From an uncultured Solirubrobacterales bacterium (GTDB lineage Bacteria; Actinomycetota; Thermoleophilia; Solirubrobacterales; Solirubrobacteraceae), in the NCBI GenBank assembly GCA_963744525.1, contig CAVUTV010000015.1, positions 16,624-80,623 on the forward strand: DNA of 64,000 nt, written 5' to 3'. The notes beneath the pieces are model-generated. The model was not told the DNA's origin. It ran no database searches and worked only from the letters and a program-made list of their open reading frames with translations. Both the position numbers and the translations under genes were made by a program. Positions 1 to 64,000 of this stretch are shown piece after piece. The first letter of the stretch is position 1, and the number at the start of each line of letters is the position of its first letter.

Positions 1-1
1 G

Positions 2-676
2 AGGACATGTCTCGATCCCGCCGAGATCGTGGTCATCGATAGCGCTTCGCCGGTGAAACCACGGCGTAAGCTTCGCGCGGGCGTGACCTGGTTCGAGCTC
101 GATCGGAACTACGGGCACTCAAACGACATCCGCGTGGGGCTGATCCAGACCAAGTACAGCGGCGGCGCTCGCTCACGGATCCTGGGCTGCGCGTATGCAC
201 TGTGCTCCGATGCTGACATCTACGTTCATGTGGAGCAGGACTGTCTGCTGCACGGAGGGCGAATCCTCGAGGCGGCCCTCGACGGCACGACCGAACCTGT
301 GGTGATCGGGGGCCTGCCGATTGGGGGCCGCAATGCGCTCGATCCCGAGACTCCAGCCGCTGCCATGCACCAAAATTCGCTGCTGATCGTTCGCCGCGAG
401 GGCTTGGAGCGATTCTTGACCGGTCTGGTGGCGGGATCGGAGACCGATGGTGAGCTGTCCTCCGAGGTGAAGATGGCCCGCGACTGCGCGCCGTTCGACC
501 TGCTCGCAATCCCGTTTGGCCGCTCGCGGCCGATCGACTTCTCAATGTCCCACTTCTACGCGCAGCACCTCTCGGCCGAAGAACTGGCGGAGTTCTGCGC
601 GCTGGAGGGCGTCAAGGTGCCGCGATGGCCGAAGCGAACGCCCGGAAGGTTCAATTGGCGTCCCGCCAGCGCTTGA
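2..676 (+). CDS. Hypothetical protein, 5'-truncated by window edge (possibly glycosyltransferase-associated)
   Basis: Frame is open from base 2 to the stop at 676, with GC3-rich codons; no recognisable family motif. Confidence 0.6.
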   Translation, partial: RTCLDPAEIVVIDSASPVKPRRKLRAGVTWFELDRNYGHSNDIRVGLIQTKYSGGARSRILGCAYALCSDADIYVHVEQDCLLHGGRILEAALDGTTEPVVIGGLPIGGRNALDPETPAAAMHQNSLLIVRREGLERFLTGLVAGSETDGELSSEVKMARDCAPFDLLAIPFGRSRPIDFSMSHFYAQHLSAEELAEFCALEGVKVPRWPKRTPGRFNWRPASA

Positions 677-1856
677 TCGCCTGGTGGTAACAACTCTCCA
701 GTTGACGCCCGACGACCTCCGTATCGCACTCCGCGCAAACGATCGCCCGAGCTGCCGCACCTGCGCGGGCGGCCACGTCGGTCGAAAGCAGATACGGCTC
801 CAGGGCGTCGGCGAGCGCGATCGGGTCACCCGGCGAGACCACAGCTCCGGCGGTCGAGCCGCTGATCATCTCCGCGACCCCGGTGGAGGACGTACAGACG
901 ACCGGCCGGCCGGCAGCCATCGCTTCGACGGCGACGTTGGAGAAGCCCTCCTGTGCGCTCGGGACGGCAACCACGCGAGCCTGCTCGTATATGTCGGGGA
1001 GGTCCGCCGCAGGCACCTCGTCCAGGAACTCGCATGGGACCTTTAACTGCGCGGCCACCGATCGGACCCAGTCTCCGTACGGCCTCCCCTGGCGCGTTCC
1101 GTTCGAGCGACCGAGGAGGACCAGCCGCACGTGTGGCACCCGGGATTGGAGAAGCGCGACGGCGCGGACGAGCATCTCCGGAGCCTTCCGAGGCTCCAGA
1201 CGGCCGACGGCAACGACGATCGGAGCCGTCGTCTCGACCGGTCTCGCTCGCACCCAGCGACTCGGCTCGACCGGATTGCGAATAACCGCCACGGGCCGGT
1301 CGTCCAGCCAGCCTCGCTCTCGTAATTGCTGGGGCAGCCAATGCGTCGCCGCGGTCAGCATCGTTGCCTGTCTCACCAGCGCACGCTCCAGCATGTCGCT
1401 CAACCGGAAGTCAACCGGATCGAGCCCGGGATCCGAATCAGCCTCGACGATGAGCGGCGTGTGGAGTCGCACGGCGACCGGGGAGCTGCCGGCCAGGCTG
1501 AGCAGCAGACCACAGGCTTTGAAGTCAGCCGACTCGATGATGTCGAAGCGTTGGCCGAGTCGCTCGTGCTCCAGGAGGTGGGCGACGATCTGGTAGATGC
1601 GGTTACCGGCCTTGGGTAGAGATGAAGTGCCGAGCGCGATCTGAGGGCCGTTGCGACGGTGAACATGGATTCCGCGGTCGAAGAAGTCCTCGTCTGGGCC
1701 GCCCTGCTTACAGGCCAGTACATGCACCTCGTGCCCCCGCTCTGCCAGAGCATGCCCAGCCACGGCGACATAGGTCATGTGCCCGCCGGCCGTATCAAGC
1801 TCGTATCTCTCGATCAGTCGCAGGATCCGAAGCGGTCCCGCTTCCACGTCAGGCAC
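651..1856 (-). CDS. Glycosyltransferase family 4 (GT-B)
   Basis: GG..TYV and RGHEVHV N-terminus; VGRLEPRK; PSAQEGFSNVAVEAMAAGRPVV (E-x7-E motif). Confidence 0.92.
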   Translation of the reverse strand: MPDVEAGPLRILRLIERYELDTAGGHMTYVAVAGHALAERGHEVHVLACKQGGPDEDFFDRGIHVHRRNGPQIALGTSSLPKAGNRIYQIVAHLLEHERLGQRFDIIESADFKACGLLLSLAGSSPVAVRLHTPLIVEADSDPGLDPVDFRLSDMLERALVRQATMLTAATHWLPQQLRERGWLDDRPVAVIRNPVEPSRWVRARPVETTAPIVVAVGRLEPRKAPEMLVRAVALLQSRVPHVRLVLLGRSNGTRQGRPYGDWVRSVAAQLKVPCEFLDEVPAADLPDIYEQARVVAVPSAQEGFSNVAVEAMAAGRPVVCTSSTGVAEMISGSTAGAVVSPGDPIALADALEPYLLSTDVAARAGAAARAIVCAECDTEVVGRQLESCYHQAIKRWRDAN

Positions 1857-1928
1857 GCCGAGAGCCTACGAGATGAGGCCGGGGCTTTGAGCCCTACGGG
1901 ATCTCGCACGATTTGCGAAGCTGCGGCG

Positions 1929-3145
1929 GTGACTGGGCTTGCTGAGCGTTGCCGGCAGGTGCTCGAAGGGAGCTGGACCGTCGGCGAGCGCGATGGGGTG
2001 CCGTTCGCCTACACCCGCCCCAGTCCGGGACGGTACCGCTGGCAGTGGTATTGGGACTCCTGCTTTGCGGCGATCGCATGGCGCCATTTCGAGCCGGCGC
2101 ACTCTCGCGCGGAGCTCGAAACGCTGCTCGCGGCGGCGCACCCGGACGGATTCATCGGTCACACGATCTTCTGGGAGCACCCGGTGAGCGGGCCGCGGGC
2201 GCTGTTCTACAACGTGATCCGTCGCGACGATTTCATGACGGCGACGATCCAGCCACCGGCGCTGGCGCTGGCGTGGCGACTGGCCGTAGGCGACCCGGCG
2301 CTCGAGCCACGCATCGTCGCTCACCACGAAGCGGTCACATCTGAGCGCGACCTCGAGGGCGACGGGTTGCTGTGGATCCTTCAGCCCGATGAGTCCGGCC
2401 TGGATGCCTCGCCGCAGTTCGGCCCAATCTGGGGTCACCGTGCGCAGGGACTCCGGATTTCGTTGACCTCGTGAGAAGCAATCGCAAGCGTGAGTTTCGG
2501 ATCGAGGCGGTGCGCGCGGACGGGGATCCGGTCGTGTGCGAGGTGATGACGAACGTGATTCACGGCCTGTCGCGGCTGGCGCTGGGACTTCCGTCGATCA
2601 CGCCAGCGCTGATCTCGCGGTGCTACGACGAACCAAGCGGGCTGTTCCTGCCCGCGGTGATGCCCGCAATCAGCTCGCGAATCCCCCTCACTGTCGCCGC
2701 GCTTTCCCCGCTGGCGTTGCCGGACCTGCCAGACGAGATCGGCCACCGGCTGGCGGAATACCTATTTGACAAGCATCGCTTCTGGACCGAGGTGCCCGCG
2801 CCGTCGGTGGCGCTCGATGAGCCGTCGTTTTCGCTGCGGGAGCACTTCGACGGTCTGCGACGGTACTGGCGCGGGCCGACCTGGATCAACAGCGCGTGGC
2901 TGTTGTGGCGCGGAATCGTGCGTCTCGGCTACGAGGAGGAGGCGGCCAGGCTCGCCCGGGCGGTCACCGAGACAGTGGCCCGAGAGGGCCTGCGGGAGTT
3001 CTACGATCCACATGACGGGCGCGGCATGGGCGCTGAGAACTTCGCCTGGTCTGCGCTCGCGCTGGAGTTCGTCGATCCTGCCAACGCCAGCGCCGGGGTC
3101 AGCCCAGCTGGTAATCGAGCAGCAGACAGCCGCTTGGAGAAGTAA
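1929..3145 (+). CDS. GH63/MGH1-like glycoside hydrolase (glucosylglycerate/mannosylglycerate hydrolase-like), one frameshift near 2455-2475
   Basis: YRWQWYWDSCF, DESGLDASP, YWRGPTWIN and REFYDP..G.G...FAWSA motifs split over two ORFs (1659..2474, 2471..3145). Confidence 0.8.
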
Positions 3146-3632
3146 CGCTGCGAGTCAATGACAGCCGCCGAGAGCTCCCGCCATCGAAGAGCCTCCGCCC
3201 CCGCATCTGCACAGCCGGGGCGATGACCAGTCGGAGTTCGTCGACCAGGCTTGCCTCGAGCAGCGATTGGGTCAGCGAGATGCTCCCGTGGATCCCGATG
3301 TCGCCGCCGGGCTGCTGCTTGAGCTCGAGGACGTGGTCCGCGAGCCGGTCCTCGATGGCCTGGGTCTCCGGCCAGTCCTGTTCGGGAGGCGTGGATGTCA
3401 CCACGAACTTCTGAACGCCATTGATGAAGCTCGCGAAGGGCTCGATGTCACTGGTCGGCCAGAACCCCGCCCACTCGTCGTACGTGCGGCGCCCCAGAAG
3501 CACAGCGTCTTGGGTGGCGATGACGCGGGCGAGGTTCTCTGCCATGACGCCATCGAAGTCGGTCACGAACTCGTCCGGCGCCTCTGCCACGCCATCGACC
3601 GCGAGCAGTTCGTAGGCAACTACTTTGCGCAT
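3099..3632 (-). CDS. Dihydrofolate reductase / RibD C-terminal family protein
   Basis: MRKVVAYELLAVDG, LLGRRTY, GGDIGIHGS, LVDELRL.IAP. Confidence 0.9.
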   Translation of the reverse strand: MRKVVAYELLAVDGVAEAPDEFVTDFDGVMAENLARVIATQDAVLLGRRTYDEWAGFWPTSDIEPFASFINGVQKFVVTSTPPEQDWPETQAIEDRLADHVLELKQQPGGDIGIHGSISLTQSLLEASLVDELRLVIAPAVQMRGRRLFDGGSSRRLSLTRSVTSPSGCLLLDYQLG

Positions 3633-3768
3633 CGCGTGAGCTCCTCGCCAGTGGTGAGTGAGCCAGAGATGGTAGGCCGACTCGGCGGACCCCGTACCGC
3701 CGACCGCCGTTTCGGTTGAGTGCGCTGGAGCACCTAATCACGAGCGTGAACATGCTCTACTTGGGGGC

Positions 3769-4869
3769 ATGACGACCGAACGCGAACAGAGGATCGGGCT
3801 GGTGCTTGGCGGTGGCGGCACTGTGGGTGCCGCCTGGCTGATGGGGACATTGGATGCGCTGGCGAGCGAGACCGGCTGGGATCCGGGTAGCGCGGACTAT
3901 GTGGTGGGGACGTCTGCGGGGTCTGTGATCGGAGCGCTGTTGGCCTGCGGGGTGCCGCCATGGCTGATAGTCGCCCATCAGACCGGGGAGAACCTGGACG
4001 GACTGTCTGACCCCCGTGGTGAGGCGGCCGACCGGGTCGATCGCTCAGGCGGTTCCCGGTACCGGCTGGACAGAAAGGGCTTTGCGTTTGGCCCGGGCTC
4101 GTGGCGACTGGCGGCTGCGTCGCTGGCGCATCCGACCCGGTACTCGCCGATGTCGGTCATTTCAGGATGGCTACCTGAGGGCCTGGTCTCGACCGAGCCG
4201 CTTAAGGACACCATTCGCCGCGTCTGTCCTGACCCTTGGGCCCCACACCCCAACTACTGGGCGATCGCCGTCGATTACGGCGATGGGCATCGCGTCGCCT
4301 TCGGGCGCGACGGGGAACCGGCAGCCACGCTGCCTGACGCCGTCGCTGCCTCGTGTGCGATCCCGGGCTTCTACCGGACGGTGCAGATCGATGGGCGCCG
4401 CTACGTCGACGGGGGCGTGCGCTCGGCATCAAACCTCGACATCCTGCGCGACGAGAGCCTCGACCTGGTCATCGCGCTGAACCCGATGTCATCCCTTGAG
4501 AGCATCGCCCCGCGCGGACTGCCAGACCGGCTCGCCGTTCGCGCCCGCACCATGATCGGCCGCCGGCTTGGCTCGGAGGCACGGCGACTGCGTGAAGCGG
4601 GAACCGAGGTCGTGCTCATCCAGCCGACCGCTGCCGACGTGGCGGTCATGGGCCCCAACCCGATGAACGGACGGCGCCGTCAGGCAGTCATGGCCTCTGC
4701 GAGGCGCACGATGGCGGAGCAGCTCCGCGATGGCGAGGTCGGCGAGCGGCTCAGTGCGTTGCCGGCCGGAGAGCCCGCGCTCGTTCGTCGGCCACAGGAC
4801 CCGCCGTCGAGCTGGCCAGACTTCTACGAGGCCGCCAAGTCACGCTGGGTCAAGTCGCCCGTGGCTTAG
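3769..4869 (+). CDS. Patatin-like phospholipase
   Basis: LVLGGGG, GTSAGS nucleophile motif, ASCAIPG, YVDGG. Confidence 0.92.
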   Translation: MTTEREQRIGLVLGGGGTVGAAWLMGTLDALASETGWDPGSADYVVGTSAGSVIGALLACGVPPWLIVAHQTGENLDGLSDPRGEAADRVDRSGGSRYRLDRKGFAFGPGSWRLAAASLAHPTRYSPMSVISGWLPEGLVSTEPLKDTIRRVCPDPWAPHPNYWAIAVDYGDGHRVAFGRDGEPAATLPDAVAASCAIPGFYRTVQIDGRRYVDGGVRSASNLDILRDESLDLVIALNPMSSLESIAPRGLPDRLAVRARTMIGRRLGSEARRLREAGTEVVLIQPTAADVAVMGPNPMNGRRRQAVMASARRTMAEQLRDGEVGERLSALPAGEPALVRRPQDPPSSWPDFYEAAKSRWVKSPVA

Positions 4870-5152
4870 ATCGGGGCTGGCGATGCCAGGAGCCCCCCCG
4901 GGTAAGTACGGCTCATCGCGGCCAATGATCTAATCGCCTTCGCCGTATTCCTTGCCTTTTATTTCGCCATCCGCGAGCGGAAGCGGCGGCGGACGGGCGT
5001 GGCGCCCCCGTTGAATTGGCGCGGTCTCGGGCTGGTCGTCCTTTGCGTCGGTGTCGTGGCTCTGATCAGCTTCCTTCAGAAGCACTAGCCAAGGTTGTCG
5101 ATCCCGATCGTTGCGTCAGCGAGCGGGAGTGTGCTGGCGGGGCACGCTGTCA

Positions 5153-5542
5153 CTAGGAGCGGCGGAGGCGCAAGGCAGCCGCCTTGATGCAGCCGAGGCC
5201 CACGGAGGCATATGGATTCGCACGCCCGAGGACGGTGTCACGGTTCCACTCGATGAACTGTTTGAGTGAGAGCCGTCGTTCGATGCACGCGAGCCCAACA
5301 CGGCAGTAGCTGGTAGCCAGTGGCTTGGAAAGATGGAGGGTCGCCTCCCTCACGCAGCTCTGGAGAAACGCGTGCTCGTTGGCCGCCGGGTAGCGTCCGA
5401 GCTTCGGCGCGGGCAACGTCCCTGAGGAGCTGGTTTCGGGCGCTGAGGCGGAATGGTTGCTGGCGCCGGAAGTAGCCGCTGATCCACAGCCGGCTACGAG
5501 CAGGATCGCGATAACCGCAGGAATCGTACGGAAGCGCCTCAC
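5153..5542 (-). CDS. Small lipoprotein of unknown function
   Basis: Basic N-terminus, hydrophobic stretch, lipobox LVAG-C, Ser/Ala linker, four further Cys. Confidence 0.65.
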   Translation of the reverse strand: MRRFRTIPAVIAILLVAGCGSAATSGASNHSASAPETSSSGTLPAPKLGRYPAANEHAFLQSCVREATLHLSKPLATSYCRVGLACIERRLSLKQFIEWNRDTVLGRANPYASVGLGCIKAAALRLRRS

Positions 5543-5805
5543 GGGATTACGTTCTCATACCCCAGCCAGTGCGATGCCACTCGGCGTGCCTTCCGCGATG
5601 GCGACCGGCCGTACCGGGACCCTCATTCTGCGGACACGCTGACGCTCACAGCAGCTAGGCGCATCCGCCGGATCGGCCCGGGGGCGGCAGTCAGCACGTA
5701 CATTGTCGCGCCGCCGATGCCTGCTGCGCCGAGCACGGACCCATCCGAGGATTCTGTGGGGATAGGCTGGCCGTGTCACTAAGCAAGGATCGGAGGTGCG
5801 CCAGC

Positions 5806-6072
5806 ATGCATGCGGTCATCATCGAAGTGACCATTGACGACCAGGGCGCGGCCAAGGCCGCCTTGGATGATCAGCTCATACCAATGCTCCGGGGAATTCC
5901 GGACTTCGTTAGCGGGCACTGGGTGGCGCTGTCCGAAGATCGGGGCACGTCGATCGTCGTGTTCGAGTCCAAGGAGTCAGCGCAGGCACTCGCCTCCCGG
6001 ACCCAGTCGACGGCCACGGAGAACGTGACGCCTCACCGGGTTGAGGTCGGCGAAGTCATCGCAAGCGCATAG
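5806..6072 (+). CDS. Small ABM/ferredoxin-fold hypothetical protein
   Basis: GGAGG RBS before ATG 5806; IP.LRGIPDFVSGHW...SIVVFES pattern. Confidence 0.7.
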   Translation: MHAVIIEVTIDDQGAAKAALDDQLIPMLRGIPDFVSGHWVALSEDRGTSIVVFESKESAQALASRTQSTATENVTPHRVEVGEVIASA

Positions 6073-6202
6073 CCAGGGACCGGCTGGCCGGCCGTCCGCC
6101 GATGTGGGAGGGGTCTGCGGCCAATGGTCCACTCGAGATTGGCATGGTCGTAGAGCCGTTTCTCGATCCAAGCGACAGCGCCTGGTCATCGTGACTAGTC
6201 GG

Positions 6203-6397
6203 CTACTCAGACGACGTCACGGGCCAGAGCAGGGCTTGGCCGACGATGACGCGTTCGCCGTCAAAGGTCGCTACCGGAGAGCCATGGAGGTGGTAGCCGA
6301 TCGCGAGAGCATCGCTGACCCGGTCACAGAACGAGTCGTCATCCGGCCCCGTCAACAGGCGGTATCGCGGCAGGCCGTCAGGCGGGTCCTCTGACAT
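6203..6397 (-). CDS. DUF1737 family protein
   Basis: YRLLTGPDD.SFCDRVSDALAIGYHLHGSP...GQA. Confidence 0.85.
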   Translation of the reverse strand: MSEDPPDGLPRYRLLTGPDDDSFCDRVSDALAIGYHLHGSPVATFDGERVIVGQALLWPVTSSE

Positions 6398-6498
6398 CGT
6401 AGGATCGTTTCACAGGCATCGAGTTAGGGCCAGCCGACCTGCTAGACGACAGTGCCTCTTCTCGGTCAACCCGACAGCGAAGCGGGGGGCGGCGTCGA

Positions 6499-6921
6499 TC
6501 AACGTATGACGTCGATGACGAACGCGGTGCATGAACCGATCCGAGGGTCGACGCCGATGCAGAACCTCGTATGGCGAGCTTGCAGCCGAGTGCTGCCCAA
6601 CGAACGCGCGAGGTATTCGGCTGTAGCCCCGCGGCGGCCGGTGAACCATACGCCGGCCCCGATGGGATCCGGGACCGGGAAGTCCAGCCGGCCGCTTGCC
6701 TCGTGCCCGATCTGGATTGAGAATCGTGCGCCGCGGCGGAGAGACACGCGTGTGGGACGGGAGGGGATCACGCCTGCACACGAGTTGGTGGGCATCGTCT
6801 GCGTGGCGGCGTGCAGAACGTAGGCTTCGCCGCAACTGCTGACTCGGCTGACAAGTCGGGTGGATCCGCAACCGGCAATTACCAGGAGCGCTCCGACCGA
6901 CGCTAAGGCTTTCCCGAGCAT
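6499..6921 (-). CDS. Putative lipoprotein
   Basis: Signal peptide with lipobox VIAG-C and Cys pairs; start uncertain (6921 or 6957). Confidence 0.5.
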   Translation of the reverse strand: MLGKALASVGALLVIAGCGSTRLVSRVSSCGEAYVLHAATQTMPTNSCAGVIPSRPTRVSLRRGARFSIQIGHEASGRLDFPVPDPIGAGVWFTGRRGATAEYLARSLGSTRLQARHTRFCIGVDPRIGSCTAFVIDVIR

Positions 6922-7069
6922 CCTGCCGAGACTACGGCGCACACGAGCGACCGTCACGAATTGCGGGACCGCTGATCGACTACGCCGTCAGTCCTTGCGG
7001 AAACGCTTCTGTCTGGGACGACCGGGATTGCTCACGATCCGCTGGAGCCACGGTCGGGGACGGGGCTGC

Positions 7070-7585
7070 CTAGTCGACTCGGAGCCCGGCTTGCCCGACG
7101 TATAGGTCGTCTCCGGGGCGTAGCTCGGATCGCCCGACGCGCTGGCCGTTGAGAAAGGTGCCGTTTGTCGACGACAGGTCTTGCACCACCCATTTCCCGT
7201 CGCGACTGATCAGGCGTGCGTGTTGACGCGACACGCTGAGGTCGGCCAGAACGACATCGCAGCGAGAACTACGGCCGATGACGAGCTGCTGTTCTTCGCC
7301 GGACCAGTTCAAACCCAGCAGCGTCGTAGGCGGCTGATCGCGGTCACCAAACACTTTGTCGAGGCGTTCGATCACGGTGCTCATGGTGCTTGAGAGCAAA
7401 CCGCGAACACGACGGCGGGGTGCCCTCAGATACAGATCGCCCACCAGCCGCTCTGGTTCGATGAGTCGTGCCCGTAACACCTTTTCGAGCCGCACGGACA
7501 GGGTCTGGTCGCTGATCAGTCCCTCGGCGTAGGCCGTATGGAGGGTGCGCGCCAGCTGGTTCCGGGATGTACCGGCGCCGAGCAT
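7070..7585 (-). CDS. FHA-domain protein with N-terminal DUF1707-like helix bundle
   Basis: IGRSS.CDVVL..SVSRQHA...DLSSTNGTFLNG; N-terminal L.TAYAEGLIS...S.RLE; start approximate. Confidence 0.85.
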   Translation of the reverse strand: MLGAGTSRNQLARTLHTAYAEGLISDQTLSVRLEKVLRARLIEPERLVGDLYLRAPRRRVRGLLSSTMSTVIERLDKVFGDRDQPPTTLLGLNWSGEEQQLVIGRSSRCDVVLADLSVSRQHARLISRDGKWVVQDLSSTNGTFLNGQRVGRSELRPGDDLYVGQAGLRVD

Positions 7586-7782
7586 AGAAGGATTCTGGCG
7601 CTCGACAGCGACGGTGTCTACCCTCGACGCCCCGACAGCCCACCCCGACGCAGCCTGCGCCAGCGAAAAGAAATCTCCATCTGTCGCTGAAGCGGAATAT
7701 GGTCGGCATCGGGCGGCGACTGCCAGTCGGGCCGCTGTCCTCAGATTGTTGGGCAAATTTGAGCACACACCGGGGGGTTCAC

Positions 7783-9339
7783 GTGCAGCGCTTTCGAGGA
7801 CTATTTGTGGCGGCGTCGATCACCGCAGCGTTCGTGTTGGCATCGACGTTTGGCGCGGCTTTGGCTACGGCCAACGCCCATCATGGGATCAAATCGATCC
7901 ACGTCACTGCGCCGTCGCTCGCGATCGCGGGCAGCTTCGCCAAGATCACAGGCCGAGTTTCCGACAGTGTTTCGGTCAGTCATGTGAAGCTCCAGCGCCG
8001 GCGCTCAAAGCATTGGAAAACGATCGCTCACGCGAAGGTGAAGCACGGCCATTTCACCCTTCGCTTCCGTACTCCGCGGAAGGCCGGTCTGATGAAGCTG
8101 CGCGTGATTGCAGGACCGACGGATCAACCTCTAGCTAAGAGCCGAGTCTTCGTGCTCAAGGTGGTTACTCGCTCCAAGGTCTTGCGAGCCTCCTGTGGAG
8201 CATCCAGCTCAGTATTTGTGCTGACTAGAGGCAAGAACGTGGTGGCGTACGTCCCGAAGGGGAACTGGGAAGGCGGTACTACCGGCGTTTCGGTGGTCAA
8301 CGTTGAAGGCACGAGCGTCACGCCGACACTGATACCCACACCGAACGTTGTGAATGCTGCCGGATCGAATCCGTTCACGGGTGAGACGGTCGCCACTGCA
8401 AACAACACGGACGTCTACCTCTTGAAAGGTAAAAAACGAATCAAGACGCTGAAGAGTGGCGGTACCAGCACGATCCACTTCTCGGGCGGCGACCCGACTG
8501 ACTCCGGGATCTCGATGGACCCGTCGCACAACCGTGCGGTAATCGGGCTGAGCGTTGCCGGCAGCCCGGGATTCCAGTTCCTGAATTTGAACTCCAACAC
8601 ATTCGGCTCACCGATCAAGTCACCAAACGGTGAGATCTCGGAGAATGCACTGATCGATCCTTTCCGAAACCTCCTGTTGTCCGCATCGGAAAACGGCACC
8701 TTCGAAATCGCCAAGATCTCAAATCCGGCAAGGCCTAGGTTCTACGAGAATGTCACCGGTGGAGGTGAGCTCGACTCGACAGGCGAGGACTGCGCAACCG
8801 GAATTGCACTCGCCCCAGCCGAGTTCTCGGACCCGTCAACTGTCTACATTGCGAACCTCACCCACGCGAAGTTCACCCCCGGATCACCTGCCGGAAAGTG
8901 GACGGCGCCGGAGCAGGTCCAGACTCTGTCCGAATCAAGCCTAAGTGCCGGAGCGAGCGCCGTAGCCGTCGCGCAAGGAACCCACACCGGCGTCCTGGCC
9001 GGAGAATTCGGGGGCAACGAGATCACAGCCTTCAGCCTCCCGAGGAGATCTGGCAGCGGCAAGCCGGCGATCACCGGCTGGGTTAGCTGTGGCATCGGCA
9101 ACACGCCAGACTCCAATCCGTGGAGCGAGGGCTTCGATCCTCACACCATGACCGCCTACCGGAGCCCGAATGGCGGGCACGCTTTCGGACTTTTCGGAAA
9201 CGGGGCCACCAGCTGGGTGGCGCGAGTGGACCTGACGAAACTGCTGAACCCAGCCATCGTCCCTCGTGACGGCGGCGGGCATGCGTGCGCCTCAGGAACG
9301 ATCCCTTCGTCCGTCGAGAGGTTCATCTCAGTGCCATAG
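7783..9339 (+). CDS. Secreted protein, basic N-terminal beta domain plus probable beta-propeller
   Basis: Sec signal peptide, Lys/His-rich N-domain, Gly/Ser/Thr-rich beta-strand repeats; codon usage less GC3-biased than neighbours. Confidence 0.75.
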   Translation: MQRFRGLFVAASITAAFVLASTFGAALATANAHHGIKSIHVTAPSLAIAGSFAKITGRVSDSVSVSHVKLQRRRSKHWKTIAHAKVKHGHFTLRFRTPRKAGLMKLRVIAGPTDQPLAKSRVFVLKVVTRSKVLRASCGASSSVFVLTRGKNVVAYVPKGNWEGGTTGVSVVNVEGTSVTPTLIPTPNVVNAAGSNPFTGETVATANNTDVYLLKGKKRIKTLKSGGTSTIHFSGGDPTDSGISMDPSHNRAVIGLSVAGSPGFQFLNLNSNTFGSPIKSPNGEISENALIDPFRNLLLSASENGTFEIAKISNPARPRFYENVTGGGELDSTGEDCATGIALAPAEFSDPSTVYIANLTHAKFTPGSPAGKWTAPEQVQTLSESSLSAGASAVAVAQGTHTGVLAGEFGGNEITAFSLPRRSGSGKPAITGWVSCGIGNTPDSNPWSEGFDPHTMTAYRSPNGGHAFGLFGNGATSWVARVDLTKLLNPAIVPRDGGGHACASGTIPSSVERFISVP

Positions 9340-9357
9340 ACGTCTGTCTGTGCGCCT

Positions 9358-9390
9358 CCCCGGAGCTGCCCCTGAACTGGCAGCTCCGGG
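9358..9390. terminator. Hairpin terminator between convergent genes
   Basis: CCCGGAGCTGCC-loop-GGCAGCTCCGGG perfect 12-bp stem after stop 9339. Confidence 0.7.
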
Positions 9391-9442
9391 ATTGCGGGGA
9401 ACCTAAAGACGCGGGAGGTCCGAGCGCCCTCTGATGGCTGCG

Positions 9443-9977
9443 TCAGGACGCGGCTGCTGCGACGTCCGCGTCCGGCGTCTCCGAGCTTTGTGCAGTCCCT
9501 CTGAGCGCCTCACGCAGCTGCTCCTCGGCGTCTTCGGTCAGAGACGTCTTGAGCACGGTACCGCCGTACTTGCTCAGTGCGGCAAGCGCCTTGTCCGGAG
9601 TGACCTTTCTGACGACCAGGAACAGCGCGGAGCTTCCCGGGCTTGACCATATCTCGGACCTCCTGCTGGAAGCCCTCGTCGATACCAACCTTCTCGATCG
9701 CACCGAACAGAAGTCCGAAGGCCCCGCCGATCGCAAGCCCGAACACCGGAACGAAGAACAGCAGCCCGAACAAGGCACCCCACAGCATGCCCCAAGTGGC
9801 GCCCTCGGCCACGGGGTGATGATTTGTGGTGACCTTGTACTTGCCCTTCTCATCGCGGGTGATCACGGCCACAGCCTCGGGCTCGATCAACAAGTCGTTT
9901 GCCAGGCGATAGACCTCCTCCGCTGCTTTAGCAGCGGTCTCCTCGTCGTCATATCCAATGGCGATCAGGTCTGCCAT
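9443..9977 (-). CDS. DUF1269 family membrane protein (frameshift near 9640)
   Basis: MADLIAIGYDD, GA.WGMLWGALFGLLFFVP, then SSALFLVVRKVTPDKAL...GGTVLKTSL in a second frame. Confidence 0.85.
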
Positions 9978-10025
9978 GCAGGCTCCCTTCTAAATAATGG
10001 CTTCAGATGTAGCTACGCGATGTGC

Positions 10026-10050
10026 TAGGCCGAGCGGAGCGCGGGACAAG
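10026..10050 (-). promoter_or_regulatory. Candidate alternative-sigma promoter CTTG-N17-CCTA (DUF1269 gene)
   Basis: Minus strand reads CTTG tcccgcgctccgctcgg CCTA gcac, about 50 bp upstream of the ATG. Confidence 0.65.
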
Positions 10051-10074
10051 GGCGCGGGGGCGCGGGGGCGCGGG

Positions 10075-10959
10075 TCACGCGCACGCCGCCACGCGCAGAC
10101 GCTCTAGTGCGGCGGCCTCGATCTGACGCACGCGCTCGGCGCTCACACCGAGTGTCTCGGCGACGTCGCGCAGGGTCTGCGCTTCGGTGCCGATTCCGAA
10201 GCGAGCACAGATGACAGTTCGCTCGCGGTCGCTGATCGCCGCGAGCAGCCGCGGCAGCTCAGCCACCAGGACCCGATCGGTCGCGGCCTCGTATGGCTCC
10301 GCCCCAACCGGATCGGCGAGCAACTCGCCCACCGTCGCCCCACCTCCGCTCTGTCCGCCGGCCGGCTCATCCAGGCCCCGCGCAGGCCGCTCGATCCGCA
10401 GCAGGCTTTGCACCTGGGTGCAGGTCAGATCGACAGCGCTCGCCAGCTCTTGGCAGCTGGGCTCGCCGCCGTGGCTCTGCTCGAATCGGCGCTGGGCGTC
10501 GCGGATCCGCGCGAGCTGGCGAAAGGCGCGATCGGACAGCACGCTGGGCCGCGACCGCTCCGAGACGAGTTGTTGCATCGCCTGGCGCACCCACCACGAG
10601 GCGTAGGCCCAGAACGGAACACCGAGGTCCGGGTCAAAGCGCTCAAGCGCGCGAAGCAGACCGACGACGCCGTCCTGCATCAGCTCGTTCCACTCGATCG
10701 AGCTGGACCTGCCGTAGATGCGGGCGAGTCCGGCGATCGAGGGCATGAATACCTCGATCAGCCGCTCGCGCTCGCACGTGCCGCCCTGCTGGGCGTCGAC
10801 GACTATCGGGCGCTCACCGTCCGAGAACCACCGGCTCCGCAGCCGGGGCGGTGCGTTGCGTCGTGCGTGTGGGCCCCGCGCCGGGAATGATCCGGTGCGG
10901 GTCGGAAATGATGGGGGTCGACGAGGTGGACGTATCGCCGTGGGGGATATGTTTTCCAT
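10075..10959 (-). CDS. Alternative sigma-70 family RNA polymerase sigma factor (regions 2-4)
   Basis: ELMQDGVVGLLRALERFDP, FWAYASWWVRQAM (2.3/2.4), TLRDVAETLGVSAERVRQIE (4.2); start uncertain. Confidence 0.9.
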   Translation of the reverse strand: MENISPTAIRPPRRPPSFPTRTGSFPARGPHARRNAPPRLRSRWFSDGERPIVVDAQQGGTCERERLIEVFMPSIAGLARIYGRSSSIEWNELMQDGVVGLLRALERFDPDLGVPFWAYASWWVRQAMQQLVSERSRPSVLSDRAFRQLARIRDAQRRFEQSHGGEPSCQELASAVDLTCTQVQSLLRIERPARGLDEPAGGQSGGGATVGELLADPVGAEPYEAATDRVLVAELPRLLAAISDRERTVICARFGIGTEAQTLRDVAETLGVSAERVRQIEAAALERLRVAACA

Positions 10960-11016
10960 GTCCACACCGTTGCCCGAGGACGGCGAGGTCAGCATGGCGC
11001 ATGCACCACAGATCGA

Positions 11017-11032
11017 GTGGGGAAAACCCCAC
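11017..11032. promoter_or_regulatory. Inverted repeat GTGGGG-AAAA-CCCCAC, candidate NarL/LuxR-type operator
   Basis: Perfect 6-bp arms in the divergent sigma/response-regulator intergenic region. Confidence 0.45.
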
Positions 11033-11164
11033 AAACGACGTAGAGTGGCCTCAAGCCGGACGCGCGGTGATGCCCCCAGAGGTCGCCTGTCGCCAACCAC
11101 CCGGAGCAGAATTCCGCCCAGGGCCATTTACCCGACAGCCGTGGAGGAATAGGTTGCACGGGCG

Positions 11165-11827
11165 GTGATCACGCATAAGGCGCTCCGAGTCGTCGTCGGG
11201 GAAGACCAACCACTCGTGCGCGAGGGCGTTGTCCACGTTCTCAGCGACGCCGGCCTCGACGTCGTCGCCGTGGCGGCCGACGCCGAGGACCTGATCCGAA
11301 AGGTACGGGCGCACAAGCCTGACGTCGTCGTGACCGATATCCAGATGCCGCCGGAAGGCACAGATGACGGGCTTCGGGCCGCGCAGCAGATTCGCTCGAG
11401 CATGCCCGAGGTCGGGGTGCTCGTGCTATCGCAGTTTCTCGAGGATCGTTACGCGCTCAAGCTGCTGGGCGATCGTCCCGACGGAGTCGGATATCTGCTG
11501 AAGCAGCGGGTCGGGGACGTGCCGAGCTTCGTCGAGGCGGTCCGGCGCGTGGCTGGCGGCGGCACCGTTCTCGACCCTGATGTAGTGGCCAGGTTGGTCG
11601 GCCGGCGTCGCCGGCGCAGCGCAATCGGTGATCTGAGCCCCCGCGAGCGCGAGGTACTCGCGCTGATGGCCGAGGGTCGCTCCAATCGCTCGATCGCCGA
11701 CTCGCTCGTCGTCACAGTGCCGGCGGTCGAGCGTCACGTGACCAGCATCTTCGCCAAGCTCGGACTACCTCAATCCTCAGACGATCACCGCCGAGTCCTG
11801 GCCGTGATCGAGTATCTCCATCGCTAA
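11165..11827 (+). CDS. NarL/LuxR family response regulator
   Basis: VVVGEDQ, DVVVTDIQMPP, GYLLK, LSPREREVL.LMAEGRSN..IA HTH. Confidence 0.95.
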   Translation: MITHKALRVVVGEDQPLVREGVVHVLSDAGLDVVAVAADAEDLIRKVRAHKPDVVVTDIQMPPEGTDDGLRAAQQIRSSMPEVGVLVLSQFLEDRYALKLLGDRPDGVGYLLKQRVGDVPSFVEAVRRVAGGGTVLDPDVVARLVGRRRRRSAIGDLSPREREVLALMAEGRSNRSIADSLVVTVPAVERHVTSIFAKLGLPQSSDDHRRVLAVIEYLHR

Positions 11828-11929
11828 CGCGAAAGACACATATCACTGGGCAGCCATGAGTACGCTGAATTGGCGGCGGGAGTAGCCTGCGCCTGCGTTC
11901 TTGGTCCCGCTGTCGAGAAGGGACCGAGG

Positions 11930-12592
11930 ATGGGCGAGCGCCAAGCCGAAGAGCCCGATCAGCCCAGCCGAGAGATCGCCCAGCGCGTTCTCGCAGCGAC
12001 AGACCGGGCACGACGGAAACTCGCCCGGGATCTCCATGACGGTGCCCAGCAGAAGTTCGTCACGGCGGTGATCAACCTGCAACTGGCGCAGTCCAGGTTC
12101 TCCTCGGATCCGCAGCGGGCAGAGCGCCATCTGGAGACCGCCCTGCGCCAGGCGACAGCGGGGCTCGACGAGCTCCGCGAATTCGTCTCGGGCATCCATC
12201 CGCCGGTTCTCGTGCACCTCGGCTTGAGCGCGGCGGTCGGGTCGCTGGCGGATGGGTTTCCGATCCCTCTGGAACTCGACATCACCGATCGGCGGCTACC
12301 GGCGGCCACTGAGGAGAGCGTCTACTTCTTCATCTCCGAAGCGCTGGCGAACGTGGCCAAGCACGCGCATGCGAACGTAGCGAGGATCCGAGTCGTGGCC
12401 ACCATCACTCTGCTGACGGTAGAGGTGAGCGATGACGGGATCGGCGGAGCGACGATGACCGTCGCCGGCAGCGGGATGATAGGCCTGGCGGACCGTGTCG
12501 AGGCCCTGGGCGGGGACTTTGCGTTCGAGAGCCCGCCGTCGAGCGGGACGGTGGTGCGAGGGACGATCCCGCTGCCGGCCGAGCTGCTCTAG
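11930..12592 (+). CDS. HisKA_3 histidine kinase with no evident sensor or TM domain
   Basis: RDLHDGAQQ H-box, EALANVAKHA N-box, VSDDGIGGA, GSGMIGLADRVEALGG. Confidence 0.88.
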   Translation: MGERQAEEPDQPSREIAQRVLAATDRARRKLARDLHDGAQQKFVTAVINLQLAQSRFSSDPQRAERHLETALRQATAGLDELREFVSGIHPPVLVHLGLSAAVGSLADGFPIPLELDITDRRLPAATEESVYFFISEALANVAKHAHANVARIRVVATITLLTVEVSDDGIGGATMTVAGSGMIGLADRVEALGGDFAFESPPSSGTVVRGTIPLPAELL

Positions 12593-12633
12593 TACGCGCG
12601 CACGCCACACGCTCAGTGGTGCCTTCGCAATGG

Positions 12634-15271
<2,638 letters not shown>

Positions 15272-15290
<19 letters not shown>

Positions 15291-15654
15291 GTGATCACCT
15301 CGTGCCTGGCGTGTGTCGGTTTCAAGGGCGCGGTGCGGCGCAGCCGCCGCTCAAGCTCGTCGATCCGCGCCAGCAGCTCGCAGGCGAGCACCGCGCCGGC
15401 GTAGTTGAGCCCGAGATCGCGCCGCAGCCTGACCGCGCGCCCGAGCGCAGCAGCGCGGCGTCCTGGCGCCGGAACAGCGGCGCCGCGGCGCGTGCCGCCG
15501 CGCGGGCTCGACCAGCCCGAGCGCGATCAGGCGGCGGACCAGCTCCGGGTGGAGCCCGGCCCGCCGGGCGAGCGCGTCGATCCCGATCAGGCCGCAACCC
15601 CGCGTGGCGAGCCGGGTGCCGGTACGCGTGGAGGTTCTCGTCGCTGCTCGCCAT
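15272..15654 (-). CDS. cbpM: Chaperone modulator CbpM / MerR_2-type protein (frameshifted)
   Basis: Reconstructed across frames: LARRAGLHPELVRRLIALGLVEP ... RLRRDLGLNYAGAVLACELLARIDELERRL; overlaps dnaJ stop. Confidence 0.75.
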
Positions 15655-16595
15655 CAGCCGACTCCGGCGCGGGTCGAACTTCGACACCGCGGCGAGCTGC
15701 TCGAACAGCTCGCGTTCCTCGCTTGGTCAGCTTCTTGGGCACCTGGATCGTGACGACCGCGTACAGGTCGCCGGGCGCGTCCAGCGTTGCCCGGGAGTCC
15801 CTGCCCGCGCAGCCGCAGCCTGCGACCGCTGGAGGAGCCCGGCGGCACCTTGACGCCGGGCGTGCCGTCGAGCGTCGGCACCGGGACCTCGGCGCCGAGC
15901 GCCGCCTCCCACGGCGTCACCGGGAGATCGACGTACAGGTCGCGGCCCTCGACGCGAAAGCGCGGGTGCGGCCTGAGCCGAACGCGCAGGAACAGGTCGC
16001 CGGACGGCGCCGCCCCCGATGCCCTCGCCACCCTGCCCGGCCAGCCGGATCCGCTGCCCGTCGCGCACTCCCGGCGGAATGTCGACCTCGAACTCGCGCC
16101 CGTCACCCAGCGACAGCCGCCGCTTGCCACCGCGCGCGGCCTCCTCGAGCGTCAGCTCGAGCACCGCCTCCTGGTCGTCCGCCGCGCACCGAGAAGCCCT
16201 CGAATCCGGCGCGACCGGCGCGACCGCGCCGTCCGCGCGCGCCGAACAGTCCCTCGAACAGGTCGCCGAAGTCGCCGCCCGACCGAAGTCGACGCGCACG
16301 TCGCGAAAGCCGTACCGGCGTCGAACCCGTCCCCGTCCCCCGTCGGGCCGCCGGCCGGGTCCTGTCCCGCTCGCCAGTTCGTGCCGAGGCGGTCGTAGCG
16401 CTCGCGCTTCTCCGGATCGCGCAGCACCTCGTAGGCCTCGGAGATCTCCTTGAAGCGGTCCTCGGCGCCCGGCTCCTTGTTCACGTCGGGGTGGTACTGG
16501 CGCGCGAGCTTGCGGTACGCGCGGCGGATCTCATCGGCGCTCGCGTCGCGCGGTACGCCCAGCGCCTCGTAGTAGTCCTGAGACGCGACCGCCAT
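15654..16595 (-). CDS. Class-B J-domain protein (DnaJ/CbpA-like, no Zn finger; frameshifted)
   Basis: [51 protein letters not shown]. Confidence 0.9.
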
Positions 16596-17110
16596 CAGTG
16601 CGCGTGCTCGGGGTGCGCGCGACAACGACCTGCGCCGGGCGGATCACGCGGTCGCCGAGCGCAAAGCCCGACCGCTCGACGGCGACGATCGTGCGGTCGG
16701 GCACCTCGTCTGACGCTGCACAGCGATCGCCTCGTGACGCTCCGGGTCGAAGCGCTCGCCGGGCGCGCCGATCCGCTGGGCGCCCTGCCGGGCGAGGACC
16801 GCCTCCATCTGCTCGAGCACCGCGCGCAGGCCGTCGCGCACGGCCCTCCGGCTCCATCCGCAGCGCGCGCTCGACGCTGTCGACAGCGTCGAGCCAGTCG
16901 CGCAGCACCGACTCCCTGGCGTCGGCCACGCGCCGCTCGATCTCGCGCGCCGCAGCGCTTGCGGTAGTTGTCGAGGTCGGCCAGCGCGCGCTTGTAGCGA
17001 TCCTCGATCGGCGCGAGCTCGGCGCCAGGTCGCCCGCGTCGTCGGCCGACGTTGGCCGGCTCGGGACCGGCGGCTGGGAGTCCGGTGGACGTGCCGGCTC
17101 CGTGCCCGTC

Positions 17111-17133
<23 letters not shown>
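16595..17133 (-). CDS. grpE: Nucleotide exchange factor GrpE (frameshifted)
   Basis: [52 protein letters not shown] across frames. Confidence 0.88.
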
Positions 17134-19162
<2,029 letters not shown>

Positions 19163-19202
19163 GTACGACCGCCGAGAGGGTTCCCAACCGCGAAGGAGCA
19201 AC

Positions 19203-19670
19203 ATGGCTCTCCCAGTCCGACGCAGCGAGGTCGTCTCGTCCCAACCCCTCGCAGCGCTGGGAGCCGTTCCGCGAACTCGAGCAGCTCCACGAGCAGATGG
19301 ACCGGCTGATGGAAGGAGTGGTCCCGGCCGCAGCGGGCAACGGCGGCACCTGGATGCCGGTCGCCGACATCGAGGAGACCGACGACGCCTGGATCGTCGA
19401 AGCAGAGCTGCCGGGCGTCGATCGCAAGGACGTGAACGTCGAGCTGCGCGACTCCGAGCTGATGATCACCGGTGAGATCAAGGAGAAGGAGCGCAAGGGG
19501 ATCCTGCGCCGGCGAACGCGCCGCACCGGCGGTTCGAGTACCGCGTCGTGCTGCCCGGGCAGTCCACCGACGAGCAGATCGAAGCGAACCTGCACGACGG
19601 CGTCCTCACGGTGCGCGTGCCCAAGACCGAACAGGCGCGGGCTCGTCGGATCGAAGTTACGGAAGGCTGA
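19203..19670 (+). CDS. Small heat-shock protein Hsp20 (frameshifted)
   Basis: AAGGAG RBS; WEPFRELEQL, PVADIEETDD, AELPGV, FEYRVVLPG, ANLHDGVLTVRVPK. Confidence 0.92.
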
Positions 19671-19955
19671 GTGCCGGCAGCCGCGGCCTCCCCGCGCCAG
19701 AATCCCCCGCCCGGCTGGCACCGGGCGGGGCAGTCCCTGGTCCGCGAACTGGCGTTCCGTGACTTCGATCAGGCGGTCGCGTTTGTGGAGCAGATCGCGA
19801 GGGCCGGAGAGGACTATCTGCGCCGGCCTGACATGTGCATCCTGGACTTCAATCACGTACGGCTGAGCATCAGCAACCCGCACCACGCCGGACTTACGCC
19901 GGCAGAGATGCGCCTCGCGGCCAAGGTCAATGCGGTTATCGACCGTCCGCAATGA
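19671..19955 (+). CDS. Pterin-4-alpha-carbinolamine dehydratase-like protein
   Basis: PGW...LVRELAFRDFDQAVAFVEQIA..E...RRPD....V...GLT.AE..LAAKVN; the usual HHP motif reads RRP. Confidence 0.75.
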   Translation: MPAAAASPRQNPPPGWHRAGQSLVRELAFRDFDQAVAFVEQIARAGEDYLRRPDMCILDFNHVRLSISNPHHAGLTPAEMRLAAKVNAVIDRPQ

Positions 19956-19987
19956 CGGTCCAGCCGGGGACCACCGGAGACGAGAGG

Positions 19988-20012
19988 GTTGTTCGCTCCC
20001 TGGTCCGGCCTA
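19988..20012 (+). promoter_or_regulatory. Candidate promoter GTTG-N17-CCTA (baeRF gene)
   Basis: GTTG ttcgctccctggtccgg CCTA ccaa, 18 bp before ATG 20031. Confidence 0.6.
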
Positions 20013-20030
20013 CCAACAGAAGCGATCGTG

Positions 20031-21251
20031 ATGAGCTCAGGCCCAGCCGACACCACCGTGCGCCCGGCTGCTGATGCGGACGACCAGCCGGTCAACCGGC
20101 GGACGATCGATCGCCTGGCCCACTTTCACGGCGGCGAGCTTCCCGTCGTCTCGATTTACATCAGCCTACCCCCCGGCTCGGACCCGCGCGGGACGGCGCG
20201 GACCAAGACCGACAGCCTCCTGCACCAGATCCGGAAGCTCGGCGCGGCCCGCTCACCCTCGACATGCCGCTCGCCAGTCGGTGCGAACCGACATCGAGCG
20301 AATCGAGGCCCGGGCGCGGAGCGGAGCGCTCAGACCCGGGACGCTGGCGATCTTCAGTTGCGGCGGAGCAGGGCTGTTCGAGACCGTTCAACTCCCGCGG
20401 CCGCTCCGAGACCGGCTCATGGTCGATGCGACGCCGTGGATCCGTCCGATGCTGGCGGTGCTAGACGAGTACCGCCGCTGCTGCACGCTCGTCTTGGATA
20501 GCGACTCAGCCCATGTGTGGGAGCTTTATCTGGGTGTGACGCGCGACGCGGGCAACCTGCACCTGCGCAACCCGCCACCGCGAAGCCGGCGTGGGCTGTC
20601 CGCTCGCAGCGACAGCGACAAGGCGGACGAACTCACCAGGCGGCACTTCCGAGGGGTCGCGAAGGCGCTCGAGCAGCTGTTTGCCGGCGAGCGCTACGAC
20701 GTGCTGGTCATCGGGGGTCACGAATACGAGCTGCCGGGCTTTCTCGACCTTCTCCCCCGCCAGCTGCGCGAGCAAGTCGTCGGGACGTTCTCGATCGACC
20801 CGCGCACGGCGAGCGGCGCACGGTCCGCGATCATGCGCAGGAGATCCTGGATCGCTACGAGCTCGAGGAGCAACGGCGCGGGGTGAGCAAGGTGCGCGAG
20901 GCCGCCAGCCGCCGGCGGGCTCGGCCGCGGTGGGGCTCGAGCGCTGCCTGTGGGCGGCGTCGGTGGCTGCGATTCAGACGCTGTACGTTCAGGACGGGGC
21001 GGTCGCACCTGGAGTCGTGTGCGATCAATCCGGATGGCTCGCGACCAGCGGAGACAGGTGTCCACTATGCGGAGGGCCGATGCGTGAAACACCGGACGTG
21101 ATCGAGGCGCTGGCCGAGGCCGTGATCGACGAGGGCGGCGCGGTCCATCACGTTCGGCGATCCGACCGTGCTCGAGCGCGAGCTGGCGGCCTCGTCACTG
21201 CGCTTCGCGCTCCCGGGCATGCCCGAGATCACTGGCGGGGTCGGGGCATGA
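20031..21251 (+). CDS. Bacterial aeRF1/eRF1-like release factor family protein (baeRF10-like; frameshifted)
   Basis: PVVSIYI, LAIFSC, VDATPWIRPMLAVLDEY, RRHFRGVA, LVIGG, Zn-ribbon C...CPLCG, DVIEALAEAVIDEGGAV, LRF C-terminus. Confidence 0.75.
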
Positions 21252-21531
21252 GCGTCTCATTTGGCGCCCGGCCCGCGGGATGCACTCACCTTTCACTGAT
21301 TCGACCCGTCGTCCCGCGAACCCCGCGGGCTGCGAGGAGTGCCTGCGTGACCGGCGTCGCGGTGGCTGCATCTCCGGCTGTGCCTGACCTGCGGTCATGT
21401 CGGCTGCTGCGACTCCTCGCCGGGCCGCCACGCGAGCCGGCATGCCCATGTCGTCGGCCATCCGATCGTCCAGTCGTTCGCAGCCCGGAGAGGACTGGCG
21501 CTGGTGCTACGTCGACGAGACGTACGTCTGA
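21248..21531 (+). CDS. UBP-type zinc-finger protein (frameshifted)
   Basis: CTHL...GCEECL...WLHLRLCLTCGHVGCCDSSPGRHA..H...GHPIVQSF...[10 protein letters not shown]. Confidence 0.88.
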
Positions 21532-23242
21532 GCGAGTCGAACGCCTGCGGGCTGGCCGCTGAGGAACTGGTGCACCTGGCGGATCGCGATGGCGCCGTCG
21601 CCGACCGCGGCAGCGACACGCTGCGTCGAGCCGCTGCGCACGTCGCCGGCGGCGAACACGCCGGGCAGGCTCGTCTCCAGCAGCTGCGGCGTGGGCGCCG
21701 CCGCGCCGTTGTCGTCCGTCAGCGAGGACGAGCGCCGCCGCGGCGTCCGTGGCCGGTGAGGACGTAGCCGCCGTCGTCGAGCGCGACGTGCCGCGGAGCC
21801 ACTCGGTGTGCGGCTCGCGCGCCGATGAACACGAACAGCGCGCGCGCGTCGACGCTGCGGCGCTCGCCGGTCTGAGGTGTCCTCGACGACGACGGCCTCG
21901 AGCGCGTCGTCGCCGATCAGCTCGCGGACCTCGCAGTGCGTGAGCACGGTCGATCGACGGCGTGGTCCGCGATCCGATCGGCGAGGTAGCGCGACATGTT
22001 CTCGTCCGAGGCTCCGCTCGCGAACGACGAGGGTCAGGCGCGGCACGTACCGGGCGACAGCAACAGCGTCGCCTGTCCGGCGGAGTTGCCGCCGCCGACG
22101 GCGACGACCGGCTCGCCGCGGCACAGCTGCGCCTCGATCCGCGTGGCCGCGTAGTGGACGCTGATGCCCTCGAGCTCCGTCGAGATCGGCGAGCGGCAGC
22201 GTGCGGTAGCGCACGCCGGTCGGCGATCACGACCGCGCGGCCGCACCGCATCTCGCCGTCGCGCAGCCGGATCCGGAACCCGCCGTCGAGCGACTCGAGG
22301 CCGACGGCCTCGCCGGGGATGGTGATCCGCGCGCCGAACTTCTGCGCCTGGATCGTCGCGCGCTCGGCGAGCTCCCGCCGGAGATGCCGGCCGGAAAGCC
22401 GAGGTAGTTCTCGATCCGCGACGACATGCTGGCCTGCCCCCCGGTGGCCACCGACTCGAGCACGACCGTCGTGAGCCCCTCGGAGGCGCCGTACACCGCG
22501 GCCGCCAGTCCGGCCGGCCCGGCGCCGACGACGACCAGATCGGCCGTCGTCTCCGACCGGTCCGGCGCGCTGCAGTCCCAGCGCGCGCGCCAGCTCGGCA
22601 TTGCTCGGGTTGCGCAGCACTCGATCGCGGACCGAGGAGCACGACCGGGCACTCCTCCGGCCGCACGCCGAGGCGCTGCAGGATCTCCTCGGCTCCCGGA
22701 TCCGACTCGAGGTCGACCCAGTGATGCGGCAGCCGGTTGCGGATCGCGAACTCCCGCAGGCGCCGGGTATCGGGCGAGTAGCGAGAACCGACGATCCGAA
22801 AGCCGACCCCCAGCCCGATCAGGACCGCGCGCCGCATGATCAGCGCCCGCAGGATCAGGTCCCCCAGCACGACGTCCTGCGTGACGATCTCGCGCAGCCG
22901 CTCCGGGCTGACGACAAGCACCTCGCCCGGCTCGCGCACGATCGCCGTCACGAACACCGCCTGCCCGGTGATCAGTCCGAGCTCGCCGAGGAAGCGACGC
23001 GGGCCGTGGACGCCGACCACCCGCTCGCCCTCTTCGGACTCCTCGACCACGGCGACCTTCCCCGCCAGGATGACGAAGAAGTCGCAGTTGCCGTCACCCT
23101 CGCGGTAGAGGACGTCGCCGGCCTTCACCCGCCGGCGCTCGCCGACCGTCGACAGCGCCGCGATCTGCTCCTCGCTCAGCCGGGGAAACGCCCCGTAGAG
23201 GTCGGGGGTCTCGGTCAGCGCCGAGTCTGGCGTGGCGGTCAT
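21507..23242 (-). CDS. cNMP-binding-domain thioredoxin reductase-like FAD oxidoreductase (frameshifted)
   Basis: GAFPRLS, cNMP domain (LYREGD, FLGEL), [52 protein letters not shown]. Confidence 0.9.
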
Positions 23243-23268
23243 CTCAGTCGGCTCTCTCGGCGGGTGCT

Positions 23269-23293
23269 TAGGCCGAAACCCGGCCGGGTCAAT
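23269..23293 (-). promoter_or_regulatory. Candidate promoter ATTG-N17-CCTA (TrxR gene)
   Basis: Minus strand ATTG acccggccgggtttcgg CCTA agca. Confidence 0.6.
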
Positions 23294-23308
23294 CCCAGCC
23301 GTGCCGGA

Positions 23309-23333
23309 CTTGATCGGCGCACGTAGCGTCCTA
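23309..23333 (+). promoter_or_regulatory. Candidate promoter CTTG-N17-CCTA (thioredoxin gene)
   Basis: CTTG atcggcgcacgtagcgt CCTA gcga. Confidence 0.65.
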
Positions 23334-23394
23334 GCGACAGCGGTGACACGTGAGCTCCCGCCCCGCCGGGGCGAAACCGAAGGAGTGTGATGCC

Positions 23395-23833
23395 GTGCCG
23401 GGCTCCATCATCGTCTGTCCCAACTGCGGCACCAAGAACCGCGTCCGCCCGCAGGCGACCGGCGTTCCGCGCTGCAGCGTCTGCCACACCCTGCTGCCGT
23501 GGATCGTCGACGCCTCGCCGGCGGACGTTCGATGAGGAGATCACGGCGTCGGTCCCCGTCCTGGTCGATTTCTGGGCGCCCTGGTGCGGCCCGTGTCGCA
23601 TGGTCTCTCCGGCTGTCGAGAGCGTCGGCCGCGAGCACGCCGGGCGCCTGAAGGTCGTCAAGCTCAACGTCGACGAGGCGCCGCAGATCTCCGAGCGGTT
23701 CGAGATTCGCGGCATCCCGCTGCTCGTGCTGTTCCGTGACGGCGCCGAGGTCGACCGCCTCGTGGGCGCGGTGCCGCAGCAGCAGCTGCGCGAGTGGCTC
23801 GAACCGCACCTAGAGCCGGTGGGCACCGGTTAG
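23395..23833 (+). CDS. Thioredoxin with N-terminal Zn ribbon (TrxC-like; frameshift near 23520)
   Basis: CPNCG.KNRV...CSVC plus VDFWAPWCGPCRM; AAGGAG RBS. Confidence 0.92.
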
Positions 23834-23855
23834 GGGAACCGGGTACTCCCGACCG

Positions 23856-24827
23856 CTAGTCGATGAGTCCGTGACGCAGGGCGGTGGCGACCGCAGCACA
23901 TCTGTCGCTCACGCCGAGCCTGCAGTAGATGTTGTCGAAGTGCGTTTTGACGGTGGTGGCGCTGACGCCGATCTGCTCGGCGATCTCAGCCGACGTGAGG
24001 CCGTTGGAGGCCAGGCTGAGCACCTCGGCCTGCCGTGACGTGATCGAGGGCGGATCCCCGGGCTCAGCGGACATGCGTGCCTGCAGGCGCTGCGCGCTCG
24101 CCCTCGCTCGCTCTGCGCTCCGGCGAGCAGTCGTGGCTGTGTGCCGCTCGGCGAGCTCCGGGTCGCCGCGACCAGCCAGGCGGTATCGCTCGGCGCGCTC
24201 CTCGGCGAGCTCGGCGGAGCGGTCCAGCCGCTCTGCCGTTCGCAGGTGCGCAGCGACAGCCGCGGCGTAGCTGTGCGCGGGCGTGGCAACCGCCAATACC
24301 GCATCGATGCGGCCGTTCTCGCCTCGCACGGGCACGGCGTCCACCGAGTATGCGTGGCCGTAGCTGGTGAATGCGAATCGGCCTCGCTCACCGGCCAGCG
24401 CTGCCGTGTAGTTCTCGACGCACAGCCTTCGCACGGGCGTCGGCATCTCGCAGATCTCAGGCAGTTGGCGCCCCACGAATAAGCCGTCCTCGAACCATGG
24501 CAGCCGCAGGATGGACTGGCCCCGCGCGGCTTGAACGACCAGGTCCTCGTTCATCAGGAACGACGTCGGGTCCTGCAGGCGCCGCGCCCGTGCGGGGCGA
24601 TCCGCAACGCGTCCGGCAAGGATGCCAAGAGCGAGCGCCTCGCGCGCGGAGGTGTCACCGGGGAGTCTCCGCATCAGCTCGTCGAAGTCGTCTGACAGGC
24701 CGTCGAAACGATCGACCCCCGGCAGATCGAGCCCGGCGGCCGCCAACGCCGCCGCCGCACCGGCATGCTCGTGGGCTCGGTCAAGTGCCCAGACGAGCGC
24801 CGACGCAGTATTCGTTTGAAGTGTCAT
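23856..24827 (-). CDS. LuxR-family regulator with PAS-like central domain
   Basis: C-terminal ITSRQAEVL.LASNGLTS.EIAEQIGVSATTVKTHF; PAS-like AALAGE...PVRGENGRI. Confidence 0.8.
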   Translation of the reverse strand: MTLQTNTASALVWALDRAHEHAGAAAALAAAGLDLPGVDRFDGLSDDFDELMRRLPGDTSAREALALGILAGRVADRPARARRLQDPTSFLMNEDLVVQAARGQSILRLPWFEDGLFVGRQLPEICEMPTPVRRLCVENYTAALAGERGRFAFTSYGHAYSVDAVPVRGENGRIDAVLAVATPAHSYAAAVAAHLRTAERLDRSAELAEERAERYRLAGRGDPELAERHTATTARRSAERARASAQRLQARMSAEPGDPPSITSRQAEVLSLASNGLTSAEIAEQIGVSATTVKTHFDNIYCRLGVSDRCAAVATALRHGLID

Positions 24828-25519
24828 CAATCCCAGCGCAGCTCCCCCGGAACCGGCGCGGGCCAGGTGTCGAGAAGCAGTGCAGGCGGCCATCATATAC
24901 CAGCTATGTGACCGGGAAGAACGCCTGCGTCGACGGAGAACGGATGAGCGCTGCCATCCTCTTTGAGGAGGATTACCGACGATATATCCGACGGCGACGA
25001 TCGGTTGACGAACCGCGGTCGCCACCTCCGGTGCCCAGCGCGGCCGCCCTCCGCCTGGGCATGTCAGCGCTCTTACCGGATCAGCTGCACAACCGCGGCG
25101 TCAATCACCTGGTTACCACTGATGAAGATCCTCATGTTCGGAGGATTGCGCGACGCGCGCTGCCCGTCGATATTCGATGCATGGATCAGGTGGCCACGAT
25201 TGGAAGGGGCTGGAATGAGTGGCGCGAGAGAAGCGAGCGCGGAGGGCAGTCGCGTCGCGTCGCCTCGTCGCCGTGATCTGGGCGTGACCCGTTGTCCGCG
25301 GATGGTCATCCACGGTCAACTCGCGGTTTGCGAGTCCGGATCGCATGCCGGCCGTTGGCGCATGCACCGACTGACGTGGCGCGATTTGCTCGCCCGCCCG
25401 GCGGAGTAGACGAGATGCCGCGCTCGCGCCTATCGTTGGCGTCTCTGGGCCGAGCGGCGAGGAGGCTACGTGATCGGCCACCCAGCACCAGTCGTCGGGC
25501 TGTCCGAGGAATGCCTGCC

Positions 25520-26576
25520 ATGGCCGAACTGAACGCCAGGCGATCCTGGTTCGGATCAGAACGTTGAGGCGGTCAACGGATCGCAGAGAAGACCCGCGCC
25601 TCGGCTGGAGGGACTCCCGCGGAACGGTCAATCTCTCGCTGACCGCGAGCAGACGTTCGCCGATGCGGACCAGACAAGTGCCGACAGCGATCAGGCAGCC
25701 AGCGATCGCGAATTCGAACACGGCAGCGACCCTCACCTGCACGATGCGACCCGCAAGATTCGGGATCTCAGCACCGAACAGCGCCAGCACACGGCACAGG
25801 CACGTCTGGAGCGGGCTGCCGCTCGCGATCAAGCGGCGCGCGATCGCGATCTGACGGCGCTGGAGCGCGACCAGGCCGCCGCGCGTCGTGATCGCGAACT
25901 GGCGGCGCGTGAGGCTGATGAGCCGGACCGCGGGCAGGCGGCGACAAACGCGGAGAACCGACTGCGCGCGGCGAGTGACCGCAAGGATGCAGCCGCTGAC
26001 CGCAGCATTGCAGCAGAGGGTCGCGTCCGCGCGGCGGCAGACCGCGAACAGGCAGCGCGAGATCGCGAACAGGCCGCCCAAGACCGGGCGCAAGCCCGCG
26101 CAGACCGTGAGGCGTTGATCCAACAGCTGGCCATAGCTGAGATCGATCAGCTCACTGGGGCGCGCCTGCGAGGGCCAGGACTAGTCGCACTTGACCACGA
26201 GATCGATCGTGCTCGCCGAGCGAGCGGAGCGCTCGTGGTTGCCTATGTCGACGTCGTCGGCCTGAAGGCTGTCAACGATGCGCATGGTCATGCTGCCGGC
26301 GACAGGGTGCTTCAGCACGCAGTGCGTAGGATCCGCACCCAGCTGCGTTCCTATGACTCGATCGTTCGCGTCGGCGGTGATGAGTTTCTGTGCGTAATGT
26401 CCGGCATGACGATCCAGGATGCCCGCCAGCGCTTTGCGTCCGTGCAAACTATGCTCGCAGCCGACCCCGATTCTCTGGGGATCAGAGTCGGCTTCGCCGC
26501 GCTCGAGCCGCGCGACAGCGCCGCCGAGCTCATCCAGCGCGCCGACGCCGAGCTGCCTACTAGTGCGCGGCCCTAG
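25520..26576 (+). CDS. Diguanylate cyclase (GGDEF) with long D/R/A-rich repetitive coiled-coil N-terminus; apparent frameshift near 25530
   Basis: GAGGA RBS before ATG 25520; the frame of ORF 26115..26576 is open from 25533 (DREQTFADADQTSADSDQAASDRE...); DQLTG, KAVNDAHGHAAGD, RVGGDEF. Confidence 0.85.
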
Positions 26577-28627
26577 CCGCGGCACGCAGCGACGGCAGCA
26601 CGGCACGGGATATCGCTGAAATTTTGGAGGGTGTCGGCGCAGTGGCCGATCGCGGGTAGCCAATGGGCGGATGACGCGAGTCTTGGCAGCAGGCGCTTTG
26701 TAGTGGTGTTTGCGCCCGCGGGCTTGTCAGCTGCAGCGGGGTGTGTGGCTCGGAGTCGGTTGGCGGCGCTCTGTGATGGTGTAGTTCGAGGAACGCTTTG
26801 ACCACCTGGGGGTCGAATTGAGTTCCGCTGCATCGGGCGATCTCACTGAGGGCGTCCTCGACCGAACAGGCGGCCCGATACGGCCGGTCGAAGGCCATGG
26901 CGTCGAAGCTGTCGACGACAGCGACGATACGTCCAGCGATCGGGATCGCTTCTGCGGCGAGTCCGGCCGGGTAACCGTTGCCGTCCCACCGCTCGTGGTG
27001 CGTGAGGGCGATCTGCTCCCCCAATTGGAGAATTGCGGAATCGGACCCGGCGAGCAGGTCTGCGCCGAGAACCGTGTGTTGCTTGATCGCGGCGAATTCT
27101 TGTGTGTTCAGTGGTCCGGGCTTGAGCAGGATCCGGTCGGGGATTCCGATCTTGCCGACGTCGTGAAGGGGAGCGGCGTGGCGAATCAGCCTGACCACGC
27201 TGCCGGGGAGGCCGAGGCGGGTTGCGAGTTCTGCCGCGCCGACCCCGACGCGATCGGTGTGCTGGAAGGTGTCGTCGTCGTGGTACTCCGCTGCGAGCAC
27301 AAGTCTGTGAAGCGTCTCGGCGCGCGAGCGCCGCAGTTGGCGCGTGCGTTTACCGATCTTGTTCTCGAGCGTGTCTCGGGTTCGGAGCCGGTCGCTGATG
27401 TCGTGGTGCACGGCGCAGAAGCCGGTGAGCGAACCCGCGTGCATGATCGGCGAGAGGGTCACCGAGAGATTGAGCAGCGTGCCGTCTTTGTGGAGGCGCT
27501 GGGTGTCGCATTCGGTGATCGGCGTCGCCTCGTGCCGCCGCTGCGAGCAGCCGTCGCTGTTCCGCAATCTTGTCGGGTGGACTGAGGACGCTCACAGGCT
27601 GACCGACGATCTGTTGTGCGGGGTAGCCGTAGAGCTTTTCGGCGGCGCGGTTCCAGGTCGTGATGATGCTGTCGGGATCGGCGCTGATGATCGCTTCGTT
27701 CGCCGCGTCGACCAGCGCTGCGAGCCGTACGGCGGTGGCGGTGGCCTGCCTACGCTCCAGATCGAGCCGGTTTAGCCGCTTGGTCAGCGACAGGATCGCG
27801 AGTGCCAGGACGACGGTTGACACGAGAACTCGAAGCGCGGCACCTTCCGCCGGCGAGAACAGCCCGTGACGTTGGCCCTGGAGGCCAAGCCAACCGATGA
27901 CCGGGAGCAGCACGACCGCGAGCGGTAGCAGTCTCCTCGCCACCACACTGCCTGGACCGTCGCTGGTCAGCACCTCGACGAAGACTCCATCCGAGTCGCT
28001 GGCGGCAATCCCAGCGCACAGGAACAGGAACGCGACCGCCGTGAGGAGCGCGATCGGTCCGATTCCGGAGGCTCCGTCAAGTCCCGAGACGCCGAACATG
28101 TAGCCGATCACGGCGGACATGGCGAGCACGAACGAACCCCCCGCGAGCGCGCCGACCAGCCGGCTCCTGGTCTTCTTACCCTGCAGGAGCAGGAGCGCCC
28201 AGCCAAGCGAGATCAGAATGATCGCCGTCTGTGGCGCCGGCCTGCCGGGGTGAACGGCAGTGAAGGCGCTGAGGTCGCGAAAGATGAGCTGGTCTATGGC
28301 GAGGTTGCGACCGAGAAGGTATTCGCCCAGCGTGAGCGCGCCGATCACGATCGCCAGACTCGCGAGCAGGCGCGCCGCGCGCCGTCTTGTCGGTGACGGC
28401 CTGGATGTCGTGAGCAGCAAGGCGATCCCGAGCGCGAGCAAGCCGATCGCCGTGTTGGCCTTCATCTGCACAAGTCCGGGAAACGGTCCGTTCAGGAACG
28501 GGACGTTCAACACCCACCCGGCCAACACCAACAGGCCAAGAGCGACGGCACAACTCCCGGCCCCGCGAGCGGTACGCGTCGCGGTTGCATGCCGAGGCCG
28601 CCCAGAGATAGGTGGCCAGCCGGCCAT
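26560..28627 (-). CDS. Membrane PAS/HD-GYP phosphodiesterase (frameshift near 27520-27570)
   Basis: Multi-TM N-terminus (VQMKANTA), PAS (ITTWNRAAEKLYGY), LHDVGK, HHERWDG.GYP, DAM..DRPYR. Confidence 0.88.
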
Positions 28628-28634
28628 AACCAAG

Positions 28635-29687
28635 TTAGGCGACTGCTCGTGCGGGCCGGCGCGCGAGCTTCCAAACAGCGACCGAGAGTGTGATCAGCCC
28701 GCCGGCGCCGGCGGCGAGCACGACCCATACCCAGCCCGGCATGCTCGATGATGGCCGGCTGCGCGGTGGGAGGGGTCGCGTGCTTGAGCTGGGTGGCCTT
28801 GGCGGCGGTGAACTCGACGGCCTGGTTGATGTTTACAGCCGCGGCGCCCTGGGGGTAGATCACGCCGAGCACGTGGTAGCTGCCCGGAGTGGGCTGACCT
28901 TTCCACGGGATCCGGTATTCAAGAGGGGCGTCGGGGAACAACTGCCCCAGCGTCGAGACGTAGTTGAAGATGGTGTGGTCGCCGCGCAGGACGCGCAGCT
29001 TTATCCGTGCCGACTTCGATGAGCTCGGTACCGCCGGGGAGCAGCCCAAGCACCAGGCCCGCCCCGACTGGCTGAACGGCGATCCTGGCCGAGCCGTAGC
29101 GCCAGAGTGCGGGACAATCGCCCGGGGAGGCGGATCGTCACCGGCAGCGCTTGGCGGTCGATCCGATGAAACGTGAAGGTCCGTCCCTTGGCGGTCCCGC
29201 GGGCAGCGGTGACGGCCAGGTCTGCCGCGTTGATCGCGACGATGCCGGCGTAGTGCGAAGCCCCGCCGGCCCCGGCGGGAACACTCACGGTGAACCCGAC
29301 CTGGCGGCCGGTATGCGGTGCCAGACGTACCCGTCTGGTGGTGAGGTGCAGCCAGCGGCCGGTCACCGAAAGGGGGGCGGTGATGTAATCGGCGTTGCCG
29401 TTGCTGGCGTTCTGGATATCGGCTGCCTGCAAGATCACGGTGACCGGGTGCCGGGACACGTTGCGGACCAACACCGCCCCGTGCAGAACCTGGCCGCGGG
29501 TGCCGCGCAGGCGCAAAGCGCCCGCGGTCGCGACCGGCGACAGCGCGAACGCCACTGGCCTGGGAGACGGCAGCGTCGCGGCCGACGCTGGGCTCGCCGC
29601 AGTTGCGGCGAGCGCGAGCGTAGCCAGCACGGCCATCGCCCCATCGCGAACACGCGGACTGGTCATCTGCGTGGGGTCGGCAGCCAT
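28635..29687 (-). CDS. Secreted DUF916/CscA-like WxL partner protein with C-terminal TM anchor (two frameshifts)
   Basis: Signal peptide; V.V.NVS...V...AAD......G; W...V.LAP....V.FTVSVP..A..SHYAGIV; C-terminal WVWVVLAAGAGGLITLSVAVWKLARR. Confidence 0.65.
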
Positions 29688-29692
29688 CGGGT

Positions 29693-30280
29693 TTACGCGC
29701 CCGGAGCGGTCGTGAATGTCAGCGTGTCGCTGTAGGCACCAACGGCCGCGTTGCCGGGGATGACAACCGCGAGGTTCGCGGCAGCGCCGCTATCCGCAGG
29801 AAAATCCCACTCGCCGGCGCCCGTACTGGCAGCTGCACTGTCAATCGTGGCAGCCGTCGCTCCGAGAGCCTGCGCGGTAGCTGGCACTGGAGCTGTACTG
29901 GGCGGGGCCGGGTTATTTGCCGCGGCCACGGATTGGGTTGGAGTCAGCGTCAGCCATGTACTGCCCAGGCTGCCCGCGACGGAGGTACCGTTAATGGTCG
30001 GGGCGCCGGCCGACACGTTGACCGTGTAGCTGTGCACATTGCCAGTAGCGTCGGTGACGCTCCAACCTCCCACCGCTGTATTGACTGTCTGGTTGTCGCC
30101 GGTCAGCGTCGCCGTAAACGGCGCGATCACCGGTGCTGTATCGGACAGCGAACCGGCGCTGAGCGTTCCGGTCGCATTCGTGGCAGCGGCCTGAGCCGAG
30201 AACGGGACCAGCGCGAACGCGCCGAGCACGGCCATACCGACCGCGGCCCGCGAAACACGGGGTAAAAGGGACTTCGACAT
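29693..30280 (-). CDS. Secreted WxL-domain-like surface protein
   Basis: Signal peptide (AQA-A); WSVTDATG..SYTVNVS; C-terminal VIPGNAAVGAYSDTLTFT equivalent to the YxxxLTWxL motif. Confidence 0.65.
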   Translation of the reverse strand: MSKSLLPRVSRAAVGMAVLGAFALVPFSAQAAATNATGTLSAGSLSDTAPVIAPFTATLTGDNQTVNTAVGGWSVTDATGNVHSYTVNVSAGAPTINGTSVAGSLGSTWLTLTPTQSVAAANNPAPPSTAPVPATAQALGATAATIDSAAASTGAGEWDFPADSGAAANLAVVIPGNAAVGAYSDTLTFTTAPGA

Positions 30281-30324
30281 GAAACCCTCGATCATGGAGA
30301 GCAGCCTCCGTCAACGGTCATTAG

Positions 30325-30346
30325 CACCCGGACGAGTGTCCGGGTG
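30325..30346 (-). promoter_or_regulatory. Hairpin downstream of the aptamer (probable expression platform)
   Basis: CACCCGGAC-actc-GTCCGGGTG perfect 9-bp stem between aptamer and RBS. Confidence 0.5.
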
Positions 30347-30351
30347 GCCTT

Positions 30352-30435
30352 CCCGCCGGCAGCCCGGCTAACTCCGGCGGAGTCCCGTGGCTTTGCGTGC
30401 CCGCCTCACGACGGGGATGCTTTGTGTTGAAGGTC
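30352..30435 (-). ncRNA. GEMM-I (c-di-GMP-I class) riboswitch aptamer, A20 variant
   Basis: Minus strand: ACAAA-GCAUCCCCGUC-GUGA-GGCGGGCACGC-AAA-GCCACGGGA-CUCC-GCC-GGAG-UUAGCCGGGCUGCCG; GNRA loop, GCAAAGCC core and AGCCGGGCUGCC 3' strand; in the 5' UTR of the WxL-like gene. Confidence 0.88.
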
Positions 30436-30525
30436 TGCCCAGGTGTAGACCCAGTATCGTCGCCCACGCCACGCGCACCATCCTCCTAAGAGAGGATCTT
30501 GGGACAGGACGTCTCGAACGATGCC

Positions 30526-30568
30526 GATGGGCGGTGACGGGATCGAACCGGCGACCCCCTGCTTGTAA
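30526..30568 (-). repeat. att-like duplicate of the tRNA-Val 3' half (43 bp, 1 mismatch)
   Basis: Matches 32599..32641 except 30551; begins at the anticodon loop. Confidence 0.92.
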
Positions 30569-30591
30569 CGTGATGTGATAGAAGCGAACAC

Positions 30592-31857
30592 GTGCGGCTG
30601 GTCGTCGGTGTGTACTCGTTCAGCCAGCCGGGTGGCACGGAGACCTCGGTGCTGACGGTGGCCCAGGCGCTGCAGCGGCTCGGTCATGAGGTCGTGGTCG
30701 CAGCCGAGGAACTGGGCCCGATGGCCGACCACGCCGAGCGCCTTGCCGTCCCGATTGCGCGCACGCCGTGGGAGCTGCCCGAAAGCTGTGACGCCGTGAT
30801 CGCGAACGACGCGGTGATAACCGAGCTGCTCGCTGGGCGCTATCCGGGGACGCGCCTCATCTTCCTCAACCACAGTGCGATCTTCGACCACCAGCTCCCG
30901 TCGCTTGCCGACGGCGTGGTGAGCGCCGTGGTGGTGCCGTCGGAGCGCTTCGGCGCGCGCGTGCGCGCGATGCCGCTCGCGGTCCCGGTCGTGCGGCTCC
31001 GCCAGCCGATCGACACGGACCGCTTTGTGCCTGGGGGTGACCTGCCGCCACGCCCCCGCCGGGCGCTGGTTCTCAGCAACTATCTCCGGGCCGCGCGCCG
31101 TGACGCGCTCGTCGGGGCGTGGACGGATCAGGGTGTCGAGTTCACCTTCGTCGGGGCGTTCGGCGAGTCCCAGCTCGATCCGGTCGCAGCCATCCAGGCG
31201 ACCGACATCGTGGTCGGGAAGGCGCGCGCCGCGCTCGAGGGCATGGCCTGCGGTCGCGCGGTCTACGTCTTTGACGAGTTCGGCGGCGACGGCTGGGTCA
31301 CACCCGAGGTCTACGCGGCGTTTGAGGACGACGGGTTCTCCGGGAGGTCGTCGGGCATGCCGCTCGATCGCGCGCGGCTGCGCGCCGATCTCGCCGCCTA
31401 CGATCCCGACATGGGATGGCTGAACCGCGAGGTGGCAGTCACCCACCACGCCGCGCGCGATCACGCCTCCCGCCTCGTGGAGCTCCTGCGCGGCGGAATG
31501 CTGCGCGAGGAGGATTGTCCGCACCCGGCCGCCGAGCTGAGCCGCCATGCCCGTGCCGCCTGGACCGCGGAGCGCCGAGCGCTGGAGGCCGAACGGCAGC
31601 GGGACCACTGGCAAGCCCGGGCACTGACGGCAGAGCGCGACGCTCCGGACCGGGCCGCCGAGCTGATCCGCCATGCCCGCGCCGCCGAGACCGCGGAGCG
31701 CCGGGCGCTGGCGGCCGAAGGGCAGCGGGACCACTGGCAAGCCCGCGCGTTGGAGGCCGAGCGCGACGCGCAGGAGATGGGGACGCTCTTGACTACGCGC
31801 CGGGTCCGCTTCGGGATCGGGCTCGGCCGGTGGCTGGACCGCCTCCGCGGCCGATGA
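30592..31857 (+). CDS. GT-B glycosyltransferase-like protein with C-terminal coiled-coil repeat
   Basis: PGGTET.VLTVAQALQRLGHEVVV; DIVVGKARAALEGMACGRAV. Confidence 0.8.
   Translation: MRLVVGVYSFSQPGGTETSVLTVAQALQRLGHEVVVAAEELGPMADHAERLAVPIARTPWELPESCDAVIANDAVITELLAGRYPGTRLIFLNHSAIFDHQLPSLADGVVSAVVVPSERFGARVRAMPLAVPVVRLRQPIDTDRFVPGGDLPPRPRRALVLSNYLRAARRDALVGAWTDQGVEFTFVGAFGESQLDPVAAIQATDIVVGKARAALEGMACGRAVYVFDEFGGDGWVTPEVYAAFEDDGFSGRSSGMPLDRARLRADLAAYDPDMGWLNREVAVTHHAARDHASRLVELLRGGMLREEDCPHPAAELSRHARAAWTAERRALEAERQRDHWQARALTAERDAPDRAAELIRHARAAETAERRALAAEGQRDHWQARALEAERDAQEMGTLLTTRRVRFGIGLGRWLDRLRGR
31527..31769 (+). repeat. Two imperfect tandem copies of a 126-bp (42-aa) unit inside the GT gene
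   Basis: AAEL.RHARAA.TAERRAL.AE.QRDHWQARAL.AERDA at 31527 and 31653. Confidence 0.9.
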
Positions 31858-32594
31858 CACCCGTGCTCCTTCCGTCGAGCCGGGCACCCGGCCTGCTGCT
31901 CGCGCCGGGAGTAGTCCTCCCCGAGGACGCGGAGCTCGCCCCGTACGTCACGCTCCACGCGGGCGTCGTGCTCGGTTCCGGCGTGCGGATCGAGCAGGGC
32001 GCGGTGATCGGACGTGTTCAGCGCCTCGACTCCAGAAGCCGCACGCCGCCGCGCGAGCCGGCGGGGGTCACCACGTTGGAGGCGGGCTGCAGTATCGGCG
32101 GCAACGCGATCGTGGTCGACGGCGCGAGGATCGGCGCGGGCGCAAGCGTCGGCGACCATGCGCTCATCCGGGAGGGAAGCGCGCTCGGTGCTCTGGCAAT
32201 GCTCGGTACGTGCGCCATGCTCCATCCGAATGCGGACGTCGGACCTCGCGCGCGCGTTCAGGCTTACACGGCCGTCGGTCCGTGGGCGAGGATCGAGGAG
32301 GACGTTATGGTCGGGGTCCGCGTGAACTTCATCGGCGACTCGACGATGGGTCGCCGGAGCGGCGGTGTCGCGCCCGAGCAGGGCATCGTTCTGCGGCGCG
32401 CGTGCCGCATCGGGAGCGGGGCCACGCTGTTCCCGGGCGTCGAGGTTGGGGAGGAGGCGCTGATCGGCGCGGGCTCGATGGTGCGCGAGGACGTGCCTGC
32501 GGGGACGGTCGTGGTCGGAGCCCCGGCGCGCGCTGTGCGGTCGGTCCGCGAGGACGAGCTGCACGACCGCTGGACCGGGGAAGCGGATCGTTGA
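31854..32594 (+). CDS. Hexapeptide-repeat (LbH) acyl/acetyltransferase
   Basis: ATGA overlap with GT; repeats IGAGASVG and IGSGATLFPGVEVGEEALIGAGSMVREDVP...VVGAPAR. Confidence 0.88.
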   Translation: MTPVLLPSSRAPGLLLAPGVVLPEDAELAPYVTLHAGVVLGSGVRIEQGAVIGRVQRLDSRSRTPPREPAGVTTLEAGCSIGGNAIVVDGARIGAGASVGDHALIREGSALGALAMLGTCAMLHPNADVGPRARVQAYTAVGPWARIEEDVMVGVRVNFIGDSTMGRRSGGVAPEQGIVLRRACRIGSGATLFPGVEVGEEALIGAGSMVREDVPAGTVVVGAPARAVRSVREDELHDRWTGEADR

Positions 32595-32600
32595 CTCAGA

Positions 32601-32673
32601 TGGGCGGTGACGGGATCGAACCGCCGACCCCCTGCTTGTAAGGCAGGTGCTCTACCAGCTGAGCTAACCGCCC
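32601..32673 (-). tRNA. tRNA-Val (anticodon TAC), CCA not encoded
   Basis: GGGCGGT-TAGCTCAGCTGGTAGAGC-CCTGC CTTACAA GCAGG-GGTTCGATCC-ACCGCCCA cloverleaf. Confidence 0.97.
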
Positions 32674-32765
32674 GGCGGATCGCATGTTAGGCAGCCGCGG
32701 CCGTCAGCCGTGCCAAAGCGGACGAGGCGCGGGGTTCCGTGCTCGCGAGTTAGAGTCACCCCGGC

Positions 32766-33503
32766 ATGGACCTCCGCATCGAAAACCGCGTCGCGCTGGT
32801 GACGGGCGCGTCAAAGGGACTGGGGCTGGGGGTGGCGCGTGCCCTGATCGCGGAGGGCGCGACGGTGGCGATCAGCTCCCGCTCGGAGGAGCGGATTGCA
32901 CAGGCAGCGAGCGAGATCGGCGCCCATCCCTACGTGCACGACGCCGGCGATGCGGGCAGGGCGGCGGAGCTGGTGGCCCGAGTGGAGAAAGACCTGGGCT
33001 CGATCGACATCCTGGTGGCCAACAGCGGAGGACCCCCGGCCTCGCCTGACGCGCTGTCGTTCAGCCTGCAGCAGTGGCGCGACGCCTACGAGATGTTGAC
33101 GCTGGGCCAGCTGGCCCTGGTCGAGGCGGCGCTGCCGGCCATGCGCCGGCGGAAGTGGGGGCGGATCCTGTCGCTCTCCTCCAGCGTGGTGCGTGAACCC
33201 AACTCGGTTCTGGTGCTGTCCACCGCTCACCGCTCGGCGCTACTGAGCGCGCTGAAGACGATCTCGAAGCAGGTCGCCGCCGACGGCGTCACAGTCAACA
33301 CGCTGCTGCCCGGGCTGATCGCCACCGACCGGATCAAGGAACTCGGTTCGGACTCCCCCGACCGGGTCGAGGCGATCCCGGCCAGGCGGATCGGAGATGT
33401 GGATGAATTCGCCGCCGCGGCAGCGTTTCTGTGCTCGGTCCCGGCCGCCTACATCACCGGGACCACGCTGCTGGTCGACGGCGGATCCTCGCAGTCCGTC
33501 TGA
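32766..33503 (+). CDS. Short-chain dehydrogenase/reductase
   Basis: VALVTGASKGLG, DILVANSGGP, VTVNTLLPG, YITG...VDGG. Confidence 0.93.
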   Translation: MDLRIENRVALVTGASKGLGLGVARALIAEGATVAISSRSEERIAQAASEIGAHPYVHDAGDAGRAAELVARVEKDLGSIDILVANSGGPPASPDALSFSLQQWRDAYEMLTLGQLALVEAALPAMRRRKWGRILSLSSSVVREPNSVLVLSTAHRSALLSALKTISKQVAADGVTVNTLLPGLIATDRIKELGSDSPDRVEAIPARRIGDVDEFAAAAAFLCSVPAAYITGTTLLVDGGSSQSV

Positions 33504-33568
33504 CGCGCCTCCCGAAGTCAAACGAGGGAGGCGCGAGCGCTCTCTCGCCGTTGTTAGTGTCGGACCAC

Positions 33569-34108
33569 ATGCGTCTGCTGCCGCCGGTCCCGAGAGTCCC
33601 GCTCCGGCTCGTCCCGATCCCACAGGCACTGCTCGACCCGGTGCTCGGTGCCGCCACCGCCGGGGCGGAGGAGGTGGCCAGCCGGCTGGCCCCGCTGCTG
33701 GAGGCGATTCCTGACCGGCACCTCGAGCAACTGATGCGCACACCCGCTCGACGGGTCGTGGTGGAGACGATCTTCCTGCTGATGCCGCGCTACCTGAACC
33801 GCAGCCAGGCCACCGGGCTGGACATGACGATCCGCTGGCGGGTGAAGGGTCCTGTACCGCACGAGGACGAGATCGACGTCTACGACCTGATCATCGTCCA
33901 GCGACGCTGCCGGGTGACCCGTGGGGAATCGGAGGGCCGCCCGCTGGTGACGATCACGATCGAGCCGATCGAGCTTCTGCGACTGGTGACCGGACGCACC
34001 AGCCCGATGCAGTCCTACCTCGGCGGACGACTGTCGCTGCGCGGAGACATCATGCAGGCAGCACGGCTGACCTCCCTGTTCCGGGTGCCGACGGGACCCA
34101 CCGGGTAA
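33569..34108 (+). CDS. SCP2 sterol/lipid-binding domain protein
   Basis: VTITI...LLRLVTG..SPMQSYLGGRLSLRGDIMQAARL. Confidence 0.8.
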   Translation: MRLLPPVPRVPLRLVPIPQALLDPVLGAATAGAEEVASRLAPLLEAIPDRHLEQLMRTPARRVVVETIFLLMPRYLNRSQATGLDMTIRWRVKGPVPHEDEIDVYDLIIVQRRCRVTRGESEGRPLVTITIEPIELLRLVTGRTSPMQSYLGGRLSLRGDIMQAARLTSLFRVPTGPTG

Positions 34109-34130
34109 ATCCGGGCACAACGCACTCGCT

Positions 34131-35153
34131 ATGCCGCCAGCACAGGAACGCCTCGTTGTCGCCGTCACCGGCCCGACCGGGACCTTCGGGTTCGGGTTGA
34201 TGCCGCTGCTGGAGGCCGAGGCGCGTGTGTCGCGCGTGGTCGGGATCGCCCGGCGCCCGTTTGACGCGGCCGCCCAGGGCTGGGACAAGCTGGAATACCG
34301 GCAGGGCGACGTGCGGGACCGGGATGCCCTGGCCGAGGCGTTCGCCGGCGCCGATGTGGTCGTGCACCTGGCCTTTCTGATCACCGGCGCGGGAGGGCGA
34401 GAAGCGATTCGCCAGGTCAACGTGGAGGGAACCCGCAATGCGTTCGCGGCGGCACGAGAGGCCGGCGTCAAGCGCTTCGTCTATGCCTCCTCGGTGGCTG
34501 CCTACGGGTTTCACGCGGACAACCCGGTGGGGATGAAAGAGGACTGGCCGGTGCGCCCCGCCACGCGGCTGTTCTACGCCCAGGAGAAGGCCGAGCTGGA
34601 GCAGATCCTGGAAGACGAATCGGCTGACGCACCACAGCCGGAGCTGTACCTGCTCCGCCCGCCGATCGTGCTCGGCCCGCACGCCGTCGGCGCCAAGGGA
34701 TCGGTTCCGGAGCCGCTGACCAACGCCGCGCTGGCGCTGCTCGGGCTGGCCGAACGGTTCCACCTACCCGTCCCCACCGTGGCCGCCGACGTTCCCCTCC
34801 AGTTCATCCACGAGGCGGACGTGGGCCAGGCGCTGCTCAAGTGCGTTCTGGCCGAAGGGCCCCCGGGCGCATACAACATCGCGGGCGACGGGGTCGTGAC
34901 CGGCTCGGACGTGGCCCGGGAGATCGGCCTGACGCCGCTGCCGATCCCGGCCGGGGTGGTTCACGCGGCCACCCGAGCGCTGTCCCGGCTGCCCTGGCCA
35001 GGATTCGTGCCGCCCGCGGCAGAGTGGGTCGAAGCGCTCAGCCACCCGTCGATCATGGACACCACCAAGGCCCGGGAACAGCTGAACTGGCACCCGGCCT
35101 ACAGCGGTGTCGAGGCGCTCAGGGACACATTGGCGCCAGACGCGTCGAATTAG
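34131..35153 (+). CDS. NAD-dependent epimerase/dehydratase
   Basis: VAVTGPTGTFG, DVVVHLAF, FVYASSVAAYG, YAQEK. Confidence 0.9.
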   Translation: MPPAQERLVVAVTGPTGTFGFGLMPLLEAEARVSRVVGIARRPFDAAAQGWDKLEYRQGDVRDRDALAEAFAGADVVVHLAFLITGAGGREAIRQVNVEGTRNAFAAAREAGVKRFVYASSVAAYGFHADNPVGMKEDWPVRPATRLFYAQEKAELEQILEDESADAPQPELYLLRPPIVLGPHAVGAKGSVPEPLTNAALALLGLAERFHLPVPTVAADVPLQFIHEADVGQALLKCVLAEGPPGAYNIAGDGVVTGSDVAREIGLTPLPIPAGVVHAATRALSRLPWPGFVPPAAEWVEALSHPSIMDTTKAREQLNWHPAYSGVEALRDTLAPDASN

Positions 35154-35240
35154 CGCAAGAAACCGTCCTCGGGGACGTTCCTCCTCCCATACGGCCACTG
35201 ATCGGCCGCGTCCAATCGCTTCCACGGAGGATCGATTCCC

Positions 35241-36950
35241 GTGTCCGGAATCTCATATCGCGTACTGAAGTCCACCCTGGCCATCGCCGGAGCAGCGGCC
35301 GTCGCTGGCGGGCTGTCGCCCGCCGCGAGTGCGTCGAGCACGCGGTGGACGAACACCCACACGCAAGCTCTGCACCTTCGCGGAGCACTGCTCGGGCGCA
35401 CCTCGGCATCCCGGCGTCTGGAGATCAGCGCCGTCCTGCCGCTCCGCAACCGGGCCGCCGTCAACCGTCTGATCGAATCGCACACGATTCTCAGTCACGC
35501 ACAGGTGCTGGCCCGCTTCAGCCCCACCAGCTCCAGCGCGCGGACCGTCGCCCACTACCTGACCGAGCATGGGTTCAAGGACGTGACGATCTCCGGCAAC
35601 CGCCTGCTGGTCAGCGGCAAGGCCACCGTCGCGCAGGCCGATCGCGCGTTCAATACGACCATTGACAGCTACCGGCTGAACGGCCGCACGGTGTACGCCA
35701 ACGTGCGACCTGCTCGCGTGCCGGCCGCGCTCAGCAGCCATGTCCACGCGGTGCTGGGACTGTCGGACGTTCCGATCGGGACCCCCAAGCTGAGCGCAAC
35801 CTCGACGCCCGACCTGTCGGGATTCACGCCCAAGGCGGTGGCCAAGGCCTACGACGACGCCTCGATGGCCGCGGCCACGCGGACCACGGTGGCCGTCATC
35901 GCCAGCGGCAGCATGACACCGATCATCGCCAACCTCCGCTATGCGGAGAAGAAGTTCGGGTTCCCACAGGCCAAGGTCAACGTCATCTACGACGGCCCCA
36001 AGGGGGGAATCGTGAACGGCAATCCGCTGACTGGGAACCTGGAGTGGGATCTGGACACCCAGTACTCGACGATGGTGCCCAAGAACGTCAAGGCACTCGA
36101 CATCTACGACATCGGCACGTTCACGGACTCCGAGGTCGCCCGCGGCTTCAACATGTTCGTCACCCAGGACCGAGCCAACCTGATGTCCGCCTCGCTGGGT
36201 GAATGCGACTACATCGCCTTCCTCGACGGCGCGATGGTGACCACCGACGAGGTGCTGGCCGAAGGCGCCCTGCAGGGCCAGAGCACGTTCGCCTCCACCG
36301 GCGACAACGGCTATGCCTGCCCGGAAGGGGCCTCGACCGGCGTCCCGGAGGGTCCTCCCGGCGACAGCTGGCCGTCGGACGGCTACTACACGACCGGGGT
36401 GGGCGGAACCACGCTGCTGGCTGATTCCAGCGGCAATGTCCAGAACGAGATCGCCTGGATCGGCGGCGGCGGTGGCATCTCGCCTTGGGAGGCGGCCCCG
36501 CCCTGGACTCTGCAGGCCAACGGTGTCGGACAGAGCTGGGAGTACACGAACCAGGGCGGGCGCTCGGTGCCCGACGTGGCTGCGGTGGCGGACTCCAACA
36601 CGCCGGTGCTCGTGTACGGCTCCACCAGCGGGTCTCCCTCGGGAGTGGGTGGTACCAGCGTCGCCAGCCCGGTGACGATGGGCCTGTTCGCCTCGGTGCA
36701 GTCGGCGCACCGCAACCGTCTGGGGCTCGCGTCCTACGACTTCTACCGGCTGTACAACAAGACCAACCCGGCCACGGTGGTGAGCGGACCGCTCGGTCCC
36801 ACCTACCTGCCCGCCGCCAACCCGGCGCCGGTGAAGGGATTCCGCGATATCACGCTAGGCACCAACGGTGGCTGCGTGGCTCGCGCGGGCTACGACTACT
36901 GCACGGGCATTGGCTCGTTGCAGTCGGCAGCGCTGTCCGGAGCTCTATAG
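35241..36950 (+). CDS. Secreted S53 peptidase (sedolisin/kumamolisin-like) with prodomain
   Basis: Signal peptide and prodomain; EWDLD, STGDNG, PDVAA, GGTSVASP, DITLGTNG...GYDYCTGIGS. Confidence 0.93.
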   Translation: MSGISYRVLKSTLAIAGAAAVAGGLSPAASASSTRWTNTHTQALHLRGALLGRTSASRRLEISAVLPLRNRAAVNRLIESHTILSHAQVLARFSPTSSSARTVAHYLTEHGFKDVTISGNRLLVSGKATVAQADRAFNTTIDSYRLNGRTVYANVRPARVPAALSSHVHAVLGLSDVPIGTPKLSATSTPDLSGFTPKAVAKAYDDASMAAATRTTVAVIASGSMTPIIANLRYAEKKFGFPQAKVNVIYDGPKGGIVNGNPLTGNLEWDLDTQYSTMVPKNVKALDIYDIGTFTDSEVARGFNMFVTQDRANLMSASLGECDYIAFLDGAMVTTDEVLAEGALQGQSTFASTGDNGYACPEGASTGVPEGPPGDSWPSDGYYTTGVGGTTLLADSSGNVQNEIAWIGGGGGISPWEAAPPWTLQANGVGQSWEYTNQGGRSVPDVAAVADSNTPVLVYGSTSGSPSGVGGTSVASPVTMGLFASVQSAHRNRLGLASYDFYRLYNKTNPATVVSGPLGPTYLPAANPAPVKGFRDITLGTNGGCVARAGYDYCTGIGSLQSAALSGAL

Positions 36951-36997
36951 GAGGCGTCGATCCGGACGTGCGCCCGTAGACGGCGCTGATGGTCGGG

Positions 36998-37034
36998 GAG
37001 GGTGGCCCGGTCCCAATGTGACCGGGCCACCCTC
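36998..37034. terminator. Bidirectional hairpin terminator
   Basis: GAGGGTGGCCCGGTC-7nt-GACCGGGCCACCCTC perfect 15-bp stem between convergent genes. Confidence 0.8.
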
Positions 37035-37050
37035 GCGCCGTCCTCCCAGT

Positions 37051-37087
37051 CGGACACGACCGGCCCAGCCGGACACGACCGGCCCAG
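37051..37087 (+). repeat. Tandem 18-bp direct repeat (19-bp period)
   Basis: CGGACACGACCGGCCCAG at 37051 and 37070. Confidence 0.8.
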
Positions 37088-37098
37088 GCCGCAGCTGC

Positions 37099-37785
37099 TC
37101 AACCCACTGGCTGAGAAGGCGAATCGGCTGTATCGAGCCGGTAGCCCACGCCACGCAGCGTGGTGATCCGGATAGCCGGTCCGAGCTTGCGGCGGAGGGA
37201 GGCGACGTGGACATCCACGGTCTTAGCCGTCGTGGCGGTATCACCCCAGACCAGGGCAAGCAGCTGATGCCGCGTGTGGATGCGGCCTTCGTAGCTGAGA
37301 AGCGCGCCGAGGAGATCGAACTCACGCGGGGTCAGGGTCACGTCGAGACCACGGCACAGGCACCGCCGGGTGTCCAGATCGATCTGCACTGGACCGGAGC
37401 GCAGGACGCTGGCCCCAGTGCGAAACGCTCTAGCGCGCCTCACCACGGCACGGATCCGCGCCGCCACCTGCCCCGCCGAGTAGGTCCCGGCCAGGTAGTC
37501 GTCGGCGCCGGCCTCAAGACCCGCGATCCCGGGACGTTCCCCGGCGCGGCCCGTAAGCAGGATGATCGGAACCGTCGATTCTCGACGCACCCGGCGCACC
37601 AGCTCGAGGCCGTCGATCTCGGGCAGGCTGAGATCGATCAGAGCCACGTCGACACCGGCGCTCCGCAGATGGGACAGGGCCTCCAGACCATCGGCGGCCT
37701 CCATCACCTGCAACCCCTGTTCCCTCAGCCCGGCACTAAGCGCTCGTCGTCGCTCCGGGTTCCCGGCCGCCACCAGCGCCCGCAT
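37099..37785 (-). CDS. OmpR-family response regulator (atypical receiver)
   Basis: IDLSLPEIDG, GLEAGADDY, LTPREFDLL, VDVHVASLRRKL, TLRGVGYRL. Confidence 0.88.
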   Translation of the reverse strand: MRALVAAGNPERRRALSAGLREQGLQVMEAADGLEALSHLRSAGVDVALIDLSLPEIDGLELVRRVRRESTVPIILLTGRAGERPGIAGLEAGADDYLAGTYSAGQVAARIRAVVRRARAFRTGASVLRSGPVQIDLDTRRCLCRGLDVTLTPREFDLLGALLSYEGRIHTRHQLLALVWGDTATTAKTVDVHVASLRRKLGPAIRITTLRGVGYRLDTADSPSQPVG

Positions 37786-37904
37786 CCCGCCCCAGCACAC
37801 CTCTCAGGCCTCACTCACCGCCATCGTCTCGCCATGGCGGGTAGCGTGATGATGGCCTCACCAGCCGTGGCAATCGCGGACGTGGCCCACGCCGCGCCCC
37901 CAGT

Positions 37905-38861
37905 TCAGCCCAGCGTCGCATCGACGGCCACGGCGACGAACAACAGTGCCAGGTAAAGCAGCGAGTAGTGAAAGACGATGCTGGCGGCGGCCGCCGTGCG
38001 CCGGTGCCACAGCCGCCAGGCCAGCACGGCGAACACAGCGCCGAGGCTGACCGCTGCGCCCAGGTAGATGGCTCCGAAGGTGCCGGTCAGGACCGGAAGC
38101 AGCGACACCGCCAGGAGCAGGAGCGTGTAAGCCAACACTTGACGAGCGGTGGCCTGAGAGCCCTTGACCACCGGCAGCATGGGGACGTCGGCGGCCTCGT
38201 AGTGGCGTTTGAGCAGCAGCGCCAGCGCCCAGAAGTGCGGGGGGGTCCAGACCAGCACGATGGCGAACAGAAGCCATGCGCCAAGGCCCAGCTGACCGTT
38301 GGCCGCTGCCCAGCCGGACAGCACGGGCATCGCGCCCGCGGCCCCACCGATGACGATGTTCTGCGTGGTGCTGCGCTTGAGCCAGACCGTGTAGATCAGC
38401 ACGTAGTAGACGCCGCCGGCCATCGCCAGCACGGCCGCCAGCAGATTCGTGAACGCAATCAGGGTGAGGAACGAGAGGGCTGAGAGCAGCAGCCCGAAGA
38501 CCACCGCTCGCCTGGGCGAGATGCGCCCGGCAGCGACCGGACGCGAAGCTGTCCGCTGTCCCATCAGGCGATCGATGTCCCGATCGAACACGTGATTCAG
38601 AGCGCTGGCCCCTCCGCAGGCGAGCGCACCTCCGACCACGAGCGCGAGCAACGCCCCAGCATCAGGTCGGCCGCCCGCGGCAGCCACCATCGCGCAAACG
38701 GCGGTCAGCACCAGCAGGGACATGATCCGGGGCTTGGTCAGCGTGAGATAGTCACGCCAAAGCGCCGGCCCCGGCAGTGGGGACGTGGCGGCCGGCAGCG
38801 CGTCCGCCGGAACGGTGCTCGGCGTGTGTAGTGGCTCGGCCAGGGGGTTGGTGACAGCCAT
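37905..38861 (-). CDS. ctaB: Protoheme IX farnesyltransferase (heme o synthase)
   Basis: LTKPRIM, DRDIDRLM.RT..RP, YT.WLKR.T.QNIVIGGAAGA, WTPPHFWAL. Confidence 0.95.
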   Translation of the reverse strand: MAVTNPLAEPLHTPSTVPADALPAATSPLPGPALWRDYLTLTKPRIMSLLVLTAVCAMVAAAGGRPDAGALLALVVGGALACGGASALNHVFDRDIDRLMGQRTASRPVAAGRISPRRAVVFGLLLSALSFLTLIAFTNLLAAVLAMAGGVYYVLIYTVWLKRSTTQNIVIGGAAGAMPVLSGWAAANGQLGLGAWLLFAIVLVWTPPHFWALALLLKRHYEAADVPMLPVVKGSQATARQVLAYTLLLLAVSLLPVLTGTFGAIYLGAAVSLGAVFAVLAWRLWHRRTAAAASIVFHYSLLYLALLFVAVAVDATLG

Positions 38862-38866
38862 GCGGT

Positions 38867-39604
38867 CTACTCCCGTGGAGCGGCCAGGCTCCGCAGATCG
38901 TGAGTCACGAAGTTGGGCGCAAACGGATACAGGTAGGCCGAACGCTCGAAGCCGCGGCGGTCGATCAAGTACACGGCCTCGGTGTGGGCGATGTCGCCGT
39001 TGACCTTCGGCCCGACGTAGATGTGGTAGGCGCGCCACGCCGCAGCCAGTTGTCGATGGGTGCCCATCAGCCAGTACCACGGGGCGACCCCGGCAAGCCC
39101 CCAGGAGCGGATCGCCTGCCGCACGCTGGCCTGCGTGTCCTGAGGATTGACGCTCACCGCCACCAGCACCGGGCGCTGCGCTGCGGGCAAGCCACGCTCC
39201 GCGGCCGCCAGCGCGTGGCCCTCCAGCGGGCACTCCTGTTTGCAGTGGGAGTCGAAGAACACCATGGCCACGGTGCGGCCGTGCAGCGAGGCGAGCGAGA
39301 AGTGGTGGCCGCTCTGATCAGCCAGGGTCGTGATCTGAGGGGCTGGACGAGCGCCGGCCGCCCACGTCGCCTGCCCGTCCAGCCCGTACCGGTGGGGTGT
39401 ACCGGGGATCGCTGCGACGCGGCCCTGCGAGGCCCGGAGACCGTTGCCGAGGGCCAGGCCGCCGGCGATGGCAGCGGCGACGCAGAGCGCTGCGGCCAAA
39501 CCGCCCAGCGCGAAGCGCGCGGGCCGGCGATGTCGGGGCCTAGGCTCCTTCCCGAATCCGCCCCGGCTGGTCCGCGTCCCCAGAACGGCCCCCGGGTCCA
39601 TCAC
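38867..39604 (-). CDS. SCO family copper chaperone
   Basis: FFDSHCKQECP (CxxxC), VSVNPQDT, IAHTEAVYLID. Confidence 0.9.
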   Translation of the reverse strand: MMDPGAVLGTRTSRGGFGKEPRPRHRRPARFALGGLAAALCVAAAIAGGLALGNGLRASQGRVAAIPGTPHRYGLDGQATWAAGARPAPQITTLADQSGHHFSLASLHGRTVAMVFFDSHCKQECPLEGHALAAAERGLPAAQRPVLVAVSVNPQDTQASVRQAIRSWGLAGVAPWYWLMGTHRQLAAAWRAYHIYVGPKVNGDIAHTEAVYLIDRRGFERSAYLYPFAPNFVTHDLRSLAAPRE

Positions 39605-39834
39605 ACCTCCTTCAACGGTGGATCTCCGGTCGGCTGGTTGAGGGCCGTGGTCGGAGCTGCGGCCGGGGCTGCGTGCTCGGCCGCCGTGGCCCTGCGGGCC
39701 TGGCTGGCATCCCCGCCGGGGATACGCCTGATGTACCAGATCAGCAACGTAGCCAGCGTGATCAGGAGCAGGATCGGCAGCAACATCGAGAGCAGCGATC
39801 CAGCGAGGAAAGTGGCGATCGGGAGCAGGTTCAT
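39601..39834 (-). CDS. Small single-TM protein in the oxidase operon
   Basis: Hydrophobic N-terminus; stop overlaps the SCO start. Confidence 0.65.
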   Translation of the reverse strand: MNLLPIATFLAGSLLSMLLPILLLITLATLLIWYIRRIPGGDASQARRATAAEHAAPAAAPTTALNQPTGDPPLKEV

Positions 39835-39847
39835 GCGCGTCTCTCTC

Positions 39848-40753
39848 TCAGGTGGTGATGACGGCCGGAGGCGCCGGCTGTGGCCGGTCGGGTCCCAGGA
39901 CGGGCTCGGGCTCGGGCGCGGGCGGATGCGGGCCGGGCTGCACCCGCGCGCGTTCCGGCTTGGCGCGGTCGGGCTCGAGCCAGCGCCAGAAGGCGAGGAA
40001 GGCGGCGATCGTGAAGGAGATCGAGCCGGGCACCCACATCATCCCCCCCGCCAGCTGCTGGTCGGTCATCGCGCTGATTCCGCCCGGCCGGTGAGCGAGT
40101 GCGGCGTAGTGCCCGTACAGCGGATGTTGGACGACGACCAGGACGATCGCCAACACCCAGCTAACGACCATCGCGCCAACCACGTAGCCGACCCGTGCGA
40201 CCCAGCCGAGACGGTGGCGCAGGGGCCCCGGATTGACGACATGAGCCCAGAACAACAGTCCTGTGAAGAAGAACATCGCGTGCTCGCAGTTGTGGATCGG
40301 CTGCGAGTTGAGCGTGGCGTTGTATGCGGCCGGGATGTGCCACACGACGATCGTGGCGTTGAACAGGATCCAGGCGGGGATCGGCCGAGCCAGGGCCCTC
40401 AACGGCGCCGTCCACTTCGCCTTGGCCAGGTAACGCCCGGTCCTGACCCGCGCCCGCATCGGCAGCGCCCGCCACATCCGCGGCCACGGCCGGCCGAGCA
40501 GGATCAGAGGCGGCGCCACAGTCAGCAGCAAGATGTGCTGGATCATGTGCACCCAGAACAGCTGGTCCGCGTAGGCGTCGATCGGCGAGTCGAGGGCGAG
40601 GACGATGGTGGCCAGACCAGCGGCAAAGACAACCGGCCGCCAGGGCTCGGTGTGAGCCGTGCGGTACTGGCGGCGCCCCCCCAGCCAATACAGAAGCGCG
40701 GCCGGGATGACGTAGATCAGAGAGGGGTCAAGCGACCAGGCCGTCCAGTCCAT
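39848..40753 (-). CDS. Cytochrome c oxidase assembly factor CtaG-like
   Basis: SPIDAYADQLFWVHMIQHILL..VAPPL, WHIP, H..EH, DQQLAG.MMWVPG. Confidence 0.9.
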   Translation of the reverse strand: MDWTAWSLDPSLIYVIPAALLYWLGGRRQYRTAHTEPWRPVVFAAGLATIVLALDSPIDAYADQLFWVHMIQHILLLTVAPPLILLGRPWPRMWRALPMRARVRTGRYLAKAKWTAPLRALARPIPAWILFNATIVVWHIPAAYNATLNSQPIHNCEHAMFFFTGLLFWAHVVNPGPLRHRLGWVARVGYVVGAMVVSWVLAIVLVVVQHPLYGHYAALAHRPGGISAMTDQQLAGGMMWVPGSISFTIAAFLAFWRWLEPDRAKPERARVQPGPHPPAPEPEPVLGPDRPQPAPPAVITT

Positions 40754-40766
40754 GGTCAGCCCACCA

Positions 40767-41405
40767 CTAGAGGAGGTAGAGGATCACCCAGGTGACGAAA
40801 CCGATCGCCACGAAGTACGCCCAGTAGAAGGAGCAGGCCTCGATGCCGGACTGAATCAGGGCCTCATCGTGGGCCGGCACGCCTTCCCGGACGTCGCGGG
40901 TCACGCCCTCACGCCCGACCCGCCACATGCTTGCCGCTTGAATCTCGACCCACACCAAGCCGAACAGCGCGAACAGGGCGTACAGAGTCGTCCAGCCCAC
41001 GAACACACTCGCGTAGCCGCCGCTGGAGGGACCAAAACCCAGGGTGGTGTACTCGATGCACTGCAGGATGACGGCGGCCAGGCCCAGGACCACGGCAGCG
41101 AAGGCGCTCAGCAGCGTCCGCGCCGGCCGGCCGCGCCCGAGACGGAAGACCACGCCGCTGAGGACGAACAGGACCATGATCGCGGTGCCCAGTCCGATCG
41201 ACGGGCTCACATGGGCGCCCATCTTCCAGCCTTTGTCCGGGTCGAGCGAACGCAGGTAGAAGTAGGCGAAAACGAACGAGATGAAGAAGAACGAGATCGA
41301 GCCGCACAGGAGCCGTGCATTCAGCCACAGCGCCCGCGGCTGCCAGCCGGGTGGCTCCGGTTCGATACCGGGGTGAAGTGGCGCCGAGGCGGCGGAGTAC
41401 TCCAT
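40767..41405 (-). CDS. Cytochrome c oxidase subunit III (short form)
   Basis: FF..F.FAYFYLR, Q.IEY..LGF....GGYASVF.GWT, YWAYFV. Confidence 0.8.
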   Translation of the reverse strand: MEYSAASAPLHPGIEPEPPGWQPRALWLNARLLCGSISFFFISFVFAYFYLRSLDPDKGWKMGAHVSPSIGLGTAIMVLFVLSGVVFRLGRGRPARTLLSAFAAVVLGLAAVILQCIEYTTLGFGPSSGGYASVFVGWTTLYALFALFGLVWVEIQAASMWRVGREGVTRDVREGVPAHDEALIQSGIEACSFYWAYFVAIGFVTWVILYLL

Positions 41406-41407
41406 TG

Positions 41408-43309
41408 CTACGCACCTCCCCCGGCCGGTGTCATGGCGGGCGATGCAGCCGGCTCGATCCCGTAGGGATAGGGATCCGGGCCGAACTCCGGAACCTTGTC
41501 GAAGTCGTGCACGGGGACGGGTGTGGGCAGCTGCCATTCCACCGATTTCGAGTGCCACGGATTCGCGTCGGCTACCTCACGCTTGAACATCAGCGAGTAG
41601 ATGACATTGACCAGGAAGACGAGCATCGACAGTCCCAGAACGTACGCGCTGGCCGATACCCAGTCGTTGAGGCCCTGCAGGTTCGCCGCGTAGGTGACCA
41701 CCCGTCGCGGCATACCTAGGAAGCCGAGGGCGAACAGCGGCGCGAACGTCGAGTTGAAGGCCAGGAACATCCCCCAGAAATGGATCTTGCCCAGGCGCTC
41801 GTTGAAGTTGAAGCCGAACATCTTCGGGCCCCAGTAGTAGATGGCCGCGAAGAACGTGAACACGAGGCCGCCCATGATCGTGTAGTGGAAGTGGGCCATC
41901 GAGAAGAAGCTGCCGTGCGTGGTCACGTCGCTCGGCACGTCGGACAGCAACACGCCGGAGATGCCGCCGAACAGGAAGTTGAACGCCCAGCCCATGCAGA
42001 ACAACATCGGCACCGTGAAGCGAATACGACCCCGCCACAGCGTGCCCATCAGACACAGGAAGGTGAAGCCGGTCGGCAGCGAGATCAGCTCCGTGGACAG
42101 CATGTAGAACGGCCGGAGATCGGCATCGATGCCGCTCACGAACAGGTGGTGCTGCCAAACGAAGAAGCTGAGCAGCGCCACCCCGAGCATCCCGGCCACG
42201 GCCAGGCGGTAGCCCCACAGCGGCTTGCGGGCGAAAACCGGGACCAGTTCGAGGACGATCCCGAACCCAGGAATGGCAAGGATGTACACCTCCGGGTGAC
42301 CGAAGACCCAGAAGAGATTCTGGAACAGGTAGGCCGAGCCACCGTTGCTGGCAATGAAGAAGGCTGTCTGCGCCGTGCGGTCCAGCGTGGCCATCAGCAG
42401 CGTCGCGATCAGCATCGGCGCGGCCAGGAACATCAGCGCGCCGGTGGCCATCACGGCCCAGCAGAAGATCGGGAGCCGGGACCAGGTCATCCCCGGCGCT
42501 CGCATAGTGATGATCGTGGCCACCAGGTTGAGACCGAGCAGCGTCATCGACACGCCGACCAGCGCGAAGAAGCAGATGTAACAGTCGTAGCCTGCGGTGC
42601 CCTGATCACCCAGTGGCTGGTAACCGGTCCAGCCGGTCTGGAAGCCGCCCCAGAAGATCGTTGTGATCAGGATCACGCCGGCCGCCATCAGCAGCCAGAA
42701 GGTGAACGACTCGACGCGTGGGAACGCCATGCGGCGGGCGCCGATCATCGGTGGCACCACCCAGTTGGCGAATGGCCCGAGGATCCCCGAGGTCATCATC
42801 CCCATCATCATCGTGCCGTGAATACCGACCACCGTCAGGTACTGGTTGGGCCCGAACACGTGATTGTTGGGCTGCAGCAGCTCGGTACGGATGAACATCG
42901 CGTTGATGCCGCCGACGAAGAAGAACAGCCCGATGCCACACAGGTACTGGATGGCCACCACCTTGTGATCGGTGCAGAGGCGGAGATAGCGGCCGATGCC
43001 CTCGCCCTCGCTCTCATGCTCGGCCAGCGTCGGCGGGTGGCCCAACATGCGCCTTATCGGATAGTTGAGAAAGCCGAGCCCGATCAGGAAGCCGAGTACT
43101 CCGCATGCGTAGCCGCACACGATCGCGATGTCGTTCTGGCCGGCCTCGGCCGAGTAGTAGGCGAGGCTGGGAGCGCTGGCGCGGCCCCCGATGAAGTAGC
43201 CCAGGAACCAGCCACCGATGCCCAGCACGATCCCGGTGAAGACGTTGAAACCGATCAACCGCCGCCAAGCCGGAGCGCGGGCAGGTCCTGCTACGGCAAC
43301 TGTGGTCAT
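41408..43309 (-). CDS. ctaD: Heme-copper oxidase subunit I
   Basis: TDHK, HGT.M, GWTGY.PL, GHPEVY, WQHH, AHFHY, GMPRR; extra N-terminal TM helices. Confidence 0.95.
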   Translation of the reverse strand: MTTVAVAGPARAPAWRRLIGFNVFTGIVLGIGGWFLGYFIGGRASAPSLAYYSAEAGQNDIAIVCGYACGVLGFLIGLGFLNYPIRRMLGHPPTLAEHESEGEGIGRYLRLCTDHKVVAIQYLCGIGLFFFVGGINAMFIRTELLQPNNHVFGPNQYLTVVGIHGTMMMGMMTSGILGPFANWVVPPMIGARRMAFPRVESFTFWLLMAAGVILITTIFWGGFQTGWTGYQPLGDQGTAGYDCYICFFALVGVSMTLLGLNLVATIITMRAPGMTWSRLPIFCWAVMATGALMFLAAPMLIATLLMATLDRTAQTAFFIASNGGSAYLFQNLFWVFGHPEVYILAIPGFGIVLELVPVFARKPLWGYRLAVAGMLGVALLSFFVWQHHLFVSGIDADLRPFYMLSTELISLPTGFTFLCLMGTLWRGRIRFTVPMLFCMGWAFNFLFGGISGVLLSDVPSDVTTHGSFFSMAHFHYTIMGGLVFTFFAAIYYWGPKMFGFNFNERLGKIHFWGMFLAFNSTFAPLFALGFLGMPRRVVTYAANLQGLNDWVSASAYVLGLSMLVFLVNVIYSLMFKREVADANPWHSKSVEWQLPTPVPVHDFDKVPEFGPDPYPYGIEPAASPAMTPAGGGA

Positions 43310-44154
43310 CCTGCTCTCCTCGTCGGCGCCGGGAAGTACTGCTTGGCATAGGGCGGCAGCGTTTTGGTCGCCGGGGCGAACTGCTGCTGCTGCTGATGGA
43401 TCCAGGAAACGAATTGGCCCCTGGGCACCACCGCACCGGTGCTGTACATGTAGCCATGCCAGACGCCACACAGCTCTGCGCAGTGGACGTTGAACTTCAT
43501 CGGAGCCTTGGTGGTGACGTAGGCGATGTTGTCGATGCCCGGGTTGGCGTCGGCCTTGACCCCGAGCTGGTAGGCCCAGAACGAGTGGATCACGTCGAGC
43601 GAGGTGACGTGAAACTCGATCGTCGTGTTGGCGGGGATCTCCAGGGAATTGGTCTCGACTCCGCCATAGGCCGGGTAGCGATAGGTGAACATCCACTGCT
43701 GGGCGATCACCTGGACCTGAAGGAGCGGCCCGGTCTTCGCCGCCGCGGGAACGGCGATCGGATTCGGTCCCTGGCCACCGCCCGAGCCGTCAGCCAGAAG
43801 GCGGATGCTGCCGTACCCGGCCAGGAACAGGACCAGGATGGTCGAGGCGATCAGCCACCAGGTCTGAATCCGTGCGTCCCCACGGATCCCCGCGCCGTCC
43901 ACGACAGGCCCTGCCGGATTCCGCTCCCGGAAGGCCCAGAGGACGTACCCGAGGTACACGAGAACGCCAACTGCGATCGGCGTGGAGAGCCCGAGAAGCA
44001 CCGTGTTGTCCACGACCTGCCCGGATGACTGGACCGTTCCGTTCCCCGGGGGCATCCCCGGCGCCAGCACCAGGACGACCAGCAAGGTGAGGATCACGCT
44101 CAGGACGAACCAGATGACGGCGACCCGGCGGATGTGGTTTGTCTGGTCGTTCAT
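43306..44154 (-). CDS. ctaC: Cytochrome c oxidase subunit II (CuA)
   Basis: QQWMF.Y.Y, TSLDVIHSFW, CAELCGVWHGYM. Confidence 0.95.
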   Translation of the reverse strand: MNDQTNHIRRVAVIWFVLSVILTLLVVLVLAPGMPPGNGTVQSSGQVVDNTVLLGLSTPIAVGVLVYLGYVLWAFRERNPAGPVVDGAGIRGDARIQTWWLIASTILVLFLAGYGSIRLLADGSGGGQGPNPIAVPAAAKTGPLLQVQVIAQQWMFTYRYPAYGGVETNSLEIPANTTIEFHVTSLDVIHSFWAYQLGVKADANPGIDNIAYVTTKAPMKFNVHCAELCGVWHGYMYSTGAVVPRGQFVSWIHQQQQQFAPATKTLPPYAKQYFPAPTRRAG

Positions 44155-44163
44155 CCGCGCGGT

Positions 44164-44842
44164 CTAGACGACCTTGATGAATCCGTCCATATAGCCGACC
44201 GTCTGCATCGGTCCGCCGAAGCCCGAGATGTAGCCGGCGGCACAGGGGACGAAGCACTGCCAGCGGTACAGGCCCTTGGCGCCGGTGCGCATCGTGAAGG
44301 AGATCAGCTCGTGATCGTCGGCGTATCGAACAGGGAGCGTTAGCGCACGGGTTCTTGGCGTTGGCCGACACACCCGGGAGCGGAACCGACACGCCCAACT
44401 CCGGAATCGCGAACACGTGCGAGGCGTCGTCCGGATTGATCGCGTTCGTCGTCTTGCCGTTCAGCTGGAACGTTCCCCCGACCGTCCCGGTGGCCTGGGA
44501 GATGAACGGGTTGCGCAGGCCGGAGGCGCCGTCGTACTGGTAGATCGTGACGTGGACGAGGCTATGGGCCGGGAGTACATAGGTGGTGTCGTGTCGCCAG
44601 CCGGTCCGGTAATTGGCGTTACCGGGGTTGACGGCGTAGTAGGACACCCACGTCGGGTGCGGATCTGTGCCCTTGGCGCTGGGGACGACGGCCAGGTTGA
44701 GGCTGGTTCCGGCGGAGCTCTGCAGGGCCGAGGCCGATCCGGGACTGCTGGTCAGGAACACCGCGACGTAGAGCCCGATGGCCAGCCCGATGATGACCAG
44801 GCCCAACGTAACTCCGACCGCACGTTTGGCGTTCAAGCTCAA
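44164..44842 (-). CDS. Membrane-anchored cupredoxin-like protein (frameshift near 44325)
   Basis: N-terminal TM; LPAHSLVHVTIYQYD, SHVFAIP, GLYRWQCFVPC...GGPM...GYMDGFIKVV. Confidence 0.7.
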
Positions 44843-44896
44843 GTCTTATCTCCTCGGCCGGTGTTATACATTCGCGAAGAGAGAGCGGAGAGCAAG

Positions 44897-44934
44897 ATGA
44901 CGGCATTGTCATGTGCGCGTCATCTCCAGGTAAT
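44897..44934. promoter_or_regulatory. Candidate OmpR-family binding site (CusR-box-like IR plus 11-bp direct repeats)
   Basis: ATGAC-N6-GTCAT at 44897-44912; GTCAT/GTCAT/GTAAT at 44908, 44919, 44930. Confidence 0.55.
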
Positions 44935-44982
44935 CTGAACGGCGCGCGGCCGCGCTGCTCAGACCGGAGGGATACCGGGAAA

Positions 44983-45645
44983 ATGCGCATATTGATCGTG
45001 GAGGACGAAGCCAGGATTGCGGCCTTCGTTGCGCGGGCATTTGAGGCCGAGGGATTCAGCGTGGACCAGTCCGGCGATGGCGAGAACGGACTGCGCCGGG
45101 CGCTGGACAGTCACTACGACCTCGTGATCCTCGACCTGCTGCTACCGGGCGGCGACGGACTGGGCGTGCTGCGAGAACTTCACCGCCGCCGCCCGGAGCT
45201 GCCGGTGCTGATCCTTTCCGCGCGTCACGACCTGACCACGCGGCTGCGCGGGTTTGAACTGGGGGCAGTCGACTTCCTACCCAAGCCGTTCTCGCTGGAT
45301 GAGTTGCTGGCCCGCTCGCGCGTACAGCTCCGACGCGTCCAGAGCGAGGACGAGGTCCAGATCGTGTGCGTCGGCCACCTTGAGCTCGATGTGGCCAGGC
45401 GCCGCGCGCAGATGGGCGAGCGGACCGTGGACCTGTCAGATCGGGAGTTCCGCCTGCTCCACTTTCTGATGACTCACACCGATCAGGTGGTGAGCCGCGA
45501 GCGGCTGCTCTCCGAAGTCTGGGGCTATGACTTCGATCCTCGCTCGAACGTCGTCGACGTGTGCGTACGTCGCCTGCGTCGGCGGCTGGGACCCGACACG
45601 CCGATCGAGACGGTGCGAAATGTCGGCTACCGGACTGCCGCGTAG
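44983..45645 (+). CDS. OmpR-family response regulator
   Basis: MRILIVEDE, ILDLLLPG, FLPKPF, VWGYDFDPRSNVVDVCVRRLR. Confidence 0.95.
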   Translation: MRILIVEDEARIAAFVARAFEAEGFSVDQSGDGENGLRRALDSHYDLVILDLLLPGGDGLGVLRELHRRRPELPVLILSARHDLTTRLRGFELGAVDFLPKPFSLDELLARSRVQLRRVQSEDEVQIVCVGHLELDVARRRAQMGERTVDLSDREFRLLHFLMTHTDQVVSRERLLSEVWGYDFDPRSNVVDVCVRRLRRRLGPDTPIETVRNVGYRTAA

Positions 45646-46744
45646 CTTCGCCGGCTGGGCTCGGCTTCATGCCGTGGAGGCGGCGTGGATCGGGCTGGCC
45701 TGCGCCAACTATGGGCTTGGCCTGGCGTCCCAGAGCTGGGAGACGCTGCCGTTTCGAATCGGCTGGGTGGTCCTGACCGTCGCCTACGGACTCGTGTTCC
45801 TGCGCGAGGACCGGATGATGATGGCCATCTTCGCCGTGGCGGGCGCGACCGCCGGGGTGATGGTGCTCGACGCGATGCACGTCATCCGTCTGTGGAACAC
45901 GCCGGTCGATATTCCGCCGATCATGGCGGTCATGTGCCTGGTGATGGTATGGCACGCGCACCGGCGCAACGAGGAGATGCGCGCTGTGGCCGAAGTGGCC
46001 GAGGAGCGGCGTTCGCTGCTCCAGCATCAGGAGCGATTCGTCAGTGATGCTTCGCACGAGCTGCGTACGCCGCTGACGATCGCGCGCGGACATCTGGAGC
46101 TGCTGCGCGCCGGCACGGGCGGCGGACAGGACCTCGACGTGGCGCTGGAGGAGATGACCCGCCTCGACGGGATCATCGGGCGGCTGCTGCTGCTGGCCGC
46201 TGCCGCGCAGCCGAACTTCGTCCGGCCGGCGCGAGTGGAGGTCGAGCCGCTGCTTGACGACGTGTTCGTCCGGTGGGTGGACATCGCTCGTCGAACCTGG
46301 CGGCTCGGCCCGGTGCCCAAAGGTCGAATCGAGATCGATTCCGACCGGATCCGCACCGCGCTGGACGCGCTGCTGGAGAACGCCGTCAAGTACACCGACG
46401 AACGCGACGCGATCGAGCTCCGCGGCCGGCTGGGCGAGGACGGCGTGCTGATCCTGGAAGTGGCCGACGAGGGCCACGGGATCCCGGCCGAAGCACTGGA
46501 GCGAATCTTCGATCGCTTCGGCCGCGCCGACCCGGCCCGCGGCCGTTCGCCAGGCGGTGTCGGTCTAGGCCTGGCGATTGTCGATGCGATCGCCAAGAGC
46601 CACAACGGGCGATGCACGGTCAGGTCGAGTTCGCGAGGCACGGTGTTCGCCTTGGAGCTGCCCGGATTCATCCCCGATGGGCGAGCCGCCGCCCCCACCG
46701 CCGAGCTCCCTTCCCCGGCGGCACCTGTGCCCTCCGCGTCGTGA
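45620..46744 (+). CDS. Membrane sensor histidine kinase (intramembrane-sensing type)
   Basis: About four short TMs; DASHELRTPLT, LLENAVKYT, VADEGHGI, GGVGLGLAIV. Confidence 0.92.
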   Translation: MSATGLPRSFAGWARLHAVEAAWIGLACANYGLGLASQSWETLPFRIGWVVLTVAYGLVFLREDRMMMAIFAVAGATAGVMVLDAMHVIRLWNTPVDIPPIMAVMCLVMVWHAHRRNEEMRAVAEVAEERRSLLQHQERFVSDASHELRTPLTIARGHLELLRAGTGGGQDLDVALEEMTRLDGIIGRLLLLAAAAQPNFVRPARVEVEPLLDDVFVRWVDIARRTWRLGPVPKGRIEIDSDRIRTALDALLENAVKYTDERDAIELRGRLGEDGVLILEVADEGHGIPAEALERIFDRFGRADPARGRSPGGVGLGLAIVDAIAKSHNGRCTVRSSSRGTVFALELPGFIPDGRAAAPTAELPSPAAPVPSAS

Positions 46745-47970
46745 GCGACGCCACGCCCGCCGGACTTCGCCTGTCCATCGAGGAGATCCGGGGAGAGTTT
46801 CCAGGACTCGACCCGGCCGAGGTCCGCCTGGATGGCGCGGCTGGAACGCTGGTGCCTGCCGCCGTGATCGACGCGATCGCCGGCGCCCTGAAGGACTCGA
46901 TGGCCAACACCCACGGCAGCTTCCCCGCCAGCCGGCACAGCACCGAAACGGTGCTGGCCGCCCGGCAGGCGGTGGCTGACCTGCTGGGCGGGGTTCCCGC
47001 CGGAGTGATCCTGGGACCCAACATGACCACGCTGACGTTCCGGATGGCGGCGACGCTGTCGGCGGACTGGGCACCCGGGGACGAAGTGGTCGTCACCTCA
47101 CTTGACCACGACGCCAATATTCGACCCTGGGTGCTGGCCGCCGAGCGAGCCGGCGCCACCGTTCGCTGGGCCGAGTTCGACACCGACACCGGCGAGCTTG
47201 CACCCGAGGCGTTCGAGCCGCTGATCAACGAGCACACCAGGCTGGTGGCCCTCACAGCGGCATCCAACGCGATCGGCACCAAGCCGGACGTCCCGGTGAT
47301 AAGCGCCATGGCGCACGCGGCCGGTGCCCTGACATACGTCGACGGGGTGCACGCGACCTCACATGGGCCGATCAGCCTGCGCGAGCTCGGCGCCGACTTC
47401 TACGCCTGCTCGGCCTACAAGCTGTTCGGCCCGCACGCAGGCATCCTCATCGCCGACCCCGAGCTCCTGGAACGGCTGCTTCCGCCAAAGTTGGTCCCCG
47501 CATCCGACGACATTCCCGAGCGCTTCGAGACAGGCACGGCGGCGTTCGAGCTGCTCGCCGGGGTGAGCGCCGCGGTGGACTGGATCGCGGCGCTCAGCTC
47601 TGCGTCCGGCGGGCGGCGCGAGCGCGTGCTGGGCGCACTGACCGCGGCAGAGCAGCATCTGGACCTGCTGCTGTCTCGCGCTCTCCAAGGGCTCGGAGGG
47701 ACGCCCGGGGTTCGCCTGCTCGGCCAGGCGCGCCACCGGACCTCGACGATCTCGTTCCTGATCGATGGCCAGTCCCCCAGCTCGGTGGCCCGGCACCTGG
47801 CCGATCGCGGCATCGCGGTATGGGATGGCGACAACTACGCATACGAGCTCATGCACCGATTCGGATTGCGTGACAGCGGCGGCGCGGTGCGCGCCAGCAT
47901 CGTCCTCTACAACAACCGATCCGACGTGGACCGCCTGATCGAGGCGGTGGCGGAGCTGGCCGCCGGCTGA
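46741..47970 (+). CDS. Cysteine desulfurase-like class V PLP enzyme
   Basis: DGAAGT, GPNMTTL, LDHDANI.PW, YVDGVH, CSAYKLFGPH, ETGT. Confidence 0.9.
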   Translation: MSDATPAGLRLSIEEIRGEFPGLDPAEVRLDGAAGTLVPAAVIDAIAGALKDSMANTHGSFPASRHSTETVLAARQAVADLLGGVPAGVILGPNMTTLTFRMAATLSADWAPGDEVVVTSLDHDANIRPWVLAAERAGATVRWAEFDTDTGELAPEAFEPLINEHTRLVALTAASNAIGTKPDVPVISAMAHAAGALTYVDGVHATSHGPISLRELGADFYACSAYKLFGPHAGILIADPELLERLLPPKLVPASDDIPERFETGTAAFELLAGVSAAVDWIAALSSASGGRRERVLGALTAAEQHLDLLLSRALQGLGGTPGVRLLGQARHRTSTISFLIDGQSPSSVARHLADRGIAVWDGDNYAYELMHRFGLRDSGGAVRASIVLYNNRSDVDRLIEAVAELAAG

Positions 47971-47998
47971 GCTGTCAGCCCGTCCTCGACCCGAGGCC

Positions 47999-48694
47999 TC
48001 AGGCCGGAGCCAGCGACCGGGAGGCGGCCGGATAGGCGACACAGGTGAGCAACGCCAACCCGGCAGCGAAAGCCAGCGGCAGCGTCAGACCGGTCCTCAG
48101 CATCAGCGCCCCGCACAGCGCTCCCGCCAGCATCGCGAGGATCGCCACCGTACGCCGGGTCGTTCCCTTGCCGTTGCCACCGGCCAGGCGAGAGTCGGCG
48201 GCCAGTCCGGTGAGCGTCATCGTCAGGACAGTGGTGGTGAGATCGGGGACGGCGAGGCGCCGGACGGTGGCGTTCCTGATCCCCATGCCAGCCGCCATCA
48301 GCGCGATCGTCACGTCAGCTGCAGCCGAGCCGGGGTGAATGCTGGCGATCGACACCAGGATCGCGGCAGCGGCGAGCATGATCGCCTCGATCATCAGTGC
48401 CACGGTGAAATCCGCCGGATGGTGCGCCCCCAGTCGACGGCCCAGCACGCCCCCTGCTCCGGCTCCCACGGCAAAGGCGAGCATCGACACAATCGGCGCC
48501 AGTACCGGCAGGTGGCCGGCGCCTGCCAGCCCGAACGCCAGCAGGACCACGTTGCCGGTCATGTTCGCTGTGAACACGTGGCCGAGACCCAGATAGCTGA
48601 CCGCGTCCACGGTGCCGGTGGAGAACGTCAGCGCAATCAGGGACACCGCCAGGGGATGCCGGAGATTCGCCGCCGCCTGCTCTGCTCGGGTCAC
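47999..48694 (-). CDS. YoaK/DUF1275 membrane protein
   Basis: TG.VDAVSYL.LGHVFTANMTGN, MG.RNA, DLTTTVLT.TLTGL. Confidence 0.9.
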   Translation of the reverse strand: MTRAEQAAANLRHPLAVSLIALTFSTGTVDAVSYLGLGHVFTANMTGNVVLLAFGLAGAGHLPVLAPIVSMLAFAVGAGAGGVLGRRLGAHHPADFTVALMIEAIMLAAAAILVSIASIHPGSAAADVTIALMAAGMGIRNATVRRLAVPDLTTTVLTMTLTGLAADSRLAGGNGKGTTRRTVAILAMLAGALCGALMLRTGLTLPLAFAAGLALLTCVAYPAASRSLAPA

Positions 48695-48706
48695 GTGATC
48701 GCCACC

Positions 48707-48988
48707 CTACTTCTTCCCGCCCCGCCCGAACCGCGAGATCACGCGGCTCAGCCTGCTCCGGATCTCCTGGCTCGCGTCACCGGCGATCTTGCCGGCCGTG
48801 TCGTCGGTCTTGAAGATCCCCAGCTCCTCGTCTGTCGCGCGCGGTGGTCCGCCTCGGGCGACAGTCTCAGCGGCCTCGGCGCGGTAGCCCGCGCGGCGGG
48901 CCTTGGCGGCGTCGATCTGGGCCTGCAGGCGAGCCACGTGATCGTCGGGATCGGGGGTGGCAGGGGTTGCGTCAGGCTCGGCGGTCAT
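48707..48988 (-). CDS. Hypothetical protein
   Basis: 93-aa ORF with normal codon bias, co-oriented with neighbours. Confidence 0.55.
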   Translation of the reverse strand: MTAEPDATPATPDPDDHVARLQAQIDAAKARRAGYRAEAAETVARGGPPRATDEELGIFKTDDTAGKIAGDASQEIRSRLSRVISRFGRGGKK

Positions 48989-49051
48989 GGATGCATTCCA
49001 CCATCTGTCAGGGCGCGCGGGTGCGAAATGCTCACTGCCGCTCCTGGCCCG

Positions 49052-50199
49052 TTATTCGTGGTCGAAGCGCCCGCGCGATGTCAGCGGCGTCTGGCGCACC
49101 ACCTCGGGGAGATACTCGTCGAGGAAGACGCGAGCGACAAGCTCCTGTCGCGAGGCGACGCCGACCTTCTCGTACAGGTTCTGGACGTGGTCCTCGACGG
49201 TGTGCGGAGAGACGACGAGGGTCTCCGCCATCTCGACACGAGAGAGGCCACGTGCCAGGAGGGTGGCGACCTCGCGCTCGCGGGCGGTCGCGCCGAACGC
49301 TTCGAGGCGGACCGTCGCAGAACGCGCGCCTGTCGCCCGTTCGAGGACGATCGCAACCCGGCCGTCGTCCGGCGGTCCCGGCAGCGAGGCGTGCAGCGTC
49401 ACCCAGCCCGCGCTGCCGGGCACGGTGACGACGTTGCCGTCACGCTGCCCGCCCTCCGGCGCGGAGCGGACGAACGACGCGAGCGCGAGCACCGGCGTGG
49501 GGATCGTCTCGTCGGTGTAGCCCGAATCCCCGGGATGCAGGCGAGGCAAGCAGCGCGCGTGCCGGAGGGGTGATCAGCTCGGCCTCGTCATGTGGCGCCC
49601 AGCACGACCATTCCCGGCGCCTCGGGCCCCGTGACGCGCCGGGCAGCATCGAAACGCAGAGAAGCGCGAATGCCGCGGCCGATCGCCCCGGTGACCGCGG
49701 CAAGCGCGTCCGCGTCGCTCTGCTGGAATGCGCCGCTACTCGCGCGGCGGGCAATGTGCACCGCGCCCCAGACGCGCCCGCGGATGACGAACGCACCGCG
49801 CAGCTCGTGGGGGATGTCGGCCGGCAGGAGCAGGTCGCGGTAGCGCGCGCTGCGCTGGGGATCCCCGCGGGTGGCGTGGTCGAGGATGCCGACGGGCACG
49901 CGCCGGGCGGCGAGGCCGGCGAAGGTGTTGACGTCGTCGACCATGTACTCGCTGCGGACGATCAGCTCCCCAGCGGCCGGGGCCTCATCGAACGCGAGCA
50001 CCCCACGCTCGATGAGCTCCTTGGGAGCGTCGCTGGTCAGCAGCCGCGTGGTGGGGTCCAGCGTGTGCCAGCAGCTGGCGTCGTTGTCGATGACGTTGCG
50101 GAGCCGTGGCGACAGCTCCGCGAAGAATTCCTCACGCGGGAGTCCGCGTGAGCCGAGCACGTCGATCTCCTCGATCAGTCGCTCGACGGTCCATCCCAT
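49052..50199 (-). CDS. GAF + LuxR-HTH transcriptional regulator (frameshift near 49560-49600)
   Basis: CWHTLDP.T.LLTS, RSARYR..L...ELR..F....WG; TAREREVA.LLARGLS..E.A..L.VSPHTVEDH. Confidence 0.88.
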
Positions 50200-50230
50200 G
50201 CGGGCCAGTCTGGCACCGCGCGCAAGAAAG

Positions 50231-50249
50231 ATCCCCGCGCGCGGGGGAT
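50231..50249. promoter_or_regulatory. Inverted repeat ATCCCC-N7-GGGGAT, candidate operator of the adjacent regulator
   Basis: Lies in the divergent intergenic gap. Confidence 0.5.
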
Positions 50250-50283
50250 GGTTTGCGCCGGCCGCAGAGATCAGACTGCCGGC

Positions 50284-50813
50284 ATGACCTCAATCAACGC
50301 AGCAGACACCCCACCAGCGCGCCGGAAGGCGCCCTCGCACCCATCGCCCTCGGTCCCGGTGAGGGAGAGCACCTCTGGTTCTTCGGCGGCCTGACGACGA
50401 TCAAGGCCGATGGCGACGCAACCGGCGGCCGCATGGTGCTGACCGAGCAGACCGCACCACGCGGATCCGGCTCGCCGCTGCACGTCCACCACAACGAGGA
50501 CGAGTGGTTCTACGTCCTCGACGGCGAGCTCACGATCTGGGTCGCGGGCCAGACGGTCGTCGCGCCCGCCGGCTCCTTCGTGTTCGGCCCGCGCGACATC
50601 CCACACACGTTCATCGTCAGCTCCGATGAGGCACGCTTCCTGCTGGTCACGCAAGCGGCCGGGTTCGAGGGGTTCATCCGCACGCTCGGGACCCCCGCTC
50701 CCGTCGCGGAGATTCCGCCCGCTCCGACCGCGCCGCCCGATATGGCGCCGATCCTGCAGGCTGCCGCAGATCACGGCCTGGAGATCCTCGGTCCACCCGG
50801 CATTCCGGCCTGA
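50284..50813 (+). CDS. Cupin, quercetin 2,3-dioxygenase-like (homopolymer frameshift near 50310)
   Basis: PLHVHHNEDEWFYVLDGE, GPRDIPHTF, GLEILGPP. Confidence 0.88.
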
Positions 50814-50854
50814 GCGCCAGGAACCGAAACGGGTGGGTTCCGTCAGAGGAGTAG

Positions 50855-50927
50855 TACCCCCAGCCGGACTCGAACCGGCGATCTCCTGCGTGAAAGGCAG
50901 GCGTCCTAACCGCTAGACCATGGGGGC
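50855..50927 (-). tRNA. tRNA-Glu (anticodon TTC), CCA not encoded
   Basis: GCCCCCA-TGGTCTAGCGGTTAGGAC-CCTGC CTTTCAC GCAGG-GGTTCGAGTCC-TGGGGGTA. Confidence 0.97.
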
Positions 50928-50949
50928 TCGTCAGGGATTCTACGGGCGC

Positions 50950-51792
50950 TCACCCCGACCGCTTCAGCTTCCCGTGCCGCTTGGCGTATCGCTCCCCAGT
51001 GCGGAAGACTGCCAGGCCGAGCGGGATCGACACCACGCCCAGTACCAGAAGCGGCCAGATGTCACCCCAGACCGACGCCAGGTCGGCACCGTCGAGCACC
51101 GCGGCGCGGATTCCGTGCAGCGCATATGTGGCAGGCGAAAGCGTCCCGATCCACTGCATCCACTGCGGCAGCACGCTGACCGGGTAATAGACCCCGGAGA
51201 CCACCAGCAGCAGCCCCTGGGCGATGAAGCCGATCTGCGCACCCTTCTCTGGGGATATGAGCGGCAGCACGGCGGCGATCATGCCCAGGCCGGCGAACGA
51301 CACCGAGGCGATGGCCAGCAGGACGAGCGCTGTCCCGAAGTCCGCCCCGTCCAGATGCAGCCCGAAGAACAGCGCCACGACGATGAACACCAGCGTGGTG
51401 CGAAACACGCCATAGATCACGGCGAACAGCGCCATGCCGCCCAGGTGCACGGCGCGGCTCAGCGGCGCCATGAAGGTGTATTCGATCGTCCCCTCCCAGC
51501 GCTCCCAGGCCACGGTCTCGGTCAGGATCTCGAAGATGATCCCGAGGTAGGACCAGATCACCGCCCCGATCAGCAGCGTGGTCGTCTCGCGCTGCACGTT
51601 GAGGTGGCCGCCACCCGCGCTCACGCCCTTGGCGATGAACACCACGGTCAGGGTGTTCGCCACGGTCCACAGGAAGAAGGCCAGCTCCCACCAGCCGTAG
51701 CGCTTGATCAGATAGCTGTTGCGCTCGACGATCCCGCCCAAACCGATCAGCTGGGTGCGCAAGCCGCCGCGACGCACCGTCGACGTGCTCAT
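50950..51792 (-). CDS. ABC-2 type transporter permease
   Basis: Six TMs; WERWEGTIEY.F.AP; SGVYYPVSVLP.W. Confidence 0.92.
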   Translation of the reverse strand: MSTSTVRRGGLRTQLIGLGGIVERNSYLIKRYGWWELAFFLWTVANTLTVVFIAKGVSAGGGHLNVQRETTTLLIGAVIWSYLGIIFEILTETVAWERWEGTIEYTFMAPLSRAVHLGGMALFAVIYGVFRTTLVFIVVALFFGLHLDGADFGTALVLLAIASVSFAGLGMIAAVLPLISPEKGAQIGFIAQGLLLVVSGVYYPVSVLPQWMQWIGTLSPATYALHGIRAAVLDGADLASVWGDIWPLLVLGVVSIPLGLAVFRTGERYAKRHGKLKRSG

Positions 51793-52580
51793 GCCATCTC
51801 CTCTCTCTCGTAGTCGACGTCCTCGATGTCCTCCCCCGTGGCCCGGAAGAACACGTCCTCCAGGCTGTCGGCCGCGTAGCGCTCGACCAACCGGTCCGTC
51901 GGCTCGAGCGCCAGCAGCCGGCCACCATGCAGGATCCCGACGCGATCGGCGAGCGCCTCAGCCTCGGCCATGTCGTGGGTGCAGAGCAGCACCGTGGTGT
52001 CGTGCTCGGCCCGCAGCTCAGCGATGAACCGCTGCACCTCCCGCTTGGAGCGCGGGTCCAGACCGGTGGTCGGCTCGTCCAGCAGCAACAGCACGGGTGA
52101 GGTCAGCAGCGCCCGCGCGAGCGCCACCTTCTGCTGCATGCCCCGGCTGAGGTCCTCCATCGGTTCCGACGCCCGCCGTGAAGCGAAGCCGACCCGGTCC
52201 AGAATCTCCGGAATCCGCACCCGGGTCACCCGCGGCGTGAGTCCGTAGAAGCGCGCCGCGTAGCTGAGGTTCTCAAGCGCCGACATGCGCTTGAAGAAAG
52301 AGGCCTCCACGGACACGCGGTTGACCAGGTGCCGCACGGCGCGCGCCTCGCGCACGACGTCGTGCCCGAACACGCGAGCGCTGCCCCCGTCGGGCAGCAG
52401 CAGCGTCGAGAGGGTTCGGACCAGCGTCGACTTGCCGGAACCGTTCTGGCCCAGAATGGCCACGCACTCGCCCTGTCCGATCTCGAACGACATCGGGCTG
52501 AGTGCGACCACCGTCCGCTGGCGCCGGCGGTGCCCACGCACAAAGTTCTTCTCGAGTTGGTTCACGTCAACAGCAGACAA
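51789..52580 (-). CDS. ABC transporter ATP-binding protein
   Basis: GQNGSGKS, LSRGMQQK, LLLDEPTTGLD, CTHD. Confidence 0.95.
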   Translation of the reverse strand: MSAVDVNQLEKNFVRGHRRRQRTVVALSPMSFEIGQGECVAILGQNGSGKSTLVRTLSTLLLPDGGSARVFGHDVVREARAVRHLVNRVSVEASFFKRMSALENLSYAARFYGLTPRVTRVRIPEILDRVGFASRRASEPMEDLSRGMQQKVALARALLTSPVLLLLDEPTTGLDPRSKREVQRFIAELRAEHDTTVLLCTHDMAEAEALADRVGILHGGRLLALEPTDRLVERYAADSLEDVFFRATGEDIEDVDYEREEMA

Positions 52581-52841
52581 CGTCGCTCCTCACTAACAGG
52601 TGGCCAGGGTCCAGCAACCGAGGCGGGGCTCGGCAGTGGAGGCAGGTGGGTCACCGGTGGAGCAACATCGCCAGCCAATCTAGCACCGCTGCCGACAGGG
52701 TCAAATCGGTTGTGAAAGAGGTGGCGCCAAGACTGTTTGAGGGTGGTAGAAACAGTCACATCCAGGTGTGGGTTGCTCCGGCAGCCCTGTTGTCACGTGG
52801 GGTCATTCGTGGCCTCACAAAACCGGCAGGAGGTTGAACAG

Positions 52842-53657
52842 ATGATTCGCAGAGTTGTGCTCGGCCTGGGCGCGGTGGCAGCTGCGCTGGCCGCCGCAGG
52901 ACCGGCAGCCGCCCACAAGGCCGCACCGGGGATCGGTCGCCTGATCCCGGCTCACAAAGGCCAGCTGCTGCCCACGCACGGAGGAACCGTGGACAGCCTC
53001 AACTGGTCGGGTTACGCAGTGACCCCGGGAAGCGGCATCACCGCCGTGTCCTCGAGCTACATCGTCCCCTCGGCAGGCCTCGATCCTCCGGGCTTTGCGG
53101 CCACATGGACCGGTATCGGCGGTTACAACACCAGCGACCTGATCCAGGCCGGCACAGGTGAGGACTCGGCGCCGAGCAACCCGATTCTCGGGCCGCAGTA
53201 CTACGCCTGGTACGAGTTGCTCCCCAACTCCGAGACGCCGATCAGCGGGTGCACAGGTGACACCAGTTGCACGGTCACACCCGGGGATGACATGAGCGTG
53301 CAGATCAACAACGTTTCCGGTAACACGTGGAGCATCGCGATCACCGACTCCGGCAAGTGGAGCTGGAGCAAGAACGTCACCTACAGCTCCTCGGAGTCCT
53401 CCGCGGAGTGGATTCTCGAAGCCCCCACCCTGGTCGCCCAGACGCTGCTGGCCAATGTCGGCACGCAGCACTTCGGTCCCACGTCGACCTACACCAAGGC
53501 CGGCACCACGTACACGATCGCTCAGGGCAACCCGACGCAGATCGACCTCTCGCCCTCACCGGTTGGAGGCGTAGACGAGGCGACGCCGTCGGCGCTGGCC
53601 TCCGACGGACAGTCGTTCAACGACTGCTCCTACCAGAACACCTGCCCGGCCCCATAG
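52842..53657 (+). CDS. Secreted G1 family glutamic peptidase
   Basis: GGAGG RBS, signal peptide; SLNWSGY, WTGIGG, LIQAGT, YAWYE, SAEWILE. Confidence 0.9.
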   Translation: MIRRVVLGLGAVAAALAAAGPAAAHKAAPGIGRLIPAHKGQLLPTHGGTVDSLNWSGYAVTPGSGITAVSSSYIVPSAGLDPPGFAATWTGIGGYNTSDLIQAGTGEDSAPSNPILGPQYYAWYELLPNSETPISGCTGDTSCTVTPGDDMSVQINNVSGNTWSIAITDSGKWSWSKNVTYSSSESSAEWILEAPTLVAQTLLANVGTQHFGPTSTYTKAGTTYTIAQGNPTQIDLSPSPVGGVDEATPSALASDGQSFNDCSYQNTCPAP

Positions 53658-53670
53658 GCGCAGGTTTGCG

Positions 53671-53704
53671 CGCGGCCGGCCGGCTTTGAGCACGGCCGGC
53701 CGCG
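53671..53704 (+). terminator. GC-rich hairpin terminator
   Basis: CGCGGCCGGCCG-10nt-CGGCCGGCCGCG after the G1 stop. Confidence 0.6.
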
Positions 53705-53857
53705 TCCGCGCGTGCCCAAAGCCGCGCGGACGCGCCACCCCCGATCGCCGGGCTCAGCTCTGACCACGCGAAACCGCCGCCCTCCCAAAGTGCGTGCTGG
53801 TGTGGGAGACTGCCCGCCCGACTGGATGATCGGGCCGGATGTCTGGAACCAGAAGAG

Positions 53858-55522
53858 ATGAGCGTGACGAGCACAGCCGGTGTTGAGCCGCAGCTGACCG
53901 TCGGCGCGCCGGTGAGAGCCCGCGGGGCGCGCCTGGCCGGCGCGCCCAGATCGACGCTCAGGCTGGCCGCGCTCACCCTGGCCATCGGGCTGATCATCAC
54001 GGGCGTCCTGACCGGGCTCTCACGCACGGTCTACGTGCACAACGAACTTCGTCTGCTCCGCCTGCGTGTCCACGATGCGGCGGCGCTGGTCACCACCGCG
54101 CTGACCGGTGTGCAGACGCCGATGGCCTCGGTCGCCGAACTGGCCGATGCCACGGGCGGCTCGGCTGCCAAGTTCCGCGCCTTTGCCGCCCCTTACGCCG
54201 GACCCCGGGGGGAATTCGCGTCGCTGTCGATCTGGGACCTGCGCGATCCCGGCCGCGGTCCGATCGCGGTGGCGGGCGTGGCGCCGCAGCTGATGCACGA
54301 CCCGGGCGCGATCAACGGCTTCTTCGCCCAGGTCGGACATTCGATCAAGCTCAGCGTGATCGGCTTGCTCTCCTCCTCGCAACCGCGGCTGGGCTACGGC
54401 TATTCCACGCCGGGCCCCAGCCACTACGTCGCCTACGCCGAGGCCGCCCTGCCGCGCAACCGCTACTCGCCCGTCCAGAAGGGCTCGCCGTTCGCCGGGA
54501 TGCGTTATGCGCTCTACCTGCAGCGGGCCGAGCCGTCGAAGCTCCTGGCCACCGACGTGCACAATCTGCCGCTCAGCGGCGTGACCCAACGCGTCCCGTT
54601 CGGCGACAGCGCCTTCGTGCTGACGATGGCGGCTTCCGGCCCACTCAGCGGAACGCTGCCCCGGGCGCTCCCCTGGATCATCGCGATCGGAGGTTTGCTC
54701 CTGTCCCTGGCCGCCGCAGCCGCAGTCCTGCGCCTGGCTCAAGGGCGGCTCGGAGCCGAGGCTCTGGCCGGCGAGCTGGAGACCGTCGCCCGAGAGAACC
54801 GCCGGCTCTACGCCGAGCAACGAGGCATCGCCCAGACCCTGCAACACGCGTTGTTACCCGACGTCCTCCCCCAGGTAGCCGGCGTCCAGGCCGCTGGTCA
54901 GTACGAGGCCGGCGAGAGCAGCATCGATATCGGCGGCGACTGGTATGACGTGGTGGCGCTGGAGGACGGAAGTCTGCTGCTCGTGGTCGGCGACGTGTCA
55001 GGCCGTGGGCTGACCGCCGCCACGACGATGGCCTCGCTCCGCTTTGCGATTCACGCCTACGCGGCTGAGGAACGCCGCCCCGAGCGCATCTTGGAGAAGC
55101 TCTCGGGCGTGCTGAGCCTGACGAGCAGTCGTCAGCTGGCGACGGCCCTGTGCGCACGCATCGAGCCGGACTCGCGGCGGGTCACGGTGGCAAGCGCGGG
55201 CCATCTCCCGCCACTCGTGCTGAGCGGACATGAAACGCACTACCTGGACCCTCCCGTGGGGGTGCCGATCGGTGTGGATGGCGCTCCGCGCTACAGCGCG
55301 GTAACCGTGGAGTTGCCCCCGCACGCGACTTTGCTGGCGTTCACGGACGGTCTGGTGGAGCGCCGGGGCGAGCGACTGGACGTCGGGTTGGAGCGGCTGC
55401 GCCAGGCTGCGCTGGGCATGGAGGCTACGCTTCCGGAGTTGCTCAGTAAGCTCGTCGCCGAGCTTTCGGCTGGCGAGGCCAAGGATGACATCGCGATCGT
55501 AGGACTCCGGTGGACGAACTAG
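53858..55522 (+). CDS. Membrane PP2C/SpoIIE (RsbU-like) phosphatase
   Basis: Two TMs around an extracytoplasmic domain; LQHALLP, IGGDWYD, VGDVSGRG, AGHLPP, FTDGLVE, DDIAIV. Confidence 0.93.
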   Translation: MSVTSTAGVEPQLTVGAPVRARGARLAGAPRSTLRLAALTLAIGLIITGVLTGLSRTVYVHNELRLLRLRVHDAAALVTTALTGVQTPMASVAELADATGGSAAKFRAFAAPYAGPRGEFASLSIWDLRDPGRGPIAVAGVAPQLMHDPGAINGFFAQVGHSIKLSVIGLLSSSQPRLGYGYSTPGPSHYVAYAEAALPRNRYSPVQKGSPFAGMRYALYLQRAEPSKLLATDVHNLPLSGVTQRVPFGDSAFVLTMAASGPLSGTLPRALPWIIAIGGLLLSLAAAAAVLRLAQGRLGAEALAGELETVARENRRLYAEQRGIAQTLQHALLPDVLPQVAGVQAAGQYEAGESSIDIGGDWYDVVALEDGSLLLVVGDVSGRGLTAATTMASLRFAIHAYAAEERRPERILEKLSGVLSLTSSRQLATALCARIEPDSRRVTVASAGHLPPLVLSGHETHYLDPPVGVPIGVDGAPRYSAVTVELPPHATLLAFTDGLVERRGERLDVGLERLRQAALGMEATLPELLSKLVAELSAGEAKDDIAIVGLRWTN

Positions 55523-55833
55523 AGGTCGATTCGCTGCTCACCCTCGAGGTGACAGCCCCAGCCGAGGCAACGCTCAGCATCCGGCTGACCGGCGAGCTCG
55601 ACCTGAGCAATGTGGAGCGCGTCGAGGCCGAGGTGGCTCCGGCCCTGGCGCGGCACCCCAAGCACGTGATCATCGAAGCCGGCGGACTTGACTTCGCCGA
55701 CAGCTCGGCCATCGCTCTATGGCTGCGCTGGGCGGGAGAGGTCGACCGGTTCGAGCTGCGCGACCTATCTCCGTTGTTGCGGAGGGTGCTGGCGGCGATG
55801 GGTCTGGAGGATCGCATGGAGCTGAGCTCGTGA
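55510..55833 (+). CDS. STAS domain anti-sigma factor antagonist (RsbV-like)
   Basis: LTGELDL, LDFADSSAI. Confidence 0.88.
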   Translation: MDELEVDSLLTLEVTAPAEATLSIRLTGELDLSNVERVEAEVAPALARHPKHVIIEAGGLDFADSSAIALWLRWAGEVDRFELRDLSPLLRRVLAAMGLEDRMELSS

Positions 55834-56258
55834 AGCAGACACGTACGTTTGCCGCCGAGCCCCGGTCCGTCGGCGCCGCGCGCCGTTTCGCAGCCGGCAT
55901 GGTCAGCAGCGAACCCAGCGAGCTGCGTGAGACGGTCGAGCTGATGGTTTCCGAGCTGGCCACCAACTGCATTCGCCACGTCAACGCAAGCTTCGAGGTG
56001 AGCGTCGAGCACACCGGCGATTCCTTCCACGTCGAAGTGCGGGACGAGGGTGGCGGTCGTCCGGCGATGCGTTCACCCTCGCCGGAGGACGTCAGTGGCC
56101 GGGGTCTGCGCATCGTCGATCTGCTGGCTGCACGCTGGGGTGTTCGCTACGACGCCAACGCCGGCAAGACGGTGTGGTTCACGTTGACGGCCCCGGCCGC
56201 GGCGACGACGGAGCCCACCGAAGCGGGATCCGGCGAGCAGGTCAGCTCGCCGGCCTGA
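55830..56258 (+). CDS. RsbW-like anti-sigma factor / ATP-binding protein
   Basis: SVGAARRF, VSELATNCIRH, VEVRDEG, SGRGL.IV, WGV...GKTVWF. Confidence 0.9.
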   Translation: MKQTRTFAAEPRSVGAARRFAAGMVSSEPSELRETVELMVSELATNCIRHVNASFEVSVEHTGDSFHVEVRDEGGGRPAMRSPSPEDVSGRGLRIVDLLAARWGVRYDANAGKTVWFTLTAPAAATTEPTEAGSGEQVSSPA

Positions 56259-56287
56259 TCCCCGGCTGATCGCGGGCGCCTGCCGGC

Positions 56288-57028
56288 TCAGGCCGCGGCT
56301 CGGCGCTGCCGGGCACGGTCGCGCCGCGCGCGTTTAGCGGCGAACAGGCGCTCGTCGGCCACGCGCATCAGCTCGTCCACGGTGTGGCCGTCCTGGGGGA
56401 ACAGGGCGATCCCGACGCTGGCTCGCAGCGCCTCGACTCCGGCGCTGGCGTGCGCCACGGCGCGGGTGATTCGGGTGGCCAGGTGGGCTGTACCGGCCCG
56501 GTCGGTCTCCGGCGCCAGAACGCAGAACTCATCTCCGCCCAGCCGAGCGACCGTATCCTGCGCACGCAGGACGACGAGGAGGGCGTCGGCCACATCGCAC
56601 AGCAGCTCATCGCCGGCGTCGTGGCCGAAGCGGTCGTTGAGCGCTTTGAATCCGTCCAGATCGATCATCACCAGAGCGAAGCTTCGGCGATCCCGGAGGT
56701 GGCGAACGATCTCGTAGTTGGCTCGGGCCAGCAGCGAGCGCCGGTTGTCCAATCCGGTCAGCGGATCGCTGAGCGCCGCGGCCAGCAGCTCGGCACGCTC
56801 GCGCTGCGCACCGAGGCGCTCGAGCCGGACCGCGGCCACGGCCAGCATCGGCGTCAACATCACCAGCCAGACAACGTGACCGCGGGTGAGCAGGACGAGC
56901 GCCACAGTGGCCGCCGCCACCAGCACGTAGCGAAGCAGAGCCCAGCCCCGGGGAGCAGAACGGCGAGACGGCCTCGCTGAGGGTAAGGCTCGTAAATGTC
57001 GACGGGGATGGCGACGCATTGCGCCCAC
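56288..57028 (-). CDS. Membrane diguanylate cyclase (GGDEF)
   Basis: DPLTGL.NRR, DLDGFKALND.FGH.AGD, RxxD I-site (RAQD), ARLGGDEF. Confidence 0.92.
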   Translation of the reverse strand: MGAMRRHPRRHLRALPSARPSRRSAPRGWALLRYVLVAAATVALVLLTRGHVVWLVMLTPMLAVAAVRLERLGAQRERAELLAAALSDPLTGLDNRRSLLARANYEIVRHLRDRRSFALVMIDLDGFKALNDRFGHDAGDELLCDVADALLVVLRAQDTVARLGGDEFCVLAPETDRAGTAHLATRITRAVAHASAGVEALRASVGIALFPQDGHTVDELMRVADERLFAAKRARRDRARQRRAAA

Positions 57029-57085
57029 AGGATTAGTTTCGCCGCGGCGGCGGACGAGTCCTGGCCCGTCTGGGGTTTCAGTCAG

Positions 57086-57517
57086 TCAGCCCGACTGGTC
57101 CGACTGGTCCGACTGGTCCAGCGGCTGAGGGGCGTCGCCGACGTCGGGCATCTGGGATGCGTACGAGTCCGGGTTGTCCTCGGCAGGCTGGTCACCACGA
57201 CTGACGGCGTAGTAGTCGCTCAGTTGCCCCACGTCCTCCTCCGAGAGCTCATCCTCAGATTGCACTTCTGGAGCGTCGAGCAGGTGCTGCTTGGTGTAGG
57301 GAATGCGAACCTGTCCATCCTCCTCCTTCAGGCGCGCGATCGGCACCAGAACCACCTCTCGGCCGATCATGCCGGTCGACACCTTGACGGCCACCCAACT
57401 CGGGCGTCCCTCGCCGCCGCCGCCGTAGAGCTGCTTGACCGATCCGATCTGCGCACCAACCAGGTCGTAGACGTCCTTGCCCGTGAGCTCCTCCGGGTTC
57501 TCGATCGGAGCTGCCAT
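57086..57517 (-). CDS. PRC-barrel domain protein
   Basis: G.DVYD..G.QIGSV..LY...G.PSWVAV..G..G...VLVP; C-terminal 9-bp tandem repeats encoding (DQS)3. Confidence 0.88.
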   Translation of the reverse strand: MAAPIENPEELTGKDVYDLVGAQIGSVKQLYGGGGEGRPSWVAVKVSTGMIGREVVLVPIARLKEEDGQVRIPYTKQHLLDAPEVQSEDELSEEDVGQLSDYYAVSRGDQPAEDNPDSYASQMPDVGDAPQPLDQSDQSDQSG

Positions 57518-57598
57518 CTCACTACTCCTCTCCTCAGCGGTGGCAGCCGGAGTGGCCGGTGCCTCGTAGGTCGAGCCTACCCGGCTGAGGGATTCCGA

Positions 57599-58345
57599 TC
57601 AGCCCCGCGCGAGTAGCTGAAGCGATGCCAGCGCCTCACCGTCGGTGTCAGTCAACCAGCGTCTGCTGCCACTGGCCAGGAATCGTTTGTCCCCGGGTTG
57701 AGCCGCGTTGCGGAATTCGATCTCGACATCGATGCATCCGGGATCGGGGCCGGCCAGCAGTTCCTCCTCGAGGGGCTGCCAATAGGCCGAGTTGTTGACG
57801 TGATCGGCCAGATCGCAATCGGTGGCCCGGAAGTGCCAGGAGCGTTGCTCGGCGTCCTCGGGCGGAGACGGATGGCGCAGGCGGGCCGAGATCCGGCGGT
57901 CGTGGCCCAGCGCCCCGTAGGTATCCAGCTCGCGCGCGGTGAGCGGCGTAGGACGGCGCAGCTCAGGGTCCAGGTGGACCCACAACGCCACCGCCTCCAC
58001 CGCCGGAGCGTCCGATCCCAGCGGCGTCACCGTCGTGCGACGCTCGGCCCACATCCGTCCGATGCCGCTGGCGAAAGTGATGACGCGGCATCGATCCCCG
58101 AAGCGAGGGAAGCGCTCAACCCGGATCCGCATGCGCCGCACGACCCACACGGCGGCCGCCTCCAGCCCAGCGTCCTCGACGTCCGCGTAGGCCACATCCT
58201 GCAGCCACCGGGCCAGCGCATCCAAACGGATCCGCCCCGAGGGAGCGCAGTCGCCCAGTCCGGGGCGCATCGTCTGCTCAAACACCCGACCCCCGGCAGG
58301 CGGGGGCATCAGTTCCTGGCCGCGCGCAGCATCCATCGCCAGCAA
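57599..58345 (-). CDS. Acyl-ACP thioesterase
   Basis: GD.APSGR.RLD.LARWLQD, WVVRR, R.TD.DL.DHVNNS.YW. Confidence 0.88.
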   Translation of the reverse strand: MLAMDAARGQELMPPPAGGRVFEQTMRPGLGDCAPSGRIRLDALARWLQDVAYADVEDAGLEAAAVWVVRRMRIRVERFPRFGDRCRVITFASGIGRMWAERRTTVTPLGSDAPAVEAVALWVHLDPELRRPTPLTARELDTYGALGHDRRISARLRHPSPPEDAEQRSWHFRATDCDLADHVNNSAYWQPLEEELLAGPDPGCIDVEIEFRNAAQPGDKRFLASGSRRWLTDTDGEALASLQLLARG

Positions 58346-58395
58346 TCTACGGCCCGGGGCCGCGATGGTTTCAGCAAGCGGCTCCGATCTGGAGC

Positions 58396-59499
58396 TCAGG
58401 AGGTGCTGAATACGGGCGCCGGCTGCTTCAGACGCCTTCCGAACACCATGGCCACGATCGCCAGGAACCCGACGCTGACCACGACCGGCCCGGCGATGCC
58501 GCCTCCGAACAGCTGCTCCAACTCATAGACAGCGGCACTGAGCAGTGCGGCGGCGGGAAGGGTGAGCAACCACGCCCGAACGATCTCCCCGGCCACCCCC
58601 CAGCGCACCGCCGACACTCGCTTGGCCGCCCCGGCGCCCATCACCGCGCCGGAGGTGACGTGCGTGGTCGACAGGGGGTAACCAACACTTGATGCCGCCA
58701 GGATGACTGCGGCCCCGGCTCCCTGCGCGGCGAATCCCTGCGCCGGATCCATCTTGATGATGCGCGTGCCCATCGTCTTGATGATGCGCCAACCGCCGCT
58801 GAACGTGCCAAGGCCGATGGCACTAGCGGACGCGATCACCACCCACAGCGGAACGTAAAAGTGCTGTGGCGAGATGTCACCGTGGGCGACCAGCGCCAGC
58901 GTGATCACCCCCATCGTTTTCTGAGCGTCGTTGGTCCCGTGTGACAGGGCCAGCGCCCCGCCGCTGAAGAGCTGGGCCACGCGGAAGCCCCGGCTAACCG
59001 GGCTCGGGCGCATGCGGGCGAAGATCCGGTAGATGACGAGGATCGCGGCACCAGCGACGAGGAAGGCCAGGACCGGGGCGATCAGCGCCGGCAGAATCAG
59101 CTTGTCGAACAGCCCACTCGCCGACACCGCGGCCACGCCCGTCGAGGCCAGGACTGCGCCCACCAGGCCACCGATCAGTGCATGCGAGGAACTCGACGGG
59201 AGGCCGTAGTACCAGGTGATCAGGTTCCAGGAGATCGCTCCGACCAATCCAGCGAATACCACCGACCCGGTCACGGCACCGGTGGAGACGAACCCCTTGC
59301 CCACGGTGGTGGCCACCTTGAGTGACAGGAACGCGCCGACGAAGTTCAGCGCCGCCGCGCCGGCCACAGCCGACCGCGGCGGCAATGCCCGGGTCGAGAT
59401 CGCAGTCGCCACCGCGGTGGCCGTATCGTGGAAGCCGTTGGTGAAGTCGAACACGAGTGCCGTGACGACCACGATGATCAGAATCAGCTCGGAGCTCAT
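58396..59499 (-). CDS. PiT family inorganic phosphate transporter
   Basis: FDFTNGFHD, GLPSSSSHALIG, SHGTNDAQKTMG, GGWRII.TMG, PLSTTH. Confidence 0.95.
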   Translation of the reverse strand: MSSELILIIVVVTALVFDFTNGFHDTATAVATAISTRALPPRSAVAGAAALNFVGAFLSLKVATTVGKGFVSTGAVTGSVVFAGLVGAISWNLITWYYGLPSSSSHALIGGLVGAVLASTGVAAVSASGLFDKLILPALIAPVLAFLVAGAAILVIYRIFARMRPSPVSRGFRVAQLFSGGALALSHGTNDAQKTMGVITLALVAHGDISPQHFYVPLWVVIASASAIGLGTFSGGWRIIKTMGTRIIKMDPAQGFAAQGAGAAVILAASSVGYPLSTTHVTSGAVMGAGAAKRVSAVRWGVAGEIVRAWLLTLPAAALLSAAVYELEQLFGGGIAGPVVVSVGFLAIVAMVFGRRLKQPAPVFSTS

Positions 59500-59779
59500 A
59501 GGAAATCGAGGTGGTGGCGGCGTGGACTGGCCCGCCTGCCCTAGTGGCCCGGGCCGCCTGCGGGCCCGGACGGGACCCCTTCGGGACATGACCGCAGCCG
59601 AGCACACTACAATGACGCCCTGCGCGGCTCGATCCGCGGACCGGTTCTCCGATCCCGCCTGCCGCTACCGGCGAGCAACCGCCGCCGGAGGTCGTACCAT
59701 TACGTGGTTCGACGGGTCTGCTTCGGGCGCGTTGGTGGCGAGCCCCTAGCCCTAACACAACCGACACTCTGGAGTACTT

Positions 59780-60979
59780 GTGCGCATCTTGATCCTCGGT
59801 GGAGACGGCTTCTGTGGATGGCCGACGTCCCTGTACCTGTCCGCTTGCGGCCACGACGTGGCAATCGTGGACAACCTGGCTCGGCGCAACGCCGACAATG
59901 AGCTCGAGGCCGACTCACTCACCCCGATCAAGCCAATCGGCACTCGCCTGGCCGCATGGCGCGAGATCACCGGCCGGGAGATTCCCTTCTACCGCTTCAA
60001 CGTGGCGGAGAACTACCGGGTCATGCTCGACCTGATCAAGGACTACGAGCCCGATGCGATCGTGCACTTCGCCGAGCAGCGCGCGGCGCCGTACTCCATG
60101 AAGAGCTCGTGGCACAAGCGCTACACCGTCTTCAACAACGTCAACGCGACGCACAACCTTCTCGCCGCCCTGGTCGAGTCCGGGGTCAACTCGCACATCG
60201 TCCACCTCGGCACGATGGGCGTGTACGGCTACGGGACCGCCGGTATCAAGATCCCCGAGGGCTACCTCGAGGTGAAGATCGACACCGACACGGGCGAGCA
60301 GATCAGGCAGGAGATCCTGTACCCGGCCAACCCCGGCAGCATCTACCACATGACCAAGACCCAGGATCAGCTGCTGTTCTCGTTCTACAACAAGAACGAC
60401 GGCACCCGGGTCACCGACCTGCACCAGGGCATCGTGTGGGGTACCCAGACCGCCGAGACACGCCTCGACGACCGGCTCATCAACCGTTTCGATTACGACG
60501 GTGATTACGGAACGGTCCTCAACCGCTTCCTCATGCAGGCCGCTGTCGGCTATCCGCTGACCGTTCATGGAACCGGCGGACAGACGCGCGCTTTCATCCA
60601 CATCCAGGACACCGTGCGGTGCATCCAGCTGGCCGTCGAGAACCCGCCCGAGGCGGGAGAGCGCGTCCAGGTCTTCAACCAGATGACCGAGACCCACCGG
60701 GTCCGTGATCTGGCCAAGCTCGTCGCGGAGCTCACCCACGCGGAGATCGACTACGTCGACAATCCGCGCAAGGAGGCCGCCGAGAACGATCTGTTCGTGG
60801 CCAACGATCACCTGCTGGAGCTGGGACTGCAGCCGATCACGCTGAAGGACGATCTGCTCACCGAGGTGACCGAGATCGCCACCCGGTATCGCGACCGCTG
60901 CGACACCTCCAAGATCCCCTGCGTCTCCAAGTGGGTTCAGACGACCCCGGAGCGCGAGGCGGCCGCGCCAACCGCTTAG
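59780..60979 (+). CDS. sqdB: UDP-sulfoquinovose synthase
   Basis: [64 protein letters not shown]. Confidence 0.95.
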
Positions 60980-61872
60980 ACGTCGAGAGGGGCGCTCGCC
61001 GGACGGCGCGCCCCGATCGATGCCCCCACCGACGCGGCGATCACCAGCGAGATCCCGACGCCGTCACGAAAGCTCAGTGCCTGCCCGAGGACGAGGAAGC
61101 CGGCCAGCGCGGCCAGTGCCGGCTCGAGGCTCATCAGCACCCCAAACACTCGTGTGGCGATCCGGCGCAATGCTTCCAGCTCGAAGGAGTAGGGAATCGC
61201 CGAGGACAGAATCCCGACGGCAACCCCGAGCGCCAGGACCTGCGCCGAGAAGAATTTGCCGCCACCCTCCACCACGCCGACCGGGAAGGCGACCACGGTG
61301 GCCACGATCATCGCCGTGCTCAGTCCGGAACCGTCGCTGAAGGCCTGACCGAGCCGGGCATTGACGAGGATGTAGGCGCCCCAGAGCAGTCCGGCCGATA
61401 GGGCGAGGAGAACTCCGAGGAGGTTCAGGCTGTGCGCGCTGCCGTGCAGCAGCGCGATCACTCCGATCACGGCCAGGCCCGCCCACACGAGATCCAGCAC
61501 CCGCCGCGAGCCGATCACGGCCACGCCGAGCGGGCCGATGAACTCGATCGTCACCGCGATGCCCAGCGGAATACGGTCGATGGCGTGGTAGAAGGTCAGG
61601 TTCATGCCGGCCAGGATCAGGCCGAAGCCGCAAGCCAGCAGCAGATCCCGCCGCGCGACATGTCTGATGCGCGGGCGCCAGATCAGTCCGAGGACGATCG
61701 AGGCGGTGAGCAGCCGAAGGAGCACCGCACCCCCCGGCCCGATCCGGTCAAACAGGGTGGCCGCGATCGCCGAGCCGAACTGGACCGAGGCGATTCCGCC
61801 GATCACCAGCGCCGGCGACGGCGCGCGGGACAGCAGACCGACACGCGGGACGGCCGTTGGTGCGGTGGCCAT
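60976..61872 (-). CDS. EamA/RhtA-like transporter
   Basis: [40 protein letters not shown]. Confidence 0.92.
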
Positions 61873-61926
61873 GCTCCCGATGCTAGACAGCGCCGGGAAG
61901 GCCCCGGCGCTGCCCGAACCCTGCGC

Positions 61927-64000
61927 CTAGCCGAGCGCCAGAAGCAGCCGCCGCTCGCGATGGCGGCTGGAACTCAGGCTGAGGTTGGCGAGGCCCACTC
62001 CGAGCACCTTTCCGTGCCGCGTCTTGAGCAGCGCGTGGTTGCGGCCATGCGGCGCCATGTACCAGGTGTTGTACCCGAGCTTCATCGCCTGGTTGAGGTG
62101 CAGCTTCCGGCGCGCGGTGGCCACGGAGGTCCCGGATCTGACTCCGTTGATCTGGTAGCGGTGCGCCGAGGCAGCCATGAACACGATCCGCCCGTTGAGG
62201 TGGCGCCGCTGGGACTTGGGCAGGCCGCGCAACAGCTTGGGATAGCCGTAGCCGGCCCGGATGCCCTTGGGTCGCAGGCAGAAGAAGTCCTCATACCGCC
62301 GGCCGTGACTGGCGTAATGCGTCAACCGTTGACGCGCCTTGCTCCGGGTCATGCCCAGGCTGAGCCGGCCGATCGTCCCTCCGCTGAAATGACCCGTGGC
62401 CTTGCCACACCGGGGGGAGGTCTTCCCTCCCGACGAGTAGGGCGGCGGAGTGATCGTGATCTTCGGCGAGTTGACCACGAAGTCGAACGGCGTGGTCGAG
62501 TCGATCAGGTTGAACAGGTTCGTCGAGGACTGGGGGGCGTTCGAGGTGGCGCTGAACGCCGTGACGCTGTACAGGATCTCTCCGTTGGGCGGACTGCCCA
62601 CATCACCGCGCGGAACGTGCAGGGTGATCACCCCTGTCTGAGGCGCTGTACGACGCCTGCGAGGAGCTCAGCACGTGCGTCTGGGGGTACGTCAGGTACT
62701 TGGTGTGCTCGGCGGAGTTGGACGGAGGGATACCGGCGGTGTCGCCGGCGAAGAACGTCGGCGTGCTGGAGCCTCCGACACCCTGGTTGTTGTCCATGCC
62801 CGCGTAGTAGATGTGGCCGTTGCCCGTCGTGCCGGGCTTGACTTCGGTCCAGCGGATCAGCCAGCTGGCGTCCGGCCCGCCCAAGCCGCTCAGTGGTGTG
62901 AGCGTGTGGAGGTTCTTGACGTCGATCCTGGCGATCAGCGTCGAATTGGAGCCGTTTGACAGCGAGGCACCGGTCAGGTCGAGGTTGCCGGTGGTGTCCT
63001 TGGTCCGGGTGCCACCCGACGAGTAGTCGGCGTCTCCGGTCGGATCGGTAACCGAGCCGCTCGGCGATTCCCGGCCCGGCGCCCTCGGGACGACCCGACC
63101 TGAGGTCAGGCTGGGTCCGCTGATCTGCTTGCTGATCACCTCAGGTCCAGCATCCTCACCCGCCGACGAGTTGGCCGACGTGTCGAACACATAGGACACC
63201 AGCGCCGCGCCGCGGGCAGTCGGTCGACACCTGCAGGAAGTCTCCGAGGCTACGGTCCCCACCGGTGGCGCAGCCGATCCCGTTCGTGCAGATCGCGCCA
63301 TGTTTGACGGGGGCTTCGCTGACATACGACGCGCGGTAAGTCGGCCTGGAGGCCTGCGCGTTCAGGCTCTGTCCCATCTCCACGTTCCACTCGGCGTGAG
63401 TGAGACTGCTGGCCCCGTAGCAGCGTGCACGTGCCCGAACCGCTGGCGCAGGTGCCCTTCTCGCTCGTCTCCGCCGCGTGGTACCAGGCCACGTCGACGC
63501 GGCCCTTGCTACCGGCGGTGATCCAGGGGAACGTGTTGGTGCCGGTGCTGAGGCCGCTGCCCGAAATCTTCTGGGGCGTTGACCACGTGAGCTTGGCCGG
63601 ATTGCTGCCGGCGGGCTCGAGGGAGTGGACCACGTAGATCTGCTCGGCTGCGGTGAGGGCGCCGAAGTTGGCGTCGCTGCTGCTCTTGTGATCGATCGGG
63701 CCGGCCGTGAAGGTCACGTACAGATAGCCGGCCGAGTCCCGGGCGATACTGGCGAAGTTCTCGCCGGCGATCTCCTCCGGGTTGCCGCTGGAATCGACGC
63801 AGCTGCGGCTTCCGTCTGAGGTCTTGGTGCTGGTGGGGCACAGCGATCCGTCGAGGTTCGGGCTCTCGCTCCACGTGGCCGTGCTGGGCGTGCCGAGCGT
63901 GACCTTGCCCTCGGCCACGCGGACCCCGACCTCGCCGCTGGAGCCCTCCGTGCTGGTGTGGGCGATGTAGACGTTGCCTGTCCCGGGGTCAACGACCTGG
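61927..64000 (-). CDS. Large secreted protein (sialidase/BNR-like repeats plus basic C-terminal domain); start outside window, several frameshifts
   Basis: FPWITAG..GRVDVAWY, HGAICT.GI.C..GGDRSLGDFLQV, DP.GDA, C-terminal GRLSLGMTR..AR domain, over three or more ORFs. Confidence 0.7.

Follow-up and report, generated by a model that had tools for sequence, protein, structure and literature searches.

The window analysed here is a 64,000-nt stretch of contig C15 from an uncultured Solirubrobacterales bacterium, and between positions 9443 and 23833 it holds a cluster of chaperone and redox genes, hereafter the island. At its left end, on the minus strand, lie a DUF1269 gene (9443..9977; Pfam PF06897), which one frameshift near 9640 splits into two tblastn pieces relative to an intact homologue, and an intact sigma70-family gene (10075..10959; no conserved region-1.2 signature) whose start is uncertain, since homologues align from about 10860-10880 onward. 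Divergent from the sigma gene, here as in its nearest homologues (L045-L048), is a NarL/LuxR-type response regulator recognised by a domain match (11165..11827, plus strand), followed by a histidine kinase core with HisKA_3 and HATPase (11870..12592, plus strand), in which no sensor domain was detected. The minus strand then carries a cassette made of a second, accessory dnaK (17114..19019; at least four frameshifts; the core dnaK is on contig C8) and frameshifted copies of grpE (16609..17151), a dnaJ/cbpA-type gene (15654..16595), a CbpM-like gene (15287..15650) and clpB (12634..15290). The CbpM-like gene matches a 122-aa ORF of genome G017 and is named after its position in the gene order of annotated plasmid cassettes. 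On the plus strand follow hsp20 (19203..19670; one frameshift), a pterin-4a-carbinolamine dehydratase-like gene (19671..19955) and a frameshifted baeRF family 10 gene (20028..21160). A frameshifted gene for a thioredoxin reductase-like protein with a cNMP-binding domain (21507..23242, minus strand) and a TrxC-like thioredoxin gene encoding N-terminal CxxC pairs (23395..23833, plus strand; one frameshift near 23525) complete the island. The grpE, dnaJ, clpB, hsp20 and reductase genes were assigned by domain matches and alignment to homologues, the dehydratase and baeRF10 genes by domain matches; the baeRF10 product also weakly resembles the MSMEG_1130-type (Balon-like) ribosome hibernation factor model (36 bits, far under the cut-off of 480). 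Frameshifts affect nearly all genes between 12.6 and 23.6 kb, a feature overlooked in the sequence-only reading of this DNA, and are probably errors of the present assembly. Neither flanking repeats nor an integrase were seen around the island (the nearest tRNA is at 32601), so the argument for its mobility comes from its patchy distribution only.

Six sites of the form (C/G)TTG-N17-CCTA, reported from the sequence-only reading, were confirmed in position and strand. They precede the DUF1269 gene (10026..10050, minus strand, 48 nt to the ATG, 19.7 bits), the dnaK-grpE-dnaJ-cbpM-clpB cassette (19060..19084, minus, 40 nt, 18.9 bits), hsp20 (19139..19162, plus, 40 nt, with N16 spacing), the baeRF10 gene (19988..20012, plus, 18.4 bits), the reductase gene (23269..23293, minus, 26 nt, 18.3 bits) and the thioredoxin gene (23309..23333, plus, 20.6 bits). 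Five of them end in CG(G/T)CCTA, the exception being AGTCCTA before dnaK, and none has the T at position 6 of a TAnnnT element. Likely start codons follow at 15-61 nt (about 20-60 bp in the sequence-only reading). In 1000 third-order Markov simulations of positions 9400-23900, a mean of 0.33 sites was obtained (maximum 4) against the six observed, and a mean of 0.11 against five for the N17 sites alone. A matrix derived from other genomes found six sites of at least 18 bits in the 2.8-Mb assembly, five of which belong to the island. The sixth, at C4:156439, lies on another contig, and the locus is thus not strictly self-contained as had been supposed.

A genome-wide regulon was rejected, as N17 spacing shows no excess across this genome (29 occurrences vs 22-47 at other spacings). 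Five looser TTG-N16/18-CCTA matches, overlooked in the sequence-only reading, occur elsewhere in the window. Among window sites, those at 5763, 7327 and 28609 do not have the conserved G described below, and the one at 42330 is inside coxI.

Homologous loci gave a sharper picture of the motif. Across 79 loci, collected by similarity to the sigma protein only, N17 spacing occurred 246 times, compared with 7-35 times for other spacings. A G two bases before CCTA, a base not used for selection, was present in 236 of 242 sites, and the extended consensus reads STTGAC-N11-CGNCCTA, without a T at -7 (15/235 sites). At 56 of 236 sites, CCTA is followed by an ATG after 11-13 nt, whereas each other offset has 0-7; start codons likewise peak at this distance in leaderless mRNAs, and at 10-13 nt from SigA-type hexamers in the genome studied here. 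The CbpM-like gene within the dnaK cassette could favour a motif that serves as the operator of an island repressor or activator, such as a CbpM/MerR-like protein. We regard this as very improbable, given that the sites are non-palindromic and strand-oriented, with start codons at transcript-start distance, and that CbpM cassettes of other actinobacteria lack the motif.

The sigma protein was the second element of the original proposal, which described it as RpoH-like from its region 4.2. The string GVSAERVRQIE is indeed present at the end of the ORF, and it is one residue off the SigB-type SRERVRQ. The assignment itself did not survive comparison: the RpoH box is missing, the RpoH models score far under their cut-offs (TIGR02392, 87 vs 323 bits; PRK06596, 84 vs 241; PRK07500, 95 vs 315) and the protein falls outside the RpoH clade. 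The box, named in a passage of PMC4843759 and searched here as Q[RK][RK]LFF, a pattern read from five RpoH references, occurs in all five references and in none of 85 family proteins; the region-1.2 signature is also absent from all 85. The protein scores far better against SigA/RpoS than against RpoH, with 119 bits for SigA vs 55 for RpoH among PDB sequences and profile scores of 205 bits (SigA/SigB) and 108 bits (RpoH). Its predicted model (pLDDT 88.9) has SigS/SigA as top Foldseek matches. It exceeds the cut-off of the sigma70 superfamily model TIGR02937 (84 vs 42.9 bits) and matches Pfam regions 2, 3 and 4, but remains under those of the group 1/2 models (best 155 vs 384 bits) and of TIGR02980 for SigB/F/G (85 vs 234). 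In a careful tree (LG+G4, 28 rows), which succeeded one made by a quick method, the RpoH clade, represented by only five rows, excluded the family with 100/100 support. The family was placed beside two SigB/F-type sequences (97/94), on long branches. It apparently represents an undescribed sigma family of its own.

The putative promoters do have the geometry claimed for them, CTTG-N17/18-CCTA before chaperone genes, as for alphaproteobacterial RpoH. Passages of PMC4843759 give promoters of the latter (RpoH1/RpoH2) as CTTGAA-N15-16-CCTATAT and CTTGAA/CTTGCC-N15-16-CCTAT, and the geometry of S. meliloti RpoH promoters equals TTG-N17-CCTA. This match, the string SAERVRQ common to E. coli RpoH and an AU test that does not reject the family and RpoH as one clade (p=0.068, although the best tree sets them apart) would fit a true but highly diverged RpoH of proteobacterial origin, with inherited rather than convergent promoters. 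We find such an origin improbable in view of the missing RpoH box and region-1.2 signature, WWVRQ in place of HWIKA, the lack of the RpoH insertion in region 3.0, the profile scores and the well-supported RpoH clade. The likeness extends to a C-rich extended -10, which RpoH reads by a basic region 3.0 residue, K130, according to a passage of PMC10216364, to a basic residue in region 3.0 of the island sigma, to a similar 4.2 helix and to dnaK, clpB, hsp20 and trx as targets. The island motif differs, however, in its almost invariant upstream G and in having no conserved bases after CCTA (the downstream TAT/T part is absent), and the island sigma in having WW rather than HW and in being an accessory protein of a separate clade, not a core heat-shock regulator.

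Residue comparisons (E. coli sigma70 numbering) suggest how such a promoter might be recognised. SigA-like -35 and melting residues are kept (E585, R588, Y430, W433, W434, Q437), and so is ERxRQ. The T-7 pocket is replaced (N383F, R385P, K426P, S428W), and so are extended -10 residues (V454D, H455R, E458R, T440Q, R441Q); the roles of both sets are described in PMC5101437 and PMC7566282. The replacements are well conserved in the family (F383 in 87/93, P385 in 93/93, P426 in 87/93, W428 in 92/93), which thereby lacks the intact pocket (N383, R385/L386, K426, S428) that defines groups 1/2. Sigmas of these groups (SigA/RpoD, actinobacterial SigB, RpoS) are its best sequence, profile and fold matches, and RpoS shares the basic residue at 458, but identity is only about 30%, there is no 1.1/1.2 signature and the family lies outside group 1/2 in the tree. 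Region 4.2 would contact TTG(AC), while R/D residues of region 3.0 together with Q437/Q440/Q441 may recognise the double-stranded G-N-C-C that precedes T-12/A-11; A-11 would be flipped in the usual way and T-7 left unread. Specificity would then be set by this upstream duplex together with the exact spacing. Host SigA would in that case largely pass over the island promoters, and production of the sigma would turn on all genes of the cluster together. The sigma gene itself is probably transcribed in response to general or proteotoxic stress, here possibly by way of the divergent response regulator, a candidate controller of its expression.

That the co-encoded sigma drives these genes through the motif was the central claim, and it fared well: fixed spacing, co-occurrence and covariation at residue 437 make the motif very likely a promoter class of this sigma. 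The clade is patchy (37/200 genomes of the bacterial family), and strict sites number 87 in the 37 sigma-positive genomes against 58 in the 163 sigma-negative ones (2.35 vs 0.36 per genome); 50 of these 87 have a sigma copy no more than 35 kb away. Among 80 dnaK-anchored loci, 15 of them without upstream DNA, the motif was upstream in 21/25 at 80% identity or more and in 0/40 below, and only loci of the former group showed the sigma; the core dnaK of 25 loci has no motif. Because the genomes share ancestry and the motif travels with the sigma on one island, co-occurrence by itself does not identify the reader. Motif and sigma also covary at residue 437: loci with K437 have eight CTTA sites to one CCTA site, loci with Q437 ten to 186, and three F433/Q437 loci keep CCTA. 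Four of ten K437 loci have no CTTA and one has CCTA, and the Fisher p of 6e-9 is overstated, the K437 switch being a single evolutionary event. Family members L040-L044 and L314 have no site nearby. Genome G022, a candidate for motif pairs without a sigma, was rejected, since a contig-truncated sigma adjoins the pairs. In G014, whose assembly is fragmented, the island dnaK is present while motif and sigma were not found, which is neutral to favourable for this reading. In public sequencing runs, at most 11% of words were present, from conserved parts of relatives only, and these gave no evidence on expression, transcript starts or the frameshifts.

A host sigma (SigA or one of several of group 2) could instead read the motif, possibly helped by an activator encoded in the island, for example the response regulator, leaving the island sigma a passenger or with another target. 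TTGAC-N16/17-TA resembles a SigA promoter, and these genomes encode several group 1/2 sigmas. In genus g279 the groES promoter fits the motif but reads TTGACT-N16-TAGAAT, of SigA type and flanked by CIRCE, so the two classes can overlap. Orphan sites also precede stress-type genes in G008 (three, clustered; 92% complete) and G203 (two; 100%), where no sigma was found. We nevertheless consider host recognition unlikely. T at -7 is depleted, yet NLRLV and FSTYA are intact in every host group 1/2 sigma examined; sigma-negative genomes have no core regulon with the motif; the response regulator occurs in only 31/99 loci and is missing from the minimal module of G190 (sigma, motif and hsp20); and the choice of CCTA or CTTA follows sigma residue 437. 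Taken together, the comparisons make it quite probable that the island is an accessory stress-protection cluster whose six motifs are promoters read by its own sigma, a separate branch of sigma70 and not an RpoH.

The island is not the heat-shock system of its host. Consensus patterns for HAIR and CIRCE had no match on contig C15, in agreement with the sequence-only reading, but both circuit types exist elsewhere in the genome: core groES has CIRCE and HrcA, and core dnaK, with a HAIR-like palindrome and a MerR gene, would be under an HspR-like circuit. Those systems exert negative control by repressors, in contrast to a dedicated sigma. Nor is the regulon strictly heat-specific, its putative targets being of the general-stress kind (Dps, Usp, DUF308, a trehalose synthase domain, G6PD and aldo-keto reductases). 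In short architecture, target spectrum and, in some loci, MEDS/STAS neighbours, the sigma resembles SigB/SigF. SigB/F promoters are of the GTTT-N-GGGTA type, with GGGTA as -10, unlike the island -10, and no anti-sigma gene lies beside the island sigma here.

Accessory heat-shock islands occur in other actinobacteria. A passage of PMC5644110 describes a 'heat shock island' in Propionibacterium freudenreichii, and plasmids of Nocardia, Rhodococcus, Streptomyces and Arthrobacter carry the same dnaK-grpE-dnaJ-cbpM-clpB cassette. Those inspected differ in having neither the island sigma nor the motif; each of the four annotated plasmid cassettes has zero or one site and lacks this sigma. A SigF/B-type pattern, tried for these motif-less cassettes, gave many unspecific matches. 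In one record of a plasmid-borne rpoH in E. coli, the gene had no chaperone neighbours.

An optional chaperone/redox cluster of soil actinobacteria (Solirubrobacter group) thus likely brings its own on-switch. More tentatively, though we lean towards it, the comparisons point to a new sigma70 family, neither group 1/2, RpoH nor SigB/F, that has its T-7 pocket filled, reads upstream G-N-C-(C/T)-T-A by few residues and acquired RpoH geometry by convergence. It would be a portable, host-orthogonal switch that moves between actinobacterial lineages and has recruited stress regulons with about 30 promoters at most, with the pair 437/441 retuning the -13 base. If so, an abundant, barely studied soil lineage would have a new sigma family and promoter, accessory chaperone islands could bring their own transcription switch, and RpoH-like promoters would offer a case of convergence. 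The family is also a natural test case for -10 recognition by sigma70 proteins without T-7 and might supply the engineering of actinobacteria with an orthogonal sigma-promoter pair, and the covariation of Q437/CCTA and K437/CTTA lends itself to direct in vitro testing. Upstream of the window's own sigma gene no site reaches 7 bits; in 12 of 88 relatives the motif does precede the sigma gene, which suggests positive feedback.

The stress gene cluster at window 9443..23833 (the island) encodes DUF1269, a sigma70-family factor (10075-10959, -; the island sigma), a response regulator, a kinase core, ClpB, a CbpM-like protein, DnaJ, GrpE, a second DnaK, Hsp20, a pterin dehydratase-like protein, baeRF10, a cNMP-thioredoxin reductase and thioredoxin. 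Most genes between 12.6 and 23.6 kb carry one-base indels while in-frame stops are almost absent, a pattern for which assembly error would be a likelier cause than decay. The six (C/G)TTG-N17-CCTA sites (one N16) that the sequence-only reading had placed before the DUF1269, dnaK, hsp20, baeRF10, reductase and thioredoxin genes were all present as described. This number is far above chance expectation (0.33 expected; reached in none of 1000 simulations). Across the host assembly (2.8 Mb, 62% complete), N17 spacing was not enriched (29 occurrences vs 22-47 for other spacings), and five of the six strongest matches in a matrix scan lay inside the island. An N16 match of low matrix score upstream of an NAD-dependent epimerase gene (59732-59754, +) is probably due to chance.

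Co-occurrence of motif and sigma was borne out at homologous loci. In 79 loci picked by the sigma protein alone, from the best 80 of 274, TTG-N17-CCTA occurred 246 times, compared with 7-35 for other spacings. The consensus was (C/G)TTGAC-N11-CG(G)CCTA, with a G outside the search pattern nevertheless present in 236/242 sites; T at -7 was rare (15/235) and divergent pairs were frequent. The distance from CCTA to ATG peaked at 11-13 nt (56/236 sites), a spacing that would suit leaderless mRNAs and resembles the one seen for SigA-type hexamers in the host. The motif is very likely a conserved promoter class. Genes downstream of it included dnaK (25 loci), hsp20 (23), a trehalose-synthase-like domain (19), thioredoxin (16), cNMP-reductase (10) and baeRF10 (10), as well as Dps, Usp, DUF308, G6PD, AhpC, YceI and a SigB/F-type sigma. 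The proposed heat-shock/redox regulon holds for its chaperone and thioredoxin genes but not as a restriction, the predicted set being a general-stress one. Genes of the Balon family have been reported next to hsp20, dnaK and alternative sigmas (PMC10901736, excerpts). Another genome has a stress region of about 100 kb (G472:C11:1-119400; L307-L312) with three sigma-family matches; its motif sites, some 30 in number, almost all precede genes.

Homologues came from Solirubrobacterales/Thermoleophilia records. The island sigma is accessory. In genome samples for each of which a small number of candidates per genome was scored, it was found in 11/36 of the same genus (E < 1e-55; two unpublished genomes, G025 and G030, count as negatives here and enter no other claim), 37/200 of the family, 9/300 of a class draw and 2/400 of a phylum draw. 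Strict sites numbered 87 in the 37 sigma-positive genomes, where 50 of them were at most 35 kb away from the sigma, and 58 in the 163 sigma-negative ones. Of 80 loci retrieved with the island DnaK (15 without upstream DNA), the motif preceded 21/25 at >=80% identity, the group containing all seven sigma copies, and 0/40 below 80%, and plasmid cassettes of four Actinomycetes had neither motif nor sigma, a contrast that is confounded with host lineage. One genome (G190) carries sigma, motif and hsp20 alone. An F433/K437/E441 subclade (E. coli sigma70 numbering), with members in four families, has different targets (glyoxalase, epoxide hydrolase) and TTG-N15/16-GNCTTA adjoining the sigma gene; FKQE is common to 117/120 of its homologues. 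CTTA:CCTA sites stood at 8:1 in 10 K437 loci vs 10:186 in 110 Q437 loci, a change that amounts to one transition; were the sigma a mere passenger, such covariation would not be expected. Counter-evidence comes from orphan motif sites in two genomes where the sigma was not found (G008, G203), from certain family members without a nearby site, from the groES promoter of one genus (L305, G601:C3:576773), which lies between two CIRCE elements (HrcA operators), matches motif and SigA promoter alike and could be a dual promoter or a coincidence, and from an off-island site in the host (C4:156441). The latter (G000:C4:156441-156620), the genome's strongest match, precedes an apparently frameshifted small gene, a homologue of a 62-aa protein whose gene lies behind the motif in several other islands. 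On these sequence comparisons, the island sigma likely works as an RpoH-style dedicated chaperone/stress sigma. A further subclade (L040-L044; G009, G002) is altered in region 2.3-3.0; close to its sigma genes, CCTA and CTTA sites are both missing.

The T-7 pocket is formed by region 1.2 together with N383, R385/L386, K426 and S428, while the extended -10 is read by E458, R441 and V454 (PMC5101437, PMC7566282, excerpts). In 93 family sequences the pocket positions are F383, P385, P426 and W428, and the extended -10 positions R458, Q441 and D454, plus R455 and Q440; Y430, W433, W434, Q437 and ERxRQ are unchanged. These residues would fit the motif. R458 may be analogous to K130 of RpoH, a residue not aligned with it here, which reads a C-rich extended -10 (PMC10216364, excerpts).

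The claim of an RpoH-like sigma was not upheld. The island sigma, with a normal predicted sigma fold, passed only the superfamily cut-off and scored higher on RpoD/RpoS than on RpoH models; against references it reached 119 bits with SigA and 55 with RpoH, and the family profile gave 205 bits on SigA/SigB vs 108 on RpoH. Neither the RpoH box nor the region-1.2 signature was found in any of 85 family proteins. In trees the family formed its own starred branch outside the 100/100 RpoH clade, with two SigB/F sequences adjoining it in the careful tree; forcing family and RpoH together cost 9.6 log units, a constraint that was not rejected (p=0.068). Judged from sequence, the island sigma is not a member of RpoH, although S. 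meliloti RpoH promoters share the geometry of the motif (PMC4843759, excerpts). The chaperone cassette has already been described under the name heat shock island (PMC5644110, excerpts), and in a literature search covering few subscription journals none of the papers listed dealt with this sigma or motif in the Solirubrobacterales/Thermoleophilia lineage. Separately, a divergent rpoH (~77% to E. coli) occurs on enterobacterial plasmids; on one of them (L300, CP057248.1) its neighbours are a gene for Dyp peroxidase and one labelled 'bacteriocin family'.

Control by a sigma32-like factor instead of HspR/HAIR had also been proposed. The island does have its own sigma, but the host still encodes HrcA, with CIRCE at groES, and a MerR gene behind the core dnaK-grpE-dnaJ. 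An imperfect palindrome, ATCTGCTA-N7-(A/G)CT(C/T/A)AGAT, is conserved upstream of core dnaK in 25/25 regions (G000:C8:11915; L141-L165), overlaps the TAnnnT box (-10 of core dnaK) and occurs once in the host. Because it has the spacing of HAIR (the HspR operator) yet fails the HAIR consensus, it is likely a lineage variant of that operator. By this gene and operator content, the island is predicted to add to canonical heat-shock control, not to replace it. Elsewhere in the window, a low-GC (61%) stretch adjoining the island encodes a secreted-looking protein of 546 aa without Pfam match (7699-9339, +), and a cytochrome c oxidase cluster (37908-44163, -) comprises coxII, coxI, ctaG, SCO1 and UbiA.
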